In this document: positions 1-34,117 of the stretch, in pieces | Layout of the letters: every line of letters begins with the position of its first letter | Position numbering within the stretch: the first letter of the stretch is position 1 | Origin: Bacteroidota bacterium | GTDB lineage: Bacteria > Bacteroidota > Ignavibacteria > UBA10030 > UBA8401 | Length of the DNA stretch: 34,117 nucleotides | NCBI GenBank assembly: GCA_030824295.1 | Contig: JAVBYA010000057.1 | Span: 1 to 34,117 of the forward strand | Direction of reading: 5' to 3' | The notes under the pieces: generated by a model | Database searches by the model: none | Told to the model about the DNA's origin: nothing | Seen by the model: the letters and a program-made list of their open reading frames with translations, nothing else | Program-made: the position numbers and the translations under genes

Positions 1-413
1 CTGAATGCTGTTGTCAACGCCCGTACTTTGTGTTTTCGTTTTATGGTTTCTCGGATGATAGGGTATGCCGGATCTTCGCCATCGACAATCACTTCCGCCA
101 ACTGGACCGCATTAGGGGTCAGAACAATATCTATGCGTTCGGCTTGCTTCAAGTCGACAGTGCGTGCTTGTGCTTCAAAACCTACATATGAGAATCGTAA
201 TTTATAGATACCTTTAGACAATGATATTCGATATTCACCCTCAGAGTTGGACACTGTACCGATCTGAGTTCCAACAATGCGGATACTGGCGAATGGCAAT
301 TGTTTTCCCGCCTCATCTCTGATTGTTCCACTTATCGTAGCGGTAGAATCTTGAGACAGCATTGATTGACTCAAGAGAAAAAGATATAGAAACCACATCA
401 GATGATCTTTCAT
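1..413 (-). CDS. Carboxypeptidase-regulatory-like domain / probable DUF5686 outer-membrane protein (5' part only; runs off the left edge)
   Basis: Not in the ORF track; my own translation from ATG at 413 is open to the edge: MKDHLMWFLYLFLLSQSMLSQDSTATISGTIRDEAGKQLPFASIRIVGTQIGTVSNSEGEYRISLSKGIYKLRFSYVGFE...QLAEVIVDGEDPAYPIIRETIKRK. It shows a signal peptide, the CarboxypepD_reg-like pattern (G.I.D..G..LPFA...GT.SN.EG.Y...FSYVG) and the 'EDPAY.IIR' linker I associate with DUF5686 proteins. Confidence 0.8.
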   Translation of the reverse strand, partial: MKDHLMWFLYLFLLSQSMLSQDSTATISGTIRDEAGKQLPFASIRIVGTQIGTVSNSEGEYRISLSKGIYKLRFSYVGFEAQARTVDLKQAERIDIVLTPNAVQLAEVIVDGEDPAYPIIRETIKRKHKVRALTTAF

Positions 414-426
414 AGGCGTAATACTA

Positions 427-448
427 AAGGGCCGACTCAACGGCCCTT
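427..448 (-). terminator. Hairpin between the precursor gene and the DUF5686-like gene (weak terminator or mRNA stabiliser)
   Basis: On the minus strand AAGGGCCG-TTGAGT-CGGCCCTT, an 8-bp perfect stem with only a short U tail. Confidence 0.5.
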
Positions 449-479
449 CCTTTGTCATAGTTCTTTAATTGTGTATTTG

Positions 480-749
480 TTAGAGCGTCATACAGAGGAT
501 ACCAAATATTGCACACGCGGCGACTCCGAACCACGACAGCACCATCGTGAAGCAAAGAGTGGTGAAATGAATACATTCAACCGTTTCGACAGCATCCCCT
601 CCCCTGATACTCTGCATCTCGTCGGCGCTCAATGACACTCCCTGTTCGATCTGCACGTTCGCATCCATTGCCTGCGTCCGCGCGAGCGTTGTCTCGCCGA
701 CGAACAGCAGCCCAAGGAACAGCAAAAGAAATCCAAACGTCTTTTTCAT
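480..749 (-). CDS. Secreted double-glycine-leader precursor peptide (bacteriocin/RiPP-like) with a (C-x6-C)2 core
   Basis: RBS AAGGA before the ATG; Sec-type signal MKKTFGFLLLFLGLLFVGETTLA; leader motif LSADEMQSIRGG; 38-aa core with Cys59/66/79/86; adjacent to a C39 peptidase. Confidence 0.8.
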   Translation of the reverse strand: MKKTFGFLLLFLGLLFVGETTLARTQAMDANVQIEQGVSLSADEMQSIRGGDAVETVECIHFTTLCFTMVLSWFGVAACAIFGILCMTL

Positions 750-901
750 GGTTGTCCTTTTTGAAATAGTGATGAATGGGTTGTTTAGTCCCTCCTCACC
801 GCTGTCCGTCCGATGGTGTCATATCCGTGCGGGGTGCGGGGACAGGCCGCATCCAACACAGCTACGAGTGACCGCCGAACCGGTGAGTCAGGGTTGATTA
901 T

Positions 902-1474
902 TCAATGCCGGAAGATGAGCGTTTCACCGCTCCATCGTTCCTTGAACCGCGCTTCCGGGACCGCCAGACGGCCCACTCCGGGGTCGCGCAGATACACGGT
1001 GTGCCGGACGATACTGTCCACAACGACGAAATGGGATCGGTCGACGAACGCCAGCGCGGGGAGCGGTCCGGTGCGAAGATCATCAAAGGCGAGCTTCCAC
1101 CCTTCCGCATCCACTCCATACCGTTCTGCAGCATCCTTCAGCGCCAGCATCGACGCACCATCCTCCGTCAGCGGGATGCCGGATTCCAGTTCCTGCAATG
1201 GAACGTTCGTGCCGCGGCTTGATAACACCATCTTCAATGCGCTGGGGCCGCAGTTGTTCCGCGTAGTCTGCAGCACGACGCCGTCCCGCCCCAGATACTC
1301 CGTATCATTGAACAGCGACGTGAGTCGGATGTGGGAGCCGGGAACAGCGAGGAACCAGGCCCAGCCGACAGCGGCAAGAACGAAAAGAAATACTAAGAGA
1401 TGTTTCACGGTGATCCGGATCGGGGATGTTCTGTTCACGAATGCGCGGAGCTGTTTCTTCCCAATGTAATCCAT
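902..1474 (-). CDS. Stand-alone C39 family cysteine peptidase with an N-terminal membrane anchor
   Basis: Motifs LQTTRNNCGPSAL (Gln/Cys), SMLALKDAAERYG, HFVVVD (His) and LRDPGVG (Asp); no ABC domains. Start placed at the ATG at 1474 behind GAGGGGG; hydrophobic segment HLLVFLFVLAAVGWAWFLAV. Confidence 0.88.
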   Translation of the reverse strand: MDYIGKKQLRAFVNRTSPIRITVKHLLVFLFVLAAVGWAWFLAVPGSHIRLTSLFNDTEYLGRDGVVLQTTRNNCGPSALKMVLSSRGTNVPLQELESGIPLTEDGASMLALKDAAERYGVDAEGWKLAFDDLRTGPLPALAFVDRSHFVVVDSIVRHTVYLRDPGVGRLAVPEARFKERWSGETLIFRH

Positions 1475-1540
1475 CACCCCCCTCTTTGTCACGGAAAAAG
1501 CATTGTCCATTGAGGTCGGCGAACGATTGGCGGATGGGGA

Positions 1541-1579
1541 GAAAACGGCGATGCCATGACCGGACGGCCATGGCATCGC
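1541..1579 (-). terminator. Intrinsic terminator after DPP III (member of a repeated hairpin family)
   Basis: On the minus strand GCGATGCCATGGCCG-TC-CGGTCATGGCATCGC followed by CGTTTTCT. Confidence 0.7.
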
Positions 1580-1602
1580 AAGAGAGGGAGCAAGAGGGGT
1601 GG

Positions 1603-3696
1603 TTACTTCAGTTTGAGCGTCGTGCGGGCCTTCGCCTTCTCCTCTTTCGTGAAGGCGGAGTATTCGAGCATCTGTTTGCCGAGGTCGAGCGGGTAGACGA
1701 CCTTCACATCGGTCACTTTGCCTTTGGCATCCGTCACCGGTTCCAGCTTCGGCATGACGAATCCCACGTACACGGCGCGGTCCAGTTTCTCCATGCGGGA
1801 CAATACTTCATCACGCAGTGCTGTGTCGATCTTGAATCCGTACGTATCGATGAGCGTCTTCGCCGCCGCCAGGTCCCCTTCGGATTTGATCCGCTGCACT
1901 TCCGCCAGCAGCCGTCCCACGCCGTCGCGCATCTTCTCGAAGCTCGTCACGCGGAAGTAGGTCTTCCCCTCCTTCGTTGTCCGTTCGATGCAGTCTGCAT
2001 TCTTCCAGAGCCAGTGGATGATCATCTGGCGGTTCTTCATATGGTCCTCTTCCAGCTGGTCTTGTCCTTTCGGTACACGCTGCAGCTGTACGAGCGCGGA
2101 GTTCCGCACCTCTTTGGTGTACATCGCCTTCACGATATCCATCGTGTTGGGGATGATGCCGATCTCGACGAGCTTCGGGTCCCAGATATGATAGAGCGCC
2201 ACAAGGTCGGCGCGCGCTTCCTCCAGCGTGGAGTAATAGCCGGGGAGGGCCGCCTGCGGATCGACCGTGAGGGAGGGCGAGACCTTGCCGGAGGCATGGC
2301 CGAGCACTTCGTGGAGCGCAGTGTGCATATTGTCCGCCAGTGAACCGTACTTCTCGGAGAGCATCATCTCTTCTTCGTCGTACGCGAACTCCTTCAGGAT
2401 ATCCTTCCCGCCGGTCTTCTCGTACGCATCGACGATATTGAAGAGCGTCACCGATTTACTGCCGTGCAGTTCGCGTACATCCTGTTCGTTCGGCAGATTG
2501 ATGCCGATGGCGCTGACCGGTCCGGCGTCGCCCGTCTCCACCACCACGTTAATGACGGTGTACTTCAGCGGTTTCACATCCGCTTTCCTGTACTTCGCAT
2601 CCCACGGCATGCGGTCCTCGAAGTACTGGGCGTTGGTCCCGACCTTCTGGAAGAGTTCCGTCAGTTCCGGATTGGCGAAATTCACGACCGATTCGAACTG
2701 TCCTTTGGCTCCGCGTGCATCCAGATAGACCTCGATGAAGCCGTGGATCATATCCACCTGCGACTCCGTCTCCTTCACCCAGCCGATGTTGTACTCGCGC
2801 CAGTCGTTCAGGTCCCCCGTGCGGTAGAAGGTGATGAGCTTATCGAGATTCGCTGCCTGGCGTTTGTTGGAAGCGTACGCTTTCGCCTTCTCCAGATAAC
2901 CGATCGCCACCTGCAGGTCCTCGGCATACATGCCGGCAGGGATCTTCCCGCCGAGATGTGTGTTGCCGGTGCGATAGACCTTTTCGACGATCGTTCCGTT
3001 CTCCTTCACCACTTTGGAATTGAGCGGGTTCTTCTCATTCCCGGCCTTCGCCCATGCATCCACTTCGGCGAATGTGACCCCTTCATAATTATTGTTGGCG
3101 CTGCCGGCGATCATATCCTCCCCCGGCGTCTTGTTGGTCTGTACCGGTTCGAATGATCTGTCGAAGATGGAACGGCGGAGACGATCCAATTTTTGATCGA
3201 TGGTCTCACCCCTGGTCAACGTGACCGATGCGCCGTTGAAGATGGCCGCTTTCACCGCAAGGGAGAATTGTTCCGGAGTGAAGAGCGGGACGAACTTGCG
3301 GGAGGTGATGTTGTCGTACTGCGAGTTGTTCACCCAGAAGAGTTTCGTATAGAGAACGAACTGCTCCATCACGGCAGGGTCGATCCCTTTGGGATGCGTG
3401 TACACCGCTTCGAGCAGCTCGCGGATCTCCAGTGCGTGACGGTGGCGCTGGTCCACCGCGATATCCCGCGCGGCGATGGCGGACTTGTACAGATAGTAGG
3501 TGAAGATCTTCTCCTTCGCGGAGAGCTTCTCGAATCCGTCCGCATAGAGCTGGACGATGCGCACCGGGCCGACGTCGCCCATCTGCAGTTTCTCGATCGT
3601 GTATTGTCGTTCCATAAGGTTCGGCTGGGTTGGTTTGTCCTTGTGCTGTGCGCTGAGTGCGGTGATCATGATCAGTGTGAGTATGAATGCTTTCAT
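1603..3696 (-). CDS. Dipeptidyl peptidase III (peptidase M49), exported
   Basis: Hexapeptide zinc motif HEVLGH, EEARAD motif, GFIEVY.D.RG.KG.FE and IGINLPN; N-terminal signal peptide. Confidence 0.93.
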   Translation of the reverse strand: MKAFILTLIMITALSAQHKDKPTQPNLMERQYTIEKLQMGDVGPVRIVQLYADGFEKLSAKEKIFTYYLYKSAIAARDIAVDQRHRHALEIRELLEAVYTHPKGIDPAVMEQFVLYTKLFWVNNSQYDNITSRKFVPLFTPEQFSLAVKAAIFNGASVTLTRGETIDQKLDRLRRSIFDRSFEPVQTNKTPGEDMIAGSANNNYEGVTFAEVDAWAKAGNEKNPLNSKVVKENGTIVEKVYRTGNTHLGGKIPAGMYAEDLQVAIGYLEKAKAYASNKRQAANLDKLITFYRTGDLNDWREYNIGWVKETESQVDMIHGFIEVYLDARGAKGQFESVVNFANPELTELFQKVGTNAQYFEDRMPWDAKYRKADVKPLKYTVINVVVETGDAGPVSAIGINLPNEQDVRELHGSKSVTLFNIVDAYEKTGGKDILKEFAYDEEEMMLSEKYGSLADNMHTALHEVLGHASGKVSPSLTVDPQAALPGYYSTLEEARADLVALYHIWDPKLVEIGIIPNTMDIVKAMYTKEVRNSALVQLQRVPKGQDQLEEDHMKNRQMIIHWLWKNADCIERTTKEGKTYFRVTSFEKMRDGVGRLLAEVQRIKSEGDLAAAKTLIDTYGFKIDTALRDEVLSRMEKLDRAVYVGFVMPKLEPVTDAKGKVTDVKVVYPLDLGKQMLEYSAFTKEEKAKARTTLKLK

Positions 3697-3723
3697 CGTT
3701 GCTCCGTGATAAATTTGTGCATC

Positions 3724-3752
3724 AAAGTAGGGAGAGATTGATGGAAATGCAA
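3724..3752 (-). promoter_or_regulatory. Sigma70-type promoter for DPP III
   Basis: On the minus strand TTGCAT-17 bp-TACTTT, ending 27 bp upstream of the ATG. Confidence 0.55.
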
Positions 3753-3909
3753 TTGATGATTGTCACCCATCCTATTCCCACTTTCGCAAGAGACCGGAAG
3801 TAATTTCCCAACTCTAAAAAATCGGACCGTCAAATCCTTAAGATTTTTAGCGGAGGAACTCGGCACATAAATGGCTATTAGAATGGAAGGTTTATTATCC
3901 CGGACAATC

Positions 3910-5040
3910 ATGGTACAATCCTCCATCAAGATACGCACCGGCAATCAGATGATCGCCGAAGGTGCACTGCATGCCGGCTGTCAGTTCTTCGCCGGATATC
4001 CCATCACGCCTGCATCGGGTGTGTACAAAGCGATGATCGAACAGCTGCCGCAGCGCAGCGGTGTTGCCATCTCCGCACCGGACGAGATCTCCGCCCTCGC
4101 GTACTGCGTCGGCGCATCGGGCCGCGGCGTGAAAGCGATGACCGCCTCCTCCGGTCCCGGCTGGTCGCTGATGATCGAAACGGTGCAGTATGCTCTGATG
4201 ACGGAACTCCCGGTGGTGATCGCGCTCGTACAGCGGCTCGGACCGAGCACCGGCGGCGCCACGCAGAACGGTCAAGCGGACATCCTCTTCACCGAGTTCT
4301 GCACCTCCGGCGGATATACCATTCCCATCTTCGCTCCGAGCACTCCGCAGGAATGCTACGAAGTAGCGACCATCGCATTCCATTGGGCCGAACAGCTGCG
4401 GACGCCGGTGATCATCCTCTCCGATAAAGAGGTCGGCATGATGTCCGAGGATGTCGATTTCGCACAGCTCAAAGGGGTGCCGCCGTCCGAGCGGGCATTG
4501 TTCCGCGGCGGCAACGGTGCACAGCATCTCACGTACGATTTCACGGAACTCTCCGATGTGCCGCTCTTCGCCCCTGTCGGCGGTGAGGACAAGGTCACCA
4601 TGACCGGTTCGGCGCACGATAAAAAAGGAACGCTGCAGAAGAATTCCAAAGAGACGATCGACGTGCTGATCCATCTGCAGTCGAAGATCGATGCCCGGAA
4701 GGAAGCGATGTCCATCGTCCGCGTGGACGATGCCGGTCCGGCCGACACGCTCGTCATCAGTTTCGGCATCACTGCACGCACGGCGCGGGAAGCGGTCCGC
4801 CGCGCCCGGCAGGCAGGAAAGAAAGTGCGGAGTGCCAATGTGATCTCCCTCTTCCCCGTCCCGGAACAGGCGCTGATCGAAGCAGCCGCGGGAGTGAAAC
4901 GGGTAGTGGTCGCGGAAGAGAACATGACGGGACAGTACCGGAGCGTCATCCGCTCCCTCTTCCCGCAGACGGAGATCGTCGGCGTGAACACCATCGGCAC
5001 GATGATCACCCCGAACGACATTTTGAACGGACTATTATAA
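3910..5040 (+). CDS. 2-oxoacid:ferredoxin oxidoreductase alpha subunit (KorA/VorA-like, no N-terminal gamma domain)
   Basis: GNQMIAEGA, FFAGYPITP, DEISAL, TASSGPG.SLM.E and QRLGPSTG motifs, plus a C-terminal transketolase-like domain (VVVAEEN). Start chosen at ATG 3910; the ORF track starts at 3871. Confidence 0.9.
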   Translation: MVQSSIKIRTGNQMIAEGALHAGCQFFAGYPITPASGVYKAMIEQLPQRSGVAISAPDEISALAYCVGASGRGVKAMTASSGPGWSLMIETVQYALMTELPVVIALVQRLGPSTGGATQNGQADILFTEFCTSGGYTIPIFAPSTPQECYEVATIAFHWAEQLRTPVIILSDKEVGMMSEDVDFAQLKGVPPSERALFRGGNGAQHLTYDFTELSDVPLFAPVGGEDKVTMTGSAHDKKGTLQKNSKETIDVLIHLQSKIDARKEAMSIVRVDDAGPADTLVISFGITARTAREAVRRARQAGKKVRSANVISLFPVPEQALIEAAAGVKRVVVAEENMTGQYRSVIRSLFPQTEIVGVNTIGTMITPNDILNGLL

Positions 5041-5057
5041 GGACGCGCGAACGCATC

Positions 5058-6386
5058 ATGGAAGAGACACTGCAGAGGAATACATTCACCAAAGAGGCCG
5101 CGGTCTTCCCGTTCTGTAAAGGGTGCGGACATCATCACTATGTGAAGCATCTGGACGAAGCGTTCGTCTCCTTGCAGCTTGACCCGAAACAGGTCTGCAT
5201 CGTCAGCGACATCGGCTGCATCGGCATCCTGGATTCGCTCTTCGCTGAACCGCATACGTTCCACACCACACACGGACGTTCCACCGCGTTCGCCACCGGC
5301 ATCGCCCTGGCGGACGGCATCCTGCACGACGCGAAGCTCAAGACCGTGGTGGTGATCGGCGACGGCGGTGCAACGATCGGTCTGCTCCATCTGGTGAACG
5401 CTGCGCTGATGAACATCAACGTCACGGTGGTCCTCGCCAACAATTTCCTCTACGGGATGACCGGCGGACAGCATTCGCAGTTCTCACCGCTGGAGTTCGT
5501 CACCCCGACCACGCCGGCCGGCAACATCGTTCCGCCGATGGACATCTGCGCCATCATGAAGAGCTGCGGCGCCACGTACATCCGCCAGGCAGCGGCAACG
5601 GACAAGAATCTCGGCACCATCATCGCAGATGCCATCGCACATCCCGGGTTCGCCATCGTGGAAGTGCTGGAGCTCTGCACCGAGTGGGCCACACCCTTCA
5701 ACAAGATCGACGGGAAGATGCTCAACGGTTCCGTCCACCAGGAGGATTCCGGCGGAGCAGCGGAGCGGAAGGATTTCTCATCCCTCTATAAAGAGAAGGT
5801 GCTCGGCGCACCGAAGAAGAGCATCGATGACACCATCATTCCGCATTTCACCTCCACGCTGAACGGAACACGCCGCATCGTCCTGGCGGGAACGGCCGGC
5901 GAGAAGGTACAGCTGGCGTCGTTCCTCTATATGAAGTCCGCCATTGCCAGCGGTCTGCACGCCACGCAGAAGAACGACAATCCGGTCACGCAGGGCTCGG
6001 GATTCTCGCTGTCGGAACTATGCGTAAGCAATGAAGAGATCCTCTTCACCGGCATCGACCGGCCGGATGCGGTGATCATCGCATCGGCGGACGGATTGAA
6101 GGAAGTGCGGGCGAACGGCACGCTCGCGCGCTGCACACCGGATTCCATCGTCGTGGCAGAGCAAACGCTGCCGGAGTTCGAATGTTCCGGGAAGGTCTCC
6201 CGCCTGCCGCTCCGCGCGGTCTGCACCGGCAGCCGCGCTGCATTGAGTGCGCTTGCAGCACTGAACATGGCCAAAGGCTGGGTATCGCAGGATGCCCTGT
6301 GGGAGATGATCGACGCTAAATTCAAGGAAAAAGGAGCGGCCTTCCACCGCGATATCGAAGCGCTGTTGCCGTTCATCAAAATATAG
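5058..6386 (+). CDS. 2-oxoacid:ferredoxin oxidoreductase beta subunit fused to a C-terminal gamma-like domain
   Basis: FCKGCGH, DIGC, HTTHGR, TPP motif GDG...NN..YGMTGGQ.S and LELC; then IVLAGTAGEKVQ...TQGSGFSLSEL...PDAVII, which resembles a POR gamma domain. Confidence 0.88.
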   Translation: MEETLQRNTFTKEAAVFPFCKGCGHHHYVKHLDEAFVSLQLDPKQVCIVSDIGCIGILDSLFAEPHTFHTTHGRSTAFATGIALADGILHDAKLKTVVVIGDGGATIGLLHLVNAALMNINVTVVLANNFLYGMTGGQHSQFSPLEFVTPTTPAGNIVPPMDICAIMKSCGATYIRQAAATDKNLGTIIADAIAHPGFAIVEVLELCTEWATPFNKIDGKMLNGSVHQEDSGGAAERKDFSSLYKEKVLGAPKKSIDDTIIPHFTSTLNGTRRIVLAGTAGEKVQLASFLYMKSAIASGLHATQKNDNPVTQGSGFSLSELCVSNEEILFTGIDRPDAVIIASADGLKEVRANGTLARCTPDSIVVAEQTLPEFECSGKVSRLPLRAVCTGSRAALSALAALNMAKGWVSQDALWEMIDAKFKEKGAAFHRDIEALLPFIKI

Positions 6387-6409
6387 TCCATCATTTGAAC
6401 GAGGTCCTT

Positions 6410-6640
6410 ATGAACACCATTGAAGATTTCTCCTCCGTCACCGCTGCTCTGGAGCATTTCATCGCCCGTGAGAACGAGACGATCGCGCTGTACGAGCGTT
6501 CGCTCCATTCATTGGGGGATACCATCGTCACGCCGGTGCTGCATCAACTGATCGACGAGCAGCGGCGGCATCGCCTGATGCTCGAAGCGGCGCTGGAAGA
6601 AGTGAATGAACAGTTCGTTCTGGATGAAGCGATCATTTAA
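6410..6640 (+). CDS. Small half-size ferritin/rubrerythrin-like protein
   Basis: RBS GAGG; two-helix pattern E..T..LY ... LIDEQRRH..ML; 76 aa. Confidence 0.65.
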   Translation: MNTIEDFSSVTAALEHFIARENETIALYERSLHSLGDTIVTPVLHQLIDEQRRHRLMLEAALEEVNEQFVLDEAII

Positions 6641-6687
6641 CAGGACGCCGGAATACGCCGGCGCACCATCACACTACGGGAGTACGT

Positions 6688-7122
6688 ATGACCACTACAC
6701 AACAAGAGATCGTCCGCACCACGTTCGCTCAGCTTGCTGAGCACGAGGACCGCGTTGCCGACCTGCTGTACCAGGAACTGTTCCGGCTGGAACCGAGGGC
6801 GCGGGAACTGTTCCGCGGCAATCTGCCCGAACAGCAGAAGAAACTGATGCGGATGCTCCGCATCGCCGTGGAGAATGTCGGCGATCCGTCGCAGCTGCAG
6901 CCGATGCTCTATAATCTGGGGATGATCCACCAGTCCTACGGCATCGAACCGCATCACTTCATTTCGTTCGGGACCGCGCTGCTGCATTCGCTGCGCACGG
7001 TGCTCAAGGAGAAGTTCACGAAAGAAGTGGAAGAGGCATGGCATACCGCCTACCACTATTTCATCCTGACCATGAGCAATTTCCCGCATTCGGACGATCC
7101 GGTGCAGCTCCCGCACAACTGA
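6688..7122 (+). CDS. Single-domain globin (Vitreoscilla Hb / flavohaemoglobin globin-like)
   Basis: LYQELF..P...LF (B10 Tyr, CD1 Phe), EQQKKL (E7 Gln), LGMIHQSYGI..HH (F8 His) and EAW..AY. Confidence 0.92.
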   Translation: MTTTQQEIVRTTFAQLAEHEDRVADLLYQELFRLEPRARELFRGNLPEQQKKLMRMLRIAVENVGDPSQLQPMLYNLGMIHQSYGIEPHHFISFGTALLHSLRTVLKEKFTKEVEEAWHTAYHYFILTMSNFPHSDDPVQLPHN

Positions 7123-7129
7123 ACCTCGC

Positions 7130-7159
7130 CGCCGGCGGGAACGTACGTTCCTGCCGGCG
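7130..7159 (+). terminator. Hairpin ending the OFOR-globin unit
   Basis: CGCCGGCGGGAACGT/ACGTTCCTGCCGGCG inverted repeat (one G-U pair) 7 bp after the globin stop; weak U tail. Confidence 0.55.
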
Positions 7160-7216
7160 CTGTTCTATGTATATGACCGTTGGTGCCGGGGTACCGGCCT
7201 TCTCACTGTTCAGCGC

Positions 7217-7594
7217 ATGAAAAATCTGCTCATCATACCGTTGATGCTCGTCTATCTGACCATGTCGGTCGGACTGACCATCATGCTGCATACCTGCGGC
7301 GGCGAGACCGAGGCGATGGTCGCCACGACCAGCACCGAAGATCCGTGCGGCTGCGGCGAGATGATGCCGGAAGAACGCTGCTGCACCACAGAGATCTCCA
7401 CCGTGAAACTGACCGACGAACAGAAGAGCGCCCCGGTCCCGGCAGAACAGCAATGGACCCTCCTGGGGATCCTTGCCGCTGTACCGGACGCTTCGATGCT
7501 GACCGTCGATCCCATTGTTCCCGTTGTCCATTCCGCCGATCCTCCACCCCCTCCGGACGAGCTTTGTATCGTCCATTCCGTGTTCCGTATCTGA
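7217..7594 (+). CDS. HYC_CC_PP-like Cys/Pro-rich protein
   Basis: N-terminal hydrophobic segment, then HTCGG, CGCG, CC, and a C-terminal PPPP...LCIVHSVFRI; lies upstream of the HMA and TonB receptor genes. Confidence 0.75.
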   Translation: MKNLLIIPLMLVYLTMSVGLTIMLHTCGGETEAMVATTSTEDPCGCGEMMPEERCCTTEISTVKLTDEQKSAPVPAEQQWTLLGILAAVPDASMLTVDPIVPVVHSADPPPPPDELCIVHSVFRI

Positions 7595-7684
7595 GCCACG
7601 GCTGTCGCTGCACAAGAACGACAACCGACGTGCCGTGCTGTACCGGCGTGTCATTCCCCAACTCAGAATTCACAGGAGCACATC

Positions 7685-8032
7685 ATGAAAACTTCCATCA
7701 TCACCACCATTGCGTTCACCGTTCTCTTCTCTCTCTCCCTCATCGCCGGTGATACCGTCAAAGAGACCGAATTCAAGGTCTCCGGCAACTGCGGCATGTG
7801 CAAAACGCGCATCGAGAAAGCGATGAAGATCCCCGAAGTGAAGTTCGCCAAGTGGGATAAGAAATCGAAGATGCTGAAGATCGCCTACACCGAGAACGCC
7901 ATCACCGCCGATTCCCTGCAGAAACGTCTCGCCTCCGTCGGTCACGATACGGAGAAGTTCAAAGCAGAGACTTCCGTGTACGAGAACCTTCCCGGCTGCT
8001 GCCTGTACCGCGACGGCGACAACACCCATTAA
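7685..8032 (+). CDS. Exported heavy-metal-associated (HMA/MerP-like) protein
   Basis: RBS AGGAG; signal peptide; FKVSGNCGMCKTRIE metal-binding loop; C-terminal YENLPGCCLY. Confidence 0.88.
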   Translation: MKTSIITTIAFTVLFSLSLIAGDTVKETEFKVSGNCGMCKTRIEKAMKIPEVKFAKWDKKSKMLKIAYTENAITADSLQKRLASVGHDTEKFKAETSVYENLPGCCLYRDGDNTH

Positions 8033-8110
8033 GAACAACCACTGTGCATGGTCCTTTCCGTCCGTCACTGCGACGGCGCGGACGGACCGTCCCATACCAT
8101 AAAGGAATCT

Positions 8111-10366
8111 ATGAGAACGATCATGATCATCCTCTTCACGGCGGTGTCGCTGCTGCAGGCGCAGCAACTGACCGGCGTCGTGCTAGAGAAGAGCGAGGAC
8201 GGACATTTCCATCCGATCATCGGCGCGAACGTGTACTGGCTGAACACCGCCAGCGGCACCACGACCGATACAAGCGGGGTCTTCCGTCTGCCGCTGAATA
8301 CCGAAAGCAACAGATTGGTGGTCGGCTACATCGGCTACACGTCCGATACCGTGACGATCGCGGACCAGTATAAAGTGAACATCATCCTGAAAGCGGAGGC
8401 GAACAGTGTTGCCGAAGTGGAAGTAGTGGGCGAACGTCAGAGCACGTTCGTGAACTACCTTTCCCCGCAGAAGACCCTCGTGATGACGGAGAAGGAGCTG
8501 TTCAAAGCGGCCTGCTGCAATCTCAGCGAAAGCTTCGAGACCAATCCCAGCATCGATGTGTCGTTCACCGATGCGGTGACCGGCACGAAACAGATCGAGA
8601 TGCTGGGACTCTCCGGCATCTATTCGCAGATCACGCTGGAGAACCTGCCGGCGGTGCGCGGTCTCACCTCGACCGTCGGGCTCACGTACATCCCGGGCAC
8701 CTGGATCGAGAACATTCAGGTCTCCAAAGGGGTCGGTTCCGTGGCCAACGGATACGAATCCATCACCGGCCAGATCAATGTGGAGCTGCGGAAACCGCAG
8801 AACCTGGAAGAGAAACAGTTCTTTCTGAATCTGTTCGGCAATCAGGACCAGAGAATGGAGGCGAACCTGAACCTCCGCACTCCGCTCACAGAGGAACTCT
8901 CGTCCATGACACTGCTGCACGCCAGCACACAGCGGGCGAAGCTGGACGGCAACAACGACCGTTTCCTCGACATGCCGCTCTACAGCACTATGAATATCAT
9001 CCAACGGTTCCATTATTCGGACCATGTGGGATGGGAAGGTCAGCTGGGAGTGCAGTACGTGGATGACCGGAAGCAAGGGGGCACTGTGAGCGGATACGAT
9101 CTGGACAAATCTGTCCTGACGGCGCGTCCCTGGGAGTATTCGTTCCGCATGGGCGGCGACCAGCTGCGGGTGTGGGGAAAGACCGGCTATGTCTTCCCGC
9201 AGAAGCAGTATCAGAGCATCGGGATGCAGTGGTCCTTTACGCGGAACCGGCAGAATTCCTTCTTCAATTCGCATGACTACAATGCGTACGAACAGTCCGG
9301 GTACGCGAACCTGATCTACCAGTCCATCTTCGACAACACCACGCACAAATTCCGCACCGGCGCCAGCTTCCTCTACGACCGGTACGACGAGACGTTCCAG
9401 CACGTGAGGTACGAGAGGACGGAGCGTGTTCCAGGTGCGTTCTTCGAGTACACCTATTCCCCCGGCGACGAGTTCTCCCTGATCGCGGGCGTGCGGGCGG
9501 ACCATCACAATCTCTTCGGCACGTTCACCACGCCTCGCATCCACATGCGGTACACGCCGCAGGAGGACTGGGTCTTCCGTGCGGTGGCGGGTCAGGGACA
9601 GCGGACGGCGAACATCTTTGCCGAGAACATGGCGTACTTTGCCAGCGCGCGGCATGTGAAGATCCTCCCCTCCAACACCAATGTGCTGTACGGATTGGAG
9701 CCGGAGCGGGCAACGAATCTTGGGTTCAACATGACGCACTACTTCCTGTGGGACTATCGGGAGGCGACGATCGCGGTGGACCTGTACCGGACCGATTTCC
9801 GGGACCAGGTCGTGGCGGATCTGGATACGGACGCGCAGGAGGTGCACTTCTATAATCTGAACGGTGAATCGTTCTCCAACAGCATCCAGGTGGAACTCAA
9901 CATCCAGCCGCTGGAGCTGCTCGATACGCGCATTGCGTACCGGTTCTATGATGTGCAGCAGACGGTGAACGGCACGCTGCGGGACCGGCCGTTCGTGGCG
10001 CAGCACCGTGCGTTCATCAATTTCGGATATGCGGAGCAGCGCGAGGAGGAGAGCGATGCGGCGATGTCGTATGACCTGACCGTGCAGTGGTTCGGCACAA
10101 AGCGGCTGCCGGACACGCAAAGCAATCCGACGGGGCTCCGCGCACGCGCCGAGTCGCCGAGCTTCGTTCTGGCGAACGCGCAGGTGACCCGTTCCTTCTT
10201 TGCCGGACTGGATCTCTATCTCGGCATCGAGAACATCACCGGGTTCCGTCAGGACGATCCGATCCTGGATGCGGCGAACCCGAACGGCGGATTCTTCGAC
10301 AGCGCGCTGGTGTGGGGTCCGCTCAACGGAAGAACAGCGTATCTCGGACTGCGCTGGAGGATGTAA
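8111..10366 (+). CDS. TonB-dependent receptor with a carboxypeptidase-regulatory-like N-domain (metal-associated type)
   Basis: RBS AAGGA and ATG at 8111; signal peptide; plug motifs KAACCNLSESFETNPSIDV and IENIQVSKGVGSV.NG.ESITGQIN; barrel C-terminus GRTAYLGLRWRM. Confidence 0.92.
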   Translation: MRTIMIILFTAVSLLQAQQLTGVVLEKSEDGHFHPIIGANVYWLNTASGTTTDTSGVFRLPLNTESNRLVVGYIGYTSDTVTIADQYKVNIILKAEANSVAEVEVVGERQSTFVNYLSPQKTLVMTEKELFKAACCNLSESFETNPSIDVSFTDAVTGTKQIEMLGLSGIYSQITLENLPAVRGLTSTVGLTYIPGTWIENIQVSKGVGSVANGYESITGQINVELRKPQNLEEKQFFLNLFGNQDQRMEANLNLRTPLTEELSSMTLLHASTQRAKLDGNNDRFLDMPLYSTMNIIQRFHYSDHVGWEGQLGVQYVDDRKQGGTVSGYDLDKSVLTARPWEYSFRMGGDQLRVWGKTGYVFPQKQYQSIGMQWSFTRNRQNSFFNSHDYNAYEQSGYANLIYQSIFDNTTHKFRTGASFLYDRYDETFQHVRYERTERVPGAFFEYTYSPGDEFSLIAGVRADHHNLFGTFTTPRIHMRYTPQEDWVFRAVAGQGQRTANIFAENMAYFASARHVKILPSNTNVLYGLEPERATNLGFNMTHYFLWDYREATIAVDLYRTDFRDQVVADLDTDAQEVHFYNLNGESFSNSIQVELNIQPLELLDTRIAYRFYDVQQTVNGTLRDRPFVAQHRAFINFGYAEQREEESDAAMSYDLTVQWFGTKRLPDTQSNPTGLRARAESPSFVLANAQVTRSFFAGLDLYLGIENITGFRQDDPILDAANPNGGFFDSALVWGPLNGRTAYLGLRWRM

Positions 10367-10374
10367 CGATCTTA

Positions 10375-10403
10375 CCGGGAAGGAGCTGACCGCTCCTTCC
10401 CGG
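10375..10403 (+). terminator. Hairpin after the TonB receptor
   Basis: CCGGGAAGGAGC-TGACC-GCTCCTTCCCGG, a 12-bp perfect stem. Confidence 0.6.
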
Positions 10404-10489
10404 CGGATTTACACTTGCTCTTCCTTATAATTCCCCGCACATTACGGCAGAAACTACGGACACTGTTCGTTGTCCAGGAGGAATACCTC

Positions 10490-10894
10490 ATGCCGATCAT
10501 CCTTCCTTTCCTTACCGTTCTTCTTCTTTTCCGTGGGTGCGACGCTGAACCGGCCGCCCCGGTGACCGATGTCCGGTACCGTCTGGGCGAAGCATTCACA
10601 CTCACCGTCGGCACGACTGCAACATTCAAGGATGAACCGCTCCAGCTCCGATTCATCAATGTACCGGCCGATTCCCGTTGTCCGGAAGGGGTCGTCTGCG
10701 TCTGGGCCGGGGATGCAGCGGTGCGGATCCAATTCACAGAGAGTGTCGATACATTGCACACTATGCATAACCCGAGCGAGGTCACCCGCGGTGCATACAC
10801 GGTGCGCATGCTGCAGCTCGATCCGTATCCCAAACACGGCGTTCCGCGGGACACGTCCGCATATGCTGCGCGGTTCGTGGTGACGAAGCAGTGA
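10490..10894 (+). CDS. Hypothetical lipoprotein with a DSRCP...C.WAG motif
   Basis: RBS AGGAGG; lipobox-like LLFRGC; DSRCPEGVVCVWAGDA. Confidence 0.75.
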   Translation: MPIILPFLTVLLLFRGCDAEPAAPVTDVRYRLGEAFTLTVGTTATFKDEPLQLRFINVPADSRCPEGVVCVWAGDAAVRIQFTESVDTLHTMHNPSEVTRGAYTVRMLQLDPYPKHGVPRDTSAYAARFVVTKQ

Positions 10895-10926
10895 GCAGAC
10901 ATCAATAATTTGACTAGGTGCTGAAC

Positions 10927-11784
10927 ATGAAACCAATGAACATTCTGCTGACGGTCATGGTTTTCGCATTGATCCTTCCTTCCTTGCTATTTGGTCAGCC
11001 AACCTATGGTTCATATCTGGAGCAGGAAAGCAGTCCGTTTAGACAATTCTATGGGGGAAATTACATTGACTTGCTTTCTCGTCAGCCAATCTCCGGTTCG
11101 TATCTAGAGCCGGAACATAGTCCGTTTGGACGATTCCATGGGGGCACATACTTTGAGAATATTAAGAGAGTGCTCTATCGCCCGATCGATGGATGGGTCG
11201 TGGTTCAAATGGTCACACTTCCTTCGTTTCAACCGGAACATGTCACGGGGATTTTTGAAAAGGATGAACGCTATTTTGTTTTTTCCGTTCGATCAACGAT
11301 CCATTTGTACAGATATCAAACGGTACAGTATATGGAACAAGGACAGGAAACGATCATCCACTCCCCCGATGAGCCGGATCTGGCCGCTGCACAGCGGAAA
11401 GAGATAAAAAAACTCAAACAGTCGTTGCCAAAAAAGATCGATGATGTGAAGATCGTATTTCATAAGGCTCCGCTCCCACGGGAACTGTTCGATGTGATCC
11501 ACAAAACATGGCGTGCCATTCTCCGCAGAACCCGGTACGGCGAGCACAACTCAGGCTTGGACGGTACGCGATATCATTTCATGGTATTTGAATCAGGGAC
11601 AGGGGAAATGAGCGGACAAACATGGTCTCCGTCTCCGGGAACAATCAATGACCGCTCCGTTCAGCTAGGATATCTATTGGAGGAGTATGCTATCGGCACT
11701 AATACTGCTGTCACCGAGAAAGCAATCAGAGCGCTCTGCGATACAATAATTACAATGATCTATAAAGAAATCGGACGCAAATGA
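10927..11784 (+). CDS. Hypothetical exported protein with a 29-aa tandem duplication; AT-richer than its flanks
   Basis: Signal peptide; 285-aa ORF; C-terminal GLDGTRYHF...TWSP segment. Confidence 0.75.
   Translation: MKPMNILLTVMVFALILPSLLFGQPTYGSYLEQESSPFRQFYGGNYIDLLSRQPISGSYLEPEHSPFGRFHGGTYFENIKRVLYRPIDGWVVVQMVTLPSFQPEHVTGIFEKDERYFVFSVRSTIHLYRYQTVQYMEQGQETIIHSPDEPDLAAAQRKEIKKLKQSLPKKIDDVKIVFHKAPLPRELFDVIHKTWRAILRRTRYGEHNSGLDGTRYHFMVFESGTGEMSGQTWSPSPGTINDRSVQLGYLLEEYAIGTNTAVTEKAIRALCDTIITMIYKEIGRK
10994..11167 (+). repeat. Two diverged 87-bp tandem units within the CDS
   Basis: GTCAGCCAA starts at 10994 and 11081; the protein units are QPTYGSYLEQESSPFRQFYGGNYIDLLSR and QPISGSYLEPEHSPFGRFHGGTYFENIKR. 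Confidence 0.85.
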
Positions 11785-12057
11785 TCGTTACAGTGCGCTG
11801 TTATGCTTGGTGCAGAGAAGTCTGTGGTGACGAAGCCGTGAGAAACAGAACAGAATCATGCCACAGATCTCACAGATGGAGCGAATGATTCTGTGTGCAA
11901 GGGAAGAGAAATTCCTCTCATCCACAAGAATATCAATATCAGAATACACATGAATATCGGCGGCGGATATTAACACTCTTCCGGTTCGAGCGGCGACACC
12001 TGCAGCATCCAATGCAGAACATTGTGCAGGAGCGCTCAGGATTTTATGCAGAAATAA

Positions 12058-12092
12058 AAAAGGCATTCCCTGCTTTGCAGAGAATGCCTTTT
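12058..12092. terminator. Bidirectional intrinsic terminator
   Basis: AAAAGGCATTC-CCTGCTTTGCAGA-GAATGCCTTTT with A/T tracts on both sides, between convergent genes. Confidence 0.8.
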
Positions 12093-12162
12093 GTGTATCG
12101 GGGGGTTCAGTGCGATCGGCCGGACGTTCAGAACAACGGTGAACTTCCGTTCCGCACAGAGG

Positions 12163-12744
12163 TCACTTCTTCATCTTCTTCACAAAGAACCGCTCCACCA
12201 CATTCGTGATGGCTTTGGAGATCGGTGTGACGACCTGGTCCGCACCGGAGGCGAGACCGCCGATGCTGGAGACCGTCCGCGCTTTCACCAGTTCCTTCTG
12301 CGTTGCCCCGTTCACGATCACCAGGTCGCATCCCACTTTCCCCATGCCTGCGAACGGCGCAAAGAAGAAGCGGAGCAATGCGCTCCCTTCGTTGTAATCG
12401 GTCAGCGTCACATTCAGCACCGCCACGGTGGAAGAATCACCGGTGAAGGCGGAGCGGCGGATAACGGCGCCGGACGTGAGCAGTTCCTTGTCCACCGGAA
12501 CGGCATCGTCCACGATGATGGTCTTGAAATACTCCAGGTCCTGGATCCGTTCTGCCGTTTCGCTCATGATGCTTTGGATGACTCGTCCGTCGATCTTGCC
12601 GATCACATCGTTCTTCATGGTGAGGACCATGAACTGTGTATACGGACCGAGCGGTTCGGTGGGCGGGGTGATGAGTTTCACCGGGGCGGCGCAGCCGGCC
12701 ATCAGCAGCAGCACGGCAGCGGTGAGGATGATACGTCGGTTCAT
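12163..12744 (-). CDS. Lipoprotein, DUF4410-like
   Basis: Lipobox LMAGC; TDYNEGSALLRFFFAPFAGMG segment resembling DUF4410. Confidence 0.7.
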   Translation of the reverse strand: MNRRIILTAAVLLLMAGCAAPVKLITPPTEPLGPYTQFMVLTMKNDVIGKIDGRVIQSIMSETAERIQDLEYFKTIIVDDAVPVDKELLTSGAVIRRSAFTGDSSTVAVLNVTLTDYNEGSALLRFFFAPFAGMGKVGCDLVIVNGATQKELVKARTVSSIGGLASGADQVVTPISKAITNVVERFFVKKMKK

Positions 12745-12755
12745 GGTGCGGACTC

Positions 12756-13754
12756 CTATGGGGTTGTGGATAAATGCAGTGAAACACCGAAGCGGTAGAA
12801 GAACCCGCTGAGATCGAGCGAGTAGTTCGGTACGTTGGTGCCGAGCACCTTCAGCTGGTCCACTTTGGCGCTCAGATAACCGAGTTCTGCGATCAAACCG
12901 AACCGCGGTCCGGTGCGGTACCGCACGCCGGCTTTCGGACGGAAGCCGACCACGTCTCCCGAACCGTCGAAATCCACACCATTCATACCGGTGATGCTTT
13001 CCGTTCCGGTAAGCAGGCCGATATCCGCCCCGCCGTAGATGAACGTTTCGGGAGAGGATGATGGTTGTCCGCCGATAAGAAGCGACCCGTAGGCAAAACT
13101 GTAGGTGACATGATCGTCGAACGTGGGACTGGTCGCACGGACCTCTACCGTCGGCGTGGAGAATCCTTCATACCCTGCTCCGATGATCACGTGACCGGAG
13201 AGCTCATAACCCGCTTCGATCCCAAAAAGATATCCCTGAGTCTGCACCACGCCGCCGGTGAATTGATTCTTCCAGTCATCCAATGCCGCATAATGATTGC
13301 TCACCTGCAGGGCAACATAGACCCCGCGGTCATCTGCGCGGAACACCGAAGCATCCTCTGCAACATTGGAGAAGTGCTTGCCGGTCCGAGGCAACTCCGA
13401 TACTTTGATCTCCCCGGACGCGTTGTAACGCAGATGCTCCACCGATGAACTCTTCACACGCCGCACGCCGACCGGCGTCGCGATCACAACATCGTCCCCT
13501 TCTTTTGCCGTTACCTTTCCGATGATCTCCTCGCCCGACTGCAGAACGACGACGTCGCTGTGCGTGAAGTTCACAGCGATGATCACCTCTTTGCTCAGTG
13601 CCACAGAAAGTGCACCGTCCGTGATGGTGATGGTGGAGTCGGTGGCGGCGCTGACCATCCCTTTATAGATGGTGCCGTCCCGGGTAACGATGATATCCGC
13701 AGCAAGAAACTGCACAGTGCACAGCACAACAGCGAAAAGTGAGCGAGTGAACAT
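12756..13754 (-). CDS. Outer-membrane beta-barrel protein with two N-terminal small beta repeats
   Basis: Signal peptide MFTRSLF...LAA; repeats DIIVTRDGTIYKG and DVVVLQSGEEIIG; alternating aromatic strands ending LSGFFYRFGVSLHL. Stop lies 11 bp before the lipoprotein start. Confidence 0.75.
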   Translation of the reverse strand: MFTRSLFAVVLCTVQFLAADIIVTRDGTIYKGMVSAATDSTITITDGALSVALSKEVIIAVNFTHSDVVVLQSGEEIIGKVTAKEGDDVVIATPVGVRRVKSSSVEHLRYNASGEIKVSELPRTGKHFSNVAEDASVFRADDRGVYVALQVSNHYAALDDWKNQFTGGVVQTQGYLFGIEAGYELSGHVIIGAGYEGFSTPTVEVRATSPTFDDHVTYSFAYGSLLIGGQPSSSPETFIYGGADIGLLTGTESITGMNGVDFDGSGDVVGFRPKAGVRYRTGPRFGLIAELGYLSAKVDQLKVLGTNVPNYSLDLSGFFYRFGVSLHLSTTP

Positions 13755-13797
13755 TCCGGTTCCTTTGGATGGAGTGAGATCAGAGAAATGCGGGAAA

Positions 13798-13826
13798 AGT
13801 GTAGCAGAAAATTGCGCGAGTAGCAA
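13798..13826 (-). promoter_or_regulatory. Sigma70-type promoter for the barrel/lipoprotein pair
   Basis: On the minus strand TTGCTA-17 bp-TACACT. Confidence 0.5.
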
Positions 13827-13887
13827 GATGAAAATTGATTCCGGACACGTGGGGCGGGAATTGCAGACTATCGATGTCCGTGCATGT

Positions 13888-14448
13888 TCACTGCTTGGAG
13901 TGCGGCGAGGGAGTGCGCAGATGGTCCAGCACGTGATTGGCGGTGAACGCCGCTTTGGACGGGAGTTCGGTCACTTTCAATGCTTCCAGGACCTTCTCTT
14001 CTTCCGGATAGAGGACGTGATGTTCGTGGAGTCCGTACAGCACATGATGCGCCGCTTCGCGGAGCGGGGCTTCATCGAAATGTTCCTCGATCTGTTCCAG
14101 CACGGGTGCCACGGCGTGATGTTCCAGTTCGATGAGTGCATCGGCAGCGACCCATCGGACATCCATATCGTCATCCGTGAGCAGCGCTGCCAGTTCATGC
14201 GCGGCGCGCGGATCGCGGATCTGTTCAAGCGTCTTGCATGCTTCCCAGCGGACCTGGCGGAGAGGATGATGCAATAGAGGCAGAAGGAACGGTACGGCGA
14301 CAGGGCCGATGCGGACGAGTGTTGAACGAGCGTTCAATCGCTTCGCTCCCTCCTGCGAGCAGAGCTGTTCGATGAACCGTTCCACGCAGAATGGTTCTGC
14401 GGGATCGTGCGGCGATGCGGATGATGTTGTTGCGCTGAGCGTTGACAT
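13888..14448 (-). CDS. HEAT/PBS-lyase repeat protein
   Basis: Repeats such as LLHHPLRQVRWEACKTLEQI and LLTDDDMDVRWVAADALIEL. Confidence 0.85.
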   Translation of the reverse strand: MSTLSATTSSASPHDPAEPFCVERFIEQLCSQEGAKRLNARSTLVRIGPVAVPFLLPLLHHPLRQVRWEACKTLEQIRDPRAAHELAALLTDDDMDVRWVAADALIELEHHAVAPVLEQIEEHFDEAPLREAAHHVLYGLHEHHVLYPEEEKVLEALKVTELPSKAAFTANHVLDHLRTPSPHSKQ

Positions 14449-14508
14449 ACCAGCTATTGTCCGGTTCGGAACGGTGTCACACGGACTCTGCGTGCATCGT
14501 TCTTACCG

Positions 14509-14539
14509 CAAAGGTATCCCTATTCTTGCGCGATGTCAA
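14509..14539 (-). promoter_or_regulatory. Promoter for the HEAT-repeat gene
   Basis: On the minus strand TTGACA-17 bp-TACCTTTG: a consensus -35, and a -10 that also fits the Bacteroidota TAnnTTTG element. Confidence 0.65.
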
Positions 14540-14597
14540 GGGAGCGGTTTGTCTTGAATCGGGCATTATCGGAGCAGTTACTCTGATTCTCGCATCA

Positions 14598-16391
14598 CTA
14601 TTTGAGCAGTGTCATCTTTATGGTGCGATGCTCACTGCCGTACTGAACACGCGCAAGATACGTACCGCCGGCAAGAGATGTTGCATCGAACGTGATGCGG
14701 TACTGACCGGGACGCGCGGAAGATTCTTCCAGAAGTTCCGCCACTTCCTGTCCGAGCATGGAGTAAACACGGACAGAAAGCGAGGCGCCGGAAGAGGACT
14801 GCGGCACGGCAAATTCAATAGTGGTGGATGGATTGAACGGATTCGGATAGTTCTGCCGCAGCGTGAATGTTTGCGGTATTGTGCCGGTCGGGATGATGCC
14901 GTTCGGCTTTGCTGCCGGGGCGAAGGTAACGGCAAAGATCCCTTCCGTTCCCGCCGGAATCCTCAGCTGGAGTGATGTGGAATCGAAATTCGTATACACG
15001 GCACCGTTCCGTTTCACACCGGCGATCTTCAGACTTCCGTCCGGCAGACCGACGGGACGGAGCCGCAGTGTGCGCGTATGCGGCAGTGCTGAAAAGCGGT
15101 AATGCAGCGTCGCCGGCTCTTTCTTGACAAGCAGCGAACCATACAGATAGGTGTAGTATCCGGTTTCGATGGAATGGTAGGCCGCTTTGCCGCCTCCCCC
15201 CTTGGTCGTTCCCCACTGTGTGATGAATCCGCCGTACTTGTTCGCGTTCTCGAATACATCACCGTACACATGGTCCACAAAATACTTCATGAAAAAGTCG
15301 AGCGATGCATCCGCCATGGTGCGATACTTCTCTTTGCCGGTGAGCTGATAGAGCATCAGACCTGCTGTGACCGCCTGTTCCATCTGCCACCACGCCTTCG
15401 CCGTATCGGTGATGCCCCACATCAGCATCTGTCCCGTCACACGGTTGTAGTCTTTGTACGGTCCGCCGTTCTGATGGTCGTATCCCTTCGCCATGACATT
15501 CTCCGCAAGCATCTCTGCGGTGGAGAGATAGACCGGGTTCGGGTCGAGCTGATAGATGCGTCCCAGACACCATGCGGTCTTCAGCACGTGGCCCATGATG
15601 GTCATCGTTTCGGATGGTTTGATGGTCCATGCTGAATTGTATTTCTCCGCAAAACCGATCTGCTGCGATGCTGCGGTGGAAGCGATACGGGAGACCATAT
15701 TGTCCGCCAGTTCCTGCAGCCGGAGCAGATACTTCTGTTCACCGGTCATCATATACAGATGCAGTACATGGGTGGTCACGGCATCGACCGTGGCATTGAA
15801 ACTCTTGTCCGCCGCACCGGTGCCGTTCGCTGCCACATAATCGAAGTATCCGAACGCCAGTCCATCCTTGTCCCACAGTTTCGCTTCGTTATAGTCGTAT
15901 CCCTTCATCAGCCACTGCCATTCCGCGGTGTCGCGGAGCGCTTCGTATGCCGCAGCGATACCAAGAAGCGCGTAGTGCTGATAGTAGGCGGTCTTGGCCG
16001 CATTGGGGCTGACGGGCGTGCCGGAGATGCCGAGATCGTTGATCCATCCGCCGTAGGTATCGTCCCACGAATGCTGATACATGAAATCGAGCGCGTAGCG
16101 TGCGTAGCGGAGATAGACGGTATCACCGGTCATCTGGAATGCACGGATGAACCCGTAGGCGTCGCGCGACTGGTTGAGGGTGTTCTTCAGCGAAGTGCCG
16201 AACGGACTCCCCTGCCGGTTGATATTCACAAAGAATCCGCCGTTCACCGGATCGTACGCCTTCATCCAGAACTTCGCACAGCTGTCCACATACCCGATGG
16301 TCATGGAGGTGTTCTGAAGATACTGCGACGTGAATGATGTCTGAGCTGCAGCGAACTGCAGAAGGAATGTCAGGATCAGGAGAAGCTTCAT
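14598..16391 (-). CDS. AGE/cellobiose-2-epimerase family (alpha/alpha)6 protein with a T9SS C-terminal sorting domain
   Basis: D..NGGFF, QSR..YGF, GHVLKTAW, KAWWQ.EQA and KAAYH motifs; signal peptide; C-terminal LRQNYPNPFNPST...KMTLLK. Confidence 0.85.
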   Translation of the reverse strand: MKLLLILTFLLQFAAAQTSFTSQYLQNTSMTIGYVDSCAKFWMKAYDPVNGGFFVNINRQGSPFGTSLKNTLNQSRDAYGFIRAFQMTGDTVYLRYARYALDFMYQHSWDDTYGGWINDLGISGTPVSPNAAKTAYYQHYALLGIAAAYEALRDTAEWQWLMKGYDYNEAKLWDKDGLAFGYFDYVAANGTGAADKSFNATVDAVTTHVLHLYMMTGEQKYLLRLQELADNMVSRIASTAASQQIGFAEKYNSAWTIKPSETMTIMGHVLKTAWCLGRIYQLDPNPVYLSTAEMLAENVMAKGYDHQNGGPYKDYNRVTGQMLMWGITDTAKAWWQMEQAVTAGLMLYQLTGKEKYRTMADASLDFFMKYFVDHVYGDVFENANKYGGFITQWGTTKGGGGKAAYHSIETGYYTYLYGSLLVKKEPATLHYRFSALPHTRTLRLRPVGLPDGSLKIAGVKRNGAVYTNFDSTSLQLRIPAGTEGIFAVTFAPAAKPNGIIPTGTIPQTFTLRQNYPNPFNPSTTIEFAVPQSSSGASLSVRVYSMLGQEVAELLEESSARPGQYRITFDATSLAGGTYLARVQYGSEHRTIKMTLLK

Positions 16392-16461
16392 GGAATGGTT
16401 CCGCAGAATGATTGCAATTGGGGGAATGTTTGATGAAATTTACAAAAAGAAAGAGGAAGAA

Positions 16462-16869
16462 ATGACGAAAAAAGCCGAGGTCCTTGCGATACTGACCGGT
16501 GTGGTCACATCGGTCACCGTACTGGTGATGCTCACCACCACATTCGATCTGCTGGAGAAGAAATACTTCCCCTCCTTCATGCTGGCACAGAAGTATGCAC
16601 TGCCGCTCGTTGTGGCGGCGATGGCGCAGGTCTTCCTGGCGTTCTTCGAGCCGGAGCGGCTCGTGCAGCGGAGCACCATCATCGTAATGCGGCTCGGGAT
16701 GCTCGTGATTATCGGGATCTTCTCCTACTATCTTACCACGCTCAATGCTGTGGACGAATCGCTCGCCACGCTCATCGTCTACGGTGCGCAGTGGCTCACG
16801 TTGCTCTACGGGACGATCGTGTTCTTCACAGCGAAGGCCCAGGCGGACGGCACCGTTCCGAAGACATGA
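16462..16869 (+). CDS. Small integral membrane protein (about 4 TM)
   Basis: RBS GAGGA and ATG at 16462; four hydrophobic segments. Confidence 0.75.
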   Translation: MTKKAEVLAILTGVVTSVTVLVMLTTTFDLLEKKYFPSFMLAQKYALPLVVAAMAQVFLAFFEPERLVQRSTIIVMRLGMLVIIGIFSYYLTTLNAVDESLATLIVYGAQWLTLLYGTIVFFTAKAQADGTVPKT

Positions 16870-16902
16870 TGTGACCGTCGGTATGCGGAGCTCCATGAAA
16901 CG

Positions 16903-16934
16903 GCAAAAGCCCGGACAACTGTCCGGGCTTTTGC
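16903..16934. terminator. Bidirectional intrinsic terminator
   Basis: GCAAAAGCCCGGACA-AC-TGTCCGGGCTTTTGC between convergent genes. Confidence 0.85.
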
Positions 16935-16990
16935 TTTGTAATAGTCAACCTTGCGAAGGTTGATTGGCGGTAGCATTGTCACCAATTATC

Positions 16991-19153
16991 CTATTTCAAC
17001 AGCAGCATCTTGCGTGTTTCGGTGAATGCACCGGCCCGTAGACGGTAGAAGTATACACCGCTCGGCAGATGCGCACCATTGAACGGCACGGAGTAGGTTC
17101 CCGCATCGACCGTTCCGTTCACCAATACCGCGACTTCTTGTCCGAGCACATCATAGACCGTGAGAGTCGCCATGCCGGTGCGCGGGATGGTATACATGAT
17201 GGTCGTGACCGGATTGAACGGGTTCGGGAAATTCTGCGACAGTGCGAACGCTTCCGGTACACCCGTCCGGTTCGGAACGTCCATGATGATCGGCTGCGTA
17301 TTCAGTATGGCGCCGGTCTGCAGATCGCACAGGTACAACATACCGCCCATCCATTGATTCTGGTTCTGATCGATCTGATAGTTGTACGCATACGCAACGG
17401 CCCAATAGGACTTACTGGTATCCACTCCCGGATTTCCTCCGAACCACATGTTCTGCTGGTTAGAGAGAGAAAGCTCCACGCGGAACTCCCACTGCGGCGG
17501 GATCTCTGCCATACGGATCTGTTTGCCGCCGGCTGCTTCTACGTTCGCGATGACTGTGGCGCTGGATGCCGCCTGCATATGTCCGGTGATCGGCTTCAAC
17601 ATGCTCATCCATTGGAAGTACTGCTGGTCCATATCTTCCACGCGCAGATCCATCGTGCCGATCTGTATGAGCTTTCCTGCAGTGTTGCCGTTCACTGCAT
17701 AGGCGAATTGCCACGATCGGGCGCGTCCCAGTGTATCCACATCCCAGCCGGAGATGCGCCGCAGGGAACGGTCCGCCGGCAGCCGCGCGGCGGCGAGACT
17801 GTCCGCACGCTGAAGCGCCTGGTCATAACGGAACGGCGTCAGTTTGAAGAATGTCAGTTCCACACCGGTGACCGATGCGTTGTTCACGATGATGGAATCG
17901 CCGAACGCCATCACGTCGATGCCGTTGTCCGGATTCAGCTCACCGTCCTTGTTAACATCCTTTGCTGCGAGCGGCCAATACGTTCCGTTCGGTACATACG
18001 GGACGGTGAAGGTGCCGTTGGCATTGACCATTCCCCAGCCGCCGAACGGCGGAGTACCCTCGACCTTCTCCTGCATGAAGTTCACTTTGGCAAGTCCGAC
18101 CACCGTTCCTTCAACAGTTTCACCGGTCGTACCGGAGAGAACGGTACCGCTCACGGAGGTCGTCGGGAATGCCGCACCGGTAGTGAAATAATATATCTGC
18201 GGTACATTCATCACCGAGCCGCCGCTCGATCGGATGTACATGAACGAGATGAAGTACGGTGTGTTCGGTTTGAGCACGACGGTGCTCCAGATGGTCTTCC
18301 CGTCATCGCTCACGCCGCTCGCCACGAGACTGTCGACGCTGCTGAACCAGGTCTCTCCTGCATCCTCCATCGATTCCATATCGACCGGTTCGCTGAAGGT
18401 GAGACTGAGTGTGGTCTGCAGCGGTACATTCACCGACAGGTTCGCCGGCTGTACGGAGAGGAGTGAGAAGAAGGTCATGGAGAGGTTCGTAATATTCCCA
18501 TTGTTCACCACGATGGAATCCCCCATCACCACCACATCACCGCCGCGGCCGGGATCGAGCTGTCCGTCCCCGTTCACATCCTTCGCTGCGAGCGGCCAGT
18601 ACGTTCCGTTCGAAACATACGGGATGGTGAATGTCCCGTTCGCGTTCACGTTCGCCCAGCCGCCGAACGGCGGCGGACCATCGGTCTCTTCCTTCATGAA
18701 GTTCACTTTGGAAAGCGCGACCACAGAACCGGCAGGCGGAATGTTGACCGTCCCGGCAGAGAGCGTGCCGCTCACGGAGTACGGCGCGAACGCCGTCCCG
18801 GTCGTGAAATAATAGACATGCGGCGTGGTGATGAGCGCGCCGGATTTCGCCTTCACGTACGAGAATGCATAGAAATAACTGGTGTTCGGTTTGAGCACGT
18901 GCGTGCTCCAGGCGGTCTTGGCATCCGCACTGTACCCGTGCGACACTGTGCTGTCGATGTTGGTGAACCAGGAGCCTTCATCGGTCCCGTTCATGGCGAC
19001 CGTATCGAGCGCTTCGGAGAAGGTGATGCTGAGTGTAATGGTCAGCGGTACATTCACGGCATTGTTGGCCGGCTGCGTGGAGACGACCGCGAATTGAGCG
19101 GAGAGCAGCGCGGGGATCAGCAGCAGGAAGAGTGTGCGTAGAAGGATGTTCAT
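16991..19153 (-). CDS. T9SS-secreted protein with a duplicated Ig-like (Big_5-like) module
   Basis: Signal peptide; two copies of S.QPAN..VNVPL..TLS.TFSE..D...LKPNT.Y...YYFTTG...YWPLAAKDVN.DG.L; C-terminal LSQNFPNPFNP...RKMLLLK. Confidence 0.88.
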   Translation of the reverse strand: MNILLRTLFLLLIPALLSAQFAVVSTQPANNAVNVPLTITLSITFSEALDTVAMNGTDEGSWFTNIDSTVSHGYSADAKTAWSTHVLKPNTSYFYAFSYVKAKSGALITTPHVYYFTTGTAFAPYSVSGTLSAGTVNIPPAGSVVALSKVNFMKEETDGPPPFGGWANVNANGTFTIPYVSNGTYWPLAAKDVNGDGQLDPGRGGDVVVMGDSIVVNNGNITNLSMTFFSLLSVQPANLSVNVPLQTTLSLTFSEPVDMESMEDAGETWFSSVDSLVASGVSDDGKTIWSTVVLKPNTPYFISFMYIRSSGGSVMNVPQIYYFTTGAAFPTTSVSGTVLSGTTGETVEGTVVGLAKVNFMQEKVEGTPPFGGWGMVNANGTFTVPYVPNGTYWPLAAKDVNKDGELNPDNGIDVMAFGDSIIVNNASVTGVELTFFKLTPFRYDQALQRADSLAAARLPADRSLRRISGWDVDTLGRARSWQFAYAVNGNTAGKLIQIGTMDLRVEDMDQQYFQWMSMLKPITGHMQAASSATVIANVEAAGGKQIRMAEIPPQWEFRVELSLSNQQNMWFGGNPGVDTSKSYWAVAYAYNYQIDQNQNQWMGGMLYLCDLQTGAILNTQPIIMDVPNRTGVPEAFALSQNFPNPFNPVTTIMYTIPRTGMATLTVYDVLGQEVAVLVNGTVDAGTYSVPFNGAHLPSGVYFYRLRAGAFTETRKMLLLK

Positions 19154-19355
19154 AGAGCCCCCTTGGAAGTGGTGGAATTATTCCAGGGTCTGGTGCGGAT
19201 CTATCACCGGCATGCATTTGATCACTCTTCAGACACGCCGAACGAACGGCACCGACCTGAGAGCTAACACGGCACGGGAGATCGAAGCGGTCTCGGGTGG
19301 GATGTTAGAGAGAGTCCCGCGATCCGGGACTGCTCATCTTGATTGTTCTACTTAG

Positions 19356-19384
19356 AACTTAGAATAATTTCACACTGCAGTCAA
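19356..19384 (-). promoter_or_regulatory. Sigma70-type promoter implying a roughly 195-nt leader for the T9SS Ig-like gene
   Basis: On the minus strand TTGACT-17 bp-TAAGTT. Confidence 0.55.
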
Positions 19385-19506
19385 GCCAACAGCATCACAC
19401 AACGGATACGGCACTCCGCTTTGTGCGGACCGATTTGTCTTTTTTCCGTTTCGATTTTCATTATATTCGAATGAATCCATCAATACCACACCAACCGGAC
19501 ACTCCT

Positions 19507-20043
19507 ATGATCCTCTCCGACAAGGCCATCCTGAACGAAATGAAGCTCGGTACCATCGTCATCACGCCGTTCCAACGGAAATATCTCGGCTCGAACAGTT
19601 ACGATGTGCATCTGGGAAAATATCTGGCGATGTACGAGGATGAGATCCTCGATGCAAAGGTGCACAACAAAGTGCGTCACTTCGAGATCCCGAAGGAAGG
19701 GATCATCCTGGTGCCGAGTAAATTGTATCTGGGTGTGACGGAAGAGTACACCGAAACCCATGCGCATGTACCGTTCCTGGAAGGAAAGAGTTCCATCGGC
19801 CGGCTGGGGATCGACATCCACGCCACCGCGGGAAAAGGGGATATCGGATTCTGCAACACGTGGACGCTCGAGATCTCCGTACGGCAGCCGGTACGGGTCT
19901 ACGCCGGCATGCCGATCGGTCAGCTGATCTATTTTGCGGTGGAGGGAGAAGTGGAAGTTTCGTACAACAGGAAGAAGAACGCGAAGTACAACCGGCGGAC
20001 GATCAAACCGGTGGAATCGATGATGTGGAAGAATTTCAAATAG
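19507..20043 (+). CDS. dcd: dCTP deaminase
   Basis: MILSD..I, SYDVHLG, EGKSSIGRLG, HATAG.GD.GF...WTLE and YAGMPIGQL motifs. Confidence 0.95.
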   Translation: MILSDKAILNEMKLGTIVITPFQRKYLGSNSYDVHLGKYLAMYEDEILDAKVHNKVRHFEIPKEGIILVPSKLYLGVTEEYTETHAHVPFLEGKSSIGRLGIDIHATAGKGDIGFCNTWTLEISVRQPVRVYAGMPIGQLIYFAVEGEVEVSYNRKKNAKYNRRTIKPVESMMWKNFK

Positions 20044-20055
20044 CGTGCTCCATTC

Positions 20056-20099
20056 CCCGCCTCGTAGCCCACGGTTTAAACCGTGGGCTACGAGGCGGG
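20056..20099. repeat. Perfect 44-bp palindrome, GTAG-type REP-like element / bidirectional terminator
   Basis: CCCGCCTCGTAGCCCACGGTTT|AAACCGTGGGCTACGAGGCGGG between the convergent dcd and M13 stops. Confidence 0.8.
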
Positions 20100-20104
20100 T
20101 GCAT

Positions 20105-22120
20105 TCACCAGATCACCACGCGCTGCTCCTGTGTGCGGTAGAGCATTCCGCTCTCGCATTCGAACGCATCAAAGAATTCCTGCATGTTGGAAAGCGGACC
20201 GTTCGTCCGGAACATGGCGGGAGAATGGGGATCGGTCCTCACCTGCAGCCGGAGCGCTTCGTCCCGGTAATTACGCCGCCAGACGCGCGCCCAGGCCAGG
20301 AAGAACCGCTGTCCCGGCGTGAAGTCGTCGATGATATACAGGTTCGGCTGCTTATCCAGTTCCTTCTGCAGCGCCGCGTATGCGATGGCAAGCCCTCCGA
20401 GATCCGCAATGTTCTCCCCGCTCGTCAGTTTCCCGTTCACGTGCAGCGAATCGAGGACCGTGTACCCGTTGAACTGCGCTTCCAGCTGCGCCACACGCGC
20501 ATCGAACTGTTTCCGCGTTGCTTCGCTCCACCAGGAGCGGAGGTTCCCTTCCGCATCGTACTTGCTCCCCTGATCGTCGAATCCGTGCGTCAACTCGTGG
20601 CCGATCACCGCGCCGATGCCGCCGTAGTTCAGCGCATCATCCGCCGCCGGGTCATAGAACGGCGGCTGGAGGATGGCAGCCGGGAAGACGATCTCGTTCA
20701 GATTGGCATTGTAGTACGCATTGACGGTCTGCGGCGTCATCCCCCACTTCTCACGGTCCACCGGTTTGCCGATGGTGGCGACATCCTTCGCGAACGCGAG
20801 CGCGTTCCCGCGGCGGATGTTCTGCAGATAGGAACTGCGGTCGATGACGAGCGCACCGTAATCCTCCCACTTGTCCGTGTAGCCGATCTTCACGGAGAAC
20901 GATGCAAGCTTCTCCTGCGCCGCTGCACGCGTTACTGCGTCCATCCACGGCAGCGAATCGATCCGCTCGCTGAATGCAGCGATGATATTGTCCACCATGA
21001 TGCGCGCTTTCTGTTTCGCTTTCGGCGAGAAGGTGGTCAGGACGAACTGTTCGCCGAGCGCCTCTCCCATCGCGCCGTTCACAGAGGCAAGCACCCTCTT
21101 CCATCGCGGCTGCATCTCCTTCGCACCGGTCAGGATGGTGCCGGTGAACCGAAAATGCTCCGCAACGAACGGAGCGCTGAGCGCAGGTGCGGCGGCGGAG
21201 AGCACCTTCCAACGGAAGTAGGCCCTCCAATCCGCAGCATCGACGGAATCGATCATCAGCGCCGCTTCGGTCAGGAACGGCGGCTGACCGGCATTCACCA
21301 CGGTCACCTGCGGTGCATTGACGAGGCGGAAGTATTCCTCCCAATCCATCCCCGGTGTTCTGGATGTCAATTCAGCGACCGACATTTTGTTATAGTTCTT
21401 GTCCGGATCACGGCGCTGCACACGGGTGAACGATGCGTTTGCCAGGCGCGTCTCGAACTCCATCACTGCTTCACTCTGTTCCTCCGCTGCCGCCGTATCA
21501 TCCCCCGCCAGGATGAACATCGTTGTCATATACGCACGGTATTCATTGCGGATCGACTGTGACCGTTCATCCGCAGCAAGGTAATAGTCACGGTCCGGCA
21601 GTCCGAGTCCCCCCTGTGCCAGCTGTGCAATGACGCTCTTGCTCTCCTTCTCATCCTGATCCGCAGAGAAGCGGAAGAGTGTCCGTATCCCCATGGTATG
21701 CTGCAATGCGATCTCTTTCCGGATCCCGGCCGGGTTTTCGATGCGGGAGATGCGGAGCATATCCTCCTTGAGCGGCGTAACACCGATCTTCTCGATCCGG
21801 TCGACATCCATCCCGGAAGCGTAGAGGTCTCCCAGCTTCCGCCGGTTGCTCCCCTTTACCGCACGGGTATCGGCGGCGGATTCCTCCAGGATCTGTTTCA
21901 GTACGGCGGCGTTCTTCTCGTTCAGCTCATTGAAACTTCCCCACATGCTGAACTCCGGCGGGATGGGATTGTTCAGCAGCCAGCTGCCGTTAGCGAAATG
22001 ATAGAAGTCGTCGCAGGGCGCCACGGTCCGATCGAGGGTGGAGGTGTCGAGCGGCGGTTTCCGTTTGGTTTGTGCAGTAAGGAGTGTACAGCAGAGCAGT
22101 ACGGCGAGAAGGTACTTCAT
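20105..22120 (-). CDS. M13 family metallopeptidase (neprilysin/PepO-like), exported
   Basis: PCDDFY.FANG.W, VNAYY, HELTHGFD, GENIADLGG and DPHSP motifs; signal peptide from the ATG at 22120. Confidence 0.95.
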   Translation of the reverse strand: MKYLLAVLLCCTLLTAQTKRKPPLDTSTLDRTVAPCDDFYHFANGSWLLNNPIPPEFSMWGSFNELNEKNAAVLKQILEESAADTRAVKGSNRRKLGDLYASGMDVDRIEKIGVTPLKEDMLRISRIENPAGIRKEIALQHTMGIRTLFRFSADQDEKESKSVIAQLAQGGLGLPDRDYYLAADERSQSIRNEYRAYMTTMFILAGDDTAAAEEQSEAVMEFETRLANASFTRVQRRDPDKNYNKMSVAELTSRTPGMDWEEYFRLVNAPQVTVVNAGQPPFLTEAALMIDSVDAADWRAYFRWKVLSAAAPALSAPFVAEHFRFTGTILTGAKEMQPRWKRVLASVNGAMGEALGEQFVLTTFSPKAKQKARIMVDNIIAAFSERIDSLPWMDAVTRAAAQEKLASFSVKIGYTDKWEDYGALVIDRSSYLQNIRRGNALAFAKDVATIGKPVDREKWGMTPQTVNAYYNANLNEIVFPAAILQPPFYDPAADDALNYGGIGAVIGHELTHGFDDQGSKYDAEGNLRSWWSEATRKQFDARVAQLEAQFNGYTVLDSLHVNGKLTSGENIADLGGLAIAYAALQKELDKQPNLYIIDDFTPGQRFFLAWARVWRRNYRDEALRLQVRTDPHSPAMFRTNGPLSNMQEFFDAFECESGMLYRTQEQRVVIW

Positions 22121-22167
22121 TGGAGCCCCCGGAGCAATTGAGTACATACGGCGGTATCAGCCGCGGT

Positions 22168-22857
22168 TCATTGGATGTCCCACACCACGGTCACATCATC
22201 GGTCAGCGTCAGTTCTTTCACATCGAAACCGCCGGACGGAGCACTCTCCGCCGCCATCGTCTTCATCATCGCTGCGCGCGGCATGAACGGTTGGGACTGG
22301 GACCGGTACGCGATCGTGCGGACGGTACCGAGCTTCACGTTCGCTGATGCAGCGATCACCTCCGCGCGGGAGCGGGCATCCGCCACGGCGCGTTTGAGCA
22401 GTTCATCCTTCACGACAGACTCACGTTCCGGCGAGAGTGTGAACTGAAAGCTGAAGCGGACATCATTCTTGCTCCCCATGAACGAGTTGATGATGGCGGC
22501 GATCCGCTCTTTCGTGTTTGGGAATTCCACGGAGATGTTCTGCCGCGCGATGTATCCCTTCTCCACGTTCGAACTGTTCTCCCAGACGATGTTCTGCGCC
22601 ACGCTGAAATCTGTCGTGACGATATGCTCCTTCTTGAAGCCGATCATCTGCAGCTGCGCCGTGAGCTGATCGGTCTTGGCGGTGAGTCCCTTTACTGCAT
22701 CAGCGAACGTCTCGCGAACGACGCTTGCTTCAATCGTCAGAATGCCAAGGTCCGGCATCGTCTTATAGGTGCCGGTACCGGTGACATCGATGGTGCGGAG
22801 CGGCGTTTGAGCGGAAAGAGAAGCGATGAACAGAACAAGGAGTGTGAACACCCGCAT
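22168..22857 (-). CDS. SIMPL (DUF541) domain protein
   Basis: Signal peptide; TIDVTGTG....PD and AVADARSRAE.IA....KLG motifs. Confidence 0.9.
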   Translation of the reverse strand: MRVFTLLVLFIASLSAQTPLRTIDVTGTGTYKTMPDLGILTIEASVVRETFADAVKGLTAKTDQLTAQLQMIGFKKEHIVTTDFSVAQNIVWENSSNVEKGYIARQNISVEFPNTKERIAAIINSFMGSKNDVRFSFQFTLSPERESVVKDELLKRAVADARSRAEVIAASANVKLGTVRTIAYRSQSQPFMPRAAMMKTMAAESAPSGGFDVKELTLTDDVTVVWDIQ

Positions 22858-22905
22858 ACATGCACCTCTTGAATTTGATAAGAAACAATGGAGGATGGAT
22901 CCGGC

Positions 22906-23535
22906 TTACTGCCAGGTCACATTCCGTTTTATGATGACGGCCGGATTACCGGCGAGCAGAACATTCTCTTCTTCGCACGAACGGATGACAACAGCATTGG
23001 AAGCGACTACAACATTGTTCGCCAGCCTCACTCCTTTCAGGATGGTGACATTGCTTCCGATCCAGACATGGTCTCCGATCTCGATCGGATGAGGACGTTC
23101 CGTTTTCCCATCCCAGTGGAGGTGATGGAAATCCTCGTCGATGATGAGACATCCCCACGAAATGGCAACGCCGGTACCGATCTTCAGTCCATGCATGATC
23201 ACGAAGCGCGTATCGGCGGTGATATATCCGGAGCCGAGTTCACACCGGGCATTGGGTCCGATATCGATGGTGCAACCCCGGCCGATCGTGAACGGGGCGC
23301 GCACGACTAGTGATCCGCGAATATTCAGGAATGTCCGGTGCCGGGGGTGGACAAAACCGACGTAGTCCGTCCCGATGTACAATGTCCCGTCCGTCACGAT
23401 ATTCGAAACACCCCGGACCATGGCATGAGTGTGAGCGATGATCCGTTTTCCGCGGAGCCGAAAATAGAGGTACTTCAGCGCTGTAACGGCGCGGTTCGTA
23501 TCGAGTGCGGCAAGAGAGGAGAGTTTGCCCATCAT
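22906..23535 (-). CDS. Hexapeptide-repeat acyltransferase (left-handed beta-helix)
   Basis: IIDEDFH, PIEIGDHVWIG..VTILKGV and LLAGNPA motifs. Confidence 0.88.
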   Translation of the reverse strand: MMGKLSSLAALDTNRAVTALKYLYFRLRGKRIIAHTHAMVRGVSNIVTDGTLYIGTDYVGFVHPRHRTFLNIRGSLVVRAPFTIGRGCTIDIGPNARCELGSGYITADTRFVIMHGLKIGTGVAISWGCLIIDEDFHHLHWDGKTERPHPIEIGDHVWIGSNVTILKGVRLANNVVVASNAVVIRSCEEENVLLAGNPAVIIKRNVTWQ

Positions 23536-23612
23536 GAAAGAAGTGTTAGTGGAATCTCAGCGGTCCACTCATTGTGGAACACACGATATCACTGGAAGCC
23601 GGCGGCCGGGGA

Positions 23613-23846
23613 TCAGACCTTCGGTGCCATCGGCGGCAGCGCATACGCTTCGCAGACCGACTCGAATCCGGCTGCTTTGTGTGAAGCGTCGCAGAACGGT
23701 TTCGTCTTGCTCTGCCCGCACCGGCAGAGGGAGATCTTCGTCCGCCCGTTCAGATCGTAGCGGTTCCCGTTCGCGTCGGTCAGTTCGATCCCTTCCCCTT
23801 CCACCCGCAGACTGCCGTTGTTGTTCACTGTGATCTTCACTGACAT
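23613..23846 (-). CDS. CDGSH iron-sulfur domain protein
   Basis: RBS AGGAGG; LCRCGQSKTKPFCDASH. Confidence 0.92.
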   Translation of the reverse strand: MSVKITVNNNGSLRVEGEGIELTDANGNRYDLNGRTKISLCRCGQSKTKPFCDASHKAAGFESVCEAYALPPMAPKV

Positions 23847-23892
23847 TCGGACCTCCTGATAATTGTCCGAAAAGATACGGAAATCTCCGCTC

Positions 23893-23930
23893 GAAAACAG
23901 CGGTGCCATGACCAAAAGGTCATGGCACCG
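23893..23930 (-). terminator. Intrinsic terminator of the ABC operon (same family as 1541-1579)
   Basis: CGGTGCCATGACC-N4-GGTCATGGCACCG, a 13-bp stem followed on the minus strand by CTGTTTTC. Confidence 0.75.
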
Positions 23931-23957
23931 GAAGTTTTTGCCGCTCAAACCCCTGCG

Positions 23958-25130
23958 TTATGAGGAACGGAGTGCGTTGATGATGTTCATCCGCGATGCA
24001 CGTACCGCGGGGAGGAATCCGCCGGCGATACCCATGATCAGGAAGAAGACGACCGTCCAGAGGATGACGCTGCCGGAGAGCGAGAACCCGAACGCCAGCT
24101 CGGAGAAGGAACCGAAGTTGGTCGTGGAGAACGAGACGAACTCCATGAACGATGCCAGGAAGAGTCCGATGATGCCGCCGATACTGGAGAGCGCTACCGC
24201 TTCGATAAGGAACGCGGTGAGGATGCTCGTCCTGCGGAAGCCGAGAGCACGCAGCGTGCCGATCTCCACCGTGCGGTTTGCGACGGATGCATACATGGTG
24301 ATCATCGCACCGATCATCGCGCCAAAACTGAAGATGACGGTGATGAACAGGCCGAGTCCGTTGATGAAGCCGGCCATGAACTTGGACTGTTCCAGATAGA
24401 ACTCCTGTTCCCGCTTCACTTCCAGGTCCTGCAGACGCTGTTCGGTCTCCAGTTTCGTTTTGATGGTCTCGAAATCATTCACATCCTTCAGTTTGAAGGT
24501 GTAGGTGGAATAGGTCGTGCCGCGGTTGAACTCCGTCATGACGATGTCCGCATCGGTCCAGACCTCGGACGCAAAGCCGGTCTTGCCGCCGTTGATCACG
24601 CCGACGATGGTCCAGAGTTTCGAACCGATCTGCACCGACTGTCCGACCTCCATGTTCACGAACTGGTCGTGGATCTTGTTCCCCACCACGATCTCGTACA
24701 TGCCGGGCTGGAACCAGCGTCCTTCCTGCAGACTCACCTGCGGACGGAGCGCGAACGCACCGGAGGAGATGCCGCGGACCGCAACATTCCCCATGTCGTT
24801 GGAGCCTTTCTTGTTGATGTTGATGAGCGTGACCACGTCCGACGTGGCGAACGGTTTCCCCTCCTGCGTCTGACCGACCTCCGGGAAGGTGGAGATGATG
24901 CCGATCTGGTCGCGGCTGACGGCACTCATCATCTCGCTTTGCGAACTCTTGCGGAGGATGATGACGTTGTCGTTGGAGCCGGTCGCCACGAGCGTGTCCT
25001 CAACGCCCTGCGAAAGCATCAGCACGGAAGCGAAGACGAACACGACAAGGGCGATGCCGGAGACGGTGAGCGCCGTGGTAAGGCGGCGTGCCCAGAGATT
25101 TCGAATGTTATAAGAGATGGGTATGCTCAT
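23958..25130 (-). CDS. ABC transporter permease (MacB/FtsX family)
   Basis: RNLWARR..T.LT..GI; large periplasmic domain; R..EIGTLRALGF; PAVRASR. Confidence 0.92.
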   Translation of the reverse strand: MSIPISYNIRNLWARRLTTALTVSGIALVVFVFASVLMLSQGVEDTLVATGSNDNVIILRKSSQSEMMSAVSRDQIGIISTFPEVGQTQEGKPFATSDVVTLININKKGSNDMGNVAVRGISSGAFALRPQVSLQEGRWFQPGMYEIVVGNKIHDQFVNMEVGQSVQIGSKLWTIVGVINGGKTGFASEVWTDADIVMTEFNRGTTYSTYTFKLKDVNDFETIKTKLETEQRLQDLEVKREQEFYLEQSKFMAGFINGLGLFITVIFSFGAMIGAMITMYASVANRTVEIGTLRALGFRRTSILTAFLIEAVALSSIGGIIGLFLASFMEFVSFSTTNFGSFSELAFGFSLSGSVILWTVVFFLIMGIAGGFLPAVRASRMNIINALRSS

Positions 25131-25198
25131 AGTTCTGTCTGATTATGCCCTCCGCTGCACACTGCGTCGGACGGCTGTTGAATTCCGATCGTTTCGAA

Positions 25199-26362
25199 TT
25201 ATCCTATCTGCCGCAGCCCGTCCACGATCCGCATCGTCGCGGAACGGTATGACGGGAAGATGGAAGCAATGACCCCTACCAGCACCGAGAACCCGATCGC
25301 CATCGCAATGGTCGTCGGCTGAACAGCGAACACCGGGAACATGGTCGGGAACGCATCGCCGAACGCCTGACTGACCGGGAAGGTGAGTATGAGTCCGACC
25401 GTGCCGCCGAGCATGCTGATGAAGAGCGATTCACCGGCAATGAGTCCCACCACATGGAAGTTGGTGAAGCCGAGCGTCTTCAGCACCGCATACTCACGGA
25501 TGCGTTCACGCGCCGCCATGATGATGGTGTTCGCCAGCACCATCAGAATGATGCCGATGATCACGTACGAGACCACTTCCATCGAAGCGATGATGGCACC
25601 GGAGAGCGAGACGAAACTCTGTTGGAACGCTTTCTCCGTTTCGGTCTTCGTTTTGGCCGGGGAGTTCACGTAGAGCGCGTCGATCGCTTCGGAGATCGTT
25701 GCCGCCTGGTTCGGATCGTCCACCTGGATGATGTACCATCCGATCTGGTCCGTGGCGAACGATTCGGTCTGACGGTTCCGTTCGTTCATGTACTCCCAGT
25801 TGAAGAAGAGCTGCGTTTCATCCGCCGTCTTATCCTTGCCGTAGTAGATACCGACCACCGTGAATTCCCAGTTGCCCGGATAGATGTCCCCGGTGACCGG
25901 GATGATGTCGCCGATCTTGAAGCCATGCTGCTCCGCCAGTTTCTTCCCGATCACGCAGCCGTTCCGCTGCTGTTTGAATGCGGTCAGCTGGTCCGCCGGC
26001 AGTGTGAATTCAGGATAGACGTCGAAGATCGTTTCCGGATCCACGGCCAGACGCGGGAAGAAGTTCTCGAAGCTCTGGTCCTTATAGGTGCCCTGGAACC
26101 AGGATGCGTACGATACTTTCTTCACCCCCTCCAGCTGTTCCAATTGACCTTTATACGCATACGGGAGCGGGAAGATGAATGCCACGGCATGCCGCGTGAT
26201 GAGCCGGTCCGCCGATGCCGCTTCCACCCCGTAGGACCAAGCGGTCACTACGGTGCGGAGCAGACCGAACGCCAGCACGGCAATGGCGATGCCGGCGATG
26301 GTCAACAGACTGCGGAGTTTGTGCCGCAGCAGATTCTTATAGATGAGTTTGAGTATTTTCAT
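25199..26362 (-). CDS. ABC transporter permease (MacB/FtsX family)
   Basis: KNLLRHKLRSLLT..GI; RERIREYAVLKTLGF; 4-TM topology. Confidence 0.92.
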   Translation of the reverse strand: MKILKLIYKNLLRHKLRSLLTIAGIAIAVLAFGLLRTVVTAWSYGVEAASADRLITRHAVAFIFPLPYAYKGQLEQLEGVKKVSYASWFQGTYKDQSFENFFPRLAVDPETIFDVYPEFTLPADQLTAFKQQRNGCVIGKKLAEQHGFKIGDIIPVTGDIYPGNWEFTVVGIYYGKDKTADETQLFFNWEYMNERNRQTESFATDQIGWYIIQVDDPNQAATISEAIDALYVNSPAKTKTETEKAFQQSFVSLSGAIIASMEVVSYVIIGIILMVLANTIIMAARERIREYAVLKTLGFTNFHVVGLIAGESLFISMLGGTVGLILTFPVSQAFGDAFPTMFPVFAVQPTTIAMAIGFSVLVGVIASIFPSYRSATMRIVDGLRQIG

Positions 26363-26381
26363 GGATGTCGTTGTCCTGCGG

Positions 26382-27059
26382 TTAATTGGACTTCAGTTCG
26401 CCTTTGTCCAGATGCTGGATCGTATGCGCGCTCTCTGCCGCATGAGGATCGTGCGTGACCATGATGATGGTCTTCTTGAACTCGCTGTTCAGCCGGCTGA
26501 GCAGGACGAGGATCTCCTCTGCCGATTTACGGTCCAGGTCGCCCGTCGGTTCGTCGCCGATGATGAGCGTCGGATCGGAAACGATGGCGCGCGCGATCGC
26601 CACACGCTGCTGCTGTCCGCCGGAGAGCTGTTTGGGATAATGGTCCATGCGGTCCGCCAGACCGACCACGCTGAGCACCGCTTCTACGCGCTGCTGCTTC
26701 TCCTTCTTGGAGAGGTTCGTCAGCAGCAGCGGCAGTTCCACATTCTCGAATGCTGTCAGGACCGGCATCAGATTATAGAACTGGAACACGAAGCCGATGT
26801 GATTGGAGCGCCATTTCGCCAGCGCCGATTCGTTCAGCTTCGCGATATCGGTCCCGCCCACCAAGATGGAGCCGGAGGTCGGCTGATCGATGCCGGAGAT
26901 GAGGTTCAGCAACGTGGTCTTTCCGGAACCGGAAGGTCCCATCAGCGCGAGGAACTCCCCTTCCGGGACATCGAGCGAGATGTTCTGCAGTACCGGGATC
27001 TCCATCGTGTCCCGCTTGTACACTTTGGTGACGTTCTTGACTTCTACTAATGTAGACAT
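26382..27059 (-). CDS. ABC transporter ATP-binding protein (LolD/MacB family)
   Basis: Walker [32 protein letters not shown] and VTHD. Confidence 0.96.
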
Positions 27060-27088
27060 AGGGGTATGTGGTTAGTGAGTGATTGAAG

Positions 27089-29479
27089 TTATTTCATCAA
27101 GATCATGCGTTTCGTCTGCGTCCATGCACCGGCACGCAGAGAATAGAGATAGACGCCGCTGGAGAGCCCGTACTGCGCCGCCGAGAAGCGGAGGCGGTGT
27201 GCTCCCTCCTGCAATTCCCCCTCGTTCAGCCGTGCCACTTCCTTGCCGAGCAAGTCAGTCACGGTGAGCGTGACCGCACTCCGTTGCGGAAGCGTGAAGC
27301 GGATCTCGGTGGCAGGATTGAACGGATTGGGATAATTCTGTTCCAGTGTGAATGCCGTCGGTTGGGACGATGTCGGCCCGACTGTAAGCGGAGAGCCGGC
27401 ATAGGTCCACCGCACAGCATCGAAGATCACTGCTTGCTTCAGTGTATCGCTTCCATCGCCGAGGCGGACGGATGACGCCGTACCGGCAGCGAAGGAGAAC
27501 GTACCCAGAGGCGCCCAGGCATTCTTAAATTTCTTCTGATCGATGACCACGGTATGTGCACCGTCCTGCGCGTTCACTACATAGCGTGCTTTCGTAGCAT
27601 CGCTGACCGGGATATATGCTTCCACACTGTACTCTCCCGGCTTCGGAAGGGACGGAGTCCAGACCGCATAACAGGTATCGCTCATCTTGGTGCGGGTCCA
27701 CCAGAAATGGTTGTTCATCAAACCGCCCGCTTTCCGGTCCGACCAGCGCGTCAGCGATGAAGGAGCCGCGGTGCTCATAAAGAACCCTTTTCCCAGATGC
27801 ATATCGTCCACGAGCGTATCGGCCCGTGCGATCTTCGGGTAGCGGACGCTCACCCCCCAGTAGATGCGGTTCAGATTCCTGTAGCCGTTGTTGTATCCCA
27901 CCCAGTCGTACTTCACTCCCTTGCCGTTCAGACTCGGATACGTTCCGGTGTTCTTATTGCCGTACGGATCGTTCACGATGAGCGTGCGGTTGTTCACATC
28001 GTATCCGTTCACCGCAATGATATGTCCGGCGGTCGTCAGACCGTTGCAGAGTGTGAACGGATATCCGGAATCGACATTCGCGATGACCGTGGTGAAGAAT
28101 GAAGCGCTGGAATCGAAACGCGATGCCGTCATACCGTGATTGGTGTAATAATCGACCGTGCGCGAATACGGACTGAAACTGCCGGTCCACATAAAGCCGT
28201 ATCCGCCGTACGACGGTTTGCCGTTCGGATCCTCAGCCGTGAGGGCATACGCATACTCACGGTAGGTGTAACTCTCGCAAATGTAATTACCGTACGGACT
28301 GTAATGCCCGGGTGACGAACCGGAGGGTGAACACCAGACATTCCACGTCGGCACGATGTTGAAATAGGCAATGACCATGATCGAAGAGGTCGCTCCGCAG
28401 GCGGAGTGTCCGTTGTACCAATCGGGCGTATCCCATACCTGATGGACGTACGGCATTTCAAAATAGACTGCTGCTGCGGTGGACGGAGCATCGGGTGTGA
28501 TCGTGTTGTAGGGACGGGGTGTATTCAGGAACGAACGGTCGCCGGATGCAAGCTGTTGTTCGGCGCCGGCAGTAGACCTTACATACAAGCCGCCGCGCAG
28601 ATCATCAGAATAGAGGATCGTTCCCCGTTTCACATCACACCACGGTTCGGATTCGAATCGGTCACTCGTCGCCGTAAGCTGACGCCGCTGCGTGCCGTTG
28701 CTGGAGATACTAAAGAGCTCCGCTGCGGTCAGCGTTTCCCGCTCGAAACTCCGCTGCACATAGACGACGGTCGACGCATCCATCCAGGAGGGAGAATCAC
28801 CATCGCCAAGAAGAACCGTCATCTTTGCGGTCAAGGAATAGACATACATCGCCCCGCTCAAACGGGAATAGAGGATCTTGGAACCGTCCGGAGACCATTG
28901 CGGCAGTCCGTAACTTCCTGCACCGTCCGTGATCCGTTCCTTGTTGGCCGTTGTCAGATCGAGCACCCATAGCTGATCTGCATCATCATTATAGACAACG
29001 GACTTCCCGTCCGGCGAGATGGGAGCGATATTGGCATACGTTCCGAGCTCATAGCGCCGTTCCGCTTCTTCACCGCGAATGATGAGTTGCTCACCATTGG
29101 TGAAAGCAGCCGTTCCGTCATCGGCAAAGCTGATCTGTCCGACACGGGACGACAGCGTTGTGCGTGCAACAGCAGTACGCTTCAGCAGATCATACATGAC
29201 TGCGGACTGCGCACCATTCTCATTCACTTCTTTGAAACCGGCGTAGCGGCCATCCGGCGAGACGGAATAGTACATGCCACTTCCCGGCATGCGCGAGATC
29301 GTCTCAACACCGCTTGCGGTGAGCAGGAACAATCCGTCGCTCAGCCCGTCCGCGAACAGCACACCCGCAGCGCTCGCGCGCGGCGCGCGGAACGAACGGT
29401 CCGTCTCCTCTGCTGCCGTACCGAGAACGGACAGCAGCATCAGCAGAACGAACGGATGATATGATGCGCGGCGGGACAT
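27089..29479 (-). CDS. T9SS-secreted multidomain protein: TolB-like beta-propeller, C39-like cysteine peptidase, golvesin/Xly-CBD-like domain and CTD
   Basis: SPDG repeats (PQWSPDGSKI); PYVHQ...ACGATSSIMV...GHIIAVNGYD...VNDPYG; WTPSLP..GEYSVEAY...A.Y...DAVRW; LEQNYPNPFNP...KRMILMK. Confidence 0.82.
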   Translation of the reverse strand: MSRRASYHPFVLLMLLSVLGTAAEETDRSFRAPRASAAGVLFADGLSDGLFLLTASGVETISRMPGSGMYYSVSPDGRYAGFKEVNENGAQSAVMYDLLKRTAVARTTLSSRVGQISFADDGTAAFTNGEQLIIRGEEAERRYELGTYANIAPISPDGKSVVYNDDADQLWVLDLTTANKERITDGAGSYGLPQWSPDGSKILYSRLSGAMYVYSLTAKMTVLLGDGDSPSWMDASTVVYVQRSFERETLTAAELFSISSNGTQRRQLTATSDRFESEPWCDVKRGTILYSDDLRGGLYVRSTAGAEQQLASGDRSFLNTPRPYNTITPDAPSTAAAVYFEMPYVHQVWDTPDWYNGHSACGATSSIMVIAYFNIVPTWNVWCSPSGSSPGHYSPYGNYICESYTYREYAYALTAEDPNGKPSYGGYGFMWTGSFSPYSRTVDYYTNHGMTASRFDSSASFFTTVIANVDSGYPFTLCNGLTTAGHIIAVNGYDVNNRTLIVNDPYGNKNTGTYPSLNGKGVKYDWVGYNNGYRNLNRIYWGVSVRYPKIARADTLVDDMHLGKGFFMSTAAPSSLTRWSDRKAGGLMNNHFWWTRTKMSDTCYAVWTPSLPKPGEYSVEAYIPVSDATKARYVVNAQDGAHTVVIDQKKFKNAWAPLGTFSFAAGTASSVRLGDGSDTLKQAVIFDAVRWTYAGSPLTVGPTSSQPTAFTLEQNYPNPFNPATEIRFTLPQRSAVTLTVTDLLGKEVARLNEGELQEGAHRLRFSAAQYGLSSGVYLYSLRAGAWTQTKRMILMK

Positions 29480-30712
29480 TTATTTTTCCGTCGTGTATGT
29501 TGCGCCGGTGGTCAGCGATTCGGCAGGTCGGAGCACCACTTTCTCGCCCGGCTTCACGCCGGAGCGCACTTCAATGCGGCTTCCCATCACTTCGCCCAGC
29601 GTCACGGCCGTTTCGGTGACCGTCTCCCCTTTGGCGACGAAGACCACCTTCTGTCCATTCCGCGTGGTGATGGCGGAGGCGGGAACAGAGATCAGCGGAG
29701 CAGAATCCTTCTTCTCCTGCTTCTGCTCTTCTTTGATGAAACTCACTTTGGCACGCATCTCCGGCAGCACCCGTTCGTCACGGTCCTTGAACCGCACCTT
29801 CGTTAGCACGGTCGCTTTCGCGCGGTCCGCCGTCGGCACGATCTTGTTCACGAATCCGGCATAGCGCCGTTCCGGGTATGCATCGAGCGTGATCTCGCAC
29901 GGCATCCCTTCCTTGATCTTCTCGATGTTCGCTTCGGAGACATCCGCCTCCACTTCCAGACTGGTCATATCCGCAACGGAAACAATGGCGCCGCGTGAAC
30001 CGGCTGCGGCACCGAACGGAGAGATCACCTCGCCGACGTTCGCATTCTTCGTGAGTACTACGCCGTCGAACGGTGCGCGGATGAGCGTGTACTCCAGTTG
30101 CACTTCCGTGGCGCGGACATTCGCTTCGGCGAATTTAATGGAGGCATCAGCGGACGACACCGCTGCGGACGCACGTTTATACCGCGCATTCGCACCGTCA
30201 TATTCCGCGCGGCTGATGGAGCCCTGTGCAAAAAGGGACTTCTGCCGTTCGAAGTTCGCCGCAGCATCTTCCATCTCTGCTTTCACACTTTCCAAACCTG
30301 CTTTCGCAAGGTTCAGATTCGCGCGGACCTGTCCCAGCGCCGCTTCCACGTCGCTGTTCTCCAGTCTGCCGATCACCTGCCCCTTCTTCACCCGGTCCCC
30401 TTCGATCACGCCGAGATACTCAAGCCGGCCTGTTCCTTTGGAAGCGACGGCCGCTTTCCGCTGCGCAACGATGTACCCGCTGGCGGTCAGGACGGCGCTT
30501 TCCTGCGCCTGGGTGGTGAGGGCAACGGTGCCGAGTTCAACGGTCTGCGCCGACGGCCCCGCGTTGAAGAACAAGAAGACCGATGCTGCAAGAACGGCCA
30601 GAATGGCGATTCCAATGATGAGCGGACGGCGTGAGGATGACGCATCGTCCTGTTTGGGTGCGGTGCGATCGATCTTCAGGAACGAGAGGTCTGTATTTTT
30701 ATTGTCTGACAT
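29480..30712 (-). CDS. Efflux periplasmic adaptor (MacA/HlyD-family MFP)
   Basis: N-terminal TM; V.EGDRVKKGQ; coiled-coil hairpin; IRAPFDGVV; VSEANI..IK.G. Confidence 0.94.
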   Translation of the reverse strand: MSDNKNTDLSFLKIDRTAPKQDDASSSRRPLIIGIAILAVLAASVFLFFNAGPSAQTVELGTVALTTQAQESAVLTASGYIVAQRKAAVASKGTGRLEYLGVIEGDRVKKGQVIGRLENSDVEAALGQVRANLNLAKAGLESVKAEMEDAAANFERQKSLFAQGSISRAEYDGANARYKRASAAVSSADASIKFAEANVRATEVQLEYTLIRAPFDGVVLTKNANVGEVISPFGAAAGSRGAIVSVADMTSLEVEADVSEANIEKIKEGMPCEITLDAYPERRYAGFVNKIVPTADRAKATVLTKVRFKDRDERVLPEMRAKVSFIKEEQKQEKKDSAPLISVPASAITTRNGQKVVFVAKGETVTETAVTLGEVMGSRIEVRSGVKPGEKVVLRPAESLTTGATYTTEK

Positions 30713-30915
30713 AGGTTCAATGGTTCAGTTCATAGGATGCGTGGATTCATATCCAATGAACACGGAATGGTGAGGAAATGTTCGTCAATATTGCCATTTT
30801 CAGGAGAAAAGGCAATGCCGCTTCCCCGTCTTCGATATGCTGTAAAGTAACAGGAAAGGGATGACTTTCTGAGGATTTTTCGGTGAACTGCGGCCGAACA
30901 ACGGTGAATTCGGGT

Positions 30916-31620
30916 TCAGTCTCCCCCGTCGGCTCCCCCATCGGCTCCGCCATCCGAACCTGCATCGACCGTTGTCATGGTGGTCAGCAGAAGGACGGCG
31001 GTGAGATCGTCCGAGGATCCCTGATACAGCACATCCCTCACTGTTGCCGGCAACGGATGCTCCGCTATGAAGCGGCGGAACCGCTCCTTCAGCTCGGTCC
31101 ATTCTGCCGGCGTGAAGAGATGCGTCAGGAACCGTTCACCGCCGATCACCAGACTGATGATGCAGGCGGTCCGTTCATTCCGTACCGCATCCTCAATGAT
31201 GCGCACCCGATGCCGGAGCGTGTGAAGGAGTCCCGGATTCACGATGTGATAGCGGGTCACCGGGAAGAACAGGATGGTCTTCTTCCGGATGGCGATCGTT
31301 CCTTTTGCCAAAAGGGATCCGATGATACGGTCCAGCAGTCCGCCGATCTGTGTGAGGGTCATGATCCAATGTTTCGGTTCCATCGCCTGCTTCTTCTTCA
31401 TCATGAGTTTCAGAGCATCATCCAGCACCGGCTGACCGGTCAGCCGGTGGTCGATCACCTCCAGTGTTCCATCCTCATTCTTCCGGATACGCTTCAGGGA
31501 GGAAAGCTCGACCAGGATGGCTGAGGTGATGCAATAATAAAGATCGGGATAGGAGCGGGGGAACTTGTTCGTGGACGGATCGAGGGAAAGAACGGTGATC
31601 TCTTCATACAGTGTCAGCAT
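30916..31620 (-). CDS. GPP34 / GOLPH3-VPS74 family protein
   Basis: LTLYEE..VL.LD, AILVEL...RI, PVLDDAL and L..KG.I......LFFP..RY; acidic Gly-rich tail. Confidence 0.8.
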   Translation of the reverse strand: MLTLYEEITVLSLDPSTNKFPRSYPDLYYCITSAILVELSSLKRIRKNEDGTLEVIDHRLTGQPVLDDALKLMMKKKQAMEPKHWIMTLTQIGGLLDRIIGSLLAKGTIAIRKKTILFFPVTRYHIVNPGLLHTLRHRVRIIEDAVRNERTACIISLVIGGERFLTHLFTPAEWTELKERFRRFIAEHPLPATVRDVLYQGSSDDLTAVLLLTTMTTVDAGSDGGADGGADGGD

Positions 31621-31718
31621 TTGGTCTCCATGCTATGGTTGGGAGTATCCGTGCGGCACTATGTACGGAGCGGTCGGTCGTGAGTTGTTACGGAATCATT
31701 ACTATTATAGAAAAGGAA

Positions 31719-32435
31719 CTACCGCTGCGGGAAGAAAATTCCCATCCCGTCCAGCGTCTGCAGCATGGTGCGGGCGACCAACGCATTACCGGCATCGTTG
31801 AGATGGACCCCGTCGTACGTGAGGATGTTCTTGGAGGTATCGTCCGGATTATTGGCGTGGATGTAGAGGGTGAACTCGCGGCGCAGGTCGCAGAGGGCTG
31901 TTCCGGTCCCGGCGGCGACATCCCTGGAGACAGCACTGTACTCTTCCAGCATCGCATCGTAGGTATTGGCGCCGTTCTTCAGTTCCCCGATGACCGTGGG
32001 TGTGCAGAGGACCGTCTGAGCACCGGAGGCCTGCAGTGTGGTGATGAGCGAGCGCAGTCCGGCAGCGAACGCTTCTTTCGGTGTGCCCGTGAGTCCGCGC
32101 GATGCAAAAGCATAATGCCACACATCGTTGATGCCGATGTAGATGACCACCACCGTCGGACGGTACGGCAGCACATCGCGCTCCACCCGGGCAAGCAGGT
32201 CGCCGATCTTATTCCCGCTGATGCCGGCGCCGGTCACCGCTGCACTGCGTCCTGTGCGCTCCAGAGAATCACGGATGAGTGTCACGTATCCGTTCGGCTT
32301 CACACCAAGTTCGGTGATGGAATCGCCGAAGAAGACGATGCGGTGCTGCGAGCCGAGTGCATCATCGCGCTGTGCGCATCCTCCCATGAACAGAGAAAGC
32401 ATCAGGATGTTCGTTACGAGCCGCATGGTGCGCAT
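31719..32435 (-). CDS. SGNH/GDSL hydrolase, probable lipoprotein
   Basis: Blocks GDSIT, GISGNK, IGIND and DGVHLN; lipobox-like FMGGC; start at 32435 or 32426. Confidence 0.9.
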   Translation of the reverse strand: MRTMRLVTNILMLSLFMGGCAQRDDALGSQHRIVFFGDSITELGVKPNGYVTLIRDSLERTGRSAAVTGAGISGNKIGDLLARVERDVLPYRPTVVVIYIGINDVWHYAFASRGLTGTPKEAFAAGLRSLITTLQASGAQTVLCTPTVIGELKNGANTYDAMLEEYSAVSRDVAAGTGTALCDLRREFTLYIHANNPDDTSKNILTYDGVHLNDAGNALVARTMLQTLDGMGIFFPQR

Positions 32436-32458
32436 GACGAAATGTGAAAAGAACCCCG

Positions 32459-32935
32459 TCACCAATCCATCCGGTCGCGCAGTCCCATGATCTGCATGCA
32501 GTGCTTCTCTCCGTGTCCGGAGTAGATCTTCAGCATGCCGTCCAGCGTCACCGTTCCCCGTTCCGGATGCTGCGCCGAGCGTTCCCATCCCTTCTCGTCG
32601 ATCGTGTCCAACAGCGCCGCCCACCGCTCGTGCAGTCCGCGCAGCAGATGCAGCGCTTCGAGCACCGGCAGCCGGTACTCGGGCGATGTCGCCCAGACAT
32701 CCTGATTGTACGGCTTCACGGTGAAGTTCTCCTCGGTGAGCATCCATTTGAAGCGGAGGAACGCATGCATGTGCGAATCGCAGAGATGATGCACCACCTG
32801 CCGGACGGTCCAGCCGCCGTCGCGGTACGGTGTATCGAGCTGGGCATCACTCAGTCCTTCCACCGTTGCATCCAGGACACCCGGGAGCGCTTTGATCTTT
32901 TGGATCATCATTTTTCGTTCTTCCATGGTCGGCAT
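32459..32935 (-). CDS. YfiT/DinB-family metal-dependent thiol transferase
   Basis: LDTPYRDGGWTVRQVVHHLCDSH, LH.RW and Y..HG.KH motifs. Confidence 0.88.
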   Translation of the reverse strand: MPTMEERKMMIQKIKALPGVLDATVEGLSDAQLDTPYRDGGWTVRQVVHHLCDSHMHAFLRFKWMLTEENFTVKPYNQDVWATSPEYRLPVLEALHLLRGLHERWAALLDTIDEKGWERSAQHPERGTVTLDGMLKIYSGHGEKHCMQIMGLRDRMDW

Positions 32936-33062
32936 ACAGCGGTCCTTTCTTGTTCCGAAGTGGGGGGTCCGGGTTCGAAAAAAACTTTCGTAAATGTAGA
33001 GAATGGAATCGAGAGAAGCCAATGGAAATACGCAGGATGGTAGCGGAGGAAAAGAGGGCAGG

Positions 33063-34028
33063 TCAGCCGGCGTTCAGCATATTCTGTTCATCGGAGAATG
33101 GCAGGTCGTGATGTTCCAGTGCATCGATATCGTGCCGCACACGCTGTTCATCCCCCCAGTCGCTCCAATAGATCCCCTGCAGGGAGAGGACGCTGAGGTG
33201 CTCCGGGACCCGTTCCAGCAGACCGCGGGAGATGTTGACAGGCGGAAGCGGAGCAAAGATCCGTTCGGTCGCTTCCATTTCGTGCCGTGTTCCCAGCGAC
33301 GGAATGACGGAACGCATCGCACTGTAGAGGTTCGTCATGTGCCGCTCCATCAACGAAAGGATGTGTGTGCAGGTGCCGACGAGCGTCATGGTATTCCACA
33401 GACACCCTTTATCATGCAGGTAGCGCATGAACTGGTCGTCCGGTTTTTCCCAGAACCGTTTCACGGCGCGCAATGCTCCTCCGTGCAGCGGTTCGCCCGG
33501 TTCGATCCATCCGTACCCGGACTGTACCGAGGTCGGCGGAACACCGAGCATGACGGTCCGTTCCGGTTCCGCTTCGACACGTTCGAACGCCTGCCGGACA
33601 TACGCACGGTACCGGTCCTCGCCGAGGATGAAATGGTCCGCCGGGAAGAGCGCGATCAGCGCCTGCGGATCCTCATGATGGACGTGCAGCAGCGACAGCA
33701 GAATGCCCGGTGCTGTCTCGCGGTCGTACGGCTGGATGACGATGGTACGGGGTGGACGATCATGCAGTTCACTGAATGCCCACGGCAGGTGTGCAGCATT
33801 CACGCTGACCATCACATGATCGGGATCGAACAGCGGAGCGATGCGGTCGATGGTGTGACGGAGCATGGTGCGGCGGCCGATGATGGCACAGTATTGTTTG
33901 GGACGGTAATCGCCGCAGCGCTGTTTGATGAAATGGGCCAGTCGCTTCCCTTGTCCGCCCGCCAGCACGATGCTCCAATGATGGTCGTGGTGTTCATACT
34001 GCGGGAATATCCGCGTCGGTTGATTCAT
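33063..34028 (-). CDS. Sugar-phosphate nucleotidyltransferase (mannose-1-phosphate guanylyltransferase-like, no isomerase domain)
   Basis: IVLAGG.G.RL, RPKQY, RETAPGI, PADHFI, YGWIEPG, FWEKP and WSDWG motifs; start at 34028 behind GGAGG. Confidence 0.88.
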   Translation of the reverse strand: MNQPTRIFPQYEHHDHHWSIVLAGGQGKRLAHFIKQRCGDYRPKQYCAIIGRRTMLRHTIDRIAPLFDPDHVMVSVNAAHLPWAFSELHDRPPRTIVIQPYDRETAPGILLSLLHVHHEDPQALIALFPADHFILGEDRYRAYVRQAFERVEAEPERTVMLGVPPTSVQSGYGWIEPGEPLHGGALRAVKRFWEKPDDQFMRYLHDKGCLWNTMTLVGTCTHILSLMERHMTNLYSAMRSVIPSLGTRHEMEATERIFAPLPPVNISRGLLERVPEHLSVLSLQGIYWSDWGDEQRVRHDIDALEHHDLPFSDEQNMLNAG

Positions 34029-34117
34029 CTCTGTTCCCTCCATGCACAACGTGCCGGAACGGCATCATGCGGGAAGGGTGGGTGCGGCGGTGTGATGGGA
34101 AAGGAATGCGGGCCGGA

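Follow-up and report, generated by a model that had tools for sequence, protein, structure and literature searches.

A Sec-like signal before a double-glycine leader: a candidate gene pair for maturing a bacteriocin-like peptide outside the cytoplasm in Bacteroidota

The genes described here lie in a stretch of 34,117 nucleotides (hereafter the window; positions 1 to 34,117 of contig JAVBYA010000057.1, assembly GCA_030824295.1) from an Ignavibacteria-type member of Bacteroidota. On the minus strand, a stand-alone C39 cysteine peptidase of 190 aa (902-1474) is followed by a structured RNA that is conserved and about 105 nt long (789-894) and by the ORF of an 89-aa peptide precursor (480-749). 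Upstream, a terminator-like hairpin on the same strand (1548-1579), with a 14-pair stem including nine GC pairs, a 4-nt loop and a T-run, separates the C39/peptide unit from an M49 peptidase gene with its stop at 1603. On the other side, a GC-rich palindromic hairpin (427-448, flagged on the plus strand only) sits in the short interval that separates the peptide stop from the following gene. The gene after the peptide encodes a TonB-receptor-type CarboxypepD_reg protein and runs off the contig end. Sigma-70-type promoter matches are not in excess (3 versus 2.3 ± 1.4 in shuffles). Contigs from RNA libraries cover 611-880, in two runs belonging to one study, and 940-1117, in a single run of a second study; such libraries can contain DNA, and these three short contigs are a weak indication that the gene pair is expressed.

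The original prediction described the 89-aa ORF as a protein of three parts, and this organization is found at 480-749. Residues 1-23 (681-749, minus strand) resemble a Sec-type signal, with the n-region MKK, an h-region of 14-15 residues and small residues at -3/-1. By our simple rules, which consider the length of the hydrophobic run, -3/-1 sites and, for topology, flanking charges, the h-run is 15 residues long and -3/-1 sites follow residues 23 and 27. A Sec-like signal also agrees with helix 2-22 of the structural model described below and with two loci that carry the same upstream RNA and no C39, whose Cys-rich peptides have a signal and no GG leader. Signal peptidase I probably removes residues 1-23. 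A lipoprotein signal was considered and rejected, the window signal having no cysteine. The pro-region (residues 24-51; 597-680, minus strand) ends in the leader motif LSADEMQSIRGG (residues 40-51), where G50-G51 are preceded by hydrophobic residues at -4, -7 and -12 (I48, M45 and L40) and by a glutamate at -8. This conforms to the double-glycine pattern, in which GG, GA or GS occupies -2/-1 and positions -4, -7 and -12 are hydrophobic; the motif aligns in all 25 peptides of the peptide alignment. PMC12457901 places the hydrophobic residues at -7 and -12 in pockets of the C39 domain. Classical leaders run from the initiator methionine for about 15-30 aa; here the two glycines are residues 50 and 51, behind a signal-like region of 23 residues.

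The remaining 38 residues (52-89; 483-596, minus strand, with the stop codon at 480-482) form a hydrophobic core with a GRAVY of 1.53 and only three charged residues, all within its first seven positions. Its four cysteines, at precursor positions 59, 66, 79 and 86, are spaced as C-X6-C, 12 residues, C-X6-C (6/12/6). In the AlphaFold2 model of the precursor, helix 2-22 and a short helix 42-48 precede helices 52-69 and 73-88, which make the core a helix-turn-helix hairpin with a pLDDT of about 90. The symmetric spacing and the model together suggest nested disulfides, C59-C86 and C66-C79. With a core this hydrophobic, Sec may let the precursor slip sideways into the inner membrane. The model has no match in the PDB at E≤0.001 (Foldseek, best E 1.8), the top score against the ESM Atlas, 0.81, lies beneath the meaningful level, and the precursor matches no Pfam family. 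Two curated models score below their cut-offs, ComC at 16.9 versus 50 bits and the lichenicidin A2 family at 17.4 versus 32.95 bits. A chance ORF was rejected on the basis of four close precursor homologues of 89-90 aa and conserved synteny.

The co-oriented upstream gene was expected to encode a C39 peptidase with intact Gln/Cys/His/Asp and without ABC domains, and it does. The 190-aa protein matches PF03412 over residues 66-188 (E 4e-29, 101.6 bits versus a cut-off of 22), and Q69, C75, H148 and D164 are unchanged in 18 of 18 aligned stand-alone homologues. The codon of the catalytic C75, the only cysteine in the protein, is at 1250-1252. Its basic N-terminus and single hydrophobic helix, which had likewise been predicted, are seen as well: the helix spans about residues 26-44 (1343-1399) and is followed by the catalytic domain (residues 62-190). 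A purine-rich, Shine-Dalgarno-like stretch lies immediately 5' of the ATG at 1474. A longer ORF starting at 1576 was rejected as unlikely, because it would cross the 14-bp terminator-like hairpin 1548-1579; homologues, too, begin near the helix. Among solved sequences, the LahT150 protease domain comes closest (6mpz, E 9.6e-14). Models of peptidase-containing ABC transporters (PCATs) match the N-terminal domain only and score far below their cut-offs (TIGR01193, 85.7 versus 853.3 bits; TIGR03796, 29.9 versus 523.85 bits), and the FapD model NF058616 gives 31.9 bits versus 330, with no fap genes present here. The family is large, with at least 203 clusters at 50% identity (E≤1e-30), and the best 150 of the 203 representatives are all 110-345 aa long. 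The source genome, 90.5% complete, has a single PF03412 match and no ABC-fused C39, and a local C39 HMM run over all its ORFs also gave one match and no second C39. Processing in trans by a PCAT was therefore rejected, as a second PF03412 match was not found in the 90.5%-complete source genome.

The N-in/C-out topology proposed earlier for the peptidase is supported by three observations: a charge bias, the tight linkage of C39 to genes for TlpA-like extracytoplasmic thioredoxins and six natural fusions that lack a second helix. Among 84 distinct C39 proteins, lysines plus arginines are more numerous on the N-terminal side of the helix in 69, equal in 11 and fewer in four (mean 4.05 in the N-flank versus 2.12 in the C-flank). 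Six of the seven long representatives are fusions of a transmembrane helix, an AhpC/TSA (Redoxin) domain and C39, in which the only helix is N-terminal and the two domains follow each other directly, with no helix in between. Such an arrangement is predicted to leave the thioredoxin and C39 domains facing the same compartment. Thus, comparison of sequences supports a C39 domain that faces the periplasm and is held by one N-terminal helix.

To judge whether peptide and peptidase belong together, we surveyed 92 related stand-alone C39 loci from Ignavibacteria-type Bacteroidota, Acidobacteriota and other phyla with a strict, rule-based peptide detector. The expectation that a short ORF with signal, GG motif and cysteines is consistently adjacent to stand-alone C39 was borne out: such a peptide is found in 72 of the 92 loci, and each of the 86 candidates lies downstream of C39 in the same orientation. 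Within 1.5 kb of the stand-alone C39 genes the density of candidates is 0.285/kb versus 0.0086/kb in the far flanks, about 30 times the background; the whole source genome contains 33 candidates in 3.40 Mb (0.0097/kb). The pairing of C39 and peptide exceeds chance, in a set of genomes that are related and hence not independent. In most of the 20 loci missed by the strict detector, a peptide with a relaxed motif is visible by eye. Inspection revealed no peptide within 1.8 kb in L029 and L051 and one at 2.3 kb in L076; L075 and L085 are cut off. The distinct peptides have a median h-run of 15 residues, with a -3/-1 site in 79 of 81, and 74 of the 81 cores contain two, four or six cysteines with symmetric spacing.

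In 72 of 80 loci a TlpA-like thioredoxin gene lies directly 5' of C39. Four Cys-free cores, all of one peptide family, are encoded at four loci where the TlpA gene is missing. Adjoining the pair in the window we find no thioredoxin, Yip1 or other immunity-type gene. However, another contig of the source genome carries a second locus with TlpA-like and p170-like genes, a second GG peptide, Yip1, MauE and a weak match to the RNA, and this contig stops about 50 bases past the thioredoxin gene. We infer that the window pair is linked to these genes. For the model of p170 (pLDDT 88.4), nothing in the PDB matches at E≤0.001; the DUF4309 protein 4ygt superposes best (TMq 0.41, E 8e-3). Relatives have Yip1/YknW-like genes, genes for an ABC ATPase and a permease, or Rce1/CAAX-like genes next to their peptides. 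The original prediction included neither the thioredoxin partner nor the second locus, nor the structured RNA between the two genes.

This RNA begins just past the C39 stop and ends 39 nt 5' of the peptide ATG. Alignments, RNAalifold and covariation define a long irregular hairpin with elements P1, P1b, P3, P2a and P2, which folds in the window at -50.8 kcal/mol (z -2.78). Its apical loop (840-845) is complementary to a 6-nt bulge (802-807), forming a pseudoknot, with a permutation test among the evidence for it. The corresponding model, R1, has 29 matches in 63 sources and strong covariation. A search of window positions 400-1700 against Rfam 15 at E≤10 returned only a spurious low match on the terminator-like hairpin 1548-1579, and 11 other copies of the RNA gave at E≤1 only a chance miRNA match elsewhere. 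The pseudoknotted RNA upstream of the peptide gene is a new find, with no Rfam family. It may be a regulator that senses a ligand or a protein.

Conservation along the precursor is uneven. Each of four close homologues shares most of residues 1-51 with it (51, 47, 48 and 37 of 51 positions) and far less of the core (13, 13, 9 and 9 of 38), where only the four cysteines and a Ser-Trp pair are invariant among the close homologues. The signal (residues 1-23) is nearly invariant among five close homologues. A DNA contig from a related strain is about 98.7% identical up to 598 and diverges exactly at 597/598. The break in conservation thus falls at G50-G51 both in the homologues and in the DNA contig and is counted as support for a cleavage boundary there. 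A hypervariable core behind a near-invariant pre-pro region has, at the sequence level, the pattern of diversifying toxins or pherotypes. A metagenome scan with precursor alignment A4 found no relative, and a second, with A6, found nine loci, none from the window's own subfamily. The genomic context of the closest homologues (P0002, P0003 and P0010-P0013) was consequently seen only through one DNA contig of sequencing run X2.

Co-folding of the leader with the C39 peptidase, suggested earlier as a check, gave a score of 0.41, versus 0.00 for the best of three controls. The runs share at least 78% of contacts, with a partner pLDDT of at least 56. Of 80 solved complexes, 58 reach the mark, as do 2 of 110 mismatched pairs. 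The pair passes, but its support is weak: passes at ≤0.60 comprise only seven of the 80 solved complexes and both passing mismatches. Moreover, complexes of leaders with PCATs have already been solved, so that the pass may mirror likeness to known structures. Family chemistry and co-conservation suggest that the peptidase cuts after G50-G51.

Taken as a whole, the locus is likely to be a module of two genes that matures a bacteriocin-like peptide outside the cytoplasm, a scheme whose support is comparative, not experimental. The mRNA of the 89-aa precursor would begin with a structured 5' leader that contains the pseudoknot, and the translated precursor would be carried across the inner membrane by its N-terminal Sec signal, after which signal peptidase I would probably remove residues 1-23. 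The remaining pro-peptide would keep a minimal double-glycine leader. This leader would be recognized by the C39 peptidase, anchored at the periplasmic face by its one N-terminal helix, and cut after G50-G51. The released 38-aa core would fold into a helix-turn-helix hairpin with two nested disulfides, C59-C86 and C66-C79. A TlpA-like thioredoxin, together with a MauE-like membrane partner, would form these bonds or proof-read them. The genes for these two are at the second locus in the source genome, and in most relatives the thioredoxin is directly upstream of C39 or fused to it. The least certain steps are the last ones, in which the product would most likely be a membrane-active antibacterial peptide and the Yip1/YknW-type membrane proteins, together with ABC or CAAX-type proteins in relatives, would confer immunity. 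No exporter for the peptide is seen in the window.

The scheme has to be weighed against other readings of the same genes. The peptide could be a resident small membrane protein and not a secreted toxin, with the signal, or a signal anchor, inserting the precursor, its core staying in the inner membrane of the producer and clipping by C39 serving maturation or regulation. Such a role would suit the high GRAVY of the core (1.53) and its three charged residues, confined to the first seven positions, as well as the tethering of C39 itself at the membrane, and neither an outer-membrane export function nor an immunity gene is found beside the window pair. We nevertheless regard it as unlikely: the cores are hypervariable behind a near-invariant pre-pro region, the strain DNA breaks at the cleavage site, this pattern is unlike that of housekeeping membrane proteins, and peptides in relatives adjoin Yip1/YknW-like, ABC ATPase plus permease, and Rce1/CAAX-like genes. 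Processing in the cytoplasm, with the N-terminal hydrophobic stretch as an extended leader, a C39 oriented N-out/C-in and some other exporter, appears very improbable. In its favour, the characterised GG leaders described in PMC12457901, PMC12219008 and PMC5557850 are all cut by the cytoplasmic C39 domain of an ABC exporter. By contrast, the positive charges in the present family lie on the N-terminal side of the C39 helix, C39 in the fusions comes after a thioredoxin domain that is preceded by the sole helix, the source genome yielded no PCAT, and even numbers of cysteines co-occur with the TlpA-like partner. In addition, the two loci L113 and L122 have the same upstream RNA and no C39, and there the RNA is followed by Sec-only peptides, which carry a signal and are rich in cysteines but lack a GG leader.

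The role of the thioredoxin and the function of the product within the proposed module have alternatives of their own. The TlpA-like partner might serve the protease by keeping the catalytic cysteine of C39 reduced, with the cysteines of the core left to general oxidation machinery or remaining unoxidised. TlpA/ResA-type proteins usually act as reductants, so that an oxidase role for the TlpA-like partner is not a given; the window C39 has one cysteine, and in most loci it is C39, not the peptide, to which the thioredoxin gene is fused or linked. Against this, the four loci with Cys-free cores keep the cysteine protease C39 and have no thioredoxin gene, and in the source genome the thioredoxin stands beside the second peptide, Yip1 and the MauE-like gene, not beside C39. 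A role for the thioredoxin confined to the protease is therefore doubtful, and the two roles can coexist. The mature peptide might also be a signal (pheromone) and not an antibacterial toxin. GG leaders serve pheromones too, variable cores behind conserved leaders suit pherotypes, and the precursor has weak matches to ComC (16.9 versus 50 bits) and to a lantibiotic family. This is distinctly unlikely, however, as neither the window nor the inspected loci show a sensor kinase or response regulator next to the genes, the neighbours are of immunity type, and the cores are far more hydrophobic than typical diffusible signals.

Returning to the extracytoplasmic scheme, its parts can be compared with those of known systems. 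With PCATs of the PCAT1, ComA, LahT and SunT type, the window pair shares the C39 fold, the Gln/Cys/His/Asp residues, the glycines at -2/-1 and the hydrophobic residues at -4, -7 and -12. Unlike in PCATs, the C39 has no ABC membrane or ATPase domains and lies behind one helix, most likely on the periplasmic side; its substrate's leader is not N-terminal but follows a Sec-like signal, and export would be uncoupled from cleavage. Bacteroidetocins (class IIf; PMC6671954), which come from the same phylum in the wide sense, have a GG leader and a four-Cys mature peptide of about 40 aa, and their clusters likewise hold genes for a thiol oxidoreductase and a multi-pass membrane protein. However, their leader is 15 aa long without a Sec signal, and an ABC transporter with a peptidase domain is needed, whereas here a Sec-like signal is present and the transporter part is missing. 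Of the bacteroidetocin features, the four-Cys GG peptide is present in the window, the oxidoreductase and Yip1 occur at the second locus only, and a PCAT was not found. FapD of the Pseudomonas Fap amyloid system (PMC5557850) is likewise a C39 peptidase working outside the cytoplasm after Sec export. It is soluble, has a cleavable signal and an unknown substrate, and the Fap proteins lack canonical GG leaders. In the window, the neighbours are the M49 peptidase and the TonB-receptor-type gene, with no fap operon context.

For the core, a parallel is found in glycocins, which have C-X6-C spacing on each helix, matching the window core. The predicted hairpin and the cysteine spacing of the window core both fit this comparison. 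Sublancin and glycocin F (PMC12457901) have a two-helix hairpin closed by two nested disulfides, as predicted for the window core, and a GG-type leader and clustered genes for thiol-disulfide oxidoreductases are further points in common; glycocins are from Firmicutes and need a glycosyltransferase and a PCAT, whereas no glycosyltransferase adjoins the window pair. The order of steps has precedents in bufferins (PMC11626156), RiPP precursors with a Sec signal in which, as proposed for the window, Sec export is followed by maturation and disulfide formation outside the cytoplasm. In these systems, unlike in the scheme for the window, the second cut is not known to involve a double-glycine leader or a C39 peptidase; the same applies to the two examples that follow. 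Heat-stable enterotoxin and SDP of B. subtilis are pre-pro peptides with Sec export and a second maturation step and disulfides outside the cytoplasm.

In the open-access literature, FapD was the only stand-alone, membrane-anchored or periplasmic C39 found, and we found no work joining C39, TlpA and bacteriocin and no description of a Sec signal preceding a GG leader. It is an even call whether the present systems amount to an undescribed and widespread route of diderm bacteria that combines Sec export, a tethered, TlpA-linked C39 and stapled hypervariable hairpins, together with a new peptide-dedicated RNA in Ignavibacteria-type genomes. Among natural products made from ribosomal peptides, no leader type is more common than the double-glycine leader, which is taken to imply cytoplasmic cleavage by an ABC exporter. 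Here, the leader chemistry appears to have been moved to the periplasm and uncoupled from export. Searches keyed on PCATs or anchored at an N-terminal GG motif would overlook such peptides, which may form a hidden reservoir; regex-based miners do anchor the motif at the N-terminus (PMC12219008). The peptides are also candidate canonical-leader substrates for extracytoplasmic C39 peptidases, of which the sole studied example, FapD, has no known substrate. A signal, a leader and one small protease could provide a module for making disulfide-rich peptides in Gram-negative hosts, and the covarying pseudoknotted RNA upstream of the peptide gene represents a fresh candidate class of cis-regulatory RNA.

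The pathway put forward in the original prediction, in which a precursor would be exported by Sec and its leader then removed by a C39 peptidase in the periplasm, is supported by strong comparative evidence from sequences. To that account our analysis adds a thioredoxin partner with its natural fusions, an apparently split second locus and a new RNA. The window, one whole contig of 34,117 bases among the 508 contigs of a 90.5% complete genome, carries on its minus strand an M49 peptidase gene (1603–3696), the C39 peptidase gene (902–1474; 190-aa ORF, PF03412), the peptide precursor gene (480–749; 89-aa ORF) and the first part of a gene of TonB-receptor type (CarboxypepD_reg domain) that continues past the contig end. 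A terminator-like hairpin of 14 bp (1548–1579) lies 3' of the M49 gene and a purine-rich stretch stands just ahead of the C39 ATG at 1474, which upholds the originally proposed start and indicates that the C39 and peptide genes form a separate unit. In another MAG, a homologous M49 peptidase gene is seen by eye upstream of a thioredoxin-C39-peptide cluster (L016, 3–1901), and from this likeness the window locus may be a cut-down form in a syntenic position.

The 190-aa protein belongs to the C39 peptidases (E 4e-29, 101.6 bits versus a cut-off of 22), its nearest solved sequence being LahT150, an isolated protease domain (6mpz, E 9.6e-14). Residues Q69, C75, H148 and D164 are invariant in 18/18 aligned stand-alone homologues, and the NCBIfam exporter models match the N-terminal domain only, far below their cut-offs, ruling out an ABC exporter. 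Thus, the protein is, as predicted, a stand-alone C39 with intact Gln/Cys/His/Asp and no ABC domains. It is the single C39 match in its genome, and no ABC-fused C39 was found in the 90.5% of that genome estimated to be present. A single hydrophobic segment precedes the catalytic domain in 84/84 distinct homologues with an intact N-terminus. Lysine and arginine residues average 4.05 per 15 residues before this helix versus 2.12 after it, the N-side count being higher in 69 homologues, equal in 11 and lower in four. Directly upstream of C39, and often overlapping its start, lies a gene for a TlpA/ResA-like thioredoxin in 72 of 80 loci (the best 80 of 132 relatives), two of the remaining eight being cut by contig ends. 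The encoded protein is of the AhpC-TSA/Redoxin type, with a CxxC motif and an N-terminal helix of its own. Among 1.84 billion cluster representatives, 203 were matched by profile search at E ≤ 1e-30, and the best 150 of these are 110–345 aa long. Six of the seven longest representatives checked are natural single-chain fusions in which a TlpA-like thioredoxin domain precedes a C39 domain (P0054, P0087, P0107, P0114, P0126 and P0153); five have one N-terminal helix, while P0126 has no N-terminal segment. No hydrophobic segment separates the two domains in any of the six fusions, so both must face the same compartment. TlpA-type domains behind a positively flanked N-terminal helix are periplasmic. 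Charge bias, thioredoxin neighbor and one-helix fusions together argue for the predicted N-in/C-out topology of the C39 peptidase.

Among 61 related genomes, a protein search detects stand-alone C39 in 12 (the own genome counted), all within one family, and an ABC-fused C39 in one further genome. A pattern scan of species-representative genomes contributed 80 more loci, the best 80 of 132 relatives, in all of which the C39 ORF is shorter than 300 aa. These best 80 derive from MAGs carrying the label Ignavibacteria, Ignavibacteriales or Bacteroidota, from many Acidobacteriota (Thermoanaerobaculia, Ca. Multivorans, Holophagales) and from single genomes of Latescibacterota, Poribacteria, Planctomycetota, Gemmatimonadota and Aminicenantia. 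Peptides were called with a strict detector combining a positively charged n-region, a hydrophobic window of 10 uncharged residues, a double-glycine (GG) leader pattern and a core of 18–90 residues. At least one candidate lies within 1.5 kb of C39 in 72/92 loci, or 69/89 distinct loci, since three pairs represent one region fetched twice. All 86 near candidates are downstream of C39 on the same strand, at a density of 0.285 per kb versus 0.0086 per kb in the far flanks, where two of the three candidates are plainly additional family members; one near candidate, a membrane-protein fragment, was removed before the later peptide statistics. The anticipated adjacency of a short signal-plus-GG ORF to stand-alone C39 homologues is thereby borne out. 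As for the 20 loci without a strict candidate, a peptide with a signal and a G-G/A-type leader is visible by eye in 14 (L011, L019, L026, L034, L035, L046, L052, L055, L062, L063, L064, L078, L093 and L094). The L040 peptide is broken by a frameshift, the sequences of L075 and L085 stop just past C39, the sole peptide of L076 is found at 2.3 kb from C39, and inspection of L029 and L051 revealed no peptide within 1.8 kb. In the own genome the detector returns 33 candidates in 3.40 Mb, only three of which have an even, non-zero core Cys count, namely, the window peptide, a second genuine peptide on contig C296 and one seemingly out-of-frame ORF. In Acidobacteriota loci L062, L063, L064, L076, L078 and L093, the first ORF past C39 encodes a signal-bearing, proline-rich, Cys-containing peptide of 75–110 aa without GG, located between C39 and the GG/GA peptides; several of these loci have 2–3 consecutive GG/GA peptides.

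The 89-aa precursor matches no curated family in Pfam or NCBIfam. All three of its predicted parts are present: a signal-like region (residues 1–23), a pro-region ending in a canonical double-glycine leader (40–51) and a four-Cys core of 38 aa. The uncharged run has a median length of 15 residues in the set of 81 distinct peptides, 79 of which have a -3/-1 site between this run and the leader. RiPP precursors can reportedly carry Sec signals, as in the bufferins. AlphaFold2 (29-row alignment, mean pLDDT 75) models the precursor with a helix at 2–22, disorder after it, a short helix in the leader (42–48), a break at GG and core helices at 52–69 and 73–88 (pLDDT ~90). A natural control for reading the N-terminus as a signal is provided by L113 (genome G047) and L122 (G101), which have the RNA element of the window locus and no C39 nearby; in their 66–67-aa peptides, which have no GG leader, the putative signal leads directly into a six-Cys core. 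L113 contains two such genes in tandem (965–1796). Over residues 1–51, four close homologues (89–90 aa) share 51, 47, 48 and 37 residues with the window precursor; over the 38 core positions they share 13, 13, 9 and 9, and nothing in the core is invariant beyond the four Cys and one Ser-Trp pair. A 6,386-nt DNA contig of a related strain, from sequencing run X2, aligns to window positions 598–1650 with 14 substitutions and two indels (~98.7% identity) and is unalignable beyond 597/598, the codon boundary right after G51, which suggests that the core and whatever follows it may be swapped cassette-like. When co-folded with the pro-peptide, as proposed for a check on their pairing, the C39 domain gave a weakly supportive result (score 0.41, best control 0.00); since leader-protease complexes have been solved, even this may stem from resemblance to structures already known.

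The 81 peptides have zero (4 peptides), two (43), three (1), four (25), five (2) or six (6) core Cys residues. These Cys are symmetrically spaced, 6/12/6 for the window peptide and 10/9/10 in the commonest type, with one Cys near either end in the two-Cys types, which fits a helical hairpin closed by predicted nested disulfides. The four no-Cys cores occur in four of the loci without a thioredoxin gene, a co-occurrence amounting to about one event because these peptides form one family. In this subfamily (L031 from Latescibacterota and L043 from Planctomycetota), a gene for a protein of ~850 aa lies directly upstream of C39; Pfam identifies the L043 product as a GT2 glycosyltransferase-TPR protein, and the L031 copy appears similar at its N-terminus by eye.

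The enzyme and the leader are of known kinds, and the pathway is unlike any described one that we found. PCAT systems, in which the C39 domain is fused to an ABC exporter, cut in the cytoplasm (PMC12457901 and PMC12219008), whereas the window pathway has a predicted periplasmic cut and no ABC fusion. Bacteroidetocins are from the same phylum as the window system and also come with four Cys, an oxidoreductase and a multi-pass membrane protein; their leader, however, is 15 aa long and they use a PCAT (PMC6671954). FapD is a periplasmic C39, but one with no known GG-leader substrate (PMC5557850). Glycocins have a nested-disulfide hairpin in common with the predicted core, but require a glycosyltransferase and a PCAT (PMC12457901). 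No other descriptions of stand-alone or periplasmic C39, or of C39 with TlpA, were found in open-access texts.

The window pair has no adjoining genes for thioredoxin, p170 (a conserved secreted protein of ~170 aa) or Yip1/YknW-like proteins, which flank the pairs of relatives. A second locus of the same genome, on the minus strand of contig C296 (L124, 3488–6231), has all its genes in one direction. Its TlpA-like gene is the genome's top match to the thioredoxin HMM (50.6 bits), and its p170-like gene (5186–5698) is the sole p170 match. Alongside these are a gene for Yip1, one for a MauE/DoxX-like membrane protein, a second signal-plus-GG peptide with four Cys (C-X6-C ... C-X6-C) and a match to the RNA model that is full-length but weak (18.9 bits at E 0.0016, with filters off). 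No C39 is present at this locus, and the contig stops ~50 bases past the thioredoxin gene. We infer that the window probably holds half of a system split over two contigs of one genome; its lone C39 may serve both peptides, and the C296 locus may supply redox and immunity-type functions to the window pair. The p170 family matched no Pfam or NCBIfam family, and its model (pLDDT 88.4) is mixed alpha/beta with no clear PDB match. Downstream of the peptides in other phyla lie genes either for an ABC ATPase, a large permease and a Yip1 protein or for Rce1/CAAX-like and Yip1 proteins, the latter set being found in L031 (the L043 locus stops soon past the peptide). ABC ATPase/permease, Yip1 and Rce1/CAAX-like gene types accompany peptide toxins.

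Between the C39 stop and the start of the peptide gene, a spacer conserved in both length and sequence harbors a structured RNA (789–894, minus strand). RNAalifold predicts 25 pairs from 15 loci, 19 of them with compensatory changes. In a fuller structure including a pseudoknot, 84.3% of cells are paired (shuffles 72.0%, 0/500 reach), 34/41 pairs are changed on both sides (shuffled mean 23.8, 0/500 reach) and the covariation score is 0.464 (shuffled 0.259, slid partners ≤0.174), with a bias in favor of structure, as the alignment was fitted to 25 of the 41 pairs tested. In a column-independent test of the pseudoknot, apical loop and bulge of one and the same sequence form a mean of 5.2 contiguous Watson-Crick pairs, versus 3.6 when loops are matched with the bulges of other sequences (0/2000 permutations reach 5.2), and at least seven different complementary loop/bulge sequence pairs occur. 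The window copy alone folds to the same shape (-50.8 kcal/mol, z -2.78), six bases of its 7-nt apical loop being perfectly complementary to a 6-nt bulge. This copy and 11 others matched no family in Rfam 15. A covariance model detects the element in 29/63 sources and once in the whole window; its matches are always on the gene strand, directly 5' of the peptide gene, also when another gene intervenes after C39. The element is present, one copy each, in 12/61 related genomes, in 11 of them at the C39/peptide locus (the exception being G047), and in 4/151 genomes of a class-wide sample. Because the RNA does not overlap the ribosome-binding site and no U-run follows it, we favor a leader that stabilizes or regulates the peptide mRNA; ligand sensing is possible. 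Contigs of ~240 nt from two metatranscriptome runs of one study (window 611–854 and 643–880) span the leader RNA and the 5' part of the peptide gene, and one run of another study yields 178 nt inside the C39 gene, a hint of expression only, since RNA libraries can carry DNA and depth is low. In genome G101, which has four copies of the RNA, one copy (L120) is followed by a transposase-like ORF in place of a peptide gene.

Follow-up and report, generated by a model that had tools for sequence, protein, structure and literature searches.

Near its left edge, the window (the whole stretch of DNA analysed here, 34,117 nucleotides from a Bacteroidota bacterium) encodes a three-part peptide precursor whose C-terminal core is a swappable specificity module: comparison with one other metagenome shows, at the DNA level, recombination at the Gly-Gly codon behind an identical leader. 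We consider it probable that the product is a bacteriocin-like or microcin-like membrane-active peptide, a function that we infer from its build and setting, and that this peptide depends on Sec, is matured and disulfide-stapled in the periplasm, carries a recombining core, and is made by a two-step route independent of ABC exporters.

The precursor consists of a Sec-type signal, assigned by inspection of the translation, a double-glycine leader and the core (Table 1). A preliminary description had read the core as two C-x6-C arms without Lys or Arg, and this is correct: C59, C66, C79 and C86 stand in that spacing, and residues 52-89 have zero Lys/Arg, a net charge of -3 and a GRAVY of +1.53. 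Canonical double-glycine leaders have a hydrophobic residue at -12, E or Q at -8, hydrophobic residues at -7 and -4, and glycines at -2 and -1. The segment LSADEMQSIRGG fits the consensus of 47 family precursors (L/M at -12, E/Q at -8, M/L at -7, I/V/T at -4, GG in 47/47), and a C39 peptidase with the Q/C/H/D residues is encoded beside the gene; cleavage at this site is a prediction. A Pfam search with the precursor found no family, and NCBIfam gave sub-threshold matches, a weak one to the ComC leader over residues 28-53 (E 0.0037) and one to the lichenicidin A2 family (17.4 bits, short of the cut-off at 32.95). We rejected assignment to the class II lanthipeptides, for which this lichenicidin match is the only indication; LanM-type or other modification enzymes are absent from the related cassettes.

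Table 1 Features of the peptide locus and its surroundings.
Feature	Position	Strand	Remarks
CarboxypepD_reg + probable DUF5686 outer-membrane protein, N-terminal fragment running off the contig	3..413	-	Directly downstream of the peptide gene; Pfam PF13715, E 6e-21
G+C-rich stem-loop, 8 pairs	427..448	.	Between the peptide gene and the next gene; listed on the + strand
Peptide ORF	480..749	-	Stop 480-482; 89-aa precursor (translation)
38-aa core DAVETVECIHFTTLCFTMVLSWFGVAACAIFGILCMTL, codons 52-89	483..596	-	C59-x6-C66-x12-C79-x6-C86; helix-loop-helix and nested disulfides C59-C86, C66-C79 predicted
Double-glycine leader MDANVQIEQGVSLSADEMQSIRGG, codons 28-51	597..668	-	L-12, E-8, M-7, I-4, G-2, G-1
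Gly51 codon, putative recombination junction at the leader/core boundary	597..599	-	Contig from another metagenome stops matching here
Sec-type (signal peptidase I) signal, codons 1-27	669..749	-	MKK + 15 uncharged residues + ..TLARTQA
Stand-alone C39 cysteine peptidase	905..1474	-	Basic N-terminus, one TM helix, C39 domain; Pfam PF03412, E 6.1e-29
14-pair stem-loop + T-run	1548..1579	-	After the M49 peptidase gene; sets it apart from the C39-peptide unit

Exchange of the core, and the neighbouring genes

A 6386-nt contig from another metagenome (run X3) is 98.6% identical to positions 598-1700 of the window, with 15 mismatches and 2 gaps. Past the Gly51 codon it is unlike the window for 210 nt and encodes a different core, and the first ten codons beyond the junction, read by eye, match the start of the core of the family precursor P0002. 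Precursors P0001 and P0002 are identical at 51 of 51 leader residues and at 13 of 38 core residues, and the five close homologues likewise combine a near-invariant leader with a variable core. Two further runs (X4 and X6) gave short contigs ending near positions 618 and 679, none of them over the core, and this absent cover proves nothing. Along the locus GC3 falls from 0.75 in the leader to 0.55 in the core and 0.39 in the downstream gene, while neighbouring genes lie at 0.70-0.81; low GC3 in both core and downstream gene suggests that the two may move together.

Downstream of the peptide gene the contig runs on for only 480 nt and truncates the next gene, whose product finds its best matches in the cassette-linked DUF5686 proteins of loci L023, L024 and L029 (E 1e-22 to 1e-26 at 30-36% identity); a TonB-dependent receptor reaches E 3e-6. 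DUF5686 genes lie downstream of the peptide in four loci (these three and the window), with C-termini that resemble beta-signals; a literature search on DUF5686 returned no functional study. We discarded another candidate DUF5686 gene, at 8048-10366, because Pfam identifies it as a TonB-dependent receptor with only the CarboxypepD_reg domain in common. A separate contig (C102) carries a DUF5686 C-terminal fragment with a GC3 of 0.49 that may continue the truncated gene; the two do not overlap in sequence, and about 140 residues would be missing between them. The stem-loop between the peptide gene and its neighbour is palindromic and thus forms on the minus-strand transcript too, where it is possibly a partial terminator or attenuator with a weak T-tail. 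On the other side, the C39 gene borders directly on that of the M49 peptidase. A sigma-70 promoter scan gave one match with 0.8 expected, and so is uninformative for this lineage.

Related cassettes also encode a TlpA-like thioredoxin, MauE, a Yip1 membrane protein, a 170-aa secreted protein or a DUF5686 outer-membrane protein. In the window, none of the thioredoxin, MauE, Yip1 or 170-aa genes stands beside the peptide, and no immunity gene was identified.

An invariant leader with a core swapped at the Gly-Gly codon would also suit a secreted recognition or signalling peptide of the pherotype kind, in which the hairpin is sensed by a co-varying partner such as DUF5686 and strains differ in peptide-receptor pairs, not toxins. 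The reach of low GC3 into the downstream gene, the weak ComC likeness of the leader and the lack of a visible immunity gene agree with such a role. So do the acidic cores, unlike most antimicrobial peptides: none of the 47 family cores has a net positive charge, all being acidic or neutral, and since bacteriocins are described as usually cationic in the abstract of PMC9486217, this counts against a bacteriocin. We nevertheless judge a signalling role unlikely, as all nine inspected cassettes are devoid of a sensor kinase or regulator and the extreme hydrophobicity of the family cores (GRAVY about +1 to +1.6) ill suits a diffusible signal.

A predicted hydrophobic hairpin with symmetric cysteines

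The cysteine pattern by itself is not rare: searching all six frames of the 3.4-Mb assembly for C-x6-C-x(6-18)-C-x6-C close to a stop, with G[GAS] upstream, gave nine matches, seven of them in implausible frames. It is conservation that lifts this core above chance. The four cysteines, S72 and W73 are kept in 4/4 database homologues (52-72% identical), the remaining core being variable, and the spacing to which the preliminary description drew attention is kept in all five close homologues. S72 is also invariant in these five and is conserved only in this closest subfamily; across the wider family the residue before the loop Trp is G, S, L, F, I or T. Among 47 unique precursors, the first and third spacings are equal in 38 of the 40 four-Cys cores (precursor P0032 was set by eye), with arms of 6 in 20 cores (loops 8-19) and of 10 in 18 (loop 9), giving either (C-x6-C)2 or (C-x10-C)2. 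A profile search of 1.84 billion representatives returned 34 matches, and 31 of the 32 retrieved are short precursors of the same build, one being off-type. The family is rare and patchy: of 301 genomes sampled from the phylum, 5 have it. A locus search with the peptide alignment yielded no relatives among genome contigs (260 pattern matches) or metagenome contigs (594 pattern matches).

An AF2 model of the core, built on shallow alignments of 4-10 rows, places a helix at core residues 2-18, a loop at 19-21 and a second helix at 22-37 (pLDDT 85.4). The residue numbers of the pairs C59+C86 and C66+C79 both sum to 145, making the pairs symmetric about S72/W73, and the cysteines fall on one face of each helix with pair members 20 degrees apart on the helical wheel. 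The core is thus probably two hydrophobic helices pinned as a hairpin by two disulfides; the model and this symmetry favour the hairpin with cysteine pairs in symmetric placement that had been proposed from the sequence. Foldseek found no PDB match to the core model at E <= 0.001, the best being BAK alpha5-alpha6 hairpins at E 5.3 and nigellin-1.1, an alpha-hairpinin from a plant, at E 8.5. When the full model was compared with 48,161 chains by VIA-align, the highest Z was 6.3, for generic helical hairpins; a core profile detected no PDB sequence at E <= 10, and an ESM Atlas search gave a best score of 0.81 to clusters without names.

Both helices are non-amphipathic and resemble transmembrane segments (Eisenberg <H> 0.40 and muH 0.12 for helix 1, 0.76 and 0.15 for helix 2), and the conserved Trp next to the turn and the acidic N-terminus would suit interface positions. 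Together with the lack of an identified exporter, these features would fit a processed hairpin that stays in the inner or outer membrane of its producer, as a structural or regulatory subunit of, for example, the DUF5686 barrel or the Yip1 protein. This too appears unlikely: a core swap between 98.6%-identical strains, or a core identity of 34% where the leaders agree at 100%, is not expected of a housekeeping subunit, the distribution of the family is rare and patchy, and with 16-17 residues each the helices are short to span a bilayer.

The (C-x6-C)2 arrangement with two nested disulfides linking two helices is a hallmark of glycocins, and this likeness underlies the earlier suggestion of a possible glycocin-like toxin; the invariant turn serine of the five close homologues also speaks for it. 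A true Gram-negative glycocin, its loop O- or S-glycosylated as in sublancin or glycocin F, is very improbable, and membership in that class did not survive our analysis. The window's left flank ends at the contig edge, and our search for a glycosyltransferase covered the nine cassettes and contigs C441 and C296, which carry family peptides. The nine cassettes contain neither a glycosyltransferase nor an ABC exporter, the only nearby glycosyltransferase being a GT4 five genes off in locus L027, and none of the 25 GT2 matches in the assembly lies on C441 or C296, in keeping with the preliminary description's own remark that glycosylation was unsupported. In addition, a stand-alone C39 and a Sec signal stand here in place of leader removal by a PCAT, cytoplasmic glycosylation ahead of Sec export would need an unlinked enzyme, and the loop serine varies outside the closest subfamily.

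The C39 peptidase and a predicted periplasmic route

The longest ORF of the C39 gene begins at 1576, with a likely start at 1474 or 1510 (190-224 aa). Its catalytic residues Q69, C75, H148 and D164 (numbering of the 190-aa form) are invariant in 7/7 orthologues, and a Sec-signal, double-glycine, cysteine-bearing peptide gene adjoins the C39 gene in 11 of the 13 loci found with this protein. A C39 locus syntenic with the window (L019/L030) is without a recognisable peptide of this kind. Apart from the stand-alone peptidase, the 90.5%-complete assembly has no PF03412 match, and hence no PCAT was found there. Four K/R in the N-terminal flank and a net charge of -1 in the 15 residues past the TM helix predict an N-in/C-out orientation, which the positive-inside rule also predicts for all seven orthologues; the catalytic domain is thus predicted to face the periplasm. 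A precedent for an active periplasmic C39 is FapD, according to the available text of PMC5557850.

Modelled as a complex, the C39 domain and residues 28-89 of the precursor scored 0.34, compared with 0.00 for the best control (partner pLDDT at least 53; contacts agreeing between runs for at least 74%). Of 80 solved complexes, 58 attain the mark set for this score, as do 2 of 110 mismatches. Solved C39-leader structures already exist, so the score may reflect their memorisation by the predictor, and it lends weak support to the pairing. The one RNA contig (run X19) spans only 940-1117, within the C39 gene and outside that of the peptide, and may stem from DNA.

TlpA-like thioredoxin and MauE genes occur in sister cassettes, one of them on contig C296 of the same genome. 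In these cassettes a MauE/DoxX protein (PF07291, E 1e-20 to 1e-28) goes together with a thioredoxin-fold CxxC protein that is predicted to be membrane-anchored and to face outward. In the 90.5%-complete assembly the one MauE match above cut-off lies in the C296 cassette, and no match to DsbB or VKOR was found. The Sec-type signal, the predicted C39 topology and the sister-cassette pair all suggest oxidation outside the cytoplasm, and so strengthen the earlier proposal that the disulfides form in the periplasm. The window has no oxidation genes beside the peptide, so trans-complementation by the C296 cassette is an assumption.

Translation from M28 (ATG 666-668), with no Sec step and unlinked ABC export, would give a conventional cytoplasmic peptide with a 24-aa leader of typical length and a ComC-like match starting at residue 28, but is highly implausible, given that residues 1-27 are conserved as protein (19-27 of 27 identical over ten pairs among the five close homologues), that 46 of 47 family precursors have a signal-like N-terminus (K/R, then at least 12 uncharged residues), that the only PF03412 protein is stand-alone, and that both peptidase and thioredoxin are predicted to be anchored facing outward.

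In the two-step route that we favour, the Sec signal would carry the precursor across the inner membrane, and periplasmic oxidation of the four cysteines would form the nested disulfides that staple the two hydrophobic helices, the oxidant probably being the TlpA-like thioredoxin/MauE pair of the C296 sister cassette. The inner-membrane-anchored C39, with its catalytic domain in the periplasm, would cut after Gly50-Gly51 and free a 38-aa acidic, non-amphipathic, membrane-seeking hairpin, for which the downstream DUF5686 protein could serve as exit pore, immunity factor or partner receptor. Our more tentative suggestion is a polymorphic, ABC-independent 'Sec-microcin', in which a fixed Sec and double-glycine handle is recombined at the Gly-Gly codon onto interchangeable stapled hairpins that travel with a DUF5686 barrel as cognate exit, immunity or receptor module. 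If true, this would be a peptide-scale analogue of CDI and Rhs C-terminal toxin/immunity swapping and would define a clear class of substrates for periplasmic C39 peptidases.

In the textbook view, double-glycine peptides are cut by C39 domains that lie in the cytoplasm and are fused to ABC exporters. The same leader behind a Sec signal, cut by a membrane-anchored periplasmic C39, would constitute a second, two-step route in diderm bacteria, a picture that the dedicated MauE/thioredoxin oxidation pair of the cassettes extends, and the family would supply the periplasmic C39 peptidases, which are poorly understood, with a substrate that can be recognised. The symmetric (C-x6-C)2 and (C-x10-C)2 hairpins would represent a glycocin-type staple without glycosylation outside the Firmicutes. 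The nucleotide-sharp core swap makes it possible to test how a secreted peptide diversifies by modules in uncultured freshwater/wastewater Bacteroidota-like bacteria, with cores exchanged between nearly identical strains, as happens in the peptide weapons or recognition tags of bacteria.

Comparison with known systems

The glycocins of Firmicutes (sublancin 168, glycocin F, thermoglycocin) share the double-glycine leader and the C-x6-C arms on two helices, with disulfides that are predicted in our peptide. In the glycocin literature available in part, ThtA pairs Cys7-Cys30 and Cys14-Cys23, 'all well-characterized glycocins' carry two nested disulfides (PMC12139839), known leaders are removed by a PCAT (PMC12457901), and thioredoxin-like proteins are likewise encoded in the gene clusters (PMC12139839, PMC12457901); the same excerpts describe no Sec signal for glycocin precursors. 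Our locus differs in having no glycosyltransferase or C39-ABC transporter, in its Sec signal and stand-alone membrane-anchored C39, in far more hydrophobic and acidic cores, and in its Bacteroidota-like lineage. No sequence similarity to glycocins was detected (the core profile matched no PDB sequence up to an E of 10).

Bacteroidetocins (class IIf, Bacteroidales), as far as the consulted portion of PMC6671954 describes them, share the phylum-level lineage, a double-glycine leader, four cysteines thought to form disulfides, a dedicated thiol oxidoreductase, there attributed to a host without general disulfide machinery, and a multi-TM accessory beside the peptide gene. Their leader is of 15 aa, they lack a Sec signal and they use a C39-ABC transporter (PMC6671954, same portion), in contrast to the Sec signal, 24-aa leader and stand-alone C39 found here. 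The grouping of a four-Cys peptide, thiol oxidoreductase and multi-TM protein is present in sister or orthologous cassettes and absent from the visible window locus. Our cassettes hold MauE or DUF5686, a distinction drawn from gene content and published descriptions.

Class II microcins are hydrophobic, and some have disulfides and are acidic. Those of Gram-negatives resemble our peptide in size (<10 kDa) and in a double-glycine leader cut by a C39 (for the latter, the accessible part of PMC11798529), and differ in one-step export via PCAT/MFP/TolC; here no such exporter is linked, and the assembly has one C39 match.

The closest parallels in route are Pseudomonas Fap (FapD/FapF; PMC5557850) and Neisseria nap (NapP/NapF; PMC11798529), in which, from what the available sections state, a periplasmic C39 acts on Sec-pathway or GG-motif substrates, as predicted here, and an outer-membrane barrel gene is present. 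FapD is described there as soluble, with its own Sec signal and a still unclear target (PMC5557850), whereas our peptidase is TM-anchored; the Nap peptides are cationic and their inner-membrane crossing is left speculative (PMC11798529), whereas ours are acidic Cys-stapled hairpins with canonical leaders. Unlike both, the cassettes here have their own oxidation pair, and the putative barrel is a DUF5686 protein, compared by gene context. A literature search for Sec-signal, double-glycine peptides with a stand-alone C39 gave only Fap, Nap and general reviews, supplementary peptide lists (such as those of bacteroidetocin and microcin surveys) lying outside it, and a search on MauE together with bacteriocin gave mostly unrelated bacteriocin papers.

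MauD and MauE act in disulfide formation. As in methylamine dehydrogenase maturation, a MauE-family protein and a thioredoxin-fold CxxC protein are encoded here next to the gene of a small periplasmic product with several predicted disulfides; that product would be a 38-aa peptide and not an enzyme subunit, and the pair is encoded on C296 and in relatives, not in the window.

Precursor architecture and conservation

An 89-residue ORF on the minus strand (480..749) encodes a three-part precursor, of which the segment singled out in the preliminary description is the final 38 codons plus the stop codon. The core (DAVETVECIHFTTLCFTMVLSWFGVAACAIFGILCMTL) has cysteines at positions 59, 66, 79 and 86 (C-x6-C-x12-C-x6-C), contains neither Lys nor Arg, and carries a net charge of -3 with a GRAVY of +1.53; translation thus confirms the (C-x6-C)2 spacing and the acidic, hydrophobic character noted earlier. 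The leader fits the double-glycine consensus. The matches returned by NCBIfam were all sub-threshold, one of residues 28-53 to a ComC leader (E = 0.0037) and one to a model of the lichenicidin A2 family (E = 0.0044), and a Pfam scan of the precursor matched zero families.

Features of the peptide locus and of related peptide genes
Feature	Location	Strand	Description
Signal	residues 1-27	minus	MKK, 15 uncharged residues, TLARTQA; resembles a Sec (signal peptidase I) signal
Double-glycine leader	residues 28-51	minus	ends LSADEMQSIRGG; L-12, E-8, M-7, I-4, G-2, G-1
Core	residues 52-89 (483-596)	minus	four-Cys segment after Gly-Gly
Stand-alone C39 peptidase	905..1474, directly upstream of peptide gene	minus	PF03412, E = 6.1e-29
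14-pair stem-loop with T-run	between C39 gene and upstream M49 peptidase gene		
8-pair stem-loop	directly after peptide gene		
Second family peptide (87-aa ORF)	same genome, G000:C296, L002 1483-1746 (L028)	minus	C-x6-C-x13-C-x6-C
Short 5-6-Cys cores	loci L015 1134-1217, L016 1120-1215	minus	also precursors P0030, P0036-P0038

The bare cysteine pattern is common, with nine matches in a six-frame translation of the genome, seven of them in implausible frames; the actual argument for the feature is its conservation. Four homologues, 52-72% identical, came from a word-indexed search. Across their alignment the signal and leader are near-invariant, and the core retains just the four cysteines, S72 and W73; two members of this close set, P0001 and P0002, are identical at 51/51 signal and leader positions and at 13/38 core positions. 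The precursor is a real feature.

We built a family profile that also took in weaker relatives from the same genome and related genomes, and obtained 34 matches at E <= 0.001 among 1.84 billion representatives. Thirty-two were retrieved, with P0034 (1767 aa) left out, and 31 of these are precursors of 69-134 aa with the same build. P0017 (401 aa) was rejected as an off-target match of the leader profile: it is an unrelated repeat protein with ten tandem leader-like repeats (..LDTLEMQSIEGG..) and a C2H2 zinc-finger-like segment. Together with locus-derived sequences, the profile set comprises 47 unique precursors. GG is present in 47/47, a K/R n-region followed by at least 12 uncharged residues in 46/47, and core net charge ranges from -7 to 0, with none positive.

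The family is rare and patchy: it has only 32 short-form representatives (69-134 aa) among the 1.84 billion, and of 301 genomes sampled across the phylum 5 have a member, four of the five (this genome included) belonging to the window's order. For a housekeeping gene of the window, the nearest relatives come from MAGs that are labelled Bacteroidetes or Ignavibacteriae, and the presence of T9SS sorting domains in the window is in keeping with that lineage. Two further window proteins, one GlcNAc 2-epimerase-like and one with Big_5 (14598-16391 and 16991-19153, minus strand), both have T9SS sorting domains, and an M13 peptidase is encoded at 20105-22147.

Hairpin geometry of the core

Forty of the 47 cores contain four cysteines (39 by parser, plus P0032 corrected by eye), and the other seven have 5, 6 or 8. 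The first and third spacings are equal in 38 of these 40, the exceptions being P0031 and P0033; in 20 symmetric cores both arms are x6 and the loop has 8, 9, 12, 13, 14 or 19 residues, and 18 are x10/x9/x10. A loop Trp occurs in 32 of 37 parser-symmetric cores. An antiparallel hairpin with nested cross-links would be expected to show just this combination of constant, equal arms and a loop that varies in length. A third core type, short and with 5-6 cysteines (e.g. C-x7-CCC-x8-C-x-C), lies behind the same signal and leader.

AlphaFold2 modeled the full precursor (10-row alignment) at a mean pLDDT of 69.6, with helices at 2-33, 42-49, 53-69 and 73-88 and core blocks scoring 80-85. The core alone (4-row alignment; pLDDT 85.4) was predicted as a helix (core positions 2-18), a loop (19-21, V70-L71-S72) and a second helix (22-37). 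The cysteine pairs have equal position sums (C59+C86 = C66+C79 = 145) and are therefore symmetric about S72/W73, and on a helical wheel the two cysteines of each helix lie 20 degrees apart. The pairs would form nested disulfides. The structural idea of the preliminary description, a disulfide-stapled helical hairpin, is largely right, and the cysteine spacing and loop Ser to which it drew attention are conserved in the close set, with the four cysteines and S72 kept in all four homologues. Neither helix is amphipathic and both are hydrophobic (<H> 0.40 and 0.76; muH 0.12 and 0.15), which suggests that the hairpin is embedded in a membrane or bound to a carrier, and is not a soluble amphipathic peptide. 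Fold and sequence searches against solved structures returned nothing specific.

Core exchange and the surrounding cassette

The signal, the leader, C39 and the neighbouring genes have a GC3 of 0.70-0.81, compared with 0.55 for the core and 0.39 for the gene downstream. GC steps down near position 600, at the leader/core boundary, with 41-45% in window 1-600 vs 55-62% elsewhere in the left part of the window. We aligned contigs from four public sequencing runs to window 1-1700. A 6386-nt contig from a run of a separate study (X3), equal in length to the contig recorded for P0002, was 98.6% identical to 598-1700 (15 mismatches, 2 gaps); beyond the junction, which falls within the Gly51 codon, 210 nt were unalignable at 85% likeness, and the first ten codons match the start of the P0002 core by eye. 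Because the match breaks at this codon, the two near-identical backgrounds compared differ in their cores, the join falling exactly at the putative cleavage site: a nucleotide-sharp core swap. An RNA-library contig (X19) matches 940-1117 with zero mismatches, a slight hint of transcription of the C39 gene only.

The N-terminus of the C39 peptidase is basic, the protein has a single TM helix, and 7/7 orthologues keep the catalytic residues Gln, Cys, His and Asp. Its charge distribution predicts an N-in/C-out topology, which would place the protease domain in the periplasm. The assembly, 90.5% complete, has no other match to PF03412, and no bifunctional C39-ABC transporter (PCAT) was found in it. 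When the C39 domain was modelled in complex with leader and core, the score was 0.34 vs 0.00 for the best control, weakly suggesting an interaction; such complexes have been solved, so the score may reflect memorised structures. Elsewhere in the window, a 796-aa protein (27089-29479, minus) with Peptidase_C39_2-like, Golvesin C-terminal and T9SS C-terminal sorting domains adjoins HlyD-type and two MacB/FtsX-type genes (23958-30712), and is probably unrelated to the peptide locus.

The C39 protein was present in 13 of 61 relatives searched, all from one taxonomic family, and a Sec+GG+Cys-rich peptide gene adjoins it in 11 of the 13 loci; the exceptions are L019 and L022, of which L022 matched less strongly, within a frame of 722 aa. 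Gene clustering and Pfam scans of eight extended loci plus the window revealed a recurring cassette of a TM-anchored TlpA-like thioredoxin, the C39 peptidase, the peptide and a 170-aa secreted protein without family, continuing with a Yip1/YknW-like multi-TM protein and then MauE/DoxX or DUF5686, flanked by housekeeping genes. This set contained no glycosyltransferase or ABC exporter; a GT4 gene lies five genes off in L027. At L030 (G007:C23, 8494-10582), syntenic with the window through M49 peptidase and 2-oxoacid:ferredoxin oxidoreductase genes, thioredoxin and C39 genes are followed by ORFs of 184 and 102 aa that match no Pfam family; a GG/Cys peptide could not be recognised there.

Of this set, the window locus has only C39, peptide and DUF5686. 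Its downstream gene runs 152 residues to the contig end and encodes a CarboxypepD_reg domain, probably followed by the start of DUF5686; its closest matches are DUF5686 proteins holding the same position in related cassettes, which are probably outer-membrane barrels because they have beta-signal-like C-termini. Contig C102 of the same genome opens inside a DUF5686 gene (1-1572, HMM position 153 onward, GC3 0.49), followed by YeeE/YedE-like membrane genes (by eye); the two contigs share no overlap, and this fragment may be the remainder of the gene. A second locus, on contig C296, has thioredoxin, 170-aa protein, peptide, Yip1/YknW-like and MauE genes and no C39. Since its MauE is the only one above cut-off in the assembly, which has no match to DsbB or VKOR, the two loci look complementary; PMC6671954 applies the same reasoning to cluster-encoded thiol oxidoreductases in Bacteroides.

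Proposed pathway and relation to known systems

The data establish a three-part precursor with its family, the symmetric cysteine spacing, the intact adjacent C39 gene, the cassette make-up and the DNA breakpoint. The locus belongs to a variant of double-glycine peptide biosynthesis whose function we infer. The precursor would be exported via Sec, its core oxidized in the periplasm by the thioredoxin/MauE pair to form nested disulfides, and the periplasmic C39 would cleave after G51, releasing a peptide that may be membrane-active and antagonistic. Bacteriocins, pheromones and polymorphic toxins typically show such an invariant handle joined to a core that recombines. Because of this pattern we rank a bacteriocin-like role first, ahead of a recognition signal or a resident membrane subunit.

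The variant appears undescribed: a literature search of main texts found no description of the cassette or of Sec+GG precursors in Bacteroidota. According to PMC12139839, two helices are joined by two nested disulfides in "all well-characterized glycocins", and ThtA pairs Cys7-30 and Cys14-23. The core here would share this staple, through its cysteine spacing and putative nested pairing. Two features that define glycocins (PMC12457901) were not found: a glycosyltransferase in the cassettes and a PCAT in the assembly. The glycocin label considered in the preliminary description is wrong. Bacteroidetocin clusters are alike in lineage and four cysteines and, as regards the sister and related cassettes, in oxidoreductase and TM protein; this locus differs from them in its Sec signal and stand-alone C39. 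FapD is a C39 active in the periplasm, its target left unsettled by PMC5557850, and NapP is a proposed periplasmic C39 found with cationic GG peptides (PMC11798529).
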